In this document: piece after piece, positions 1 through 64,000 of the stretch
Numbering within the stretch: position 1 is the stretch's first letter
Layout of the letters: each line of letters begins with the position of its first letter
From: Gammaproteobacteria bacterium
Lineage (GTDB): Bacteria; Pseudomonadota; Gammaproteobacteria; UBA12402
NCBI GenBank assembly: GCA_050123375.1
Contig: JASFHF010000006.1
Span: forward strand, 2,309 to 66,308
Reading direction: 5' to 3'
Length of the DNA stretch: 64,000 bases
Notes under the pieces: model-generated
What the model was told of the DNA's origin: nothing
Database searches by the model: none
The model's input: only the letters and a program-made list of their open reading frames with translations
Position numbers and translations under genes: made by a program

Positions 1-860
1 CTGTTAAAGTTTCAGCAAGCAAATTTTTGAATTCTAATTCTTTAAATAATTCAATTAATTTTTGTTTGTTTTTGGGTTGTGGAACTATATCTGGTAAGTT
101 TATTGGTAATTTAACATCACAATCAACGGTAATTAGGCGTTTAAATAGTGGCAAATTTTCGATGCTAAGACGCAAATTTTCACCTACTTTTCCGGAAATT
201 TCGTCCGCATGTTTAGTAATTTCGTCCAATGATTGATATTGTTCTAGCCATTTTACTGCAGTTTTTGGGCCGACTTTGGTAACGCCAGGAATGTTATCTG
301 AAGTATCACCAATTAAAGTTAAGTAGTCGACAATTTGTGAAGGTGTTACCCCAAATTTATTTTTTACGCCGTCGACATCCAAAGTAGTTTTTGACATGGT
401 GTTAATTAATATTACATGCTCATTGACTAATTGCGCTAAATCTTTGTCGCAAGTTGAAATTATGGTGTCAGTTTTATTTGCTGAAGCTTCTTTTGCTAAA
501 GTGCCAATGACATCATCAGCTTCAACTCCTTCGATAGCTAACAAAGGTAGCCCCATAGCATGAATTATTTGGTGTAAATATTTAATTTGGGAAATTAATT
601 CATCTGGCATAGCAGGGCGATGAGCTTTATATTCGGGATAAAGTTCGTGCCGAAAAGTTTTACCTTTAGCGTCAAAGACTACTGCGATTTGTGATGGGTG
701 GTAATCTTTGATTAGACGGCGAATCATATTTACTACGCCAAAAATTGCGCCAGTTGGCTGGCCTTTGGAATTAGTCAAAGGCGGCAGCGCATGGTAAGCG
801 CGGTATAAATACGACGAGCCGTCAATTAGGATTAGGGGGGGGTGTTTGTCTGGGTTCATA
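1..860 (-). CDS. polA: DNA polymerase I, N-terminal 5'-3' exonuclease part (extends beyond window start)
   Basis: Reverse-complement translation from the ATG at 858-860 gives MNPDKHPPLILIDGSSYLYRAYHALPPLTNSKGQPTGAIFGVVNMIRRLIKDY...VVFDAKGKTFRHELYPEYKAHRP, matching the PolI N-terminus. No stop in window, so absent from the ORF track. Confidence 0.85.
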
Positions 861-1346
861 GCTACATCCTTATTTTTAACCTAAAAACGGGAGTTGACGC
901 GCGATTGATAACGCAACATCTTGATTCATCTAGCTAAATGAAAATTTGTCTCATTACCAGTTAGGTAACCACGCAAATTTTCATTACGCTATCTAAATCA
1001 ATCTGTTGCATTCTCAATTCGCGCGCAACCGCCGTTTTTAGGTTTAAGCAAAAGATTATAACAAACTCATACGAATAGGTATAATTTTTGTGGCTATCAT
1101 TTTTCTTAATTTTACAAAGTTTTGGTGATTATGAGGTTTTGGGTATCTTTTTTCTCCTCCCTGGCACTTCCATGTGCCTCCCGTGCTCCCATCCATGGGC
1201 ACTAGTCGTCGAAAACAGATACCCAAAACCTCTTATAATAGTTGCATAAAAATTGGTTAGATAATTACAAATTAGCAAAATTATAGTAAATGATTATTTC
1301 TAGCTTTATGTTATTATTAAGAAAACTGATGTTTTGGAGAAATTAT

Positions 1347-1535
1347 ATGGTGATTAGTGAAACTAAAGATCATATGGTTATGTTGAAACCATATCTAGAA
1401 ATTCCGTTGTGCGAAAGATGGTTATTTGATAATAAAAAAGCTATGGAAAGACTTAAACGAGGATTGAAACATGCAGCTGATGGGCGTGTTGCAGAAAAAG
1501 GCAGCTTTGTTAAATTTGTTGATGATGCAGATTAA
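1347..1535 (+). pseudogene. possible Phd/YefM-family antitoxin remnant (C-terminal part only), stop overlaps ksgA start (TAATG)
   Basis: MVISETKDHMVMLKPYLEIPLCERWLFDNKKAMERLKRGLKHAADGRV resembles the YefM C-terminus (..[29 protein letters not shown]). The N-terminal third is missing and no toxin partner follows. Confidence 0.25.
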
Positions 1536-2428
1536 TGAGTAAAAGCGTATTTCACATACACCAACCGCGGAAGCGTTTTGGGCAGAATTTTTTGCAGGAT
1601 GAGGGGATAATTGCGCAGATTATTGCGGCAATTAATCCGCAAGAAAATGACTTGATGGTGGAAATTGGGCCGGGATTGGGTGCTTTGACTTGTGAATTGT
1701 TACCTAAGCTGCGAAAGTTGCATGTAATTGAATTTGATCGTGATTTGATTCCGCAGTTAAAGCAACATTGTGCGGATTTGGGTGAGTTAATTGTGCATCA
1801 GGCTGATGTTTTAGAATTTAATTTTTCGTCATTAATTACAACAGCCATGGATCCCGCGGTCAAGCCGCGGGATGACAGAATAAAAAATTCGCGGAATGAC
1901 AAAATGAGAGATTTGCGGGATGACACGAAAGAAAAAAAATTACGCGCGGTTGGTAATTTGCCGTATAATATTTCTTCGCCAATAATTTTTCATTTACTAA
2001 AATTTGCGCCGCTTATAAAAGATATGCATTTTATGCTGCAAAAAGAAGTTGTGGATCGTTTGAGTGCATCGGTTGGTACTAAAGCGTATGGTCGTTTAAC
2101 TGTGATGGTACAATATTTTTGTGAAGCCAGGAAATTATTTGATGTTTTGCCAGCTGCTTTTTATCCTAAACCAAAAGTGACTTCGAGTTTTGTTAGATTA
2201 GTTTCATATGAAAAATTACCTGTACAGGCAAAAGATTTTACTAAGTTTGCTGAAATAGTTAAAATTGCTTTTAATCAGCGCCGCAAAACTTTGCGTAATG
2301 CATTAAAATCAATAATTACAGCGAAAGAGTTGGAGCGTTTAGGAGTTGATCCTAAATTACGTCCAGAACAGCTAAGTGTGACAGATTATGTTAGAATTAG
2401 TAATAATAATGGATATCGGGGAAAGTAA
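1535..2428 (+). CDS. rsmA: 16S rRNA (adenine1518/1519-N6)-dimethyltransferase RsmA/KsgA, with ~30-aa in-frame insertion
   Basis: FGQNFLQDEGII...EIGPGLGALT...GNLPYNISSPIIF motifs. 297 aa versus ~270 expected. Extra segment AMDPAVKPRDDRIKNSRNDKMRDLRDDTKEKK is encoded by a palindromic repeat. Confidence 0.9.
   Translation: MSKSVFHIHQPRKRFGQNFLQDEGIIAQIIAAINPQENDLMVEIGPGLGALTCELLPKLRKLHVIEFDRDLIPQLKQHCADLGELIVHQADVLEFNFSSLITTAMDPAVKPRDDRIKNSRNDKMRDLRDDTKEKKLRAVGNLPYNISSPIIFHLLKFAPLIKDMHFMLQKEVVDRLSASVGTKAYGRLTVMVQYFCEARKLFDVLPAAFYPKPKVTSSFVRLVSYEKLPVQAKDFTKFAEIVKIAFNQRRKTLRNALKSIITAKELERLGVDPKLRPEQLSVTDYVRISNNNGYRGK
1846..1935. repeat. in-frame palindromic insertion element inside ksgA (ATCCCGCGG-tcaag-CCGCGGGAT hairpin plus 3x ~24-bp GCGGGATGACA repeats)
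   Basis: Perfect 9-bp-arm palindrome at 1851-1873. GCGGGATGACA-like motif at 1867, 1891 and 1914. The same palindrome occurs at 36941-37019 inside ygfA. Confidence 0.8.
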
Positions 2429-2432
2429 AAAT

Positions 2433-2534
2433 GGGGTCAAGGCTTGAATTTTATGTTTTGGCTTAGTGGATATAAGTCGAGACGTTGGGTTTTGGTGAGT
2501 TTAATTTAAAGTGTAAAATTCAAGCCTTGACCCC
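2433..2534. repeat. perfect 21-bp inverted repeat (GGGGTCAAGGCTTGAATTTTA) flanking 60 bp, in ksgA-apaH intergenic region
   Basis: 2433-2453 is the exact reverse complement of 2514-2534. Could be a terminator or MITE-like element. No apaG lies between ksgA and apaH. Confidence 0.7.
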
Positions 2535-2551
2535 GCTACGGAGTACGGATT

Positions 2552-3388
2552 ATGTCAACATATGCAATTGGTGATGTACAAGGTTGTTATGCAGAATTAA
2601 TGCTGCTGCTTGAAAAAATAAAATTTAGCCCGGCTAAAGATCGATTATGGTTTGTGGGTGATTTGGTAAATCGTGGTCCGAAGTCATTGGAAGTTTTGCG
2701 TTTTATCAAAAATCTTGGGAATAAATGTGTTGTGGTTTTAGGTAATCATGATTTGCATTTGTTAGCAGTTGTATATGGCAGTCAGCAATATAGTGATGAG
2801 GATACTTTTGTTGATGTGTTGGACGCAGATGATAAAGATGAATTGTTGCTTTGGCTGCGGTCACAAAAACTTTGTCATTATGATGAAAAATTAAATTTTG
2901 TGATGACGCATGCGGGAATTCCGCCGCAGTGGGATTTGGCAACGACGCAGCAATGTGCGCAAGAAGTGGAACAAATTTTGCAAAGTAATAAACATATAGA
3001 GTTTTTTGAGCATATGTATGGCAATCAGCCGAATTATTGGAATAACGATTTGTTAGGTTGGGATCGTTATCGTTATATTACTAATGCGCTTACCCGAATG
3101 CGTTATTGCGATAATGAAGGGCGGCTTAATTTGACGGAAAAGGGCCCGATTGATAATGCGCCTGCTGATTTGATTCCTTGGTTTGAGATGCTAAATCCAA
3201 AAAATAAAAATTTTAATATTGTTTTTGGTCATTGGGCAGCATTAATGGGCAGCGCAACAGAAGCTTATGTTGCAAAAAATATTTTTGCAATTGATACCGG
3301 ATGTTGTTGGGGGCGGAAATTAACCGCACTGCAATTGGAAACACGGCAGTTGTATGGGGTCGCATCTTCACTTGTTAAATTAGAATAA
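2552..3388 (+). CDS. apaH: bis(5'-nucleosyl)-tetraphosphatase (symmetrical) ApaH
   Basis: MSTYAIGDVQGCYAELMLLLEKI...FVGDLVNRGPKSLEVL...GNHD matches the ApaH metallophosphatase signature. Follows ksgA as in E. coli. Confidence 0.9.
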   Translation: MSTYAIGDVQGCYAELMLLLEKIKFSPAKDRLWFVGDLVNRGPKSLEVLRFIKNLGNKCVVVLGNHDLHLLAVVYGSQQYSDEDTFVDVLDADDKDELLLWLRSQKLCHYDEKLNFVMTHAGIPPQWDLATTQQCAQEVEQILQSNKHIEFFEHMYGNQPNYWNNDLLGWDRYRYITNALTRMRYCDNEGRLNLTEKGPIDNAPADLIPWFEMLNPKNKNFNIVFGHWAALMGSATEAYVAKNIFAIDTGCCWGRKLTALQLETRQLYGVASSLVKLE

Positions 3389-3391
3389 GTA

Positions 3392-3540
3392 GACGGGACG
3401 GAGCTTCACTCATTAAAAGTTGTCGGGTCGCGAGCTTTACATGGTTACGAGGTAATAGCTAAATTCTTTGAGGGTCGGAGCTTTACATGATTACAAAGCA
3501 ACAAGCAAGGCCTTGTAATTATGTAAAGCTCGCGACCCAA
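3392..3540. repeat. family-A palindromic intergenic repeat (full copy 3470-3538 plus degenerate half-copies)
   Basis: GAGGGTCGGAGCTTTACATGATTACAAAGCAACAAGCAAGGCCTTGTAATTATGTAAAGCTCGCGACCC has ~25-bp inverted arms. Source of spurious ORF 3487..3693. Confidence 0.8.
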
Positions 3541-3547
3541 CAACCTT

Positions 3548-4906
3548 TTAAGATCTTTTCATCGCTTCGAAAAATTCATTATTGGTTTTGGTGGTGCGCA
3601 GACGGTCATATAAAAATTCAATTGCGGCTAATTCGTCCATTGGTTGTAATAATTTACGCAAGATCCACATTTTTTGTAGTTCATCAGCGCTAACCAAAAG
3701 TTCTTCACGACGCGTGCCGGAGCGGTTAATGTTAATTGCAGGAAATACGCGTTTTTCCGCGATACGTCGATCCAAATGGATTTCCATATTACCAGTACCT
3801 TTAAATTCTTCGTAGATAACTTCATCCATTTTGGAGCCGGTATCGATTAATGCTGTAGCTAAGATGGTTAAGCTTCCGCCTTCTTCAATGTTACGTGCAG
3901 CACCAAAGAAACGTTTAGGACGATGCAGCGCATTTGCATCCACACCACCAGTTAGAACTTTACCGGAAACTGGTACTACAGTGTTATACGCACGTGCTAA
4001 ACGGGTAATTGAGTCTAACAAAATTACCACATCGTGTTTGTGTTCCACTAGACGTTTAGCTTTTTCAATAACCATTTCTGCAACTTGTACGTGGCGAGTT
4101 GCTGGTTCGTCAAAAGTACTGGCGATTACTTCACCTTTAACTGAACGATCCATTTCGGTAACTTCTTCAGGACGCTCGTCGATTAATAACACCATTAAAT
4201 GACATTCTGGATGATTGCTTTCGATGGAATGAGCAATATTTTGCAGCATCATGGTTTTACCAGCTTTTGGCGGTGAAACGATTAAGCCACGTTGTCCTTT
4301 TCCAAAAGGGGCAACTAGATCAATGATTCTGGCTGTGATATCTGCAGTGCTGCCATTGCCTCGCTGCATTAGTAAGCGTTCATTGGCGAATAGTGGAGTG
4401 AGGTTTTCAAATAGAATTTTATTCTTGGCGCTATCTGGATCATCATAATTAATTTTATCAACTTTTAATGTGGCAAAATAACGTTCTGCTTCTTTCGGTG
4501 GACGAATTTGTCCGGAAATTGTATCGCCAGTACGTAAGTTGAAGCGGCGAATTTGACTAGGTGATACGTAAATATCATCAGGACCAGGTAAATAAGAACC
4601 TTCGGCAGAACGCAGAAAACCAAAGCCGTCAGGTAGAATTTCTAAAACTCCTTCGCCATAAATAGCTTCGCCATTTAGTGCGTGTGCTTTTAGGATTGAA
4701 AAAATTAAATCCTGCTTGCGCTGACGCACATTTTCTAAGCCAATTTTGTTGGCCATTTCAGTTAATTCCGCAGGAGATTTATGTTTCAGCTCTTGTAAGT
4801 GAAAAGTTTCCTTTTTTTTGTCAGTGGGTATTTTAGCGGTTTTTACTTTAGGACGTGTTACAGCTGTTTTAGCTGTGGGTTTATTAGTAGTTTTATCTTC
4901 TGGCAT
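3548..4906 (-). CDS. rho: transcription termination factor Rho with ~33-aa lysine-rich N-terminal extension
   Basis: [13 protein letters not shown], Walker [18 protein letters not shown], and full RecA-like domain present. trxA lies upstream on the same strand as in E. coli. Confidence 0.95.
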
Positions 4907-5106
4907 ATATTTATGACTCTTATGTTAATTAAAAAACAGAAAAACAAATCGGTAATTCTAATTCAATTAAGATTTACTTTTAAAGGTACACGCGATAGCG
5001 CGCATCATTATAATAGCATTAAATTTCAAAAAATCAAAGTAATTATTCAGTTTTTTTCCCAGGAACGCTCGTAAGCCTCAAGATTGACACGCTGAATAAA
5101 TACAAA

Positions 5107-5433
5107 TCAAATATTACTATCCAAAAAAGCAGTTAATTGTGTTTTAGATAGCATTCCGACTTTTGAGGCAACAATCTCACCGTTTTTTAGTAAAATAAGT
5201 GTTGGAATTCCTCTTACGCTATATTTTTTTGCAAGATCAGCGTCTTCATCAACGTCTACTTTAACAAATTTCACTTTTTCGTTATATTCATTTGCAACTT
5301 CATCTAATACAGGGGATAGCATTCGACAGGGGCCGCACCATTCTGCCCAAAAATCGATTAATACAGGAATATTTGCTTGCAGTACTTCCGTGTCAAAATT
5401 AGCTTGACTGACAGCCATAACATTTTTATTCAT
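5107..5433 (-). CDS. trxA: thioredoxin
   Basis: 108 aa, WCGPC active site, collinear with E. coli TrxA. Confidence 0.95.
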   Translation of the reverse strand: MNKNVMAVSQANFDTEVLQANIPVLIDFWAEWCGPCRMLSPVLDEVANEYNEKVKFVKVDVDEDADLAKKYSVRGIPTLILLKNGEIVASKVGMLSKTQLTAFLDSNI

Positions 5434-5715
5434 AATTTTACCTCGATACTAAATATATAAGGGATAGTGAATTATAACAATCGGTGAACCATCACCATTA
5501 TTATTTCAATTGAGTGTTAGGAATGCAAGGACTTTTTGATTTTTATCACAAAGACTTTCGCATAAAGTGCGGAAGTCATGCTTCAATATAGCAATTTTGT
5601 TCTTATTTTTATCAATTTATGTAAAAAATCATAAAATGCATATTGAAATGCTGGAGCATTGTGGGTAATCGGCATATAATTTTCTTCCCAAATGATAAAT
5701 TATAGCGAGGGTTTT

Positions 5716-6747
5716 ATGCACATCATATTAGCATTGATCTTTATTTTAGTGGCAGGGATTATTAATGGATCATTCGCGCTGCCGACTAAGCATGTTACTA
5801 ATTGGAATTTTGAAAATATCTGGCTGCATTATGCAGTTTGGGCATTTATATTATTGCCTTGGATTACCATTTTTATTTTAACGCCGAATGTGATGCAGAT
5901 TTATGCAGCAACGCCGTGGGAATATATTTTAATCATGATTATTGGCGGAGTTTTATTTGGTGCAGGTCAAATTGGTTTTGCATTTGCGATGAGTATGATT
6001 GGTATTGGAATTACATTTGTGATTTGTATTGGATTAAGTATTGGTTTAGGTTTTTTGTTGCCTTTGGTTATTCAGCATAGTGATCAGGTTTTTACCCCCT
6101 TTGGTATTTTAACAATTTGCGGCGCTGTTTTAGCAATAATTGGTTTATGTGTTGCAACTTATGCAGGGGAGTTACATCACCGTAATAAATATGCAGCAGA
6201 ACAAGCCGAAACATTTCATGTACGGAAGTTTTATTATTTTGGTGTTTTATTAGCAGTTATTGCTGGATTATTTTCAGCAGGACAAAATTTTTCATTTTCG
6301 TTGACATCGCATATGCAGCAAATTGCGTTAAATATGGGAGCTTCGGCTTTAGGAGCATCAGTTATTATGTGGCCGGGATTTTTATTGTTTAGTTTTATGC
6401 CGTATGCTGGATACATGTTGTATTTGCATTGTAGAAATAGCTCCTTTCAAAATTATTTGCGAAAAAATACCGGTAAATATTATTTCTTTGCAATTATTAT
6501 GGGATTATGCTGGTTTGGTTCGTTAATTTTTTATAGCCGTGCATCGCAGCTTATTGGTTTTTTAGGTCCAGTGGTTGGTTGGCCGATGTTTATGGTTTTA
6601 GTTATTTTAACTTCAAATTTCATTGGTTGGCGGCATCATGAATGGGAAGATTGTTTACCAAAAATCAGAAACATTTTATGGGTCGGATTGTCATTATTGA
6701 TAATTTCAGTAGTGCTTTTAGGATATACATCAACTTTGCATCCGTAA
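5716..6747 (+). CDS. RhaT-family (DMT superfamily) sugar:H+ symporter
   Basis: 10-TM protein. N-terminus MHIILALIFILVAGIINGSFALPTKHV..W.FENIW...LLPW parallels E. coli RhaT (MGIFWHLIGAAS..PFKKV..WSWE..W..ILPW). ATG at 5716 is preferred over 5692 because GAGGG sits upstream of it. Confidence 0.6.
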   Translation: MHIILALIFILVAGIINGSFALPTKHVTNWNFENIWLHYAVWAFILLPWITIFILTPNVMQIYAATPWEYILIMIIGGVLFGAGQIGFAFAMSMIGIGITFVICIGLSIGLGFLLPLVIQHSDQVFTPFGILTICGAVLAIIGLCVATYAGELHHRNKYAAEQAETFHVRKFYYFGVLLAVIAGLFSAGQNFSFSLTSHMQQIALNMGASALGASVIMWPGFLLFSFMPYAGYMLYLHCRNSSFQNYLRKNTGKYYFFAIIMGLCWFGSLIFYSRASQLIGFLGPVVGWPMFMVLVILTSNFIGWRHHEWEDCLPKIRNILWVGLSLLIISVVLLGYTSTLHP

Positions 6748-6785
6748 TTAAAGAGTTTATTTAATAAGTTTTGGAGGGCGATAAA

Positions 6786-7703
6786 ATGGTAGAGTTATTT
6801 GGTGGTATTGAAGCTGGTGGAACAAAATTTATTTGTGCGGTAGGAACTGCTTCGGGGAAGATTGACAAGAGAGTTTCAATTCCTACGGCTACACCTGAAG
6901 AGACTATTCCGCAGGTGATTAAATATTTCAAAGATATTCATTTTAATACTCCATTATCAGCGATTGGTATAGCTTCATTTGGTCCGGTTGATCCTGATCC
7001 GGTATCGCCTCATTTTGGATATATTACTTCAACGCCTAAGTTGGCTTGGACAAATTACAACATTCTTGGGGCAATTAAAGATGCTTTTGGTATGCCGGTT
7101 GGTTTTGATACGGATGTTAATGGGGCAGCTCTAGGTGAATATCGCTGGGGTGAAGCACAAGGTTTGGATACTTTCATTTATATGACAGTTGGCACTGGAA
7201 TTGGTGCTGGCGGTATGGTTAGCAGCAAAATGATTCATGGGTTGATTCATCCTGAGATGGGTCATATGTTTATTCCTCATGATAAAACACGTGATCCGTT
7301 TGAAGGTGTTTGCCCGTTTCATGGTGATTGTCTTGAAGGTTTGGCTACTGGTCCTTCAATGATGAAACGTTGGAATGTAAAGGAGGCTTTGGATTTGCCT
7401 GCTGATCATGAAGGATGGGATTTAGAAGCTGATTATTTAGCGTATGCTTTAGCGAATTGTGTTTTGGTATTATCACCACAAAAAATTATTATTGGCGGTG
7501 GAGTGATGAAGCAGCCGGGGCTTTTATCTAAGATACGTCCAAAAGTAGTTACTTTGTTGAACGGTTACATTAACCATTCCGCGATTCTAGAAGGTATTGA
7601 GCAATATATTGTGTTACCTGGCTTAGGAGGTGATGCAGGTATTTGTGGGGCAATTGCGCTGGCTGAGAAGGAATTTAAAGATAATTTGATCGCATCGTCA
7701 TGA
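6786..7703 (+). CDS. ROK-family sugar kinase (fructokinase/mannokinase Mak-like)
   Basis: Start ELFGGIEAGGTKF, the ROK cysteine motif GVCPFHGDCLEGLATG, and GHMFIPHD parallel E. coli Mak. GGAGGG lies upstream of the ATG at 6786. Confidence 0.75.
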   Translation: MVELFGGIEAGGTKFICAVGTASGKIDKRVSIPTATPEETIPQVIKYFKDIHFNTPLSAIGIASFGPVDPDPVSPHFGYITSTPKLAWTNYNILGAIKDAFGMPVGFDTDVNGAALGEYRWGEAQGLDTFIYMTVGTGIGAGGMVSSKMIHGLIHPEMGHMFIPHDKTRDPFEGVCPFHGDCLEGLATGPSMMKRWNVKEALDLPADHEGWDLEADYLAYALANCVLVLSPQKIIIGGGVMKQPGLLSKIRPKVVTLLNGYINHSAILEGIEQYIVLPGLGGDAGICGAIALAEKEFKDNLIASS

Positions 7704-7728
7704 TCTCAATAAACAATGGAGAGTTAAT

Positions 7729-8097
7729 ATGAGCACACAGGCTTTAAATGAGATCGGTAAGGTTTATGAACGTCCTTGGGGAACCTATAAAACTTTGGAT
7801 ATTGGTGATGGATATCAGGTTAAAATCATTGAGGTCAAACCAGGAGGCCGTTTATCATTGCAAAAGCATTTTAAGCGTGCTGAACATTGGGTGGTAATCA
7901 AAGGTACACCAACAATAACTGTGGGTGACAAAACCGAACAACTCGTTGTAAATCAAGGGGTTTTTATTCCGGTTACGACCATTCATCGTTTGGAGAATTT
8001 TACCGATCAACCTGCTGCTATCATTGAAGTTCAAGTCGGTTCATATCTGGGTGAGGATGATATTGAGCGTCTTGATGATATTTATAGTAGAAAATAG
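7729..8097 (+). CDS. mannose-6-phosphate isomerase, cupin type (type II PMI domain)
   Basis: ERPWGTY...VKIIEVKPGGRLSLQKHFKRAEHWVVIKG...IHRLEN...IEVQVGSYLGEDDIERLDDIYSR is the classic AlgA/ManC C-terminal PMI cupin. Confidence 0.8.
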   Translation: MSTQALNEIGKVYERPWGTYKTLDIGDGYQVKIIEVKPGGRLSLQKHFKRAEHWVVIKGTPTITVGDKTEQLVVNQGVFIPVTTIHRLENFTDQPAAIIEVQVGSYLGEDDIERLDDIYSRK

Positions 8098-8236
8098 TCT
8101 TTAATAATCAAGATGTTACAAATGGGTAGCGTCCCGTCCAAATCCATGCAAGTTTTCTGCTAATTTCGTATGCGTTAGATAATTAAATGGGCTATACTTA
8201 GTTCGTATAGTTCCATGCAGAAAAGAGAGCTGTTTT

Positions 8237-9070
8237 ATGGTAGAAAATAATGAAATGCAAGGGTTAGAGCTAAAAGAAGTCATTCCATCCGTCGCTGTTA
8301 ATGAAGGATCAGAAGTTACAGCCATTGATTTGAATGATTATATCAATAATCCAACAGGTGAAGCGCTGCGGTTTACTGTTGAGCTGGTTGGTGGGGGTTC
8401 TTTGCCGGCTGGGATTAATTTTAGCGCTGATGGGATTTTAAGCGGTATTCCTCAAGCAGGTACTGCAAGACCTTTACCTTATGAGATTACTATAGTTGCT
8501 TTTAATCCTAAAGTTGCTCCTTTAGTAATGCATTTTAAACTTACAATTTATGCAGCAGCAGGAAAAATAGATTACAACGATTTTAAAAATTATTGGCAAA
8601 ATTTTGCGGAAGGGTTGGCTCTTCCGGATATAGAACAATTATTAACTCGCGAAATAACCCCTTTAGATATTTATTATATGCTGGGGCGTTTCGCTACTTT
8701 GATTATTTGGAATGCGGATGATTTAACTTCGGCAACTAAAGGTGTGGTAATTGACATTCCGCAAGCAAGCAAATTATTTAAAGTTTATGATTTTAGTAGT
8801 GCGATCGTTACTTCGCCTAGTGATTTGTATGATCCTAATCGTGGGTTGAAAGATGCAATTCAGACTGCTAAAGCAATGATTCGTGAAATTAAGCGGCGCA
8901 ATTGGAATATTGAGTTAGCAGGTTATGACAAAATGGTGACAGCTGCCTGGGTTGAAGTACAGCATCTTAACAAAGCAACACCAGGCAATCCGATTAAAGT
9001 ATATAATTATGAGCCGTCTTTGTTTGATACGGAAGTTTTGGCATTGAGTTCACCGCAGCAACAGATTTAA
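8237..9070 (+). CDS. hypothetical protein with N-terminal putative Ig-like (He_PIG/dystroglycan-type) domain
   Basis: FTVELVGGGSLPAGINFSADGILSGIPQAG fits the PF05345-like pattern. Remainder unrecognised. Confidence 0.45.
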   Translation: MVENNEMQGLELKEVIPSVAVNEGSEVTAIDLNDYINNPTGEALRFTVELVGGGSLPAGINFSADGILSGIPQAGTARPLPYEITIVAFNPKVAPLVMHFKLTIYAAAGKIDYNDFKNYWQNFAEGLALPDIEQLLTREITPLDIYYMLGRFATLIIWNADDLTSATKGVVIDIPQASKLFKVYDFSSAIVTSPSDLYDPNRGLKDAIQTAKAMIREIKRRNWNIELAGYDKMVTAAWVEVQHLNKATPGNPIKVYNYEPSLFDTEVLALSSPQQQI

Positions 9071-9086
9071 TTAACGAGGTAATATT

Positions 9087-10223
9087 ATGGTTGTAGAATA
9101 TAAGGATTATCGAAAAAGATTTAAAGAGGACGTAATTGATGATTTAAAGATAGGTTTAAAGAAAATCGGCATACTTCAAAATGCCAACAAAGATGAAAAC
9201 AGAATCAAGGAACTCGAAATAGCATTTAAAGAAGCAAAGAAGGAGGTAGAAGAGTATGGTCATGATTATGACTGCGAAAAAGTTAAATGTATAAAGCAGG
9301 ACTTGGACAAAGCCAAACAGAATGCTGAAAATAATGTAATTAGTATTGAACACATTGTTAAATTTTTTGAGAAGGTTGATAAGTGGTTGGAAAAAGATTT
9401 TTCTATTGAAGAATTAAAGGAAGTGGAAAAAAAAGTTAGGAAATTTAAGAAATCGAAAGAATCTGAATATAAAAAATACGCTGCAGCTCTAGCACTGGTG
9501 CGCAGATCTTGTAGAAAAACTCTTAATTATATAAATTGTATGAAAATGAGGAAAAAGTGGAAGCAAGTGTCCATGAGTAGTGGACCAGCTTATATATTTG
9601 ATTTTAAGAATCCATTTGAGGTTGTTCGTACCGGCAATCTTGCATTTCTTATACCATTTTTGGGTGGTAAAGAGTCGTTAATGGTTAGGCAAATTGAGGA
9701 TAAGAATGGTAGAAAATCTTTTGAGTTTGATCGTAATTTTTTTACTAGAATAAAAGGTGTTAATTTATATACAGTTGTTGATCAATTTTGTGATTACTTT
9801 GAGAAAGAAATTAACAAAGGTTGCTATATGCAATTTAATTTTAGGGATAAAAAAGATTTATTTAATATATGTGAAGAATTGGTTAAGCGTAATGTAAGGT
9901 TGAATTTAAAAAAAACGGATTTACCGGAGATAGATAAATATAAATTGGTAGGTCTGTATATAAAGCAGTTAAAGAATGAAGAAAGGAAGCAAAACGGTGT
10001 AATGGTAAAAGGATTTGCGAAAAATGATAAAGACGAGGATTTTATTAGTAAGGGTGAGTTTGTAAAAAGATGTGCGAAGGTAGAGATTACTCCGAAGTTG
10101 CAAAAATATGTTTGGAAAAACCATGGAGTGCGGATTTCAGGTAGCACAGAATTAACCTTTGACCAGAAAGAGAAAGACTTGCCGAATCCTACCACCCAGG
10201 TCATCAAAAATGTCAGCGTGTAA
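9087..10223 (+). CDS. hypothetical lysine/glutamate-rich protein (coiled-coil N-terminus)
   Basis: 378-aa ORF 17 bp after the previous gene. No recognisable domain. Confidence 0.4.
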   Translation: MVVEYKDYRKRFKEDVIDDLKIGLKKIGILQNANKDENRIKELEIAFKEAKKEVEEYGHDYDCEKVKCIKQDLDKAKQNAENNVISIEHIVKFFEKVDKWLEKDFSIEELKEVEKKVRKFKKSKESEYKKYAAALALVRRSCRKTLNYINCMKMRKKWKQVSMSSGPAYIFDFKNPFEVVRTGNLAFLIPFLGGKESLMVRQIEDKNGRKSFEFDRNFFTRIKGVNLYTVVDQFCDYFEKEINKGCYMQFNFRDKKDLFNICEELVKRNVRLNLKKTDLPEIDKYKLVGLYIKQLKNEERKQNGVMVKGFAKNDKDEDFISKGEFVKRCAKVEITPKLQKYVWKNHGVRISGSTELTFDQKEKDLPNPTTQVIKNVSV

Positions 10224-10335
10224 TCGTCATGCACCGCATATTTTAAAGTGTTAACTTTAAAGTATTAAGTCTCTTGCCAAAGATTCAGAAATTGTGTAAG
10301 GTGAAGCCTTTAATTATCAAATCAATAGGCGGGTC

Positions 10336-10692
10336 ATGGAACAAATTATTCTGGTTTTTCATGTTTTATTTGCAGTGGCGTTAATTGGTCTCGTATTGTT
10401 GCAGAAGGGTAAAGGAGCTAGTATGGGTGCTGCTTTTGGTAGTGGTGCCTCACAAACCGTCTTTGGTAGTCGCGGTTCTATTGGGTTTTTAATGAAGCTT
10501 ACTCTGTTATTTGCTGCTTTGTTTTTTGCTACCAGCATTTGGTTGACTTATCTTGCAGCGCATCGTGCTAAAGAGAGTCCGTCGCAAGGTTTATTGAGTC
10601 AGGTGGAGCAGATTTCGAAAAGTACTAAAAAACCAGCTAAAAAAATAAAGACTAATACGGTACTTAAAAAGAGAGGTAAAAGAACAAAGTGA
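10336..10692 (+). CDS. secG: preprotein translocase subunit SecG
   Basis: [28 protein letters not shown] matches the SecG signature. Followed by tRNA-Leu as in E. coli (secG-leuU). Confidence 0.85.
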
Positions 10693-10709
10693 TTTTGTGA
10701 CCTCCGAAC

Positions 10710-10791
10710 GCCGGAGTGGTGGAACTGGTAGACACGCCATCTTGAGGGGGTGGTGGCGAAAGCCGTGTCGGTTCGAGTCCGACCTTCGGCA
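10710..10791 (+). tRNA. leuU: tRNA-Leu (anticodon GAG), long variable arm, CCA not encoded
   Basis: Hand-folded: acceptor GCCGGAG/CTTCGGC (one G-U), D stem GTG/CAC, anticodon stem CCATC/GGTGG with loop TTGAGGG, variable hairpin GGCGAAAGCC, T arm GTCGG-TTCGAGT-CCGAC, discriminator A. Confidence 0.8.
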
Positions 10792-10862
10792 TTCAGAAGA
10801 CAGATGATGGAAACCGGCATGTTGGTTTTTAGTTTGAATAAGAGCGGAGATTTATTCTAAGC

Positions 10863-11048
10863 ATGTTAGCTAAAGTTTTAATTGTTTTACTTGCGGCATT
10901 TTTCTTGTGGTGGATCATTCGTTATTTCAAATTAAATTACAATGCGTTTTCTGCTAAAAATTTGAATCGTAGTTTTTTTACCATGGGAATTTTAGCCCTT
11001 ATTTTAATCGTATTTATTTATCTGTGTGTGCTTTTTGTTAGGATGTAG
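10863..11048 (+). CDS. hypothetical small membrane protein
   Basis: 61 aa with two hydrophobic segments. Weak support. Confidence 0.2.
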   Translation: MLAKVLIVLLAAFFLWWIIRYFKLNYNAFSAKNLNRSFFTMGILALILIVFIYLCVLFVRM

Positions 11049-11258
11049 TTTTTATATGCTATTACTAGTGGTAACACTTAGTTAGATTATGTGGCAGCTG
11101 CCGCGCATGTTATATTTGTGTTCTTTTTTAGTTGTTTGCATGCTTGGCTACTCGTGATTTTACAAGACAAGCAGGTTGTAAAATCACGAGTTCCATTTAA
11201 CGCCAACAACATTTGTGCTTATTATAATTTCGCATCTTCAGTGACGCTCGGTATATAT

Positions 11259-12104
11259 TTATATTTCTTTCGGTAACCAGTGCGTTTTATTTTTTGCTGC
11301 TTTAACTTTATCCATTTGCTCGATAAGTCTGAAAGCTTCAAAACCGATAATTAGAGCTTCCGTTTCGCGTTTAGCTTTTAGTTCAGGATCAATGAACGTG
11401 CCTTTAGGTCGATTGGCTACGGCTTCGCAAATAGTAGAAGCGCGGAAACCTTTCATGTTGGCAAGGTTGAAGATGGTTGATGATTCCATCTCAAAGTTAT
11501 ACACATTCATGGCTGCCATTTGGTCTGGTAAATCAGGGTTTTTCACATGAATTCCAGGGATCTTGCGTCCTTGAGCGCCATAAAATCCTGAAGCTGTAGC
11601 AGTTAAGCCGACATGATATGGGATTTCTTGTTGTTCTGAAGCCATCATTAAGGCCATGATTACTTCATGGTGAGCAATAGCTGGATAGCCTTCATGCACG
11701 AAGTAAGTTGAAGTGTCTTCTAAACGAACCGCACCGCTGGAAATGACCATATCTCCAAGATTAATTTGTTCCTGTAAACTGCCGCAAGTGCCTACACGAA
11801 TAAATGTAGGATTTTTGGTTACATGAAATACCTCAATCATGCCGATTTCGATACATCCAGGTCCCATACCGGTGGACATAACTGAAATAGGAGTGCCTTT
11901 GTATTCGCCGGTGAAAGTCCGATATTCGCGGTTGTGTTGTTCCACTGTAATATTGTCTAATAGAGCGGCTGCTCTTTCGGCGCGTTTAGCTTCACCAACT
12001 AAGATAATATATTCGGCTAATTCTCCGGGGGCTAGGGCAATATGATACTGTCTACCAGTTACGTCGCTTACTACATCAGCGTTTTGAATTTGTTCAGTTT
12101 TCAT
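11259..12104 (-). CDS. PNP/UDP-family nucleoside phosphorylase (uridine phosphorylase-like)
   Basis: FTGEYKGTPISVMSTGMGPGCIEIGMIE, IRVGTCGSL, GAVRLEDTS, NFEMESSTIF parallel E. coli Udp/DeoD. Confidence 0.75.
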   Translation of the reverse strand: MKTEQIQNADVVSDVTGRQYHIALAPGELAEYIILVGEAKRAERAAALLDNITVEQHNREYRTFTGEYKGTPISVMSTGMGPGCIEIGMIEVFHVTKNPTFIRVGTCGSLQEQINLGDMVISSGAVRLEDTSTYFVHEGYPAIAHHEVIMALMMASEQQEIPYHVGLTATASGFYGAQGRKIPGIHVKNPDLPDQMAAMNVYNFEMESSTIFNLANMKGFRASTICEAVANRPKGTFIDPELKAKRETEALIIGFEAFRLIEQMDKVKAAKNKTHWLPKEI

Positions 12105-12213
12105 TGTTGTGTCTCCTCTGTAGAAAGTGCACCCATATTATAGCACAAGATTTTTCTAAACATTAGGCTTGAAAGACTTTATACTGGTAGAAAGAGCAGT
12201 TAAGGAGGATTGA

Positions 12214-13410
12214 ATGCTGCAAGTATTAGCTAATTTTTGGCATTTATGCTGCACGGTCGGCAAACGCTGTATTGCGGATCGGTTAACGGGGGCGGCAGCA
12301 TCTTTAACTTTTACCACTTTATTGGCTTTAGTACCGTTAATTACAATTTGTATTGCAATTTTCTCTGCTTTTCCAATTTCGCATGCTATTGGTCATAACG
12401 TTTCACAATTTATTTATCAGAATTTTTTACCAACTTTTGGTAAAGTAGTCCAAAAATATCTACAGGATTTTGTAGTGCAGGCGGGTCGGTTATCTTTTCT
12501 TGGGATTATTGCTTTAGTTGTGACTGCAATTTTAATGATGTTAACAGTTGAACAAACATTTAATCAAATTTGGAAAGTTAGATATCGAAGATTAGAATTA
12601 AAATCTTTATTAGTTTATTGGGCAGTATTAAGTTTAGCGCCAATTTTTATTGGATTAAGTATTGCAGCTACTTCTTATGTTATTTCTTTGCCATTAGTTG
12701 TCGGAGCAGTAGCAAAACTTGGAATGAAAACAATTTTATTACACAGCGCACCGTGGATTTTTACCATATTGGTTTTGTGGTTGTTATATGTAATTGTGCC
12801 AAATTGTAAAGTTCCGATACGTTATGGTTTGGTTGGCGCAATAATTGCAACGCTTCTATTTCAAATGGTTAAAACTGGATTTATAATTTATATTAATCGT
12901 TTTGCAACTTATGGTTTTATTTATGGCGCTGTGGCAATTATACCAATTTTTTTATTGTGGGTTTATTTGTTGTGGTTGGTGGTATTATTTGGAGCTTTAA
13001 TCACAAATGTTTTAACAGTTTATTCTTATAGCGGAAGAGTGGGGAAATTTGATGGGTTTACTCATGCTTTTTTGTGGTTGGGTTATTTATGGCGCGCGCA
13101 GCAACAAGGAAAAAGTTTATCACTAAAACAATTGGCTTATACTTTGCGCGGGCATTATAAAATTGATATTTATTTGCAATTGCAGGCTTTGTTAAAAGCT
13201 AAATTTATTTCGATTACTGAAAATAATCGTTATATTTTATCACGTGATTTTTCTAAAACTACTTTAGCAGATTTGTATCAGGCTTTGCCGTGGAAATTGC
13301 CGCATGTAAAAGTTCATGAATTGTTTTCAGAAAAAATGCAGCAAGTTCTACAGGATGCGGATAAATCGGTGAATGAGAAGCTTAATGTTTCGTTAAGCGA
13401 ACTATATTAA
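12214..13410 (+). CDS. YihY/BrkB-family inner membrane protein
   Basis: AASLTFTTLLALVPLITICIAIFSAFP and multiple TM helices. C-terminal ~100-aa extension. AAGGAGGA RBS. Confidence 0.75.
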   Translation: MLQVLANFWHLCCTVGKRCIADRLTGAAASLTFTTLLALVPLITICIAIFSAFPISHAIGHNVSQFIYQNFLPTFGKVVQKYLQDFVVQAGRLSFLGIIALVVTAILMMLTVEQTFNQIWKVRYRRLELKSLLVYWAVLSLAPIFIGLSIAATSYVISLPLVVGAVAKLGMKTILLHSAPWIFTILVLWLLYVIVPNCKVPIRYGLVGAIIATLLFQMVKTGFIIYINRFATYGFIYGAVAIIPIFLLWVYLLWLVVLFGALITNVLTVYSYSGRVGKFDGFTHAFLWLGYLWRAQQQGKSLSLKQLAYTLRGHYKIDIYLQLQALLKAKFISITENNRYILSRDFSKTTLADLYQALPWKLPHVKVHELFSEKMQQVLQDADKSVNEKLNVSLSELY

Positions 13411-13417
13411 TATCTTA

Positions 13418-13960
13418 GAGGGTCGGAGCTTCACATGATTACAAAGCAACAGGCAGGGCATTGTAATTATGTGAATTTACATCCTTTTAGCTCCAAGTTT
13501 TTAATTATTCCCTCAGTTCTTATAAAATTTCTTAGAGGGTCGGAGCTTCACATGATTACAAAGCAACAGGCAGGGCATTGTAATTATGTGAATTTACATC
13601 CTTTTAGCTCCAAGTTTTTAATTATTCCCTCAGTTCTTATAAAATTTCTTAGAGGGTCGGAGCTTCACATGATTACAAAGCAACAGGCAGGGCATTGTAA
13701 TTATGTGAATTTACATCCTTTTAGCTCCAAGTTTTTAATTATTCCCTCAGTTCTTATAAATTTCTTTGAGGGTCGGAGCTTCACATGATTACAAAGCAAC
13801 AGGCAGGGCATTGTAATTATGTGAATTTACATCCTTTTAGCTCCAAGTTTTTAATTATTCCCTCAGTTCTTATAAAATTTCTTAGAGGGTCGGAGCTTCA
13901 CATGATTACAAAGCAACAAGCAGGGCATTGTAATTATGTGAAGCTCGCGACCCGAGTTGC
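13418..13960. repeat. tandem array of ~4.6 copies of a 117-bp unit derived from the family-A palindromic element
   Basis: Copies start at about 13418, 13535, 13652, 13769 (1-bp deletion) and 13885. Inter-copy sequence is identical, so this is not CRISPR. Only the last copy carries the right arm ...GTGAAGCTCGCGACCC. Produces spurious MITKQQAGHCNYV ORFs 13435..13788 and 13785..14189. Confidence 0.85.
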
Positions 13961-15232
13961 TTATGTTGTTATTTTGGTTTGCAAGAAATTTATCAGCTCA
14001 TCATTTTTAATTTGCGTTATGTTGGTATCTGTACGGGATTTATATTCAATCGTGCCGTTATCTAAACCTTTTTCACCAATGACTAAACGGTGTGGAATAC
14101 CAATTAGTTCCATGTCAGCAAACATTGCGCCAGGACGTTCGGCGCGATCATCAAATAAAACTTCAAAGCCTGCTTTAGTTAGTTTTTGATAAAGTGATTC
14201 TGCAGCAATTTTTACTCGTTCGGATTTGTTCATGGCAATTGGAATAATCGCGATTTGAAACGGCGCTATAATTTCCGGCCAAATAATTCCTTTATCATCA
14301 TGATGTTGTTCAATTGTTGCGGCAACGGTTCTGGAAATCCCGATGCCGTAACATCCCATTAACATTGGGATTGCTTGGCCTTGTTCATCCAATACAGTAG
14401 CCTTCATTGATTTGGAATATTTATCTCCAAGTTGAAAAATTTGTCCAACTTCGATGCCGCGTGCTAACTTTAATTTGCCTTTGCCGTCAGGACTTGGGTC
14501 GCCTTCTTTTACGTTGCCATGGTTAATCATTTCAACATTAGCGGCATAGTCGCTGGCATCACTGTATGCAATTGCGTCTTCACCAGATTCTGCAATTACC
14601 TGAAATTCTTGTGACATGTTGCCGCCTATTTGTCCGGTCGAGGCAATTACTGCGCGAAAATTTAGACCCAATCGGGTGAAAATTTTGTTGTAGGTCTCAT
14701 ACATTAAATCGTAGGTTTTTTGTAAACACTCTTTAGTTAAGTGAAAAGAATATGAGTCTTTCATCAAAAATTCACGGCTGCGCATTACCCCAAAACGCGG
14801 ACGAATTTCATCACGAAATTTAGTTTGAATTTGGTATAAGTTAATTGGCAGTTGTTTGTAACTATGCAATTCGTGTCGTGCAATTTCGGTAATTACTTCT
14901 TCGTGAGTTGGACCATAACAAAATTCGTGTTCGTGCCGATCAGTAATCCTTAATAACTCTTTACCATATTGATCCCAGCGTTCGGATTCTTTCCATAATT
15001 CGGCAGGAATCAGTGTAGGCAGCAATAATTCTTGCGCACCAGATGCATCCATTTCTTCGCGCACGATGTTTTCAACTTTGTGCAGCACGCGCCAACCAAG
15101 CGGTAACCAGGAATAAATTCCCGCGCTTAATTTGCGAATCATGCCGGCACGCAGCATTAATTTATGACTGATAAGTTCGGCATCCGTTGGTGTTTCTTTG
15201 AGTGTTGCTAGTAGGTATTTGCTGGTGCGCAT
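13961..15232 (-). CDS. proS: proline--tRNA ligase lacking the INS editing domain
   Basis: Collinear with E. coli ProS ([15 protein letters not shown]...). Jumps from ...DYAANVEM directly to [17 protein letters not shown], so the ~180-aa INS domain is absent. True start is M22 of the listed ORF with GGAGA RBS. Upstream codons belong to a palindromic repeat. Confidence 0.85.
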
Positions 15233-15235
15233 GGT

Positions 15236-15375
15236 GTCTCCAAGTGTTTTGGGGGTCGGGTCTTCACTCATTACATGATGCAACATGCAGTGCATATGTA
15301 ATGAGTGAAGACCCGACCCCGTATATTATTACCGCGTAACCATGTAAAGCTCGCGTCCCGCCAACATCCCATACA
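15236..15375. repeat. family-B palindromic repeat (GGGGTCGGGTCTTCACTCATTACATGATGCAACATGCAGTGCATATGTAATGAGTGAAGACCCGACCCC) plus family-A fragment
   Basis: Arms are near-perfect inverted repeats. The same family occurs at 22880-22990. Confidence 0.8.
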
Positions 15376-15377
15376 TT

Positions 15378-16148
15378 TTATAGAATGCACTTGGTTAATG
15401 CAAACTTTACGTTTTCATTAGTTTGTTTTGGATGGTCGGTTACATCTGGAATGATAAAACGAATTGTCATACGATGACGGCCAGCACTGATTTCAGGATA
15501 AAATATGACTTCTTTCGGTAGAGTAACACGAATTAGTTGATATGGCAGTTGTGGATCTAAAGTTTCATGATAAAAGCCTTGTTTGGCAATGCGGTCATGT
15601 GCTTTTGAGCTGTTTCTAATAATATTTAACAGGAGATTTATTGCTTGACGAATTTCAGCCAGTTCAGCTAGCCAGGCATCAATTTGAATTTGGTGAGATT
15701 CAGCAGGATGATTTAGCCAGTAGAAATAACCAGGATTATCTATACAACCATCACCGCCAGGGCTAAGTAAGCTTTGGCGTATTGTAGTTAAAAACTCATT
15801 AGCGCGTAGGTTTTGTGCTATTTTCCCTTGAGTGGTGATGAGGTGATTTTTATACTGTTTTAATTGGGTGAGAGTAGTATTTAATGTAGCTTGATTAACT
15901 TTAGGATCAGTATGCAGACGATGTAAAACTGTGATATGGCGATCAAACTCTTTGCTTAGTTTGGTTTTAAAATCCGGCCGGTCTAGAATGTTAATTGCAT
16001 CAATCATTAATCTAATGATTGAACGTGTAATTTGAATTGAAGTAGGCTGGCTAGTTGTAAGGGCATTCAGTTGCTGTAATATGTGTTCAAGTCTAAGGCT
16101 TACGCGGACTAGCTCATTTAGGGGTTGTTCGTAGGTAATTGATTCCAT
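15378..16148 (-). CDS. zapD: cell division protein ZapD
   Basis: YEQPLNELVRVSLRLEHILQQL, SPGGDGCIDNPGYFYWL, GFYHETL and MTIRFIIPD are collinear with E. coli ZapD (YacF). Confidence 0.8.
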   Translation of the reverse strand: MESITYEQPLNELVRVSLRLEHILQQLNALTTSQPTSIQITRSIIRLMIDAINILDRPDFKTKLSKEFDRHITVLHRLHTDPKVNQATLNTTLTQLKQYKNHLITTQGKIAQNLRANEFLTTIRQSLLSPGGDGCIDNPGYFYWLNHPAESHQIQIDAWLAELAEIRQAINLLLNIIRNSSKAHDRIAKQGFYHETLDPQLPYQLIRVTLPKEVIFYPEISAGRHRMTIRFIIPDVTDHPKQTNENVKFALTKCIL

Positions 16149-16199
16149 TATTTATAAATATTACCCGAGTCTTATCTATCAAACAAGGATATTATGAGT

Positions 16200-16405
16200 G
16201 TGGGGACGAGTCTTTATTAATTACAAAGCAATAAGCTAGATTCTTTGAGGGACGGAGCTTTACATAGTTACGGAGCAATAAGCAAGCTTCTTTAAGGGTC
16301 GGAGCTTCACATGATTACAAGGCAACAAACATGGTCTTGTAATTATGTGAAGCACACGACCCGACTACTTCATGCTTTGTAATTAGTAAAGACCTGCCCC
16401 CAAAT
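16200..16405. repeat. nested family-A palindromic repeats
   Basis: Outer GGGGACGAGTCTTTATTAATTACAAAGCA...TGCTTTGTAATTAGTAAAGACCTGCCCC encloses the inner GGGTCGGAGCTTCACATGATTACAAGGCAACA...GTGAAGCACACGACCC. Confidence 0.75.
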
Positions 16406-16443
16406 TCATGATATAATTAACAAATCTTAAGGAGGAAATTATT

Positions 16444-17022
16444 ATGAGTGCATTAGTTATTGTTATAATTATAGCAGTGGTTTTACTATTTGGTATTGTT
16501 GCGATTTATAATATGCTAATTCGGCTAATAGAAGCCGTGCGTAATAACAAGAAACAAATTGATATTCAGCTTGATCGCCGTTATAAGGTTTTTGAATCGT
16601 TAATTAACGTAGTAAAGAAATATATGGATTATGAGCAAACCACTTTAAAGGATGTGGTGAAGCTCAGGGGCCAAGCGCAACAAGCAGTTGCTAAAGGCGA
16701 CACCAAGGGACAAATTGAAGCAGAAAATGCTATTTCAAAAATAGCTTCTGGAATTAATTTAGTATTTGAGCGATATCCGGATTTGAAGGCGGATAAAAAT
16801 GCGTTGCAATTGCAAGAAGAAATTGTGAATACCGAAAATAAATTAGCTTATTCTAAGCAAGCTTATAATGATAGCATCGAAAAATATAATGCTACTAAAA
16901 AATCATTTTTCCAAAGCATGGTAGTTAGTTTATTTAAAGGCAGGCTTGATTTTGATTTTCCTTACTGGAGTTTAAGTGAAGAACAAATTAAGACGCAGGA
17001 AGATTATAAAGTAGAGTTGTAA
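16444..17022 (+). CDS. lemA: LemA family protein
   Basis: N-terminal TM plus IYNMLIRLIEAVRNNKKQIDIQLDRRYKVFESLINVVKKY matches the LemA signature. AAGGAGGA RBS. Confidence 0.8.
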   Translation: MSALVIVIIIAVVLLFGIVAIYNMLIRLIEAVRNNKKQIDIQLDRRYKVFESLINVVKKYMDYEQTTLKDVVKLRGQAQQAVAKGDTKGQIEAENAISKIASGINLVFERYPDLKADKNALQLQEEIVNTENKLAYSKQAYNDSIEKYNATKKSFFQSMVVSLFKGRLDFDFPYWSLSEEQIKTQEDYKVEL

Positions 17023-17032
17023 TGAGAATATA

Positions 17033-17150
17033 GGCGGGACGGGGCTTTACATAATTACAAGTGCTTTGCTTGTTGCCTTGTAATATGTAAAGCTCCGTCC
17101 CTCAAAAAATCTAGCTTATTGCTTTGTAATTAGTAAAAACCTGACCCTTA
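17033..17150. repeat. family-A palindromic repeat (inverted orientation) plus half copy
   Basis: GGGACGGGGCTTTACATAATTACAAGTGCTTTGCTTGTTGCCTTGTAATATGTAAAGCTCCGTCCC. Confidence 0.75.
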
Positions 17151-17184
17151 AAAAAGTTATGTAAGAACTGAGATCTAGATAAGT

Positions 17185-18222
17185 ATGAATAAAAACTACA
17201 TGCAATTCAAAGCTGCCGATTGGCGTGCAACTTTAGCTGAAAACCAACGTAAAACTTTTGGTGTAATTGCAGCATTTATGCTGATTTACATTATAGTTGG
17301 TTTAATTGTTGATATGTATATTCATGGTGGATTTATTGCGGGCAATTTTGGGCGGGTTTTTGTAGCGCTTATCAGCTTTCAAATTACTCCTTGGGCGACA
17401 ATTACCATGTTGATTGTCGCTGCTATTTCGTTATTAATTACTTTTGCGTTGCATGATCGGTTGATATTGTTGGGAACTAATAGCCGTGAAATTACACCAA
17501 AAACTGCGCAAAATTTAGCGGAACAACAATTATATAATGTGGTTGAGGAAATGAAAATTGCTGCAGGCATGCGTTATATGCCGAAGGTATATTTGATCGA
17601 AGCTGATTATATGAATGCATTTGCCAGTGGTTATAGCGAAAAATCTGCTTTAATTGCTATTACACGCGGATTGTTGCAAAAATTAGATCGTGATGAATTG
17701 GCTGCAGTAATGGCGCATGAATTAAGTCATATTCGTCATGGTGATATCAAGTTGACTTTAACCGCTTCAGTGTTGAGTAGTTTAATGTTAATTGTGGTTG
17801 ATATATTATTTTATAACGTAATTTTTGGCGGAAGCCGCAGACGGCAAAGTGGTGATAATAGATTTTTAATGATAATTATTTTATTGCGTTATTTATTACC
17901 GGTTATTACGATATTGTTAATGTTATTTTTAAGCCGTACACGTGAATATATGGCAGATGCTGGCAGTGTGGAATTAATGCGGGATAATACTCCATTAGGG
18001 CGAGCATTATTGAAGATAAATCAAGATCATCAAGATAATTTAGATACATATAAGCAAGAATATGGTCAAACCAAGCATGAGGATATTCGGCGTGCTGCTT
18101 ATATTTTTGACCCAATTTCAATCAAAGCTGATCCAGTGGTTTCTTTTACCAGCTTGTTTTCTACCCACCCATCAATTCCTTCACGCTTGCGTAAATTGGG
18201 ATTTCGGAAGCGTGAAGCTTAA
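17185..18222 (+). CDS. M48-family zinc metallopeptidase (HtpX-like), membrane-bound; 3' end remodelled by cassette insertion
   Basis: Carries the HEXXH motif in AVMAHELSHIRHGD with flanking TM segments. Lies next to lemA, a common pairing. The last codons overlap the left 30-bp direct repeat. Confidence 0.75.
   Translation: MNKNYMQFKAADWRATLAENQRKTFGVIAAFMLIYIIVGLIVDMYIHGGFIAGNFGRVFVALISFQITPWATITMLIVAAISLLITFALHDRLILLGTNSREITPKTAQNLAEQQLYNVVEEMKIAAGMRYMPKVYLIEADYMNAFASGYSEKSALIAITRGLLQKLDRDELAAVMAHELSHIRHGDIKLTLTASVLSSLMLIVVDILFYNVIFGGSRRRQSGDNRFLMIIILLRYLLPVITILLMLFLSRTREYMADAGSVELMRDNTPLGRALLKINQDHQDNLDTYKQEYGQTKHEDIRRAAYIFDPISIKADPVVSFTSLFSTHPSIPSRLRKLGFRKREA
18176..18205. repeat. left 30-bp direct repeat TTCCTTCACGCTTGCGTAAATTGGGATTTC flanking brnTA cassette
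   Basis: Identical to 18823-18852. Confidence 0.9.
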
Positions 18223-18468
18223 TCAATCAGAATGTTCGCTATAATATTCTGCGTATTTGTCTAATAATACCCGTATCATTTTTTGATATTGAGTGTGACG
18301 TGATTTTGCTGCTTTTTTGAAATATTTAAGGCTTGCTTTAGTAAGCGATAATGTAATTTTAACAGTTTCTTCTTTTAAAACTAATTCGTCGGGACCCGGT
18401 AAAAAGTCATGTCGTATTTTGATTTCATCAATCGGTTCATCAGTGTATTTTACTTTTTTCTTTCTCAT
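18223..18468 (-). CDS. brnA: BrnA antitoxin (DUF4415/COG3514, RHH)
   Basis: DEPIDEIKIRHDFLPGPDEL...KITLSLTKASLKYFKKAAKSRHTQYQKMIRVLLDKY fits the BrnA pattern. Overlaps the upstream brnT gene. Confidence 0.7.
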   Translation of the reverse strand: MRKKKVKYTDEPIDEIKIRHDFLPGPDELVLKEETVKITLSLTKASLKYFKKAAKSRHTQYQKMIRVLLDKYAEYYSEHSD

Positions 18469-18730
18469 ATATTTTTTTCCCCTTGCGCCAATAACCTGCG
18501 CCTATTATGCGTATTTTATAGTTTCTGTAAGTAAATCTTACAGTCATAATGGCATTGTCGACTTTGCCGAAACAATAGTATCTTTTTTCTGAATGGCTAT
18601 GATTTAAGTCTTCAGCGATAACACGATGTGGGTCTAAAAATGCTTTTTGAGCCTCAAAGAATGACACACCATGTTTGTGGCGATTGATTTTATCTTTTTG
18701 ATCATCCCATTCAAAAGTTGTTATTCTCAT
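18440..18730 (-). CDS. brnT: BrnT toxin (DUF497 ribonuclease)
   Basis: MRITTFEWDDQKDKINRHKHGVSFFEAQKAFLDPHRV...IRIIGAGYWRKG is the BrnT signature. Toxin-first order as in brnTA. Confidence 0.75.
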   Translation of the reverse strand: MRITTFEWDDQKDKINRHKHGVSFFEAQKAFLDPHRVIAEDLNHSHSEKRYYCFGKVDNAIMTVRFTYRNYKIRIIGAGYWRKGKKIYEKEKSKIH

Positions 18731-18822
18731 TATTGAATCATATCATATATCAATATAAAAAGCAATATAAAAATACTTATATATATACTTATTTTTATAA
18801 GGTTTTATTGGTTATTTGCTAG

Positions 18823-18852
18823 TTCCTTCACGCTTGCGTAAATTGGGATTTC
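18823..18852. repeat. right 30-bp direct repeat of brnTA cassette; retains ancestral 3' end of M48 gene (..RLRKLGFQKR*)
   Basis: In-frame continuation gives SRLRKLGFQKR-TAA. Confidence 0.85.
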
Positions 18853-18901
18853 AAAAGAGGTAAGTCTGGTTTTTATCAGAATCTTGCGTTAAAATTGAAA
18901 T

Positions 18902-19369
18902 ATGGAAATATCATTACTAATTCAAATTTTAGTTGCATTTGTTATTGGGGCGATTATTGGTTTGGAGCGTGATTTTCATGGTAGTCCGGCGGGTGTTAGG
19001 ACTTATGCGGCAGTTTGTCTTGGTGCCTGTGTGTTTGGGCTGATTTCTACCCATGCTCAGGGAGCACATTATTACCAGAGTGTTGCCGATCCCACCCGAA
19101 TTGCAGCGCAGATAGTTACGGGTATTGGTTTTTTGGGCGCGGGAGTGATTTTTCGTACTGGTGTTACAACCGTTGGTTTGACTACAGCCGCTACAATTTG
19201 GGCTACCGCGGCGGTTGGTTTAAGTATAGCATTTAGATTGTATAGTGTGGCAATATTTGCAGCGGTTTTGATTGTTGTTACTTTAGCTCTTAATGAATTA
19301 CCTTTGTGGGAGAATTTTAAGAATAAAATTAAAAAACGCAGAATTGAATATATGAAATCTAAAGAATAA
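18902..19369 (+). CDS. mgtC: MgtC/SapB family membrane protein
   Basis: VIGAIIGLERDFHGSPAGVRTYAAVCLGAC...GIGFLGAGVIF is the MgtC signature. Confidence 0.85.
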   Translation: MEISLLIQILVAFVIGAIIGLERDFHGSPAGVRTYAAVCLGACVFGLISTHAQGAHYYQSVADPTRIAAQIVTGIGFLGAGVIFRTGVTTVGLTTAATIWATAAVGLSIAFRLYSVAIFAAVLIVVTLALNELPLWENFKNKIKKRRIEYMKSKE

Positions 19370-19374
19370 TAATT

Positions 19375-19953
19375 ATGAGTATGTTAAATAATTATATAAC
19401 TTATCAGAATGTAGTTAATGCATTACAGTGTCATCATGCTGCGATATTTCCAGCAGAATTTCATGGTTATATGTGCGGAATTATTTGCGGCGGTAATTAT
19501 ACTGAAAATGAGGCGGGTTTTCGTATCGTGTTAGGTATGCTGCAGAATGAGAATTTTAATTCTAAAGAGGCTAAAGCTATTGCAGCAGAATTAATGTTAA
19601 ATACTTTTCATCAGTTACATGATGTTAATTGTGATTTTAAGTTATTATTGCCGGATGATGAGCAGCCAATTAGTTTGCGCAGTCATGCGTTGGCAGTATG
19701 GTGTCAAAACTTCTTAGGCGGATTGGGGTTGTCGGGAATTGACAGCAAAAAAATACAGCAGCAAGAGATTTATGAAATAATATTAGATATTGCAGAAATT
19801 GCAAAACTAAAATATAGCGATTTATTGGATCAGGATAGTGAAGAACAAGAAATGGAATTGATGGAACTAATTGAATATGTTAGAGTTGCGGTGTTGTTGA
19901 TTTATACCGAAAGTATGAGTCAGAATGATCAATCAATAAATGTGCGGCATTAG
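19375..19953 (+). CDS. ygfB: UPF0149 family protein YgfB
   Basis: PAEFHGYMCGIICGG...LLLPDDEQ...ALAVWCQNFLGGLGL...EMELMELIEYVRVAVLL is collinear with E. coli YgfB, which precedes pepP there too. Confidence 0.8.
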   Translation: MSMLNNYITYQNVVNALQCHHAAIFPAEFHGYMCGIICGGNYTENEAGFRIVLGMLQNENFNSKEAKAIAAELMLNTFHQLHDVNCDFKLLLPDDEQPISLRSHALAVWCQNFLGGLGLSGIDSKKIQQQEIYEIILDIAEIAKLKYSDLLDQDSEEQEMELMELIEYVRVAVLLIYTESMSQNDQSINVRH

Positions 19954-19994
19954 AGTTGAAGTTAGTTTGACTTATATCTCAGTTTTTACATAGT

Positions 19995-20190
19995 ACCTTA
20001 GAGGGACGGAGCTTTACATGATTACAAAGCAACAAACAGGGCATTGTAATTATGTAAAGCTCACGATCCGGGTTACCCAACTTCTTTTATCTATATCTCG
20101 GTTATTACATAGTACCTTAGAGGGACGGAGCTTTACATGATTACAAAGCAACAAACAGGGCATTGTAATTATGTAAAGCTCACGTCCCGT
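19995..20190. repeat. two tandem family-A palindromic repeats (~119-bp period)
   Basis: TTAGAGGGACGGAGCTTTACATGATTACAAAGCAACAAACAGGGCATTGTAATTATGTAAAGCTCACG(A/T)CCCG occurs twice. The second copy supplies a false N-terminus (MITKQQTGHCNYVKLTSR) to the pepP ORF. Confidence 0.8.
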
Positions 20191-21465
20191 ATGCTTATGG
20201 AGTTTTCTGCGAGACGAAAAAAGTTATTTGCAAAAATGCGGCCGCATAGTGTTGCAATTGTTTTTGCTGCTCCTCAGTATTTTCGCAATGGTGATGTAAC
20301 GTTTCCTTATCGCCAAAATAGCGATTTTTATTATTTAACTGGATTTACCGAACCTAATGCAGTTGCGGTTTTTGTTAAATCAACATCAGCAGAACAATAT
20401 GTGTTATTCAGTCAACCGAAGAATTTGATTAAAGAACAATGTTATGGTTTTCGTGTTGGCCAGGAAAAAGCTGTCGAAGTATATGGAGTTGATCAGGCAT
20501 ATTCAGTTGATGAAATACATAAACATATGCCGCAATTGTTACAGGATGTGCAAGCGGTATATTATCAGTTTCATCATCCATTACAATATAATAAGCTGAT
20601 AGATGAGTGGTTAGGTAAAAGAAATTGTGGGCCGTGGAAAATTAATTTAGCTGATATTGTTCATGAGATGCGTTTAATTAAAAGTCCAGCGGAAATTGGA
20701 TTATTAAAGCAGGCTGCGGAGATTACTGCGCACGCACATTTAAAAATTATGCAGCAATGTAAACCCAAAATGTATGAATATGAGTTAGTAGGAAAATTGT
20801 TCCATGAATATTATGTGCATGGTGCGCAAGCGGCCGCATTTCCGCCGATTGTAGCAAGCGGTTACAATAGTTGTGTTTTGCATTATGAAGAAAATAACCG
20901 ACAAATTCACGATGGTGATTTGGTGTTGGTTGATGCCGGATGTGAATATCAATATTATGCAGCAGATGTTGCGCGCACTTTTCCGGCGAATGGTAAATTT
21001 ACTCGCGAACAAGCGCTAATCTATGAAATTGTGTTATTAGCGCAACAAAAGGTTATAGAACAAATTAGGCCGGGCAGTAATTGGTATGATGGACAAAAGA
21101 TTGCTGTGCGAACTATTACAGAAGGTTTGCGTGATCTTGGAATTTTGCGCGGTAATGTTGATAAATTAATTAAGCAGCGAGCATATAAACCTTTTTATAT
21201 GCACAAAGTTAGTCATTGGTTGGGATTGGATTCTCACGATGTTGGTGCTTTTAAAATTCATGATCAAGAAACGCGGTTGCAGCCTGGTATGGTTTTAACC
21301 GTTGAGCCAGGAATTTATATTTTACCCAACATGAAAAATGTTGATGAAAAATGGTGGGGGATTGGTGTTCGTATCGAAGACGATTTGTTGGTGACAGAAA
21401 ATGGGCATGAGGTTTTAACTAATGCGGCACCGAAAACTCTCGCAGAAATTGAGGATATTTTGTGA
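20191..21465 (+). CDS. pepP: Xaa-Pro aminopeptidase PepP
   Basis: N-terminal AMP_N domain and M24 motifs (HWLGLDSHDVG, VLTVEPGIY, GIGVRIEDD). True start taken as MLMEFSARRKKLF after the repeat. Confidence 0.85.
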   Translation: MLMEFSARRKKLFAKMRPHSVAIVFAAPQYFRNGDVTFPYRQNSDFYYLTGFTEPNAVAVFVKSTSAEQYVLFSQPKNLIKEQCYGFRVGQEKAVEVYGVDQAYSVDEIHKHMPQLLQDVQAVYYQFHHPLQYNKLIDEWLGKRNCGPWKINLADIVHEMRLIKSPAEIGLLKQAAEITAHAHLKIMQQCKPKMYEYELVGKLFHEYYVHGAQAAAFPPIVASGYNSCVLHYEENNRQIHDGDLVLVDAGCEYQYYAADVARTFPANGKFTREQALIYEIVLLAQQKVIEQIRPGSNWYDGQKIAVRTITEGLRDLGILRGNVDKLIKQRAYKPFYMHKVSHWLGLDSHDVGAFKIHDQETRLQPGMVLTVEPGIYILPNMKNVDEKWWGIGVRIEDDLLVTENGHEVLTNAAPKTLAEIEDIL

Positions 21466-21771
21466 GGGTTTGGGATTATTTTTTTGCGATTCGATTTTAA
21501 GTTTTGCTTCCTCAATTAGTCTAAATATTACTACTAATGCTGTTAGGCTTAATGTTATTTTGCTATATAATCTTATTTCCATACGGTCACGAATTTTTCC
21601 CAATAATTCTTCATAGGTTTTGCATTTTTTTTCTTGCATTAGTTTTTCAAGTAATTCTTTAGCACATGTTGCCTTATATTTTTTTTGAAGTGATACGGGA
21701 ATATCAGAACATTCAGAGTAATTTATTTTTCGTTTTTTGAAAAAACGAAAAAAGTATTCACAAAAACACAT
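21415..21771 (-). CDS. hypothetical protein
   Basis: 118-aa ORF downstream of galK. 3' end overlaps pepP 3' end. No recognisable domain. Start uncertain. Confidence 0.25.
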   Translation of the reverse strand: MCFCEYFFRFFKKRKINYSECSDIPVSLQKKYKATCAKELLEKLMQEKKCKTYEELLGKIRDRMEIRLYSKITLSLTALVVIFRLIEEAKLKIESQKNNPKPSQNILNFCESFRCRIS

Positions 21772-21784
21772 ATTATTATTATCC

Positions 21785-22873
21785 TTATGTAGTTAAATTT
21801 ACTCCCTCAGTTGCATGACAAATATATAATTGTGGTTTTAGGTTAGTGGCTTGATGATATTGTGCAGTTATTTGTTGTTTGAATTCTTCTGCTTTTTCAA
21901 TTTCTACAATAGCTACAGCGCAGCCGCCAAAACCGCCGCCAGTCATTCTGGCACCATAACAGCCAAGAAAATTTTGCGCGAATTTGACCATAATGTCAAG
22001 TTGTTGATTAGAAACTTCAAAATCATTTTTTAAACTCAAATGGCTTTCGTTCATTAGTTTGCCAAGCTGGATTGCATCATTTTGCTGCATGGCAGTTGCG
22101 GCTTGTAATACGCGATGATTTTCGTGTACCACGTGACGAATTTTTGGAATATATTTTGCTGGTAGTTTTTTGCTGATTTGCTGCCAATTTTCAAACGTTA
22201 TATCACGTAATGAAGCCAAATTTAATAGCTGAACCGCTTGTTCGCAGTATTGGCGACGTTTGTTGTAGTCTGAATCAACATGAGTGTGTCTTGTCATAGT
22301 ATCCATAATAACTACGGCAAGATTTTTTGGTATAGGTATGAGTTGAATATTTAGGTTTTGACAGTCAATTAATAAAGCGTGATCGCGTTTACCATGGGCG
22401 ATGACTAATTGATCCATAATACCGCAGTTCATTCCTACCCATTTGTTTTCTGCAGTTTGTGCAAGAAGAGCCATTTCAGTTGGCTGCCAGGGCAAATTTG
22501 AAGTTTGCGCAAAGGTGCGTGCAATTGCGAGTTCCAGTGCTGCCGAAGATGAAAGTCCAGCCCCTTGCGGAATGCTGCTTTGAATTGTTGCATCAAAACC
22601 AACTAATTCACCAAATTTTTGTTGCAAATAATACGCTACACCTTTTACATAAGCGAGCCATTTATCATCAGGTTGTTTTTTAATATTGTTTAGTGAAAAA
22701 CTTTTTTTCTCATCGTAGTTTTTTGTATAGATATTTGCAATATCATCTTTTCTTGGTTGGCAATCAACTAATAATTCATGATTGATTGTCATTGGCAGCA
22801 CAAAACCATCATTATAATCTGTATGATCGCCAATTAGATTTACCCGTCCGGGTGCGTGTACTTGGAACTTCAT
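21785..22873 (-). CDS. galK: galactokinase
   Basis: APGRVNLIGDHTDYNDGFVLP, PQGAGLSSSAALE and MTGGGFGGC are collinear with E. coli GalK. The ORF-track start is a TTG. The ATG at M6 with GGAG RBS is preferred. Confidence 0.85.
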   Translation of the reverse strand: MKFQVHAPGRVNLIGDHTDYNDGFVLPMTINHELLVDCQPRKDDIANIYTKNYDEKKSFSLNNIKKQPDDKWLAYVKGVAYYLQQKFGELVGFDATIQSSIPQGAGLSSSAALELAIARTFAQTSNLPWQPTEMALLAQTAENKWVGMNCGIMDQLVIAHGKRDHALLIDCQNLNIQLIPIPKNLAVVIMDTMTRHTHVDSDYNKRRQYCEQAVQLLNLASLRDITFENWQQISKKLPAKYIPKIRHVVHENHRVLQAATAMQQNDAIQLGKLMNESHLSLKNDFEVSNQQLDIMVKFAQNFLGCYGARMTGGGFGGCAVAIVEIEKAEEFKQQITAQYHQATNLKPQLYICHATEGVNLTT

Positions 22874-22879
22874 CACAAT

Positions 22880-22990
22880 TCTCCGCAATGTTTTGGGGTG
22901 GGGTCTTCACTCATTACATGATGCAACATACAGTGCATATGTAATGAGTGAAGACCCGACCCCATGTAATAGCTCGCGTCCCGCGTGCAT
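22880..22990. repeat. family-B palindromic repeat between galT and galK
   Basis: GGGGTGGGGTCTTCACTCATTACATGATGCAACATACAGTGCATATGTAATGAGTGAAGACCCGACCCC followed by a family-A fragment GTAATAGCTCGCGTCCCGC. Confidence 0.8.
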
Positions 22991-22992
22991 TC

Positions 22993-24003
22993 TTACAATT
23001 TTCGTAGTCTTTCTGCAGCCCATTCTGCAGTAATATCCCGTTGTGGTTCGGCTAATAATTCATAGCCGGCGATAAATTTTTTAATTGTAGCGGAACGTAA
23101 TAATGGCGGATAAAAATGTGCGTGTAGCTGCCAATGTTCATTATTTTTATGGTTGGCTGGTTGTGCGTGCCAACCCATGGAATAAGGAAAAGAGCAATCA
23201 AACAAACGATCATATTTTTGTAATAACTGTTTTAAGATTTCTGCTAGTTGATTGCGCTGCTTATCATCTAAATTTGGTAGTCGTAGAATATGTTTTTTGG
23301 GTAATAATAAGGTTTCAAACGGCCACATTGCCCAAAATGGTACAACGACCAGCCAGTTTTCATTTTCTGCTACAATTCGTTCTTGTTGTTCTAATTCCAG
23401 TTGCACGTAATCTATTAGCATTGGAATTTGATTTTTTTGAAAATAACAGCGTTGTGCTGAATCTTCCTTCATAATTTCGTTTGGTAGAAAATTACTTGCC
23501 CAAATTTGCCCGTGCGGATGTGGGTTGGAGCATCCCATGATTGCTCCTTTGTTTTCGAATACTTGTACCGATTGATAAGTTTGTTCAAGTTCGTCAATTT
23601 GCCCGGCCCATAAATCAACTACTTTACGGATCGCAGGAACTTCCATGCTTGCCAGAGTTAGATTGTGTTGCGGAGAAAAGCAAATAACACGGCAAGTACC
23701 TTCGATTGGTTGAGCATGCAATAATGGATGAGTTTTAGTTATCTCAGTAGTTGTTTCCGGAATTAAAGCAGCAAAATCGTTGGTAAATGTAAATGTATCT
23801 TTATAGTTTGGGTTTTGTCTGCCGCCAGCGCGTTTATTTCCTGGACACAAATAGCAGTTTGGATCATATTCCGGCAGATTATTGCCAGTAGAAGTTTCTG
23901 TTTGCCCTTGCCATGGTCGTTGTGTTCGCTGTGGTGAAACTAAGATCCACCCATTAGTGAGTGGGTTGTAACGTCGATGTGGTCTATCTATTTTGTTTGT
24001 CAT
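22993..24003 (-). CDS. galT: galactose-1-phosphate uridylyltransferase
   Basis: [18 protein letters not shown], and the HPHGQIWA active-site His-Pro-His fit class I GalT. Confidence 0.85.
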
Positions 24004-24074
24004 TTGGTTAAAACGGTGATTTTTTACTAATTAATATTAATTATAGCTGGCTTAAAGTTAATTATCTATAGATA

Positions 24075-25463
24075 TTACTGGGAAGGGCGGGAAAAGCAGC
24101 TGCGTATTTTTGTAACTATCGTGGCAGCAGACTTTTCAATTTGTTTGAATAACGTATACAATGGTTTCACTTTATTATTGTATGTGGTTAACGACCAGTC
24201 ATTTTTGTTAGTTTGACTGCAAAGATTTGGCTTTTTGACTTTGCTTATTTTGTTTAGTTTATGATTTATAGTAGCACTGCTAGATTCATTATTTTTTTGC
24301 GGCTTTATTTTGTTAAGAAGAGATTCTATTTTTTCATAAGTTCTGTTTTTAAATCTGCCGCGCAGCTTGCTAAGTTGAGAGCGTATTTCTTTAGTTGGTT
24401 TGTTATTTGTGCTATGTTTTTCTGATATGTTTTGCATTATGATATTTATTGTATCATTAATTATTTTTATATTATTTTTTCTGGTTGTGGTTTTTTTAGT
24501 TAGAAAGTTAAAAAATTTATGCCAGTTTTGTGTGAATTTGGATTTACGATCCCAGTGTTGCTCATATTCATCTAAAGATTTTTCCAGTTCTTTTTTGAGT
24601 GCGGTTATATTTTCACATCTTATGAGATCTTTTTTTATGTCAGCAGTCTTAAGTGTAAATTGTTCGTTTTTACATTTTGGAGCATAAGTTTTGATAGAAT
24701 TTAGATAAGAGTTGATGGTGTTGCCGGTTATATTCGCCAAAAAAACTACATATTTATATGGTTGATCGTTATCTTGGTTTTTATTGGTTTGTTCTTTAGT
24801 TAATTTATTCTTGAAATTAGTTTTTATTATTTTTTTAACTTCTTTTATTTCTTTTTCTATATCAATTTTTTGTGCTTCTAAAAACAGATCTACAAGTTGT
24901 CTAGTATTTTGTGTAAGCCGTTCAATCTCGTTTTTTTCAAGTGGCTTAATTTCTTTTTTTTCAAGCAGGCCAGCATTTTTTTGTGCGCGCAGTATAATAT
25001 CTTCTGGTACAAATGACCTAATCTTATCTGGTGTAAGTAATGGTGATTCAGTATTCTTTGGTATAAATTGTTTAATCTCATCTGATGTAGTAAGACTTTT
25101 AAGATCATCTAGTTTAAATTTTCCTGTTTGCATTCTTTGGATAAGTTCTTTTTTATTCTTTTGTGCTTCGAGTGATATGTCGTAAAGATTGAGTAGTGTA
25201 TCTATATATTTGCTTATTGTTTTAGATGATTGATTAAATGTGGATAAAGCGTCCTCGTTATTTTTTAATAATGTGCGTAATGTTTTGTGAAATTCTTTTG
25301 CATGTTGGGGTGACTTGGTTGTATAAAATCCCGTGAAATTATATTTTTTCCCATTGATAGCTAGTGACATACCACAATTAATGTCACTTATTAATCTGCT
25401 CATTGAATCTTCAATTGTATTGCCATTATTTGCTTGGTTAGATTTTGTATTTTTTGTGAGCAT
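24075..25463 (-). CDS. hypothetical Lys/Asn-rich effector-like protein, paralog A
   Basis: Shares blocks with the 26410..28824 protein: LVDLFLEAQKIDIEKEIKEVKKIIKTNFKNKL vs LIKLFLKAQGIKKINKEINTIKKIIGKYKFKNKL; YKYVVFLANIT vs YYYVIFLSKIT; SKLRGRFKNRTYEKIESLLNKIK vs NKLRGKCKALTYNNNVKKLLKKIE. Extreme AT content. Confidence 0.55.
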   Translation of the reverse strand: MLTKNTKSNQANNGNTIEDSMSRLISDINCGMSLAINGKKYNFTGFYTTKSPQHAKEFHKTLRTLLKNNEDALSTFNQSSKTISKYIDTLLNLYDISLEAQKNKKELIQRMQTGKFKLDDLKSLTTSDEIKQFIPKNTESPLLTPDKIRSFVPEDIILRAQKNAGLLEKKEIKPLEKNEIERLTQNTRQLVDLFLEAQKIDIEKEIKEVKKIIKTNFKNKLTKEQTNKNQDNDQPYKYVVFLANITGNTINSYLNSIKTYAPKCKNEQFTLKTADIKKDLIRCENITALKKELEKSLDEYEQHWDRKSKFTQNWHKFFNFLTKKTTTRKNNIKIINDTINIIMQNISEKHSTNNKPTKEIRSQLSKLRGRFKNRTYEKIESLLNKIKPQKNNESSSATINHKLNKISKVKKPNLCSQTNKNDWSLTTYNNKVKPLYTLFKQIEKSAATIVTKIRSCFSRPSQ

Positions 25464-25537
25464 CGCAGGTCTCCTTGGGAAATTATTTTATTGTTATTTT
25501 AAGATTATTCTCAACGAGTTATGAATTAGGTTCTGAT

Positions 25538-25640
25538 AAGATGGTTGCATAACATAAGGATATAGCCGGTGAATACCCATGTTTTGGCATTAGAACAGGT
25601 GCTATTATCTTGTGTCATGACATATACCCCTTGTTGCTAG
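25538..25640 (-). pseudogene. duplicated 5' fragment (promoter plus ~20 codons) of the small membrane protein gene at 29061..29306
   Basis: Minus-strand ATGACACAAGATAATAGCACCTGTTCTAATGCCAAAACATGG... encodes MTQDNSTCSNAKTW.., ~85% identical to 29306-29250. Upstream homology continues about 40 bp. Confidence 0.6.
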
Positions 25641-25901
25641 AATTACTCTGATTGTAGCTTATTTTGGCATCTTTTTTAAGCGTTTTTGATTAACACTATG
25701 TTTTTAAAAACCTTTATAAAACAGCGGGTTATATACTTGCTTTGTAACTCCTCAAAAAAATCGGGGTAAAACAAACAAAAACAGCCAGGATTCCGGCTTA
25801 GCAAGTTGGATTGGATTGTATGTATCAACTAATTCGTTGATACATATTGCGTAGGCCCTGTTTCATTTGTCGTTTGTTAGAGCGGTATTTAAATGTTTCG
25901 T

Positions 25902-26201
25902 TTACATTTTTGACTTAATTTGTATTTGCTCACTGTGAGGGGGCTGGTGATTGTTTTGCTGATATTTAAGGTTATCAAGATCTGTGTTACACTGCTTTAG
26001 TATTAAGTTATTTCTGCGCAATAGATTTCTAAATTCTTTTAGTTCCTCTGATATTTCGTTATGATCATACTTCTTAAGAATGGCACTAATATAATGTACC
26101 AAATAGTTAATCGTTTGTTCAATTTCTTTTTTGTTTTTTATTAAAGACTCGCGTTTTTCGTGTATTGATTTAGTAGTATCATCTGACGATTTGAAATACA
26201 T
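25902..26201 (-). CDS. hypothetical small protein
   Basis: 99-aa ORF in the AT-rich spacer between the paralogs. No support beyond ORF length. Confidence 0.15.
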   Translation of the reverse strand: MYFKSSDDTTKSIHEKRESLIKNKKEIEQTINYLVHYISAILKKYDHNEISEELKEFRNLLRRNNLILKQCNTDLDNLKYQQNNHQPPHSEQIQIKSKM

Positions 26202-26409
26202 TATATTTTACCTCAAAATAGATACTTAATACTTCTGTTTCCATATTTTAGATATGGTGTTTATTCTACTGGTTATAATCTTATTGTCAATGGATTTTTT
26301 GGTAACTCAATAAATGAAGGAGAAATTGCGTGCTATAATATAGTAGATATAATATAAGCTCTTATTGAACTGGAGAAATTTATGTTTTTTATTAAGTTAT
26401 TCCTAGTTT

Positions 26410-28824
26410 TTAAGGTTTTACATTTTTTGGTATCATGCTATTGTCTTCACATTTATTTTTTGGGTGCTTTTTAGATTTAGGGGTGGCTATTGTAATTATC
26501 TCCGTTTTAGGATTTTTCTTAAGTTTGTTCTCCATTTTCTTAGTCCGTTTCTTAATTTTTTTGATTGTTTTCTTTATATCTATTTTGGTGGTTTTTTTCT
26601 TTTGAGCTTCATGGTTTAATTGGTCAAAAATTGTTTTAGTATTTGTTGAATTTTGTCTTTTTTCTTTGTTTAAACTAAATTTATTCAGCAGTGTGTTGAT
26701 CTCGTTTAAAATATTATAATATTCGTTGTTGGGTTTGTTTTTCACACTCTTAATAGCGTCATCGATTATTTTACTAAATTTAGCGAAGCCATTTTTGTCA
26801 TCGGTATTTTGGTATTTAAATACGCTATTAGAGAAGATGCTAATTTCGAGGCGGTCAATTTTTGTAATAAGGTTCATTATTTGCTTTTTTTCATTTTTAT
26901 TTTTTGAGGCATGTCTGTATTTTTCAAGCTTATTTATTGAAAAATTGATAATCCACTTTATGTGGTTTTTAGGAGTATTATTTTGTAATGGTTGTTCTTT
27001 ATTAAGTGTCAAAATTGCATCATAATAGTTTTTTAAACTACTTCCCAAGCAAGAAAAATATATTTTGTCAAACACATAATTTACATTATTTGCATTTTCT
27101 ACATTTTCGAATCCTTCCGTGATACTGTTTAAATACTGTGTTTCTACTTCGATTAATTCTTTTAATTGTGATTGTGGGCAGTGTTTAAATAATAGTGATT
27201 TAGATTTATTTAAAATGTTACGATATTTGCTGGGTTTGTTTTTCCAATTTTCCACATGTTTGTTAAAGTCTGTTTCTATCGATTTTGTAATAGCGTTGTT
27301 AATTATTCTAAGCAAATCAACATGCGTTTTTATGGGTTCATTATTTTCAGAGGGTTTAAGATTTTTTAATAATTGCTGAGCTTGTTGTTCTCTTTCTTTT
27401 CTAGATTTTGTCTTAAAAAATCTTGCTAAGAACGACCCGCGTTTGTATTTGTTAATTTTGCTAATTGTTAAGTTTGCAATCATATCAAGTGGATATACCC
27501 ATTCTATCTTCTTGAGAAGTTTTTTTACATTATTGTTGTAAGTTAGGGCTTTACATTTACCGCGCAGCTTGTTAAGTGTTACACGTATTTGGTTAGATAT
27601 ATTTGGTGTATTTTTTTTCTTTGTTTTACTTTTTGTGTTCTTGTTCTTACCTTTTTGCTCTATGTTATTTTTTGTTCTCCTGATTTCTTTTCTAATTATA
27701 TCTAGTGTTTCGTTAATTGTTTTTTTATTATTTTCTTTGGTTTGTTCTATCGAGGATTTCAGCAGCCATTTTGTGAAAAGGTATTTTTTAGATTTATAGA
27801 GTTCATAATTTTCTTTAAGCTTGTTCATTACTTGATTAAGCTTGAGTAAGGCACGATAGCGTCTTATCAGTGGTGTTTTATTGATGTTCTTAATAGCTTC
27901 TGATATATCAGTGTAGATTGTTTTTGATGTGATTTCAGCTTTCTTAAGTATTAAGTGTGGATTGCCGTCTTCTTGCTCATATTTGATTTTTCCTAGGCAT
28001 GGCATAGTTTTGATTTTATTTTCCAATGTATGTGGTAATTGCATATATGAGGTTATATCTCCTTGCAGTTCAATCATATTATCGTGTATTGTGATTTTTC
28101 TTTCCATTTTGTTGAAAGAGAAGGGGCAATTTTTTTTACCACTATCGATTGTCTCTATGACAATATCTGTTGCAGCGGAGGAAAGTATTAGCTGGTCATA
28201 ATTTTTGATGAAATTTAACAGAGTTATGTATTTTTTATCTGTTATTTTGCTCAAAAAAATCACATAATAATATAGATGGTCATTGTTTTTTTTGTTTAGT
28301 TTATTTTTAAACTTATATTTTCCTATAATTTTTTTAATTGTATTGATCTCTTTATTTATCTTTTTTATACCTTGTGCCTTTAAAAAAAGCTTAATAAGCT
28401 CTATATGATGATGATATTTTTTATGCTTTTCATTTTCACCAACTTTTTTTCCTTGTATTTCATTTTTGTATTCATTTTCAAACGTCTTCAGATTTATGGG
28501 TTTGTTTATTTTGAGAAATTCATGTGCCGTCTCATAAAGTTTGGTTACCCCTTGGGTTGCGTCCTTATCGAATCCTAAAAATTTTACACTAGGGTTTTTA
28601 TTTATAACTAGGTTCGTCTTGCGTCTAATATCTTTTAATATTTGTTCTATGGCATTTTCAATCGTGTCATTTTTTTCATTCGTATATTTTGAAATGTAGC
28701 CCCATTCTTTTGTGAATTGTACAAATTTATATGGGTGATATTTCTCATCACGCAGATTTATTTTATATTTTAGATCTACTTCGTCTTTTTTTATATTGAG
28801 TTTTTTCTTCTTGCCTTCGAGCAT
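26410..28824 (-). CDS. hypothetical Lys/Asn-rich effector-like protein, paralog B (804 aa)
   Basis: Paralogous blocks shared with 24075..25463 (see that entry). Extreme AT content and low-complexity K/N-rich segments. Confidence 0.55.
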   Translation of the reverse strand: MLEGKKKKLNIKKDEVDLKYKINLRDEKYHPYKFVQFTKEWGYISKYTNEKNDTIENAIEQILKDIRRKTNLVINKNPSVKFLGFDKDATQGVTKLYETAHEFLKINKPINLKTFENEYKNEIQGKKVGENEKHKKYHHHIELIKLFLKAQGIKKINKEINTIKKIIGKYKFKNKLNKKNNDHLYYYVIFLSKITDKKYITLLNFIKNYDQLILSSAATDIVIETIDSGKKNCPFSFNKMERKITIHDNMIELQGDITSYMQLPHTLENKIKTMPCLGKIKYEQEDGNPHLILKKAEITSKTIYTDISEAIKNINKTPLIRRYRALLKLNQVMNKLKENYELYKSKKYLFTKWLLKSSIEQTKENNKKTINETLDIIRKEIRRTKNNIEQKGKNKNTKSKTKKKNTPNISNQIRVTLNKLRGKCKALTYNNNVKKLLKKIEWVYPLDMIANLTISKINKYKRGSFLARFFKTKSRKEREQQAQQLLKNLKPSENNEPIKTHVDLLRIINNAITKSIETDFNKHVENWKNKPSKYRNILNKSKSLLFKHCPQSQLKELIEVETQYLNSITEGFENVENANNVNYVFDKIYFSCLGSSLKNYYDAILTLNKEQPLQNNTPKNHIKWIINFSINKLEKYRHASKNKNEKKQIMNLITKIDRLEISIFSNSVFKYQNTDDKNGFAKFSKIIDDAIKSVKNKPNNEYYNILNEINTLLNKFSLNKEKRQNSTNTKTIFDQLNHEAQKKKTTKIDIKKTIKKIKKRTKKMENKLKKNPKTEIITIATPKSKKHPKNKCEDNSMIPKNVKP

Positions 28825-29060
28825 AGTATATTTCTCTTATGAATTTTTTATGTCCTTCGGACAGTTTTTAATCAGTTATAACCCTCTGTTTTTCCATGGT
28901 TTTTAATTTATGCTCCTACATGAGAAATATCTGAAACCTCATATAGTAAATATAGTACAAAATGAGAGAATTGGCCAGAAAAATGTGCAAAAAAAGCACA
29001 ATAAAACATATAGATAGGATGGTTTTTGAAAAAACGTCTTATTGCGTATTGCGAAAGGCG

Positions 29061-37390: not shown

Positions 37391-38531
37391 TTTTTTTAAG
37401 ATAGTTTTTGTAATTAAGTATTTTAATTTGTTCGGTATATGGAATATCTTTGCCGTTATAAAGCAAATAGCCATGATCATTTGGTTTCAGTAAGTCTTCT
37501 ATAGCTTTAATCATGCGGGGGTGGAAAGTTTCACCGCTTTTGATTTCAAACAAATCTCTATGGGTTTTGTAGTCGATAATTAAATCTATTTCAATTCCGT
37601 GGGTAGTGCGGTAATAAAATAGTTCGGTATGTGTATCATTGTGTTTTTTGCGCTTTAAAATTTCACTAATAATATAATTTTCAAATAAACTGCCTGCCAT
37701 AGGTCCTTGATAAAGTTGTTTGGTGTTTTCAATGCCTGTTAAATAGGAAACTATGCCAGTGTCATAAAAAAATATTTTTGGACTTTTCACAATACGCTTG
37801 CCGTAATTATTATAATATGGTGGTAATAAAAAAATAATATATGAAGCTTCAAGAATCGAAATCCATTGTTTGATAGTTTTTACATCTACACCTAAATCGT
37901 TAGCATAATGGGAAAAGTTCATTAATTGGCCGGTGTTAGCAGCTAATAAACTTATTAAGCGTCTAAAGTCTCGAATGTTTCCAATATTGCTTAATGTTTT
38001 TACGTCTTTGGTAAGGTATGTCTCAAGATATGATGAATACCATGGTTTGAATAATTTATATTTTTTTTCTACTAACTCAGGGTAGCATCCTTTAACAATT
38101 GCATCGTCGTGTAAGTTATTAGGTATTTCGTTAAATTGATATGGCAATAAAGTTAACAAGCCGATGCGTCCAGCTAATGTTTCGGTAATGCCTTTAACAA
38201 AGTTGAATTGACTAGATCCGGTTAATATAAATTTCCCATGATTAGCTCGGTCATTATCAACCGCAATTTTTATGTAATTAAATATTTCAGGTGCTTTTTG
38301 TACCTCATCGAAAATTATTTTGTTATTATAAATTCGCATAAAACGTTCAGGATCATTTTGAAACATATCGATTGTTTGGTAATCATCAAAAGTAACATAT
38401 TGATAATTTGGCATAGAATGCAATAGCATAGTCGATTTACCAGATTGGCGTGGGCCGGTAATGCCAATTACAGAGAAAAAATCCACATATTCATTTAAGC
38501 TAGTTTCAAGCACACGGTGGGTATACGGCAT
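37377..38531 (-). CDS. AAA-family ATPase (AAA_14 + DUF4143 architecture)
   Basis: Walker A GITGPRQSGKST, Walker B IIFDEVQ, and C-terminal DUF4143-like region. Confidence 0.7.
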   Translation of the reverse strand: MPYTHRVLETSLNEYVDFFSVIGITGPRQSGKSTMLLHSMPNYQYVTFDDYQTIDMFQNDPERFMRIYNNKIIFDEVQKAPEIFNYIKIAVDNDRANHGKFILTGSSQFNFVKGITETLAGRIGLLTLLPYQFNEIPNNLHDDAIVKGCYPELVEKKYKLFKPWYSSYLETYLTKDVKTLSNIGNIRDFRRLISLLAANTGQLMNFSHYANDLGVDVKTIKQWISILEASYIIFLLPPYYNNYGKRIVKSPKIFFYDTGIVSYLTGIENTKQLYQGPMAGSLFENYIISEILKRKKHNDTHTELFYYRTTHGIEIDLIIDYKTHRDLFEIKSGETFHPRMIKAIEDLLKPNDHGYLLYNGKDIPYTEQIKILNYKNYLKKTKKS

Positions 38532-38647
38532 TTCATATCTCCTTGATTTATTGTTCTATTTTCGCATAATAAGTATTAAAATGCAACAAAATCATGTGAA
38601 AATTTGGAGTACAATTCCAAATTTTCACATGATTTAGCATCTTGTAG

Positions 38648-40192
38648 CTAACTATCTGTCATTATCTGATTACGTCCGTTTGTTTTAGCACGGTAAAGTT
38701 GATGGTCGGCGCGATTGATAACGGCATCTATATTGGTATCATCTTTATGCCAAGAGCTTATGCCAATACTAACTGTAAGTGAGAAGAATTGCTGGTGATT
38801 GTCAATTAGCGGAATTTTTATTCGCGAAATTGCCTGATGCAGTCTTTTTGCTAAAACTGTTGCTTGTTCTAGCGATGTTTCTGGCATGATAACTACAAAT
38901 TCTTCTCCTCCAAATCTTGCAAAAATGTCGATTTTCCTGATAATGCTTTTAGTGACTTTGGTAATTGCAATTAAAGCTTGATCACCGTTTAAATGTCCAT
39001 AAGTATCATTAATTTTTTTAAAATAATCAATATCAATCATTTGTACTGAAAATGTTTTGCCGGTTCGTTTTGAACGCGAGCATTCTATAGCGCCTGCTTT
39101 TAGTAAAGATCGTCGATTGTAGATACCGGTCAATGGATCTATAGTTGCAAAAATTTTTAATTGTTGCTCATATTTGGCACGTTTTGCTCTTAATAATGAC
39201 CAAAATTGTGATATAAATATTATGGAGATAAGTAGTATTAAAAATATAATCAAATAATATTTCAGCGTGGTGGGTAATATTTGCTGCCAGCGTACACGCC
39301 ATAATAAAGTCAAATTGAGATCACTATGTTGAAGAACAGATAATTTGGATGTAAAATTTTTAATGAAAAAAATGCCGTATCTTGTGTATAATTTTGATAG
39401 TTGTTTTGTTGTTATAATATGTTCCCAAAGTTGCGGAAATATGGTTTTTATCATAATATTACGGCGTGATTGAAGCATGTTGCCCCATGTGTAATTTGTA
39501 TTTGGCGCGATTAAAAAATAACCGTTTTTATCAATTAAAAATAAATTTCCGGGTATTAATGTAGTATCACGTTTTAAGTTATCAAGTAAATATTGCGCGT
39601 TATAGTTTAAGATGATAACGCCAAGTTTTACTCCTTCTTTATTGTACACCGGCGTGCCAATACGTATCATGGGTCTAAATGGACGTTCGATTTTTTCGTG
39701 TTCTATGTTTAAATCAAGCGGAGAAAAATATACTTCATTATTGTTAAGTGCTGTAGATTTAGTAAAATAATACCGATACTTTTTATTCTGTAATTGTTTT
39801 TTTGGTACAGCTTTGATTATTTTATTCCGATTATTAATTCTCGCTAATTCTTGTCCATCAGTTCCAATAAACCTAATTTGATCATATACTTTGCGATGTT
39901 TTGAAAGAGATAAAAAGGTTTTAGTTAAGTGTGTAATTAAACGATGAAATGGTTGTTGGCGATGATCCTCATATTCCATTTCTACTTCTTTTTTAAGAAA
40001 AAGTATATCTGATGTGATAGTATCAATTGTATTATTAAAAATTTGATTTTCTTTATCAATGGTTGATATTATTTTGTTAGAGACATTTTCCATATGGTTT
40101 TTGATTTCAATATAACAAAATAAGGTAATGATTATGACAATGGTGATAGCTAAAGGCAGAAATATTTTTAGAAAGTACCTATGTTTTGGCAT
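38648..40192 (-). CDS. sensor diguanylate cyclase (2 TM, periplasmic sensor domain, GGDEF)
   Basis: C-terminal DPLTGIYNRR...IDIDYFKKINDTYGH...RFGGEEFVVIMPET has an intact GGEEF active site and RxxD I-site region. Confidence 0.8.
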   Translation of the reverse strand: MPKHRYFLKIFLPLAITIVIIITLFCYIEIKNHMENVSNKIISTIDKENQIFNNTIDTITSDILFLKKEVEMEYEDHRQQPFHRLITHLTKTFLSLSKHRKVYDQIRFIGTDGQELARINNRNKIIKAVPKKQLQNKKYRYYFTKSTALNNNEVYFSPLDLNIEHEKIERPFRPMIRIGTPVYNKEGVKLGVIILNYNAQYLLDNLKRDTTLIPGNLFLIDKNGYFLIAPNTNYTWGNMLQSRRNIMIKTIFPQLWEHIITTKQLSKLYTRYGIFFIKNFTSKLSVLQHSDLNLTLLWRVRWQQILPTTLKYYLIIFLILLISIIFISQFWSLLRAKRAKYEQQLKIFATIDPLTGIYNRRSLLKAGAIECSRSKRTGKTFSVQMIDIDYFKKINDTYGHLNGDQALIAITKVTKSIIRKIDIFARFGGEEFVVIMPETSLEQATVLAKRLHQAISRIKIPLIDNHQQFFSLTVSIGISSWHKDDTNIDAVINRADHQLYRAKTNGRNQIMTDS

Positions 40193-40291
40193 ATTAGCCG
40201 TCCAGTAATATTTTAGGGCTTACGCAAAAAGCGATCTGTTCTTTTCGCATCTTTTAAAATTATCGCATTCTCATTGTGCTCAGTCAAATTA

Positions 40292-42676
40292 TTAATATAA
40301 TTGATCGATATTTGTTGTTGTGTCATTTTGATTTAAATCAGAATAATGTTGTATGGTGCTGTGCGTTGGCGCGTATTTTTGACGAAAGATTTCAAAAATT
40401 GAATTTGGATCATCAGCTTGTGCAAGTAAACCAGTTTGTTTGTCAATGCGCACAGTAATAATATCGTTTGGTTGTGGTATCATACTTTCCGATTGGTTTT
40501 TAAGTGCTTCGCGCATGAAGTCAATCCACATTGGCAGCGCAGATTGCGCAGCGTATTCATATAATGACCGGGTTTGATCAAATCCCATCCACGTGGTTAC
40601 TACTAAATTGCTGTTAAAGCCGCTAAACCATGCATCTTTTTGATCGTTGGTAGTTCCGGTTTTGCCGGCGAGATCATTGCGTTTTAATGTCATTGCTGCT
40701 CGGGCGGTGCCGTGCTGAATAACATCTTGCAAAGCAGTATTAATTAAATAAGCATTTTGTTTGCTAATAGTTCTTGGTGCAATATTGATGGCGTTTGTTG
40801 GCTGGGTGGCATTATCATCAAAAACCAATAATGGTTTAGCTTGATAAATGGCTTGTTGATCATTGAAGTTGATTATTTTATCAATTAAATAAGGTTTAAT
40901 TTGATAACCGCCATTAGCAAATACGCTGTAAGCAGACGCCATTTCTAATGGGGTTAATTCAGCGGTACCCAAAGCTAATGATAAGCTATTTGGTAATTGA
41001 GTGCGATCAAAACCAAATTTAGTTACATAATCAATTGCATAAGGAATGCCAATTTGCTGCAGCAGGCGAATTGAAACTAAATTGCGGGAATGATCCAGCG
41101 CGACACGTAAACGGGTAGGACCGTAGAATTTTTTGGTATCGTTTTCAGGCCGCCAAATACTATTTTCTCCACCAGCGTTTGGAATCGCAATCGGTGCATC
41201 GTTAACTACAGATGCCAGAGTAAAGCCTTTTTCTAAGGCTGCAGAATAAATAAATGGTTTGAAGCTTGATCCTGGTTGACGGGTGGCTTGAATTACTCGA
41301 TTAAATTTACTACGATAAAAGTTAAAGCCGCCGTTCAAGGCTAAAATTGCGCCATTATTAGGATTAATTGCAACCAAAGCTGCTTCAACGTGTGGTAATT
41401 GTGCTAATCGAAAAGAACCATTTTTATTTTTAGTGACACGAATTAAATCACCAACTCTTAGAATATTTTGGGTAAATTGTGGTAGCGGACTTAAATATTC
41501 CTGTTCATCGTGAATTATTTCGTGACGTGCCCAAACTAAGTCATTCCATTTTAAAGTAACAATATTGCCTGATTTTAATAAAACATCCGCGGTATGATTG
41601 GTAATGTTAGTTACGATAGCGGGTTGTAATTGATTAACCGTTGGTGTGTGTCGCAATGCAGTAAGAAGTTGGTCAAGATTGGTCAAATCTACTTTACCAA
41701 GATTTTTCTCAGCGCCGCGATAACCATGACGTTGATCATAAGCTAATACAGCTTTATCTAGAGCGTTATTCGCGGTATGTTGTAAGTGACTATTAATAGT
41801 GGTATAGACTATGTACCCATGTTCATAAATATCCCCGCCAAATTTATCGAACAGTTTTTGGCGTACCATTTCAGCAACATATGGTGCATTAAGCGATACT
41901 TTAAAGCCATGGTATTTGGCAGTAATTGGCGCAGTGATAGCGCGTTGATATGTTGTTTGATCGATAAATTTTAGTTCCAGCATACGGTTTAATACATGAT
42001 TGCGCCGTTTAATTGCTTCTTTTGGGTTAGCTAAGGGATTGTTTCTTGAAGGAGCTTTTGGAATACCTGCTAACATGGCAATTTCCGGTAAAGTAAGTTG
42101 GTCTAATGTTTTGCCGTAATAGATTTTAGCTGCAGCAGCGATACCATAAGCGCGATGACCATAAAAGATTTTATTGAAATAAAGTTCTAATATTTTGTCT
42201 TTAGTAAAAATGTGATCGATTTTTAAAGCTAATAAAATTTCTCTTAGTTTTCTGATATAAGTTTTTTTATTGGTGAGAAAAAAATTGCGCGCAACCTGCA
42301 TAGTGATGGTGCTGCCGCCTTGTTCTTTTCTACCGGTAGTAAGTAACACGATAGCGGCACGTGCTAAACCAAAAACATCGACTCCAGGATGATCATAAAA
42401 GCGTTGATCTTCAGTGGCTAAAGTTGCTTGAATTAATAATTTGGGGACTTGATCCAGGGTTATAGGAATGCGTCGTACGTTACCGATTTCAGCAATTAAT
42501 TTGTGGTCCTGGCTGAAAATTTGTAGCGGCATCTGCATGTGCACGTCTTTTAAAACTGCGACTGTCGGCAAGGTCATTTCGACATAGAATACAAAAGCCA
42601 TCATGCAGGCGATAATTGTTGCGCCGCAGATACCGATAATCCAGAGTAGTTTTTTTATTAGAGTTTTAGTTTGCAT
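40292..42676 (-). CDS. mrcA: penicillin-binding protein 1A (bifunctional transglycosylase/transpeptidase)
   Basis: GT51 motifs EDQRFYDHPGVD and GGSTITMQVARN. TP motifs SSFKPFIYSAALE (SxxK), SRN and KTGTTND. Divergent from pilM as in Pseudomonas ponA. Confidence 0.9.
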   Translation of the reverse strand: MQTKTLIKKLLWIIGICGATIIACMMAFVFYVEMTLPTVAVLKDVHMQMPLQIFSQDHKLIAEIGNVRRIPITLDQVPKLLIQATLATEDQRFYDHPGVDVFGLARAAIVLLTTGRKEQGGSTITMQVARNFFLTNKKTYIRKLREILLALKIDHIFTKDKILELYFNKIFYGHRAYGIAAAAKIYYGKTLDQLTLPEIAMLAGIPKAPSRNNPLANPKEAIKRRNHVLNRMLELKFIDQTTYQRAITAPITAKYHGFKVSLNAPYVAEMVRQKLFDKFGGDIYEHGYIVYTTINSHLQHTANNALDKAVLAYDQRHGYRGAEKNLGKVDLTNLDQLLTALRHTPTVNQLQPAIVTNITNHTADVLLKSGNIVTLKWNDLVWARHEIIHDEQEYLSPLPQFTQNILRVGDLIRVTKNKNGSFRLAQLPHVEAALVAINPNNGAILALNGGFNFYRSKFNRVIQATRQPGSSFKPFIYSAALEKGFTLASVVNDAPIAIPNAGGENSIWRPENDTKKFYGPTRLRVALDHSRNLVSIRLLQQIGIPYAIDYVTKFGFDRTQLPNSLSLALGTAELTPLEMASAYSVFANGGYQIKPYLIDKIINFNDQQAIYQAKPLLVFDDNATQPTNAINIAPRTISKQNAYLINTALQDVIQHGTARAAMTLKRNDLAGKTGTTNDQKDAWFSGFNSNLVVTTWMGFDQTRSLYEYAAQSALPMWIDFMREALKNQSESMIPQPNDIITVRIDKQTGLLAQADDPNSIFEIFRQKYAPTHSTIQHYSDLNQNDTTTNIDQLY

Positions 42677-42804
42677 TGTAATATTGTGCCATAAATTGCG
42701 CTAAAAAGCTTGCAATTATTGGTGAAATGATGCACTATACATCCTTCTTTTGTCCTTCTTTCTGGTTTATTCAAACTTTTACATTTCTCATTTTATAGGT
42801 TTGT

Positions 42805-42912
42805 GATAATTAGGTGTTGTCTTTTTCAGACACGCTTGAACACATCCATGTGGCGCTAAGGCTCGAACATCCATGTCCTCGCATTGTCTGAAAAAGACAA
42901 CACCTAATTATC
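42805..42912. repeat. perfect 28-bp inverted repeat (GATAATTAGGTGTTGTCTTTTTCAGACA) with 52-bp spacer in ponA-pilM divergent promoter region
   Basis: 42805-42832 is the exact reverse complement of 42885-42912. The spacer contains the direct repeat GAACACATCCATGTG / GAACATCCATGTC. Confidence 0.8.
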
Positions 42913-42940
42913 ATAAAATTCTAAAACAAGGATAACAATC

Positions 42941-43780
42941 ATGTTACGTCATTTATTTTATAGACCACACACAAGTATAGGTATTGATGTTAATGATACA
43001 GGTGTTGCTGTTGTTGTTTTACGTAAGGAACGTAAGAAAATATCAATTTTACATGCATCAGTATCTGTGGTTGATGGTGATCAGCAAAAAATTAAATTTT
43101 TAAGTGATTTTTTTATTGATAATAAAGTACGTAAAAAAAATATTTATATTGCAATTCCTGCATGGCAGGTAATTAAAAAAGAGTTGTCATTTGATGCGGC
43201 GTTGCGGGATTTTGATATAAAAATACAACTTGAACTTGAGCAAGGCAGTTATTTTCCTGGTATCAATGAAAAATTGGTATTTGATATTGTGAGGGAACAA
43301 ACAGTGACAGTTTATGCAGCCAAGCAGCAAGGATTAAATAGAAAGTTAGAATTTTTAAATGCAGCTAAGATTATTCCGGTTTGTGTAGAGCCTGATAATT
43401 TTGCCTGGTTGCGGTTGATTAAATTTAATCAAAAACCATCATTGGTTATTGATGAAGTAGGGGTTTTATTGGTTGTGCAGCAACAAATATTAAAAATTAT
43501 TTTTTTTAATCAAAATGAAATTCTATATGAAAATAGCGAAACCATAATTAAGCAAAATGCTGGCTTTGTGTTTGTGCGGGATAATTTAGAACATTTTGCA
43601 TCAGCTAATTTAGATGACAAATTGGCTACAATTTATGTGATAGGACCGCAGGATTGGATTAAGCAATTACGTCAATGTATAAATTTGCCGGTAGTCGAAG
43701 TTGTGCCATTTGAGAATATTGATGAAAAATTATGGTTAGCTTGCGGGTTGGCTTTGCGAGGGATTGATGATCAAGATTAA
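42941..43780 (+). CDS. pilM: type IV pilus assembly protein PilM
   Basis: Actin-like ATPase fold. Position and order with pilNOPQ. Confidence 0.75.
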   Translation: MLRHLFYRPHTSIGIDVNDTGVAVVVLRKERKKISILHASVSVVDGDQQKIKFLSDFFIDNKVRKKNIYIAIPAWQVIKKELSFDAALRDFDIKIQLELEQGSYFPGINEKLVFDIVREQTVTVYAAKQQGLNRKLEFLNAAKIIPVCVEPDNFAWLRLIKFNQKPSLVIDEVGVLLVVQQQILKIIFFNQNEILYENSETIIKQNAGFVFVRDNLEHFASANLDDKLATIYVIGPQDWIKQLRQCINLPVVEVVPFENIDEKLWLACGLALRGIDDQD

Positions 43781-44291
43781 TTTTTTGCCTTGGCGTGAAT
43801 CATTGCAGAAACGACAGCGGCGTAATTTTATTTATAGTATCGTATTGAGTTTATTAATTGTCATAATAATTATGCTAGGTATATATTGTGAATTGCATAG
43901 TCGAATCAAAATACAGATTAGCCGTAACAAAATTTTATGCAAGTATAATGATAAATTACGTTCCAAAAAGCAGCAATATCTAACTGTGCAAAAACAGCGT
44001 AATTTATTAATAAGTAAATTGCAGTTGATCGTGAAAATGCAGCATCAGGGTGAAGAATTGACGCAAATACTGCAAGTTTTATTTGATTATTTTGATAGTG
44101 GATGTTGGCTTGATGCAGTAATTTTGCAAAATAATCAACTTACTGCGAAATTTATAGCTAAAAATTATGATATGAGTGATAGGATAGCGAAAATATTTGC
44201 TCATCTGGATTTTTTAACGCGTCCTAAAATTAATATGTCAGCAGGTACTGATTCTTTTATAAAGTTTACGGTAAATTGTTTATTTAAATAG
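43764..44291 (+). CDS. pilN: type IV pilus assembly protein PilN
   Basis: MMIKINFLPWRESLQKRQRRNF followed by a TM helix is the PilN signature. Confidence 0.75.
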   Translation: MMIKINFLPWRESLQKRQRRNFIYSIVLSLLIVIIIMLGIYCELHSRIKIQISRNKILCKYNDKLRSKKQQYLTVQKQRNLLISKLQLIVKMQHQGEELTQILQVLFDYFDSGCWLDAVILQNNQLTAKFIAKNYDMSDRIAKIFAHLDFLTRPKINMSAGTDSFIKFTVNCLFK

Positions 44292-44301
44292 GAAAAGTTA
44301 A

Positions 44302-44790
44302 ATGGCAAAAACATTAATAATATTATTTGTTGATATATTGTTTTTTATATTACTGTATTTTTTGCTGATAATGCCGCGGCTTGAATCATTGCATTTTATG
44401 CGGGCTAAGGAAGAAAGATTGAAACAAAGTTATGTACAGTCATATCGTAAAGTTCAGCAACTAACTTTGTTAAAACAACAACTGGGCAAGTTAGATAAAA
44501 TCAATAATAAGGCAAAAACTTTTGTTTTTAGGCGGCAATCTATAGTTATGCATACTATTGCTGATATAGCGCAACAATTTAATATACAAGTAGAGTCAAT
44601 TAAATTTAAAGAAAAATATCAAATTGGTAAATTATGTTTGTATCCAATTTTGATTAATTTTGATGGTAATCATGAGGATTTACAAGCATTCACGGCAGTA
44701 TTGTCAGAACATTTTTTGTTAACAGGTGTCCAATTAACTAGAAAACAAAATAACTATTTTGGCTGTCTTAATTTGGTTTTAATTGCATGA
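44302..44790 (+). CDS. pilO: type IV pilus assembly protein PilO (short)
   Basis: N-terminal TM plus coiled coil. Position in operon. Confidence 0.6.
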   Translation: MAKTLIILFVDILFFILLYFLLIMPRLESLHFMRAKEERLKQSYVQSYRKVQQLTLLKQQLGKLDKINNKAKTFVFRRQSIVMHTIADIAQQFNIQVESIKFKEKYQIGKLCLYPILINFDGNHEDLQAFTAVLSEHFLLTGVQLTRKQNNYFGCLNLVLIA

Positions 44791-45197
44791 AATTATTTGA
44801 TGTTACAGTTATGATTTTAATTGCTGCGGTTTTTTTGTTAACCGGATGTCGTAAAGTTTCTGATACTCGTGATTTATATGTGTATATTAATAAAGTGCAA
44901 CGGCAGCCAATAGCGCCAATTAAACCTTTGCCAAAATTTTTATTTACTTCATTTAAGCGCACGCAATTAACTGATTGCAAAGCAAGATACTCTGTACATG
45001 CATTTCGGTTAATAGGAATTATTTTAAATAAACAAAGGCATTGGGCGTTGGTTTTATTGCCGAATCATCAAGTAATCAAAGTGCAGAAAGATGATTTAAT
45101 TGGTAGAGAACAGGCGAAAGTTAAACAGATTACTGTAACTGAGGTTGAATTGTTAGTGAATAATAAAGTGTTGATTTTAAAATGCTTTGCTCAATAA
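44787..45197 (+). CDS. pilP: type IV pilus assembly lipoprotein PilP
   Basis: Lipobox LLTGC. Position between pilO and pilQ. Confidence 0.6.
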   Translation: MKLFDVTVMILIAAVFLLTGCRKVSDTRDLYVYINKVQRQPIAPIKPLPKFLFTSFKRTQLTDCKARYSVHAFRLIGIILNKQRHWALVLLPNHQVIKVQKDDLIGREQAKVKQITVTEVELLVNNKVLILKCFAQ

Positions 45198-45220
45198 TCG
45201 TTGAAATATGGAGGAAGTAA

Positions 45221-46423
45221 ATGAAAAAAATAATATATATTATATTTATAATCAGCATTATATTTATGCCGATGGTTTATGCGGATTCGCAGCAGCAATT
45301 TATTCATCAGCCAAACAATAATGTAACTTTAAATTTAGAAAAAGTTCCAATAAAAGATGTACTGAAATGGTTGGCAAAATTCTCTGATAAAAATATTGTA
45401 ATTAGCCAATCTATACATGGAAATATTACGATTTTTTTAAAAAATCTTTCTTGGCAGCAGGCAATGTGTGCGATTTTACGCTCGCAAAAGTTAACTCAAA
45501 AACAAATTGGCAAGGTCATTTATATAATGCCTTTCAATAAAACAAATGCACAACCAAAAGCTATTACAAAGCAGTCGCTACAAACAATATTTGAACGATT
45601 AAATTATGCCAAAGCAGCAAACATGGCTAAATTATTAATTAGTAATAAGAAAAAATTGTTAACAGCGCGAGGAATTGTAATGGTTGATAATCGTACTAAT
45701 AGTTTAATCATCCGTGATGTTAAAGAACAACTTGCAATTATTAAAACATTTGTTCGTAAGCTGGATATTCCAGTGCGGCAAGTATTGATTGAGGCGCGTA
45801 TTGCTAATGTTGACAAAGATTACGAGCGGGATTTAGGGGTTGCGTTTGAGGGTGCTAAGGGCAGTATCCAGGTTAATGGAAATTTATCGAGTGCGCAGGT
45901 CTCACTCAAAGATACCGCATTGGATGTAGCGTTGTCAGCATTAGAGGAAGCTGGTCACGCTGCAATTATTTCTAATCCTCATTTAACTACAGTTAATCAG
46001 CAGACCGCAATCATTGAATCGGGTGAAGAAATTCCATATCAGGAATCTGCAGGGGAGGGCAGTACTTCCACTGCATTTAAAAAAGCAGTGCTGCGCTTGC
46101 AGGTTACGCCGCAGATTGCTCCTAATAACAAAATTATGTTGCATCTAAAAGTTAATCAGGATAAGCGCAGCAATAAAGAAATTGGCGGAGTTCCGGCTAT
46201 TGATACTCAGCAGATTTCTACACAGGTTTTGGTTAAAAGCGGTCAGACGATTGTATTAGGCGGAGTTTTTGAGCATACTAAGACCAATAATATCGAGCGA
46301 GTTCCCTTGCTTGGTGATTTGCCGGTGCTTGGGGTTTTGTTTCGCCGCAAGAAAGTAGTTGACAATCGACGTGAATTATTGATATTTGTAACACCTAAGA
46401 TTGTAAATGCAGGGAAAACATGA
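45221..46423 (+). CDS. pilQ: type IV pilus secretin PilQ (compact, 400 aa)
   Basis: Signal peptide. Secretin C-domain ...VPLLGDLPVLGVLFRRKKVVDNRRELLIFVTPKIV. Lacks the long N-terminal AMIN region of ~700-aa PilQs. Confidence 0.8.
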   Translation: MKKIIYIIFIISIIFMPMVYADSQQQFIHQPNNNVTLNLEKVPIKDVLKWLAKFSDKNIVISQSIHGNITIFLKNLSWQQAMCAILRSQKLTQKQIGKVIYIMPFNKTNAQPKAITKQSLQTIFERLNYAKAANMAKLLISNKKKLLTARGIVMVDNRTNSLIIRDVKEQLAIIKTFVRKLDIPVRQVLIEARIANVDKDYERDLGVAFEGAKGSIQVNGNLSSAQVSLKDTALDVALSALEEAGHAAIISNPHLTTVNQQTAIIESGEEIPYQESAGEGSTSTAFKKAVLRLQVTPQIAPNNKIMLHLKVNQDKRSNKEIGGVPAIDTQQISTQVLVKSGQTIVLGGVFEHTKTNNIERVPLLGDLPVLGVLFRRKKVVDNRRELLIFVTPKIVNAGKT

Positions 46424-46947
46424 AACATCCTAGAGTGATATTTTTGGTTGGGCCGTTTGGCGCAGGTAAATCTACTATTGGGAGGGCGTTAGCCCGAGCT
46501 TTAGATTTACAGTTTTATGATACTGACCGAATCATCGAAAAACGTCTGGGTGTAGATTTAAGCTGGATTTTTGATATCGAAGGTGAGGCTGGATTTAGGC
46601 GGCGCGAAACGGAAATCTTAGATGAATTATCACAATTATCCAACGTAATTATTTCCACTGGCGGCGGAACTATTTTATTACCGGAAAATCGGCGTTTATT
46701 TAAAGATAGAGGATTGGTGATTTATCTGAAAACTACGATTAAACAACAATTACAACGAACTCAGCGTAATAAATATAATCGTCCAACTTTGCGGGTAGAT
46801 AATATTGAAGATTGTTTAAAATCTTTTCATAACGAGCGTGCGCCATTGTATGAAGAAGTAGCTGATGTGGTTTTTTCGACAAATCGTCGATCTTATAAGA
46901 TTGTGGTGAAAGAAATCCTGCAGTATTTGAAAGAAATTGAGTTTTAA
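46420..46947 (+). CDS. aroK: shikimate kinase
   Basis: IFLVGPFGAGKSTIGRALARAL...DTD matches the AroK signature. Follows pilQ as in the Pseudomonas pilMNOPQ-aroK-aroB locus, but aroB is absent here. Confidence 0.85.
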   Translation: MKHPRVIFLVGPFGAGKSTIGRALARALDLQFYDTDRIIEKRLGVDLSWIFDIEGEAGFRRRETEILDELSQLSNVIISTGGGTILLPENRRLFKDRGLVIYLKTTIKQQLQRTQRNKYNRPTLRVDNIEDCLKSFHNERAPLYEEVADVVFSTNRRSYKIVVKEILQYLKEIEF

Positions 46948-46958
46948 GAAGGTAAGTT

Positions 46959-48035
46959 ATGTTTAATGTTGAAGAAGCCCAAAAATATATATTAAAAATC
47001 AAGAAATATTTATTAAAAATTAATAAAAAAAATATAGAAGGTTTTTGTAAGTGTATTAGTGAATTAAATAAAAAGCACTCTAAGTCATTGCGTGCAATTT
47101 TTATTGAAATATTTCAATCTTCATCAGAAAGCATTTATATAATGCATAAATTATTGGAATCGGAAAAAATTTTTTTTGCTAGTAATGAAACCATTGAAAA
47201 TTATATATTAGATTCTATATGTATAGTGATGTCTTTCAGGAATCTCACTCATTTTAATCAACTCTTAAAGGAAGAAAAAAAATATAAAAAATTTAATTTA
47301 AATAATTTGAATATTGAGAATATTAATTTTGAAAACATAACAGAATTTAATGACAAGATCGAACAGTGGTTAAGTGCTTATAAGTTGTTTTTAAGTGGTC
47401 TTTCAGAGTATGACTTAATAAAAGTAAAGCAATATTTGAAGGGTGTTGAAATATTTTTAAAACAAAAAAAGATAAATTTTTATGGGGGTTTTATTTTGGT
47501 TTTTGAAGGCCTTAAGGATGTCAAAAATTTTGATGTGCTTAATTATATTAAGAAGAATAAGTTAGAAAACCTCAAGGCTGTTTATAATTTTTATATTAAT
47601 TTTCTTACATTGCATGATAATATAAGAGGTATTGCAGATATTATTAAGCAGATTGGAAGCTTTATTTATCAGGATGATTATTCTTTTTGTGGTCTGTCTT
47701 TTTTTGGTTGGTGCTATAAGAAGAAAAAAGAGTATAAGAAAGAATTTAAGAAATTGCTTGAAAAATTACCTAATGATAATCAGATAGGTGTTAGTAGGGT
47801 AGTTGAGTGGAGTGGAAAACAATATGGAATATTTTTACAAGATTTCAACGATGTTGTTTCTGATTTTATGGATAAAATACAAGAATTAATAAAAAGTGAT
47901 ATGTTAAATAAAAAAAGTTTTTATGAAAAAATTAAAGAGCTGTATGATAAAAATATATTAGATGAGAAATTATATAAGAAGATTACATTAAAACTTAAAA
48001 AGGATAGAACAGAATCATTTAAATATGTTAGTTAA
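46959..48035 (+). CDS. hypothetical Lys/Asn/Ile-rich effector-like protein
   Basis: 358 aa, extremely AT-rich, no recognisable domain. Occupies the position where aroB is expected. Confidence 0.45.
   Translation: MFNVEEAQKYILKIKKYLLKINKKNIEGFCKCISELNKKHSKSLRAIFIEIFQSSSESIYIMHKLLESEKIFFASNETIENYILDSICIVMSFRNLTHFNQLLKEEKKYKKFNLNNLNIENINFENITEFNDKIEQWLSAYKLFLSGLSEYDLIKVKQYLKGVEIFLKQKKINFYGGFILVFEGLKDVKNFDVLNYIKKNKLENLKAVYNFYINFLTLHDNIRGIADIIKQIGSFIYQDDYSFCGLSFFGWCYKKKKEYKKEFKKLLEKLPNDNQIGVSRVVEWSGKQYGIFLQDFNDVVSDFMDKIQELIKSDMLNKKSFYEKIKELYDKNILDEKLYKKITLKLKKDRTESFKYVS

Positions 48036-64000: not shown

Follow-up and report, generated by a model that had tools for sequence, protein, structure and literature searches.

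In-frame CGTC-tagged REP units in ksgA and ygfA of an uncultured gammaproteobacterium

The repeats closest to those described here are known in the literature under several names. CGTC-tagged REPs, brought together as a superfamily by Di Nocera and co-workers (Di Nocera, De Gregorio & Rocco 2013, BMC Genomics 14:522), are defined by a CGTC (or TGTC/CCTC) tag, a stem of 8-9 bp with A-T at the first/second positions, a loop of 4-5 nt and a CCA tail (PMC3733652). Their copies are numerous and scattered within a genome, frequently paired as inverted dimers (Di Nocera 2013), and one of the families, CGTC-4, is the RPE-4 of Rickettsia conorii (Ogata et al. 2002). [quoted passage not shown]

Under the name of Ssn-related motifs (SRM), these repeats typically flank ssnA, a single-domain GIY-YIG gene (cd10448) of ~94 aa (Chenal et al. 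2025, Nat Commun 16:2388). Ssn proteins bind the single-stranded hairpin and cleave it, on one strand only, within a few nucleotides of the CGTC tag on its upstream side, an activity that has been demonstrated only for the Neisseria and Wolbachia pairs (Chenal et al. 2025). According to the literature on Ssn, SsnA does not act on RNA, and in N. meningitidis the NTS/Ssn pair affects transformation. Mobility of CGTC REPs or SRM has never been demonstrated, an IS-like origin being only hypothesized (Chenal et al. 2025).

The window, by which we mean the whole 64-kb stretch of DNA analyzed here, derives from an uncultured gammaproteobacterium of ~36% GC. Two of its housekeeping genes carry such repeats in frame. 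The “protein-coding palindrome,” known above all from Rickettsia, is thereby extended to a low-GC lineage of uncultured gammaproteobacteria.

One repeat unit, three copies

The repeat unit (28-30 nt) is a directional DNA hairpin composed of a tag (C/T)GTC, a stem ATCCCGCGG, a loop CTTGA, a stem CCGCGGGAT and a tail CCA. It is present once in ksgA/rsmA and twice, in inverted arrangement, in ygfA. The features of the two genes are as follows.

1535..2428, plus strand: host gene ksgA/rsmA (16S rRNA dimethyladenosine transferase), 297 aa, from the ORF list; the frame is open through the insert
1844..1930, plus strand: in-frame insert in ksgA, 87 nt = 29 codons (A104-K132), from protein and DNA alignments and AlphaFold2
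1847..1877, minus strand: complete REP/SRM unit in ksgA, TGTC-ATCCCGCGG-CTTGA-CCGCGGGAT-CCAT as read on the minus strand; plus-strand peptide MDPAVKPRDD
1866..1925, plus strand: 24-nt tandem array of 2.5 copies, each the 3' half-unit CGCGGGATGACA with a 12-nt spacer, from Tandem Repeats Finder and half-unit matches
36725..37390, plus strand: host gene ygfA (5-formyltetrahydrofolate cyclo-ligase), 221 aa from its ATG, from the ORF list; the frame is intact
36935..37030, plus strand: in-frame insert in ygfA, 96 nt = 32 codons (M71-I102), from ortholog alignment, DNA comparison and AlphaFold2
36939..36968, plus strand: left REP unit, CGTC-ATCCCGCGG-CTTGA-CCGCGGGAT-CCA; peptide (P)SSRGLTAGS
36990..37019, minus strand: right REP unit, inverted, TGTC-ATCCCGCGG-TTTAA-CCGCGGGAT-CCA on the minus strand; plus-strand peptide LDPAVKPRDD

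These exact proteins are annotated as RsmA with PF00398 (in a public MAG annotation) and as 5-FCL with PF01812. The core palindrome CCCGCGG-N5-CCGCGGG is found in the 64-kb window at 1853-1871, 36945-36963 and 36995-37013, with 0 matches across 100 dinucleotide-preserving shuffles of the window; the chance expectation of the unit is none. The 28-mer GGATCCCGCGGTCAAGCCGCGGGATGAC matches exactly at 1849-1876 (+) and 36940-36967 (-), and at 36991-37018 (+) with 2 mismatches, both of them within the loop. These matches bear out the preliminary description, which had reported the hairpin once in ksgA and twice, inverted, in ygfA. A search for degenerate copies (28-mer with <=3 mismatches, half-unit with <=2) recovers none beyond the known sites in the 64-kb window. 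Scanned in full against Rfam at gathering thresholds, the window gives no match; the repeat corresponds to no curated RNA family.

All three units fold into a hairpin of ATCCCGCGG, a 5-nt loop, CCGCGGGAT and CCA, with a 9-bp stem beginning AT; the tag is CGTC at 36939-36942 and TGTC, on the minus strand, at 1874-1877 and 37016-37019. In tag, stem, loop and tail they agree with the published definition of a CGTC-tagged REP, and we conclude that the window copies are CGTC-tagged REPs, the known family that includes Rickettsia RPE-4 and is also termed SRM. Stem and loop of these lengths (9 bp, 5 nt) fit CGTC families 3 and 4, and taken with the shared peptides they would favor family 4 over family 3. 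The search motif for SRM, HGTCWYN(0-2)YYVSBRHN(0-5)WNVSBRGN(0-2)RNCYNB (Chenal et al. 2025), is matched by two of the three units (1847-1877 and 36989-37019, both on the minus strand); the unit at 36939 (+) misses it solely at the final degenerate position B, where it has A. In 100 simulated sequences the motif has 0.04 matches on average.

The ksgA insert consists of one full unit and an ATGAC-rich extension. Tandem Repeats Finder reports period 24, 2.5 copies and 80% matches at 1866-1925, and the half-units CGCGGGATGACA, CGCGGAATGACA and TGCGGGATGACA begin at 1866, 1890 and 1914; these are the three ~24-bp repeats that had been noticed earlier. The ygfA insert, on the other hand, consists of an inverted dimer of the unit with a 21-nt spacer and short flanks. 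Its tags point outward, and the dimer can fold into one long hairpin, for which we calculate, as single-stranded DNA, -34 to -35 kcal/mol (z about -8); the single ksgA unit gives a dG of about -12 kcal/mol (z = -5.5 to -5.8). Both ORFs, 1535-2428 and 36725-37390, remain open, and both inserts encode ..DPAVKPRDD.., just as first described, with ..SSRGLTAGS.. in ygfA from the inverted unit in addition.

Filled, decaying and empty sites among relatives

The KsgA insert follows ..EFNFSSLITT and precedes ..KLRAVGNLPYNIS, between conserved blocks as previously proposed, its boundary being uncertain by 1-2 codons. E. coli KsgA aligns to the window protein as two blocks (query 4-101 and 134-290), 32 query residues standing against 4, and the protein alignment has 29 gap columns in P0004 and in every more distant ortholog. 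The more distant matches of the KsgA search include a Coxiella sp. MAG (DG_40). The 32 codons of YgfA accord with the “~30-35 aa” first proposed for the inserts; for KsgA, where the ortholog alignment gives 29 codons, that range is slightly high. The nearest orthologs of both proteins are without the extra residues, and judged by these alignments both inserts are real in-frame insertions relative to those orthologs. AlphaFold2 places the KsgA insert in coil 105-135 (pLDDT 51-80), between a helix at 98-104 and a strand at 136-141, with the core at about 97, and the YgfA insert in coil 69-103 (pLDDT 54-62; core 95-98). Both would accordingly be loops predicted to be disordered, lying between well-predicted core elements, and the comparison with orthologs that had been proposed as a check has the expected outcome. 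The features of an RPE-type “protein-coding palindrome” are all seen here: absence from orthologs outside the clade, a preserved frame and a predicted loop location.

That the extra residues might instead be an ancestral protein-level loop in which the palindrome is incidental draws on the occurrence of the ksgA insert in three lineages. Such a loop would not account for the absence of the residues from the closest orthologs, for the predicted disorder, for the recurrence of one unit, differently framed and oriented, in two unrelated proteins, or for an identical 28-mer that is mostly intergenic in dozens of unrelated genomes, and we regard this reading as effectively refuted. Equally hard to credit is an artifact of assembly or binning, for example a chimeric join at a repeat. 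While the window does come from a MAG, and repeats are classic points of misassembly, the exact KsgA and YgfA proteins are each present on two contigs from independent sources; filled alleles were assembled independently from other samples in L001, L002 (two JGI samples), L003 (Logan run), L122 and L123; and, in reading frame and in the gene halves on either side of the insert, the genes are colinear with the orthologs.

At the DNA level, filled, decaying and empty sites are all seen in related lineages. Genomes of the window type and of its sister type are found together in JGI samples 3300042731, 3300035137, 3300041077 and 3300041082. For ksgA, L004 has the empty site and L001 and L003 have filled ones. 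The insert is common to at least three lineages, with a palindrome that is perfect in the window, has one mismatch in L001 and is decayed in L003, and by this alignment it is inherited by all of them. The middle 24-nt unit of the window array is missing from both L001 and L003 as a 24-nt indel, a one-unit difference consistent with slippage. As to a target-site duplication, we find at the ksgA insert weak 6-nt similarities only (AATTAC; CAATAG in L003) and do not count them as evidence. Turnover between close genomes is also apparent outside genes, an intergenic copy of L001 having no counterpart at the corresponding position of the window.

The window ksgA unit retains the perfect consensus though its insert is older than a split at 76% nucleotide identity. 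We considered whether this proves selection and rejected the argument: with 0 changes against about 3 expected, the numbers are too small. In L003, moreover, the unit is 82% identical as compared with 76% for the gene, a decay at about the rate of the gene itself.

The ygfA site was compared with a syntenic empty allele (L126) and with L125. Its insert has a patchy distribution across the gene tree, it is flanked in two lineages by an imperfect ~15-nt direct repeat, and in one lineage one side is occupied by a different REP type. Between lineages the REP units are 83-100% identical, as against 67-80% for the gene and 29-54% for the spacer between the units. Because the insert is scattered, the direct repeat is present, REP types are mixed and consensus units stand beside a randomized spacer, the site might be the record of an active sequence-homogenizing process as opposed to one old neutral insertion, a reading we hold only tentatively and think rather doubtful. 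Were it to reflect homing initiated by Ssn, gene conversion or repeated targeted re-insertion, these filled and empty alleles would give a first concrete footprint of CGTC REP/SRM movement, comprising target duplication, unit boundaries and conversion tracts.

The same two conservation patterns, namely that of the ygfA units and that of the window ksgA unit, could be taken to mean that the DNA hairpin is retained for a role in the host, be it the Ssn-dependent control over recombination or transformation that has been proposed for the Neisseria NTS, with its effect on meningococcal transformation, or an effect on transcription or mRNA. We think this unlikely. The L003 ksgA unit has decayed along with its gene, most close orthologs lack the insert with no apparent consequence, and conservation could equally be due to gene conversion by copies elsewhere in the genome, or to the unit having re-inserted recently. 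For an effect on RNA in particular, SsnA is inactive on this substrate, and no T-run typical of terminators follows the hairpins.

The repeat in other genomes and its GIY-YIG neighbor

At least 117 stretches of the genome collection, drawn from many proteobacterial genomes, contain the identical 28-mer, and several MAGs have at least 4-7 separate repeat-bearing stretches each. For those genomes this agrees with the dispersed family that had been suspected from the window, which itself holds only 3 copies in 64 kb. Among the 136 matches listed, 90 have the canonical asymmetric flanks; 62 of these 90 have the loop CTTGA, and the tag is TGTC in 62 and CGTC in 28. The matches listed also include 6 outward-tagged dimers of 76-84 nt. 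Copies elsewhere are mostly intergenic, whereas the three in the window are all intragenic, which, with n=3, may be chance. By Pfam, in-frame copies in other genomes lie inside MnmE, a Ser/Thr kinase, an SDR, AsnB, an M24 peptidase and Mfd. Viral contigs, when scanned for the palindrome, yielded 0 matches and hence no sign of a phage origin. Matches to the bare palindrome in high-GC Actinomycetota/Planctomycetota (L020, L041, L079, L096, L107) fall within one conserved ORF and have neither tag nor tail, and we treat them as unrelated.

Clustering of ORFs at about 120 repeat loci brings out one recurrent small gene family adjoining the repeat, a ~95-aa protein with the GIY-YIG domain PF01541. 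In 8 of 10 tblastn matches the GIY-YIG gene lies 6-160 bp from a repeat, and in L029, L050, L086 and L100 it is flanked by the repeat on both sides. A cultured strain is also represented: Kangiella aquimarina DSM 16071 has Ssn-like genes with the identical repeat on their flanks, among them the GIY-YIG gene at 1215-1502 of L089. Around the GIY-YIG genes as a whole the repeats vary in orientation (inverted, direct, or one side only), unlike a classical insertion sequence. By sequence, the ~95-aa genes appear to match the published ssnA-SRM association.

These neighbors also bear on whether the units could be classical GTAG-type REPs or REPINs, mobilized by a RAYT (an IS200/IS605-like HUH tyrosine transposase). 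The units do look REP-like, being short GC-rich hairpins that form inverted dimers with a short spacer, and the ygfA dimer folds as one long hairpin much as a REPIN does. Their tag, however, is CGTC/TGTC and not GTAG, and CGTC repeats are reported in the literature as unassociated with tyrosine transposase genes. Over about 0.9 Mb around the repeats, the GIY-YIG nuclease is the only recurrent adjoining small gene family by ORF clustering, with no transposase-like recurrent family at the about 120 loci. On the grounds of tag and neighboring genes we reject a RAYT/REPIN identity as very improbable.

The explanation we favor, and consider likely, is a joint one: the inserts are copies of a CGTC-tagged REP/SRM whose spread is linked to Ssn and which survive neutrally in loops. 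Repeats would spread, or be homogenized, via events begun by an Ssn nuclease on transiently single-stranded DNA. A GIY-YIG hydrolase alone cannot rejoin DNA, and the events that it begins would be completed by host repair or recombination. For the Ssn homologs of genomes with the exact repeat, such as K. aquimarina DSM 16071, a candidate single-stranded target would be CGTCATCCCGCGGCTTGACCGCGGGATCCAG. Any cognate nuclease of the window organism is hypothetical; tblastn with three GIY-YIG queries found no GIY-YIG/ssn gene in the 64-kb window. Within an essential gene, a copy would survive only if the insert has a length that is a multiple of three, a frame free of stops and a permissive surface loop to occupy. 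Four frames of the unit are stop-free and would give WIPRSSRGMT, DPAVKPRDD, VIPRLDRGI and SSRGLTAGS. The encoded peptide itself is probably without function, and annotators should regard these four strings as decoration derived from the repeat, as opposed to domains. Material for studying how the repeats spread is provided by the allele series of ksgA and ygfA (filled, decaying, empty) and by the Ssn-like genes of K. aquimarina.

Comparison with known systems

With the first Rickettsia palindromic elements, RPE-1/2/3 (Ogata et al. 2000), the window units share in-frame residence in ORFs and the addition of tolerated surface peptides; RPE-1 to RPE-3 are, however, longer (about 100-150 bp) and are without the CGTC/ATGAC signature. 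The GTAG REPs and REPINs (Nunvar 2010; Bertels & Rainey 2011) are likewise short GC-rich extragenic palindromes that form inverted doublets and have a single-copy associated gene flanked by the repeat. They differ in the tag, GTAG as opposed to CGTC/TGTC, and in the associated enzyme, an HUH Y1 transposase as opposed to a GIY-YIG hydrolase, and they are less conserved across taxa than the family of the window repeat.

Closer are the SRM and the Neisseria NTS, which share the directional hairpin, the CGTC tag on its upstream side and the C that follows the palindrome. The gene context is shared as well: elsewhere, copies identical to the window repeat lie beside a gene for a ~95-aa single-domain GIY-YIG protein, as described for ssnA. 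The stems are nonetheless distinct, ATCCCGCGG/CCGCGGGAT here as compared with ATTCCCGCG/GCGGGAAT in NTS, and only 2% of Neisseria NTS are intragenic (Chenal et al. 2025), as opposed to 3/3 of the window copies.

The likeness to CGTC-4/RPE-4 is closer than the general resemblance to RPEs first proposed. Both have a terminal CGTC/TGTC tag, a 9-bp stem beginning AT, a 5-nt loop and a CCA tail; both include inverted dimers, and both are found occasionally in frame in housekeeping genes, where they insert at solvent-exposed regions (predicted ones in the window) and encode peptides of the forms xIPRLDRGIx, DxxVKPRxD and WIxRSSRGMT. At the level of peptides, translations of the window unit match the intragenic AIPRLDRGIQ, DTVVKPRCD and WILRSSRGMT of R. 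conorii CGTC-4 (PMC3733652). The ATGAC-rich extension in ksgA and the mixed-type site in ygfA mirror what has been observed for RPE-4/6/7 (PMC3767692). What differs is the host, not a Rickettsia but the ~36% GC gammaproteobacterium, and the state of the units, which are GC-rich and undecayed in the window (CCCGCGG stem), whereas variants shifted toward AT are seen in the R. conorii peptides. Since the repeat family is already described, these inserts constitute no new class of element but a new example of a known phenomenon, one that joins three literatures in which a single repeat has gone by the names RPE-4, CGTC-4 REP and SRM.

Hairpin units within ksgA and ygfA

The palindrome CCCGCGG-N5-CCGCGGG, placed once inside ksgA and twice inside ygfA by the preliminary description, is borne out by three exact copies in the window, with 0 matches in 100 dinucleotide-preserving shuffles of the same sequence. 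The conserved unit extends beyond the palindrome and is asymmetric; across the whole 64 kb, no degenerate copies of it were found beyond the three known sites.

Repeat features of the window
1849-1876, plus strand: ksgA unit GGATCCCGCGGTCAAGCCGCGGGATGAC, no mismatches; palindrome at 1853-1871
1866-1925: 24-nt tandem array downstream of the ksgA unit, 2.5 copies (Tandem Repeats Finder)
36940-36967, minus strand: ygfA unit, no mismatches; palindrome at 36945-36963
36991-37018, plus strand: ygfA unit, two changes, both in the loop; palindrome at 36995-37013
3439-3571, 13405-13986, 16187-16395, 19970-20221, 31680-31812, 32481-32692: GGGTCGGAGCTTTACATGATTACAAAGCAACAAGCA family

The three ~24-bp repeats earlier noticed in ksgA correspond to the 24-nt array, each copy of which opens with the 3' half-unit CGCGGGATGACA, intact or with one mismatch. 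Both reading frames had been said to be kept, and the ORF list indeed has them uninterrupted across the elements. Four of the six frames of the unit are stop-free (VIPRLDRGI, DPAVKPRDD, WIPRSSRGMT and SSRGLTAGS), the other two containing TGA. As single-stranded DNA, one unit folds with ~ -12 kcal/mol and the ygfA dimer forms one long hairpin of -34 kcal/mol, both far outside shuffled controls. The SRM search motif (Chenal et al., 2025), expected 0.04 times in simulated sequence, matches two of the three units, the third missing one degenerate position.

Other repeats are also seen. An abundant intergenic family with core GGGTCGGAGCTTTACATGATTACAAAGCAACAAGCA, unrelated to the hairpin unit, has 13 copies, including an array of 117-bp period at 13405-13942, and gives no SRM-motif or Rfam match in the window. 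Two near-perfect 81-nt palindromes (15248-15328 and 22891-22971; 93% alike; GGGGTCGGGTCTTCACTCATTACATGA...) and a similar long GGGGTC...GACCCC hairpin directly after the ksgA stop codon (2431-2536) look MITE-like or terminator-like, and like another family. There are, too, a 15-nt tandem repeat in ~7 overlapping registers and a fourfold 30-nt unit, its last three copies identical (32807-32956 and 50323-50470). Blocks of lower GC (24001-28000 and 44001-52000; 29-31% vs ~36% elsewhere in the window) could be acquired DNA.

Filled and empty sites among orthologs

The window KsgA, identical to a protein that a public Gammaproteobacteria MAG lists as RsmA, carries 29 residues (A104-K132) with no counterpart in the 79% identical homologue P0004 or any more distant ortholog in the alignment; shorter forms occur in P0002 (89%) and P0003 (74%). 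The alignment with E. coli KsgA falls into two blocks, with query 4-101 on chain residues 4-101 and query 134-290 on 106-262. In the DNA, the window palindrome is perfect; that of the related locus L001 has one mismatch (CCTGCGG), that of L003 is decayed (GGATCCTGCGGTCGAGCTGCGGGGTGAT), and L004 has an empty site. The window has one 24-nt unit more than L001 and L003; relative to L003, the ksgA core is 82% and the gene 76% identical. In an AlphaFold2 model (pLDDT 90.9), residues 105-135 are coil, with block pLDDT values of 80, 61, 51 and 88 against ~97 for the remainder, between helix 98-104 and the GNLPY-bearing strand 136-141.

In YgfA (5-FCL, PF01812), 32 residues (M71-I102) are lacking in P0123-P0125 and P0127, the closest homologues; P0122 and P0126 have them, and P0128 has them in decayed form. 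A syntenic empty allele (L126; 82% nucleotide identity to the window) reads ATT TTA ACT TCA GGC AAA AAT in place of the 96-nt insert. Residues 69-103 are modelled as coil with pLDDT 54-62, as opposed to 95-98 in the core. For both proteins, then, the extra residues map to low-confidence coil, in line with the loops proposed in the preliminary description. A dispersed DNA hairpin repeat has inserted in both ksgA and ygfA; the units are inherited and decay like the gene around them, and 24-nt units can be gained or lost. As modelled, disordered loops tolerate the units.

The history of the ygfA site is less straightforward. The insert is patchily distributed on the gene tree, and in L122 and L123 an imperfect ~15-nt direct repeat brackets it, its copies closer to each other than to the empty-site sequence. 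In L124 (2255-2300, the ygfA of P0128), a different, decayed REP type (TGTCATTCTGAGCCGCAGGCGAAGAGTC, peptide CHSEPQAKS) lies on the left, and the unit to its right is CGTC-4-like and also decayed. Between lineages, REP units are 83-100% identical, the spacer 29-54% and the gene 67-80%. No single simple history fits these four features: an insertion hot spot, recombination-driven lateral spread or concerted evolution could each explain the pattern. There is a lesser chance that this allele series will prove informative on how the repeats move. Separately, a 384-aa ORF (37377-38531, minus strand) lies on the strand opposite ygfA and shares 14 nt with its 3' end; the 384-aa gene at the equivalent place in L126 is called AAA_14 + DUF4143, and the empty-site relative has this neighbour too.

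The repeat and its GIY-YIG partner in other genomes

Scanning one genome per species with ATCCCGCGG-N5-CCGCGGGAT returned at least 117 stretches, a raw count inflated by a bare coding palindrome. This form, lacking tag and tail and apparently unrelated (L020, L041, L079, L096, L107), lies within a single conserved ORF of ~470 aa, carried by high-GC MAGs of Actinomycetota and Planctomycetota. Hosts among the matches listed are mostly uncultured Gammaproteobacteria, with Legionella and Tatlockia, Coxiellaceae, Kangiella, Sedimenticolaceae, Rickettsiales, other Alphaproteobacteria and "Deltaproteobacteria" MAGs. Canonical asymmetric flanks accompany 90 of the 136 full-context matches listed (TGTC 62, CGTC 28, CC(A) tail), 62 of these 90 with loop CTTGA; six of the 136 are outward-tagged inverted dimers of 76-84 nt, as in ygfA. 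Several other loci also have, like ksgA, extra 3' half-units behind a full unit. The majority of listed copies are intergenic, with in-frame copies in MnmE, a Ser/Thr kinase, an SDR, AsnB, an M24 peptidase and Mfd.

In the sister genome (L001, 1730-1775; KsgA 89%), an intergenic copy preceded by a half copy CGTCATCCCGGCCC lies 10 bp upstream of the polA start. It is absent from the equivalent window position (860-900), and the repeat has therefore been gained or lost since the genomes split. The C-terminus of another KsgA homologue, P0022 (..FRGLTAESRI), looks like a repeat-derived extension, and R. conorii KsgA (RC1022) is listed as having a CGTC-1 dimer at the N-terminus, MFYWIPAFTGMT (Di Nocera et al., 2013, PMC3733652, Additional file 3); together with the window insert, KsgA would be repeat-decorated at three different positions across no fewer than three unrelated lineages.

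Clustering all ORFs of the ~120 fetched loci yields one small family adjoining the repeat at a median distance of 14 bp: 95-98 aa, signature FYVYILAS..GTLY[IV]GVT..L..R...HK, matching PF01541 GIY-YIG. By tblastn, eight of ten such genes in the fetched loci have a repeat 6-160 bp away, and L029, L050, L086 and L100 have one on both sides; the 64-kb window has no GIY-YIG gene. Kangiella aquimarina DSM 16071 (L089, 1215-1661; NZ_KB893650.1) carries a ~95-aa gene of this type (PF01541) flanked or abutted by the identical repeat and, as a cultured type strain, would lend itself to experiments on this SRM variant.

Relation to SRM, CGTC-tagged REP and RPE-4 repeats

This pairing matches the ssnA-SRM association already in print (Chenal et al., 2025). 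Ssn proteins, single-domain GIY-YIG nucleases of 94 aa, bind the NTS/SRM hairpin solely as single-stranded DNA and cleave one strand only, a few nucleotides upstream of the CGTC tag; an IS-like origin of SRMs is only a hypothesis (Chenal et al., 2025). An Ssn-type nuclease probably acts on transiently single-stranded DNA to spread or homogenise the repeat; host repair would follow, and selection would then filter length (multiples of three), frame (four of six stop-free) and loop position.

CGTC-tagged REPs are defined by a CGTC (often TGTC) tag, an 8-9 bp stem starting AT, a 4-5 nt loop and a CCA tail, with inverted dimers predominant and no linked transposase found (Di Nocera et al., 2013, PMC3733652). 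The window units have this anatomy. The same authors equate family CGTC-4 with R. conorii RPE-4, record that both CGTC and GTAG REPs can sit within known genes, and report R. conorii intragenic peptides AIPRLDRGIQ, DTVVKPRCD (dnaE), WILRSSRGMT (nuoL) and, from an ampG dimer, VIPWLDHGIQ...CGMT, which match those of the four stop-free frames here. The element belongs to this described CGTC REP / SRM family, probably as its RPE-4 type, and for that family location inside genes is already a described property. The finding is real, and its original reading as an RPE-like element entering ORFs is supported. The R. japonica genome paper (PMC3767692) adds three parallels to the window and the ygfA site: "extended RPE-4" regions rich in ATGAC, inserts placed where the protein is exposed to solvent, and Rickettsia orthologs bearing different RPE types at one site, read as hot spots or common origin.

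What the first reader, a model, noticed from the sequence alone, without database searches (positions are those of the whole stretch)
13418..13960. Prolific family of ~70-bp palindromic intergenic repeats (family A/B), including a 117-bp x5 tandem array
At least 10 intergenic loci (3392-3540, 13418-13960, 15236-15375, 16200-16405, 17033-17150, 19995-20190, 22880-22990, 31655-31830, 32470-32705, 36540-36725) carry elements of form GGGTCGGAGCTT(T/C)ACATGATTACAA-[AGCAACAxGCAxGGC]-TTGTAATTATGT(A/G)AAGCTCxCGACCC or the related B variant GGGGTCGGGTCTTCACTCATTACAT-...-ATGTAATGAGTGAAGACCCGACCCC. They are often nested or tandem. They sit almost exactly between stop and start codons of flanking genes, and create false N-termini (proS, pepP, ygfA, secreted ORF at 31651) and the recurring fake MITKQQAGHCNYV ORFs. 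Density (~1 per 6 kb) and the tandem expansions (13418-13960; 32582-32700) suggest an active MITE/REP-like element. Their position may also make them terminators or mRNA-stability hairpins.
Basis: seen in the sequence. Interest (0 to 1): 0.6.

Follow-up and report, generated by a model that had tools for sequence, protein, structure and literature searches.

The report
Nested hairpin repeat family filling intergenic gaps
The window carries a real, previously undescribed family of small hairpin-forming "junk" repeats that have been gained and lost between genes of an uncultured gammaproteobacterium, the same kind of selfish element as the MITE/REP repeats known from many bacteria, so it is ordinary in kind though new in sequence.

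Summary
All ten loci carry the described arms: about 46 arm copies and 15 full 67-nt palindromes, against 0 expected by chance. The 117-bp x4.6 array (13409-13942) and a 40-bp x3.7 array (32555-32698) are real.

It is a ~155-bp nested double hairpin: outer arm, 20-nt spacer, inner 67-nt palindrome, 12-nt spacer, outer arm. It often decays to the inner palindrome.

A related MAG (JASFHH01, ~90% identical, syntenic with window 1-20 kb) has the family at at least 15 places. It lacks the clusters at 3392-3540 and 16200-16405, has one where the window keeps only remnants, and has a single copy where the window has the array. So elements have been gained and lost recently.

Five stem positions show two-sided compensatory changes among subfamilies A, B' and B. 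Loop, bulge and G:T are conserved. I found no target duplication, no U-tract, no strand bias, no Rfam family and no transposase in the window. The MAG's only RAYT is flanked by a different GTAG REP.

Verdict: a new family of non-autonomous MITE/REP-like hairpin repeats, closest in design to Coxiella QMITE2. The mobilising enzyme is unknown. Interest is modest.

The parts
3356..3538 (+). Cluster with four left arms (3356 weak, 3395, 3426, 3472) and one right arm (3510). The inner A palindrome is 3472-3538. The weak first arm encodes the last residues of ApaH. The cluster fills the apaH/rho convergent gap.
   Evidence: absent from the orthologous MAG site (35-bp gap)
13409..13953 (+). Tandem array of a 117-bp unit x4.6. 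Each unit is a 61-nt 5' module plus an A palindrome whose 3' arm is interrupted and truncated. Only the last unit (13887-13953) is complete. The array lies between the yihY stop and the proS stop.
   Evidence: the MAG ortholog has a single copy
15252..15358 (+). Perfect B palindrome (15252-15320) followed by an A-type right arm (15333-15358). This is a composite A(B) that has lost its A left arm. It lies just upstream of the proS ribosome-binding site.
   Evidence: the MAG ortholog keeps the A left arm and carries B' instead of B
16202..16401 (+). Triple-nested cluster: B'-like outer arms (16202-16229 and 16374-16401), an A2 left arm (16249-16275) and an inner A palindrome (16296-16362). It lies in the divergent zapD/lemA promoter region.
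   Evidence: absent from the MAG ortholog (25-bp gap)
17036..17185 (-). A palindrome in reverse orientation (17036-17101), a B'-like arm (17121-17147) and a type-2 module remnant up to the htpX start.
   Evidence: the MAG has an unrelated CGTC-type repeat at this site
19960..20188 (+). Two tandem 119-bp units, each a type-2 5' module plus an A palindrome (20003-20069 and 20122-20188). They lie between ygfB and pepP and create a false pepP N-terminus.
22895..22985 (+). B palindrome (22895-22963) plus an A right-arm remnant. This is a second copy of the A(B) composite, just upstream of the galK ribosome-binding site.
31664..31819 (+). Best-preserved full-length element (156 bp): outer arms 31664-31692 and 31793-31819, inner A palindrome 31713-31779. 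As RNA it folds into one long hairpin of -86.6 kcal/mol.
32466..32730 (+). Outer left arm (32466-32492, which supplies the TGA stop of the NUDIX gene), inner A palindrome (32514-32580), three further right arms at a 40-bp period (32592-32699) and a type-2 module. A true intrinsic terminator follows at 32733-32757.
36550..36712 (-). B'-like arm (36550-36575), A palindrome in reverse orientation (36583-36649), a type-2 module and a weak arm (36689-36712). The cluster lies between parE and ygfA.
8098..8236 (+). Decayed remnant (GTCTTTAATAATCA...GCGTCCCGTCC) of a cluster that is still intact at the orthologous MAG site.

Best explanation
This is a family of non-coding, non-autonomous selfish DNA repeats of the MITE/REP-like kind.

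Anatomy. The full-length unit is a ~155-bp nested double hairpin: a ~27-nt outer arm, the spacer TAATAGCTAAATTCTTTGA, an inner 67-nt palindrome, a ~12-nt spacer (GMCTAMWTY...) and a ~27-nt outer arm. The inner palindrome has a 25-27-bp stem with one bulged base and one G:T pair, and the loop AGCAACAAGCAGGGC.

Behaviour. Copies are inserted into, and lost from, the short gaps between genes. The outer arms decay, leaving the 67-nt core. Copies sit inside the loops of other copies. Arms and whole units multiply locally, which produced the 117-bp, 119-bp and 40-bp arrays.

Shown here: it is repeated, it is dispersed in two genomes, it was gained and lost since about 10% divergence, it has a conserved polarity, it has compensatory stem changes, and composites are re-used as units.

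Inferred:
- Propagation needs the folded hairpin (single-stranded DNA or cruciform) rather than a double-stranded end sequence. It depends on an enzyme supplied in trans that is not encoded in the window.
- The arrays arose by replication slippage or unequal recombination between arms.
- Effects on the host are by-products: very stable RNA hairpins in untranslated regions, altered C-termini and stop codons, and spurious ORFs.
For: - Repeat statistics.
- Only one of 185,579 GTDB species representatives carries the 19-mer. That MAG (JASFHH01) has it at 16 places and is syntenic with window 3-19955 at 85-95% identity.
- Orthologous filled versus empty sites: 3392-3540 and 16200-16405 are absent in the MAG. 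The MAG cluster at L009 2490-2659 corresponds to mere remnants at window 8098-8236. Different repeats occupy 2433-2534 and 17033-17150 in the two genomes. The array is a single copy in the MAG.
- Full-length copies from both genomes are colinear over 153-156 bp. Flanks are conserved for about 20 nt on the 5' side and 5-9 nt on the 3' side.
- The A(B') composite recurs with identical junctions at L005, L014 and L015, and A(B) recurs twice in the window.
- In 33 copies about 98% of stem positions pair. Five stem columns carry two-sided changes: TA/AT/CG, AT/GC, GC/TA, TA/CG and GT/AT/CG. A, B' and B share the loop and the proximal stem.
- The bulge and the G:T are inherited by nearly all A copies, and the canonical strand scores ~98 bits against ~60 for its complement. 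So the arms are copied as a unit, not templated from each other.
- Hairpin stability: -23 kcal/mol as DNA (z = -10.6) and about -39 kcal/mol as RNA. The full element is -86.6 kcal/mol (z = -13.4).
- Elements sit in convergent (3), co-directional (5) and divergent (2) gaps, as expected of an element tolerated wherever it does no harm.
Against: - No mobilising enzyme was found. There is no transposase in the 64-kb window. The only one seen in ~115 kb of MAG loci, a RAYT, has its own different REP.
- No target-site duplication or defined insertion junction could be read from the two clean filled/empty pairs, because the flanks have diverged.
- The compensatory changes come from few subfamily founders, so they represent few independent events. 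B and B' are perfect palindromes, which could also arise by arm homogenisation.
- Nested insertion and propagation of a ready-made composite cannot be fully separated.
- The family-wide search used an exact 19-mer, so diverged relatives in other taxa would be missed.
Confidence: 0.6

Rival explanations
1. A classical cut-and-paste MITE. It would be an internally deleted insertion sequence whose 25-27-bp terminal inverted repeats are bound as double-stranded DNA by a DDE transposase encoded elsewhere in the genome, leaving short target-site duplications.
For: The full-length form has ~27-bp terminal inverted repeats, is 153-156 bp long, is non-coding, is multi-copy and shows insertion polymorphism. 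B arms begin with GGGG as Tn3-family ends do; that comparison rests on my own recall, not on a test.
Against: No target-site duplication flanks the outermost arms at any copy inspected. The end sequences differ between subfamilies at five positions, each compensated in the other arm, while the loop is conserved. That pattern fits structure recognition better than sequence recognition of the ends. The inner 67-nt core persists and is conserved where the outer arms are decayed. No matching insertion sequence occurs in the DNA available.
Confidence: 0.2
2. REP/REPIN elements mobilised by a REP-associated tyrosine transposase (RAYT) acting on single-stranded hairpins.
For: The element depends on a hairpin, has a conserved bulge and polarity, shows no target duplication and forms mosaic clusters like BIMEs.
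Against: That RAYT is flanked by its own inverted GTAG REPs (GTAGCCCGTATGGRGCRAGCGGAATACGGG at 4590+ and 5193-, also 3778+ and 6221-), not by A/B arms. That REP is absent from the window and from the other 21 loci. A/B elements have no conserved GTAG or CGTC tag, their stem is 25-27 bp against 5-13 bp in REPs (PMC3733652), and the arms are not themselves palindromic. Orientation is unbiased relative to GC skew (window 8:2, MAG 7:7).
Confidence: 0.12
3. Host-selected RNA elements: hairpins kept because they terminate transcription or protect mRNA 3' ends, or because they are small-RNA genes. Mobility would be secondary.
For: The RNA hairpins are extremely stable (about -39 and -87 kcal/mol). 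Three of five convergent gaps are occupied. The G:T pair makes the canonical strand slightly more stable than its complement (-39.3 against -36.8 kcal/mol). REP and QMITE transcripts have such roles in other bacteria (PMC3733652, PMC5896051).
Against: No U-tract follows any hairpin, and a separate intrinsic terminator lies next to the 32466-32730 cluster. Two clusters lie between divergent gene starts. In co-directional gaps the canonical strand is the sense strand in 1 of 5 cases. Orthologous genes in the MAG do without the elements. No Rfam family matches.
Confidence: 0.08

Closest known systems
QMITE2 of Coxiella burnetii (Wachter et al. 2018, PMC5896051)
   Same: It is a nested design. The full-size form (150-190 bp) has terminal inverted repeats enclosing a central palindrome, and frequent small forms consist of the central palindrome only. 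It lies mainly in 3' untranslated and intergenic regions, overlaps gene ends, has about 50 copies, shows regional deserts and has no transposase of its own.
   Different: There is no sequence similarity. The tip of QMITE2 is a GTAG REP and a target of IS1111, whereas here there is no GTAG and no insertion sequence was seen. QMITE2 has 7-11-nt direct repeats, and none were found here. Here the inner and outer arms are homologous to each other.
REP / BIME of enterobacteria and the GTAG/CGTC REP super-families (Di Nocera et al. 2013, PMC3733652)
   Same: These are extragenic palindromes that sit close to gene ends and can supply stop codons. They form mosaic clusters of units with conserved spacers, occasionally occur inside genes, and show species-to-species gain and loss.
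   Different: REP units are 20-40 bp with 5-13-bp stems and a terminal GTAG or CGTC tag. Here the stem is 25-27 bp and the untagged ends covary. The RAYT of the lineage is flanked by a different REP.
Correia elements (Neisseria), ERIC/IRU and RUP-type bacterial MITEs (reviewed in PMC3184786, PMC10969869)
   Same: They are 100-160-bp non-coding elements with ~25-bp inverted ends. They are co-transcribed with neighbouring genes, form long RNA hairpins and show insertion polymorphism between close relatives.
   Different: Correia elements have a TA target duplication and functional promoter and IHF sites, none of which was found here. Those families are not nested copies of their own arms.
Rickettsia palindromic elements (RPE)
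   Same: They are palindromic repeats that can lie in frame inside genes. Here B' lies at residues 311-333 of a GHMP kinase in MAG locus L007, and arms form the ApaH C-terminus and the NUDIX stop codon.
   Different: In the window the A/B family is almost wholly intergenic. The clearly in-frame insertions in the window belong to a second, unrelated repeat family.

Membership tests
MITE (bacterial miniature inverted-repeat transposable element) | Small (<~400 bp) and non-coding, with terminal inverted repeats | tested here: met
   Full-length copies are 153-156 bp with ~27-nt inverted outer arms. The only ORFs are artefacts of the repeat.
MITE (bacterial miniature inverted-repeat transposable element) | Many dispersed copies, with presence/absence differences between related genomes | tested here: met
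   There are 10 loci in the window and at least 15 places in MAG JASFHH01. Orthologous filled and empty sites are shown.
MITE (bacterial miniature inverted-repeat transposable element) | Target-site duplication flanking each copy | tested here: inconclusive
   No direct repeat is seen next to the outermost arms. Only two filled/empty pairs exist, and both have diverged flanks.
MITE (bacterial miniature inverted-repeat transposable element) | A parent insertion sequence or transposase with the same terminal repeats in the genome | not testable with these tools
   None is present in the 64-kb window or in ~115 kb of MAG loci. The complete genome is not available.
REP / REPIN (RAYT-associated) | Unit of 20-40 bp with a 5-13-bp stem, itself an imperfect palindrome | tested here: not met
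   The unit is 67 nt with a 25-27-bp stem, and single arms are not palindromic.
REP / REPIN (RAYT-associated) | Conserved terminal GTAG or CGTC tetranucleotide | tested here: not met
   The ends read GGGACG/CGTCCC, GGGTCG/CGACCC or GGGCCG/CGGCCC. The fourth position covaries rather than being fixed, and there is no GTAG.
REP / REPIN (RAYT-associated) | The RAYT gene is flanked by members of the family | tested here: not met
   The RAYT at L016 4626-5153 is flanked by GTAGCCCGTATGG...GGAATACGGG repeats, not by A/B arms. Only one RAYT could be examined.
QMITE2 (Coxiella burnetii) | Sequence homology, including a GTAG REP at the hairpin tip | tested here: not met
   The loop is AGCAACAAGCAGGGC with no GTAG.
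Intrinsic (Rho-independent) terminator | G+C-rich stem followed directly by a U/T run | tested here: not met
   No element appears among the terminator-like sites in 23001-43000, the only stretch scanned (the scan of 3000-23000 failed). By direct reading, the sequences after the hairpins at the other loci are AACAACC, GAGTTGC and GTATGC. A real terminator lies at 32733-32757.
Integron attC site | R''/R' core sites (RYYYAAC...GTTRRRY) and a nearby integrase and cassette array | tested here: not met
   The ends are GGGNCG...CGNCCC, and the neighbours are housekeeping genes.
Any curated RNA family (Rfam 15) | Match at or above the family's gathering score | tested here: not met
   There were 0 matches at gathering score. 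The only matches are sub-threshold hits to mir-19 at 29-35 bits against a gathering score of 50.

The most novel reading that the evidence does not exclude
The A/B' /B repeats may be a structure-selected mobile hairpin. On this reading an as yet unidentified enzyme that is neither a RAYT nor a DDE transposase recognises the conserved loop, the proximal stem and the bulge in single-stranded or cruciform DNA. It leaves no target duplication and preferentially places new copies into the loops of resident copies. That would make the element self-nesting and explain the mosaic clusters, the composites that propagate as units, and the replacement of B' by B at one orthologous host loop.
Probability: 0.2. 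Interest if true: 0.6.

Novelty: new member of a known kind. Interest (0 to 1): 0.3.

Why it matters
For annotation:
- The family explains false N-termini (proS, pepP).
- It explains a spurious 117-aa ORF.
- It explains altered C-termini and stop codons (ApaH, NUDIX).
- It explains why short-read contigs of this lineage break. MAG contigs end at elements, and the one look-up that found a window protein returned a 15.8-kb JGI contig that stops at the array.

For biology:
- It adds a clean example of hairpin repeats with compensatory stem evolution and no visible transposase. That is the same open problem as for CGTC REPs and QMITE2: how such elements move.
- The array is a ready strain-typing marker.

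None of this changes current concepts.

Tried and rejected
- Metagenome scan with the 19-mer gave 6 hits. All are single 20-23-nt matches in unrelated, mostly coding contexts with no second arm, so they are chance hits.
- The viral-contig scan found nothing. Distant blastn of the full-length element found no match in plasmids or phages.
- A search with the array ORF against 5.8 billion protein clusters found nothing at E <= 0.01.
- Look-ups of proS (two start codons) and zapD, meant to fetch other strains, found nothing on record.
- Literature searches for the sequence strings, the MAG name, and Legionellales plus MITE terms returned nothing relevant.
- A fuzzy-regex census missed most copies and was replaced by nhmmer.
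- The first promoter/terminator call failed because it covered one base too many. The second showed that promoter-like sites are too common in this A+T-rich DNA to be informative (103 found against 83 expected).
- Replication-strand bias of the canonical strand, expected for IS200/IS605-like single-strand transposition, is 8:2 in the window but 7:7 in the MAG. I rejected it.
- I looked for IHF sites, attC core sites and Tn3-like ends by eye and rejected them.
- MAFFT put the 3' arms of the subfamilies out of register (A1). I therefore counted pairs from each copy's own fold rather than with the pair-counting tool.

Full report

Yes.

- Tandem Repeats Finder reports a 117-bp unit x4.6 copies at 13409-13942 (98% matches, no indels) and a 40-bp unit x3.7 copies at 32555-32698.
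The B arm has 4, two inverted pairs at 15252/15296 and 22895/22939. Both have 0 expected in shuffles.
- A profile of 14 arm variants finds about 46 arm copies.
- A covariance model of the 67-nt palindrome, run with filters off over the whole window, finds 15 full palindromes: nine complete A, four truncated array units and two B. Nothing credible appears beyond 36.7 kb.
- All ten occupied gaps lie in the first 37 kb. With 29 usable gaps there and 12 in the last 27 kb, P = 0.018. That second part holds low-G+C, effector-like genes.

**2. Anatomy**

*The core.* It is a 67-nt hairpin: GGGWCG-GAGCTTYACATGATTACAA, loop AGCAACAAGCAGGGC, then MTTGTAATTATGTRAAGCTC-R-CGWCCC.
- The stem has 25-27 bp, with one bulged base in the 3' arm and one G:T pair (ACATGATT against AATTATGT).
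- As DNA it folds at -23 kcal/mol (z = -10.6). As RNA it folds at about -39 kcal/mol.
- The loop, the bulge and the G:T give it a polarity. The canonical strand scores ~98 bits and the complement ~60.

*Subfamilies.*
- B' has the arm GGGGCCGGGTCTTTACTAATTACAA. In its stand-alone form it occurs only in the MAG.
- B has the arm GGGGTCGGGTCTTCACTCATTACAT and occurs in the window.
- Both share the loop and the proximal stem with A and differ in the distal stem.

*The unit is larger than the palindrome.*
- The 20 nt before it (TAATAGCTAAATTCTTTGA) and 5-9 nt after it (GMCTA..T) are conserved in both genomes. Most copies are preceded by a further left arm and many are followed by a further right arm.
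- Twelve extended copies were aligned. The six that keep both outer arms are colinear over 153-156 bp: outer arm, spacer, inner palindrome, spacer, outer arm.
- The best example is 31664-31819. It folds into a single long hairpin of -86.6 kcal/mol (z = -13.4).

*A second 5' module.*
- Its sequence is TTTTTAATYATTCCCTCAGYTCTTATAAA..TTCTTAGA.
- It replaces the outer arm and spacer in other copies: the array, 19960-20188, and in reverse at 17148-17185, 32700-32730 and 36651-36690.
- It recurs at a non-orthologous MAG site, L008 122-180.
- I read it as a deletion derivative of an A2 arm. That is inference.

*The arrays.*
- The 117-bp unit is this module (61 nt) plus a palindrome whose 3' arm carries a 14-nt insertion and lacks the last six pairs. 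Only the fifth unit is complete.
- 20003 and 20122 are two units of a similar 119-bp repeat.
- 32592-32699 is three extra right arms at a 40-bp period.

**3. Relatives elsewhere, and mobility**

*Distribution.* An exact 19-mer scan of one genome per 185,579 species found the family in a single genome, the MAG "Gammaproteobacteria bacterium D0608M12metaG_sub_Bin_249" (JASFHH01). It occurs at 16 places there. The metagenome hits are chance matches. Viral contigs, plasmids, phages and the protein collection gave nothing.

*Synteny.* MAG contig 22 is syntenic with window 3-19955 at 85-95% identity. That allows site-by-site comparison:
- The clusters at 3392-3540 and 16200-16405 are absent from the MAG, where the gaps are 35 and 25 bp.
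- The MAG has a four-arm cluster where the window (8098-8236) keeps only two short remnants.
- At 2433-2534 and 17033-17150 the two genomes carry different repeats.
- The element after the yihY stop is shared, but it is a single copy in the MAG.
- At 15236-15375 both genomes have a palindrome inside an A element. The MAG has B' and keeps the A left arm. The window has B, in the opposite relative orientation, and has lost that arm.

So copies were gained, lost, decayed and replaced during about 10% sequence divergence.

*Composites propagate as units.* A(B') has identical junctions at L005, L014 and L015, and A(B) occurs twice in the window.

*Copy number.* MAG contigs begin or end at elements (L008 position 56; L013 position 3195 of 3204). 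A JGI contig carrying the window's YihY also stops at the array. The MAG's copy number is therefore underestimated.

**4. What constrains it?**

- In 33 copies, about 98% of stem positions are paired in each copy's own fold. Five stem columns show changes on both sides: TA/AT/CG, AT/GC, GC/TA, TA/CG and GT/AT/CG.
- The same protein would have to bind both ends of a classical MITE, so compensated end changes are not what sequence-specific end recognition predicts. They are what a requirement for the hairpin predicts.
- The bulge and the G:T persist in almost all A copies, so one arm is not simply copied from the other.
- Caveat: the changes trace to few subfamily founders, and B and B' are perfect palindromes.
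- The shared orthologous copy (13887 against L014 5149) is 94% identical, about the same as its flanking genes. There is no sign of special conservation.

**5. Function tests**

- *Terminator:* not supported. No T-run follows the hairpins, and a real terminator at 32733-32757 sits next to one cluster.
- *Context:* three convergent, five co-directional and two divergent gaps are occupied. In co-directional gaps the canonical strand is the sense strand once in five.
- *Replication strand:* the + strand is G-rich across the whole window (skew +0.07 to +0.27). Canonical orientation is 8:2 in the window but 7:7 in the MAG, which is no bias.
- *RNA family:* none.

**6. Partner enzyme**

- No transposase is encoded in the window. 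NCBIfam or Pfam was run on 30 ORFs, and I read the remaining translations by eye.
Pfam confirms Y1_Tnp at 24.0 bits against a cut-off of 23.
- That gene (4626-5153, minus strand) is bracketed by inverted GTAG REPs (GTAGCCCGTATGGRGCRAGCGGAATACGGG at 4590+ and 5193-), with a second pair at 3778+ and 6221-.
- This REP is absent from the window and from all other loci.
- The lineage therefore has a classical REPtron, but it belongs to another repeat.

**7. Comparison with known families**

- In kind this is a bacterial MITE/REP-like repeat.
- The closest design is Coxiella QMITE2. It has a full-size nested form and a small palindrome-only form, lies in 3' untranslated and intergenic regions, and has no transposase of its own (PMC5896051).
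- It differs from QMITE2 in sequence, in lacking a GTAG tip, and in lacking visible direct repeats.
- It fails the defining features of REPs: size, terminal tag and RAYT flanking (PMC3733652).
- It meets the MITE features that could be tested, except target duplication (inconclusive) and a parent insertion sequence (not testable here).

**8. Verdict**

This is a real, recently dynamic, sequence-novel family of nested hairpin repeats. It is ordinary in kind, its mobilising enzyme is unknown, and its visible effects on the host are annotation artefacts and altered gene ends. Interest 0.3.

The organism is probably a Legionellales-like intracellular gammaproteobacterium. The indications are mevalonate-pathway genes in the MAG loci, an F-box-like ORF and Lys/Asn-rich ORFs, 35% G+C and a strong GC skew. 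That placement is inference, not a test.

Noticed in passing
window 36940-37018 and 1859-1925; L014 2152-2256; L007 about 3956-4183: A second, unrelated palindromic repeat (GTCATCCCGCGG-N5-CCGCGGGAT, in inverted dimers) lies in frame inside housekeeping genes. In the 5-FTHF cyclo-ligase gene it splits the Pfam match into two stretches and encodes ...DPAVKPRDD.... In rsmA/ksgA the protein is about 24 residues longer than the profile. The same family is intergenic in the MAG. It looks like the CGTC-type REP dimers (dRS3/RPE-like) of PMC3733652, which are known to occur inside genes.
   Followed up: partly
L016 3778-6233: A classical REPtron in the related MAG. A 175-aa RAYT (Y1_Tnp) is bracketed by two nested pairs of inverted GTAG REPs (GTAGCCCGTATGGRGCRAGCGGAATACGGG). 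This REP is not seen anywhere else in the DNA examined.
   Followed up: yes
window 10710-10791: A tRNA-Leu (GAG) lies downstream of secG. ARAGORN and the Rfam E-value run found it (46 bits, gathering score 29). The first Rfam run at gathering threshold returned no match at all, so that mode can miss real genes.
   Followed up: yes
window 15233-15252 and 22874-22895 (minus strand): Both B palindromes are followed on the minus strand by nearly the same 18-20 nt, CCCCAAAACAYTTG(C)GGAGA, which holds the Shine-Dalgarno sequence of proS and of galK. The repeat's flank may have supplied or replaced their ribosome-binding sites.
   Followed up: no
L007 4759-4823; window 3356-3388 and 32466-32474: A/B-family arms reach into coding sequence. 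B' lies in frame at residues 311-333 of a GHMP-kinase gene, exactly where the Pfam C-terminal domain match stops. An arm encodes the last ~10 residues of ApaH. Another arm supplies the TGA stop of the NUDIX gene.
   Followed up: partly
window 18223-18730: A BrnT/BrnA-like toxin-antitoxin pair is present in the window but missing from the syntenic MAG contig. It is an indel of about 600 bp between htpX and mgtC.
   Followed up: partly
window 50353-50470: A perfect 30-bp x3.9 tandem repeat lies inside a 596-aa ORF with an F-box-like N-terminus and encodes YPEPYTFYNQ repeats. Neighbouring large Lys/Asn-rich ORFs (24075-25463, 26410-28824, 46959-48035, 52110-53324) have no or only sub-threshold Pfam matches and a G+C of 0.29-0.31. 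They look like effectors of an intracellular bacterium.
   Followed up: no
window 2433-2534, 42791-42926, 59296-59427, 904-1018: Other long inverted repeats that do not belong to the A/B family. One has 21-nt perfect arms (GGGGTCAAGGCTTGAATTTTA) where the MAG has an A(B') composite. One has 42-nt arms (90% complementary) between mrcA and pilM. One is a 43-nt pair containing ACTGTCGTTTTTCGACAGT upstream of an AbiEi/AbiEii pair.
   Followed up: no
window 1-64000: GC skew is positive in every 4-kb window (+0.07 to +0.27). The whole window therefore lies on one replichore, with the + strand as the leading strand.
   Followed up: yes

Follow-up and report, generated by a model that had tools for sequence, protein, structure and literature searches.

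A brnT-brnA cassette between direct repeats at the 3' end of an htpX gene and its probable acquisition through homology-assisted recombination

The window, which is the whole stretch of DNA that we analyzed, comprises 64,000 nucleotides of a Gammaproteobacteria bacterium genome (assembly GCA_050123375.1, contig JASFHF010000006.1, positions 2,309 to 66,308 of the forward strand). It contains an htpX gene whose 3' end is present twice, as a 30-nt direct repeat, with a small toxin-antitoxin (TA) operon between the two copies. The flanking genes lemA, htpX, mgtC, ygfB and pepP are in synteny with cassette-free relatives, and as housekeeping genes they are syntenic in the genomes that we designate L001, L081 and L167. 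The features of the locus are as follows.

17185-18222, plus strand: htpX, the target gene, encoding an M48 zinc metalloprotease of 345 aa (PF01435, 4.8e-39; NF002775 HtpX, 1.2e-140)
18176-18205, plus strand: left 30-nt direct repeat, translated, encoding (I)PSRLRKLGF
18179-18217, no strand assigned: 13-13-13 hairpin CTTCACGCTTgCG / TAAATTGGGATTT / CGgAAGCGTGAAG at the left junction, between the convergent htpX and brnA
18206-18222, plus strand: non-resident htpX tail, (C)GG AAG CGT GAA GCT TAA, read as RKREA and stop (from the junction alignment with L001, L081, L082, L083 and L167)
18223-18468, minus strand: brnA, BrnA-family antitoxin of 81 aa (sub-threshold PF12441; homology to other partner ORFs)
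18440-18730, minus strand: brnT, DUF497 ribonuclease-type toxin of 96 aa (PF04365, 7.9e-23)
18731-18822, minus strand: AT-rich operon leader with a putative promoter and a near-palindrome
18823-18852, plus strand: right 30-nt direct repeat, an untranslated relic
18853-18864, plus strand: resident ancestral htpX tail, (C)AA AAG AGG TAA G, read as QKR and stop, of a form that matches the single-copy sites of L001, L081 and L082
18902-19369, plus strand: mgtC, the native downstream neighbor (PF02308)

The first-pass annotation of this DNA had placed the 30-mer TTCCTTCACGCTTGCGTAAATTGGGATTTC at 18176-18205 and 18823-18852, and an exact search of the window returned those two sites only, both on the plus strand. 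No third copy was found in the window when up to 3 mismatches were allowed, and the chance expectation for the 30-mer was 0 matches in 100 shuffles. The repeat extends without gaps to 42 nt at 88% identity (18176-18217 against 18823-18864), with 0 mismatches in the 30 nt followed by 5 in the adjoining 12 nt, a clustering with P = 9e-4. Both repeat copies are also present in a second, independent assembly (Logan SRR11697952, L156), which matches the window at 100% identity from 18081 to 19381. The htpX gene is still intact; its final 47 nt (18176-18222) consist of the left repeat and a new tail, so that the protein ends in ...LGFRKREA with the TAA at 18220-18222, and it is 97% identical to the HtpX of L001. 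The right copy reads in frame to ...LGFQKR and a TAA, as had been annotated, with the TAA at 18861-18863, and after this resident tail the sequence continues directly into the native flank, GTCTGGTTTTTATCA...mgtC. The resident gene end is this right copy, which is no longer translated, and the working htpX takes its end from the left copy. The hairpin at the left junction folds with -19.1 kcal/mol (z -3.6) on the plus strand and -18.9 kcal/mol (z -4.1) on the minus strand, and no equivalent fold was found at the right repeat copy. We regard this hairpin as a feature of the htpX end and not as an element-specific site because a weaker, homologous hairpin is present in the cassette-free L083 and L081. 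The search of positions 15000-21500 for Rfam families gave only sub-threshold miRNA-like matches on dispersed hairpin repeats.

The 617 nt between the repeats contain two overlapping minus-strand ORFs, brnT and brnA, and a 92-nt AT-rich leader, and nothing else. The earlier description of the insert as brnT, brnA and a promoter is accurate for the two ORFs and less secure for the promoter, given that promoter-like sites in the leader (a -35 TTTATA from 18771 and a -10 TATGAT ending at 18742) occur in a number that is at chance level. These sites, together with the near-palindrome at 18759-18806, could possibly act as a promoter and a putative BrnA operator. BrnT matches PF04365 with 81 bits (cut-off 34.5) over profile positions 1-75 of 77, its structure match is PDB 7vd7, 'toxin' (2.5e-6), and its nearest relatives are 79-84% identical. 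No BrnT relative was found in IMG/VR, and a phage origin of the cassette was rejected on this basis. The brnA stop codon abuts that of htpX, and at its 5' end the gene shares 29 nt with brnT. BrnA itself scores 20.2 bits against PF12441, which is under the cut-off of 28, and no NCBIfam profile matched it; its identity to the partner encoded at another brnT locus, L101, is 49% (E 5e-26), and that partner clears PF14384 with 26.5 against a cut-off of 26.1. Identity of the window BrnA to its counterparts at 7 other brnT loci is 44-65%, and 20 residues are invariant across the 8 BrnA-type partners. A ribbon-helix-helix fold is predicted for it from the family annotation. The toxin gene comes first in the operon, as it does at all related loci that we inspected. 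The BrnT/BrnA pair of Brucella abortus was reportedly described by Heaton et al. in 2012, and both systems are bicistronic, with a DUF497 toxin gene first, an overlapping downstream gene of the BrnA family and an AT-rich leader. The two are distant in sequence, and the window antitoxin reaches the Pfam thresholds through a homolog only.

We used four related uncultured Legionellales (L001, L081, L082 and L083) to establish the state of the site before the insertion. Each has one copy of the repeat and no TA module, and in each the htpX gene ends with GF, three codons and a stop; mgtC lies downstream of htpX in three of the four, and in those three the stop is followed by GTCTGGTTTTTATCA; in the fourth, a different gene lies beside htpX. 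This native single-copy form is also that of the right copy in the window, which is therefore the ancestral gene end, as the annotation had presumed. The expectation that cassette-free relatives would have a single 30-mer and a QKR end held for the copy number, while the tails in the four genomes read RKQ, RRR, RES and RKR and never QKR, the three tail codons being hypervariable. A genome with two 30-mers and no intervening TA module was not found among the relatives examined. The cassette is absent from all five of these relatives when L167 is included, and none of 80 Legionellales htpX loci has brnTA, which led us to reject recurrent targeting of htpX by brnTA. It is most improbable that the polarity is the reverse, with a repeat-flanked cassette as the ancestral state that the relatives lost through recombination between the repeats. 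A 30-bp direct repeat could allow such a precise deletion, but the five cassette-free relatives include both L001, whose lemA-htpX is the nearest to that of the window, and L081, L082, L083 and L167, which are more distant, so that repeated independent losses would be needed despite TA addiction, and the origin of the repeat would be left unexplained.

The positions at which the two copies differ correspond exactly to the three tail codons, and natural alleles differ from each other at 2 to 6 of 8 positions there. The left tail differs from L001 at 2 of 8 positions and from the right copy at 4 of 8; counted from its start, it matches the right copy at 7 of 12 nucleotides and L001 at 6 of 6. 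The right tail with its TAAG is L081-like. We read the left and right repeats as two alleles, and not as the fill-in of one sequence, because the left tail is itself an htpX-tail allele. The first-pass annotation had assigned the left ending, GFRKREA, to the inserted DNA; it is non-resident, as that assignment requires, but it is not arbitrary, its first three codons being an htpX-tail allele, and the GAA that follows them occupies the stop-codon position of all relatives. The annotated integration by duplication, with rewriting of the C-terminus, is likewise upheld by the single-copy empty sites and needs amending in that the copies look like two alleles and the change in HtpX, from QKR to RKREA, is trivial.

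The nucleotide comparisons show a switch in the ancestry of the sequence at the cassette. Identity between the window and L001 is 95.3% for lemA, 94.9% for htpX and 83.3% for mgtC, the window mgtC being closer to that of L081 (87.7%), and the window-L001 dS is 0.23 for htpX and 0.74 for mgtC. On the two sides of the cassette we counted 14 mismatches in 300 nt and 44 in 300 nt (p = 4e-5), a comparison that rests on one closely related genome, L001. It may be in the L001 lineage that the switch took place, and the cassette might stop recombination tracts as a barrier without belonging to one. Mosaicism is general in the region, zapD also being at 87.5%.

Repeats of this kind are not confined to the window. 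Of about 43 brnTA loci, 8 are flanked by exact direct repeats of 19 nt or longer, and among about 890 control positions such repeats occurred at 3; one locus (L138) was left out of the count because its 19-mer is multi-copy, and the remaining 7 of 43 give a Fisher probability of 3e-8. The repeats of the other cassettes are unrelated in sequence, range from 20 to 210 nt and occur with the target gene in either orientation. They include 45 nt in the end of corA (L093), at least 22 nt starting at a stop codon (L101), at least 210 nt (L111), 105 nt spanning the nuoN stop (L118, in five assemblies from different samples) and 76 nt (L119), and each of these five is unique within the loci examined. 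Inspection of the junction contexts by eye revealed no motif at the cassette ends, and no empty site was recovered for the other repeat-flanked brnTA loci; for L118 the nearest other NuoN is 68% identical, and the cassette is present in all five contigs with an identical NuoN. L160 and L157 were rejected as members of the same class, their contexts being IS-associated.

The reading that we favor, to which we would assign a probability of roughly 60%, is that the brnTA unit was acquired from a related donor with the help of homology and independently of a recombinase, and that the repeat is an overlap and neither a fill-in product nor an att site. What favors it is that the copies are legible as two alleles and that the ancestry changes at the insert. 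Donor DNA in which an htpX end was already joined to brnTA would have been integrated by host homologous recombination anchored in lemA-htpX, its far end would have been joined upstream of the resident stop codon, and the 30-nt repeat would be the overlap left behind. No such donor arrangement, that is, an htpX allele ending in ...RKR beside brnA in another lineage, was found. Two variants of this acquisition fit, homology-facilitated illegitimate recombination or the Campbell-type entry of a circle through short homology. The first of these is said to have been described in natural transformation by de Vries and Wackernagel in 2002. It combines a one-sided homologous anchor with a join at 3-10 bp of microhomology and needs no element-encoded enzyme (PMC6382021). 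It would give overlaps of variable length beside the anchor gene, and we infer that it yields duplications rather than deletions. The insertion would cost little because the duplication leaves htpX intact, and once in place BrnT, as a stable RNase toxin, and BrnA, as a labile antitoxin and autorepressor, would penalize loss of the unit through recombination between the repeats.

Besides reversed polarity, three other explanations were weighed against homology-assisted acquisition, and we consider all of them unlikely, although to different degrees. Site-specific integration would likewise leave a conserved gene with an identical 30-bp direct repeat at its 3' end and with a gene end supplied by the incoming element. 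In that case the 30-mers would be the attL and attR of a small cis-mobilizable remnant whose tyrosine or serine recombinase is located elsewhere or was lost, and the 13-13-13 inverted repeat at the left junction superficially resembles a recombinase core site. We find this improbable because neither the 617 bp nor the flanks that are syntenic with L001 and L081 encode a recombinase, because the repeats of the related brnTA cassettes, unrelated in sequence and in length, have no common att core, and because the 13-nt spacer is unlike a tyrosine recombinase core and a weaker homologous hairpin is also present in the cassette-free L083 and L081. Very slightly less probable still is a de novo insertion at a staggered break with fill-in, duplicating 30 or about 42 nt and followed by mutation of the tail. 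The sharp left boundary of the repeat, its 30/30 identity and its extension to 42 nt at 88% identity would fit a single staggered-cut duplication if the likeness of the left tail to other alleles were a coincidence. On the other hand, 5 changes in 9 nt next to 0 in 30 nt are unlikely to be the result of decay (P ~9e-4), decay would be expected in the untranslated right copy, the left tail fits the alleles of other lineages, no transposase or terminal inverted repeats are present, and the repeat length varies among related cassettes.

An assembly artefact, in which an empty-site genome and a 647-bp circle or another locus with the 30-mer were threaded together, is far less probable than either of these. 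The data are metagenome-assembled and 30 is k-1 for the commonly used k = 31, but either assembly path would require both junctions to be physically present, two assemblies are 100% identical over 1301 nt, the imperfect repeats of 45-210 nt at analogous brnTA loci are impossible as k-mer overlaps, and one analogous repeat-flanked locus recurs in five assemblies from different samples. Several established classes of mobile element were examined and rejected as well. No terminal inverted repeats link 18206-18240 with 18790-18822, and a DDE transposon, IS or MITE was rejected on this ground and on that of the repeat, 30 nt here and variable elsewhere. A scan with the dif consensus gave 5 matches against 5.5 expected, with 0 at the cassette ends, and a pdif (XerC/XerD) module was rejected since no dif-like site lies there. 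An integron gene cassette, which would have an attC imperfect palindrome of about 55-140 nt behind its last gene, was rejected with 17 nt between the brnA stop and the repeat and with the htpX-end hairpin as the sole palindrome, and a tRNA or tmRNA target was rejected with the sole tRNA gene at 10710.

How chromosomal TA pairs arrive at conserved sites without a transposon, phage or integron is an old question that has been loosely answered. The window locus is a clean example in which the polarity is set by empty sites, and 7-8 of the roughly 50 related loci sampled show a signature of long, target-derived direct repeats of variable length that had been documented for restriction-modification (RM) units, the other classic addiction modules. 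It is a tentative generalization, to which we give a minor share of our confidence, that brnTA cassettes, and possibly type II TA systems generally, are recombinase-free mobile units that pass from one related chromosome to another and whose homology-assisted insertion leaves long target duplications of variable length where conserved genes end. If this were true, recombination between the repeats would free a circle consisting of the cassette and one repeat, able to re-enter any genome with the target, which matches a life cycle that was proposed and never demonstrated for RM systems, and it would explain chromosomal TA 'islets' far from mobile elements and without damage to host genes. If it holds up, one route based on host recombination would link TA and RM mobility. 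The homology-assisted model predicts donor alleles in the gene-proximal repeat copy as well as excised circles. We found no literature statement of long target duplication for type II TA systems in a search of literature with few subscription journals.

Among known systems, brnTA and further TA pairs have reportedly been described in the pdif modules of Acinetobacter plasmids (Blackwell and Hall in 2017), and brnT/brnA on Acinetobacter plasmids of the pdif kind are named in titles of publications. Such modules resemble the window cassette in being small, discrete TA cargo that moves without a recombinase of its own; they have 28-bp XerC/XerD sites in inverse orientation at their ends, whereas the repeats in the window are direct and derived from the target. 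Integrative elements that supply a replacement 3' end for a gene include phage 21 and e14 at icd, the islands at tRNA and tmRNA genes and integrase-less cis-mobilizable elements. These elements and the window feature share the direct repeat at a gene 3' end, the completion of the gene by incoming DNA and the old end as a relic, and they differ in that the window element has 647 bp, lacks a recombinase and shows no conserved att among related cassettes. The pattern matches that of RM units with long target duplication, which have repeats of 30-420 bp, often across a start or stop codon, and no mobility gene (PMC2853133; PMC3874152). This insertion with long target duplication was described for RM gene units by Nobusato et al. 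(2000, Gene 259:99) and by Furuta, Abe and Kobayashi (2010, PMC2853133); the neighboring gene stays intact and the mechanism was not established (PMC2853133). The brnTA insert is likewise a small addiction-type unit without an integrase or transposase, whose repeat is single-copy at the empty site, and the brnTA repeats are also tens to hundreds of bp long, vary in length by event and often lie over the stop or start of the neighbor. The exact repeat of 30 nt in the window (42 nt at 88%) is borderline against the Furuta 2010 criterion of >30 bp (PMC2853133), and in place of the RM system of the class described by the Kobayashi group the unit carries a type II TA pair. The window feature works like the long-target-duplication class and is outside its original definition because the cargo is TA and not RM, and we infer that it corresponds to an 'insertion with long target duplication' with TA cargo.

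An exact-match search of the 64-kb window found two copies of the 30-mer TTCCTTCACGCTTGCGTAAATTGGGATTTC, at 18176-18205 and 18823-18852 and both on the + strand, the left one within the final codons of the htpX ORF 17185-18222, just as the first-pass annotation had placed them. No third copy occurs in the window at <= 3 mismatches, and 0 were found in 100 shuffles. Compared without gaps, the repeat stays similar over 42 nt (88% identity). Two overlapping minus-strand ORFs lie in the 617 nt that separate the copies.

Features of htpX and of the DNA between the two copies
17185-18222, + strand: HtpX-type M48 protease, 345 aa (PF01435, 4.8e-39; NCBIfam HtpX equivalog, 1.2e-140)
18223-18468, - strand: brnA, the partner ORF of BrnT, 81 aa (Pfam PF12441 at 20 bits, sub-threshold)
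18440-18730, - strand: BrnT (PF04365, 7.9e-23; PDB 7vd7 'toxin', 2.5e-6)
18731-18822: AT-rich remainder of the insert, 92 nt, 26-27% G+C, with a promoter-like site and a near-palindrome

Compared with its counterparts at seven other brnT loci, the brnA product has 44-65% identity and 20 residues that never vary, and it matches the partner at the brnTA locus L101, which passes the BrnA_antitoxin cut-off, at 49% identity (E 5e-26). The stop codons of brnA and htpX directly adjoin. The insert had been described as containing only brnT, brnA and an AT-rich promoter; the two ORFs and the AT-rich 92 nt are indeed there, but for 18731-18822 the promoter role, like that of an operator, is one that we infer. 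The arrangement also exists in a separate assembly, a Logan contig from run SRR11697952 that is 100% identical over window positions 18081-19381 and has both repeats. This contig passes straight through the exact 30-nt (k-1) repeat twice, where a plain de Bruijn graph would branch, for a pipeline that presumably used k = 31. The window proteins are named MGD9152510-12 at NCBI, from an uncultured Legionellales MAG.

The polarity of the event is cleanly established by cassette-free relatives: the brnTA locus is an insertion. A scan of the genome collection for HtpX returned 80 loci, and brnTA was present in 0/80. The closest, L001 (97% HtpX identity), has the same gene order, lemA-htpX-mgtC-ygfB-pepP, with a single copy of the repeat sequence and mgtC beginning 41 nt after htpX; three further Legionellales loci found through protein look-ups (L081, L082 and L083) also have one copy each, as the first-pass annotation expected. 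In all four, htpX ends in GF, three codons and a stop; the expected ...FQKR end thus held for the three tail codons and the stop, but not for the residues, the tails being RKQ, RRR, RES and RKR. The sequence GTCTGGTTTTTATCA directly follows the htpX stop in L001, L081 and L082, and the right copy of the window reads QKR, TAA at 18861-18863 and then GTCTGGTTTTTATCA. Because the right copy has the single-copy form of the relatives, it is the resident, ancestral htpX end, as had been claimed. Two 30-mers without a TA module were found in none of the relatives examined, and the first-pass interpretation is supported. The htpX-mgtC junction is a variable spot in other relatives as well: L167 (HtpX 84% identical) has a different 257-aa ORF inserted there (3533-4596), which converges with htpX and lacks a flanking repeat, and in L083 the synteny is broken directly after htpX (4018 onward).

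Judged by their sequences, the copies resemble a pair of htpX alleles. The first 30 nt match without exception, the following 12 positions include five mismatches, and agreement returns at AAG; five mismatches confined to the final 12 of 42 positions have a probability of 9e-4. They coincide exactly with the three tail codons, in which natural alleles show 2-6 differences over 8 positions. Among the relatives, the alleles of L001, L082 and L083 come closest to the left tail, CGG AAG CGT (RKR), at 2/8, and that of L081 comes closest to the right tail taken with TAAG. At the position of the stop codon of every relative the left copy has GAA, and the ORF continues for two codons (EA) to TAA. The right copy is untranslated and expected to decay, yet its 30 nt are intact, which makes post-insertion mutation a poor explanation of the differences.

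The left junction forms a strong hairpin, CTTCACGCTTgCG / 13-nt loop / CGgAAGCGTGAAG (-19.1 kcal/mol, z -3.6 on the + strand; -18.9 kcal/mol, z -4.1 on the other), and the right relic has no such fold. Weaker versions occur in cassette-free L083 (-15.9 kcal/mol) and L081 (-13.9 kcal/mol), and six stem-extending bases (GTGAAG) cover the position of the lost stop codon. The hairpin may have been selected, as a barrier or 3'-end protector where the htpX and brnTA transcripts converge; it may instead be left over from snap-back synthesis at the time of joining, or have arisen by chance.

Ancestry, as measured against L001 and L081, switches at the cassette.

Identity of window genes to L001 and L081, and dS (window-L001)
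lemA: L001 95.3%, L081 87.9%, dS 0.18
htpX: L001 94.9%, L081 87.1%, dS 0.23
mgtC: L001 83.3%, L081 87.7%, dS 0.74
ygfB: L001 90.1%, L081 85.8%, dS 0.48
pepP: L001 88.3%, L081 82.0%, dS 0.46

Mismatches to L001 number 14 in the 300 nt leading up to the junction, against 44 in the first 300 nt after it (p = 4e-5). Mosaicism is common in the region, since zapD is also at 87.5% identity, and these comparisons assign the exchange to neither lineage; alternatively, the edges of the TA cassette could stop recombination tracts. Over window positions 16444-19953, dS from L001 is ~0.2 for lemA-htpX, ~0.47 for zapD, ygfB and pepP and 0.74 for mgtC, the gene nearer to L081; such a pattern points to frequent homologous exchange between these lineages of Legionellales.

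Other repeats are present in the window. A dispersed hairpin-forming family of ~60-130 nt with the core TTGTAATTATGTAAAGCTCACGTCCCGAC, also found in L001, accounts for sub-threshold miRNA-like Rfam matches.

Copies of the hairpin-forming family
13405-13942: four tandem 117-nt units
16263-16395
17025-17184
19970-20221: duplicates the pepP ORF start (MITKQQTGHCNYVKLT at 20018 and 20137)
31680-31812
32481-32735
36633-36686

Minus-strand ORF 50149-51939 contains ~5 tandem units of 30 nt (50323-50470), and ~6 tandem units of 15 nt lie at 32832-32921. There are also two 40-nt palindromic units 91 nt apart (59298-59337 and 59389-59428) upstream of ORF 59456, and a 76-nt direct repeat of 80% identity (25557-25632 and 29245-29320), 3.7 kb apart, that may mark the starts of paralogous genes.

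To compare other brnTA loci, we scanned metagenomes for BrnT (72 loci) and sought exact direct repeats with one copy in the 500 nt upstream of brnT and the other 100-900 nt downstream of it. Repeats of >= 19 nt were found at 8 of the ~43 loci with enough flank, against 3 true matches at ~890 control positions in the same loci; L138 was dropped because its repeat is multi-copy, and with 7/43 the Fisher test gives 3e-8. The tight cases, after extension, were as follows.

Flanking repeats at other brnTA loci
L093: 45 nt, 43 identical; ends within a CorA gene's final codon, either copy being followed by one base completing Leu and then a stop
L101: at least 22 nt; starts one base ahead of the neighbour's stop codon
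L111: at least 210 nt, 195 identical
L118: 105 nt, 97 identical; spans the nuoN stop codon
L119: 76 nt, 67 identical

The sequences of these repeats are all unrelated, each unique among the loci compared. The cassette and target gene are convergent in the window and L118 and co-directional in L093 and L101, and no conserved motif at the cassette ends was visible by eye in the junction contexts. The L118 arrangement was seen in five assemblies, with polymorphism in the relic copy only. An empty site was recovered for none of the other repeat-flanked loci, whose repeats are putative target duplications read from structure. Most brnTA loci have no repeat of this kind, and some of the loci lie in IS contexts: in L157 (591-4664; Ca. 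Paracoxiella cheracis CP186486.1) brnTA is bracketed by two DDE_Tnp_1 IS copies in direct orientation, much as in a composite transposon, and in L160 (1415-3909) brnTA and a 66-aa ORF are flanked by a ~94-nt direct repeat beside an IS30-like transposase. At L087, a 32-nt direct repeat (GGTTCAATTCCCGCCGCCTCCACCA; 2068-2099 and 2609-2640, 541 nt apart), ~1.4 kb from brnTA, resembles in sequence a tmRNA/tRNA gene 3' end and looks like an att-type duplication.

A flanking repeat could be an att site or a transposase-type target-site duplication. Against this, the repeats vary in length and derive from the target beside a conserved gene, the two copies in the window differ like alleles, and the unit encodes no enzyme. 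It contains no recombinase or transposase, terminal inverted repeats or attC-sized palindrome (the brnA stop lies just 17 nt from the repeat), and no tRNA target, Rfam family or phage relative was found for it; dif-like sites do not exceed chance and none is at the cassette ends. The flanks are housekeeping genes, syntenic with the cassette-free relatives.

Variable target-derived repeats, allele-like copies and an enzyme-free unit together fit host homologous recombination, by a route that would run as follows. Donor DNA from a related lineage would already have had an htpX end joined to brnTA; homology in lemA-htpX would anchor it, its far end (...GCTAG) would attach to the resident chromosome on the upstream side of the resident stop codon, and the repeat would be the leftover overlap of donor and resident htpX ends. 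Homology-facilitated illegitimate recombination, known from bacteria capable of natural transformation (summary in PMC6382021), would give this outcome; an excised circle entering in the Campbell manner through 30-43 nt of homology would give it too, and such events would probably yield duplications. Once the unit had integrated, addiction to BrnT/BrnA would counter its deletion through recombination of the two repeats, in keeping with established TA biology.

The closest described phenomenon is the 'insertion with long target duplication' of restriction-modification (RM) units (Nobusato 2000; Furuta 2010, PMC2853133), in which repeats of ~30-420 bp and variable length often cover a neighbouring gene's start or stop, there is no mobility gene, the mechanism is unknown and many cases are in naturally competent species (PMC2853133). 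In a later review the group ascribes the mode to RM systems, and in the literature searched, which covered few subscription journals, we found no report of long target duplication for type II TA. The window locus works like the RM class but is not a member as originally defined, because its cargo is a TA pair; its exact repeat of 30 nt stands at the lower limit of the criterion. Like att-flanked elements it replaces a gene 3' end, but it lacks the recombinase and the conserved att site that define them. The finding is real and, alone, would be an ordinary small genomic islet; its interest is moderate because of the clean polarity, the allele-like copies and the recurrence of long target-derived repeats at related brnTA loci, three points that together extend a mobility mode known from RM units to TA modules and make it testable.
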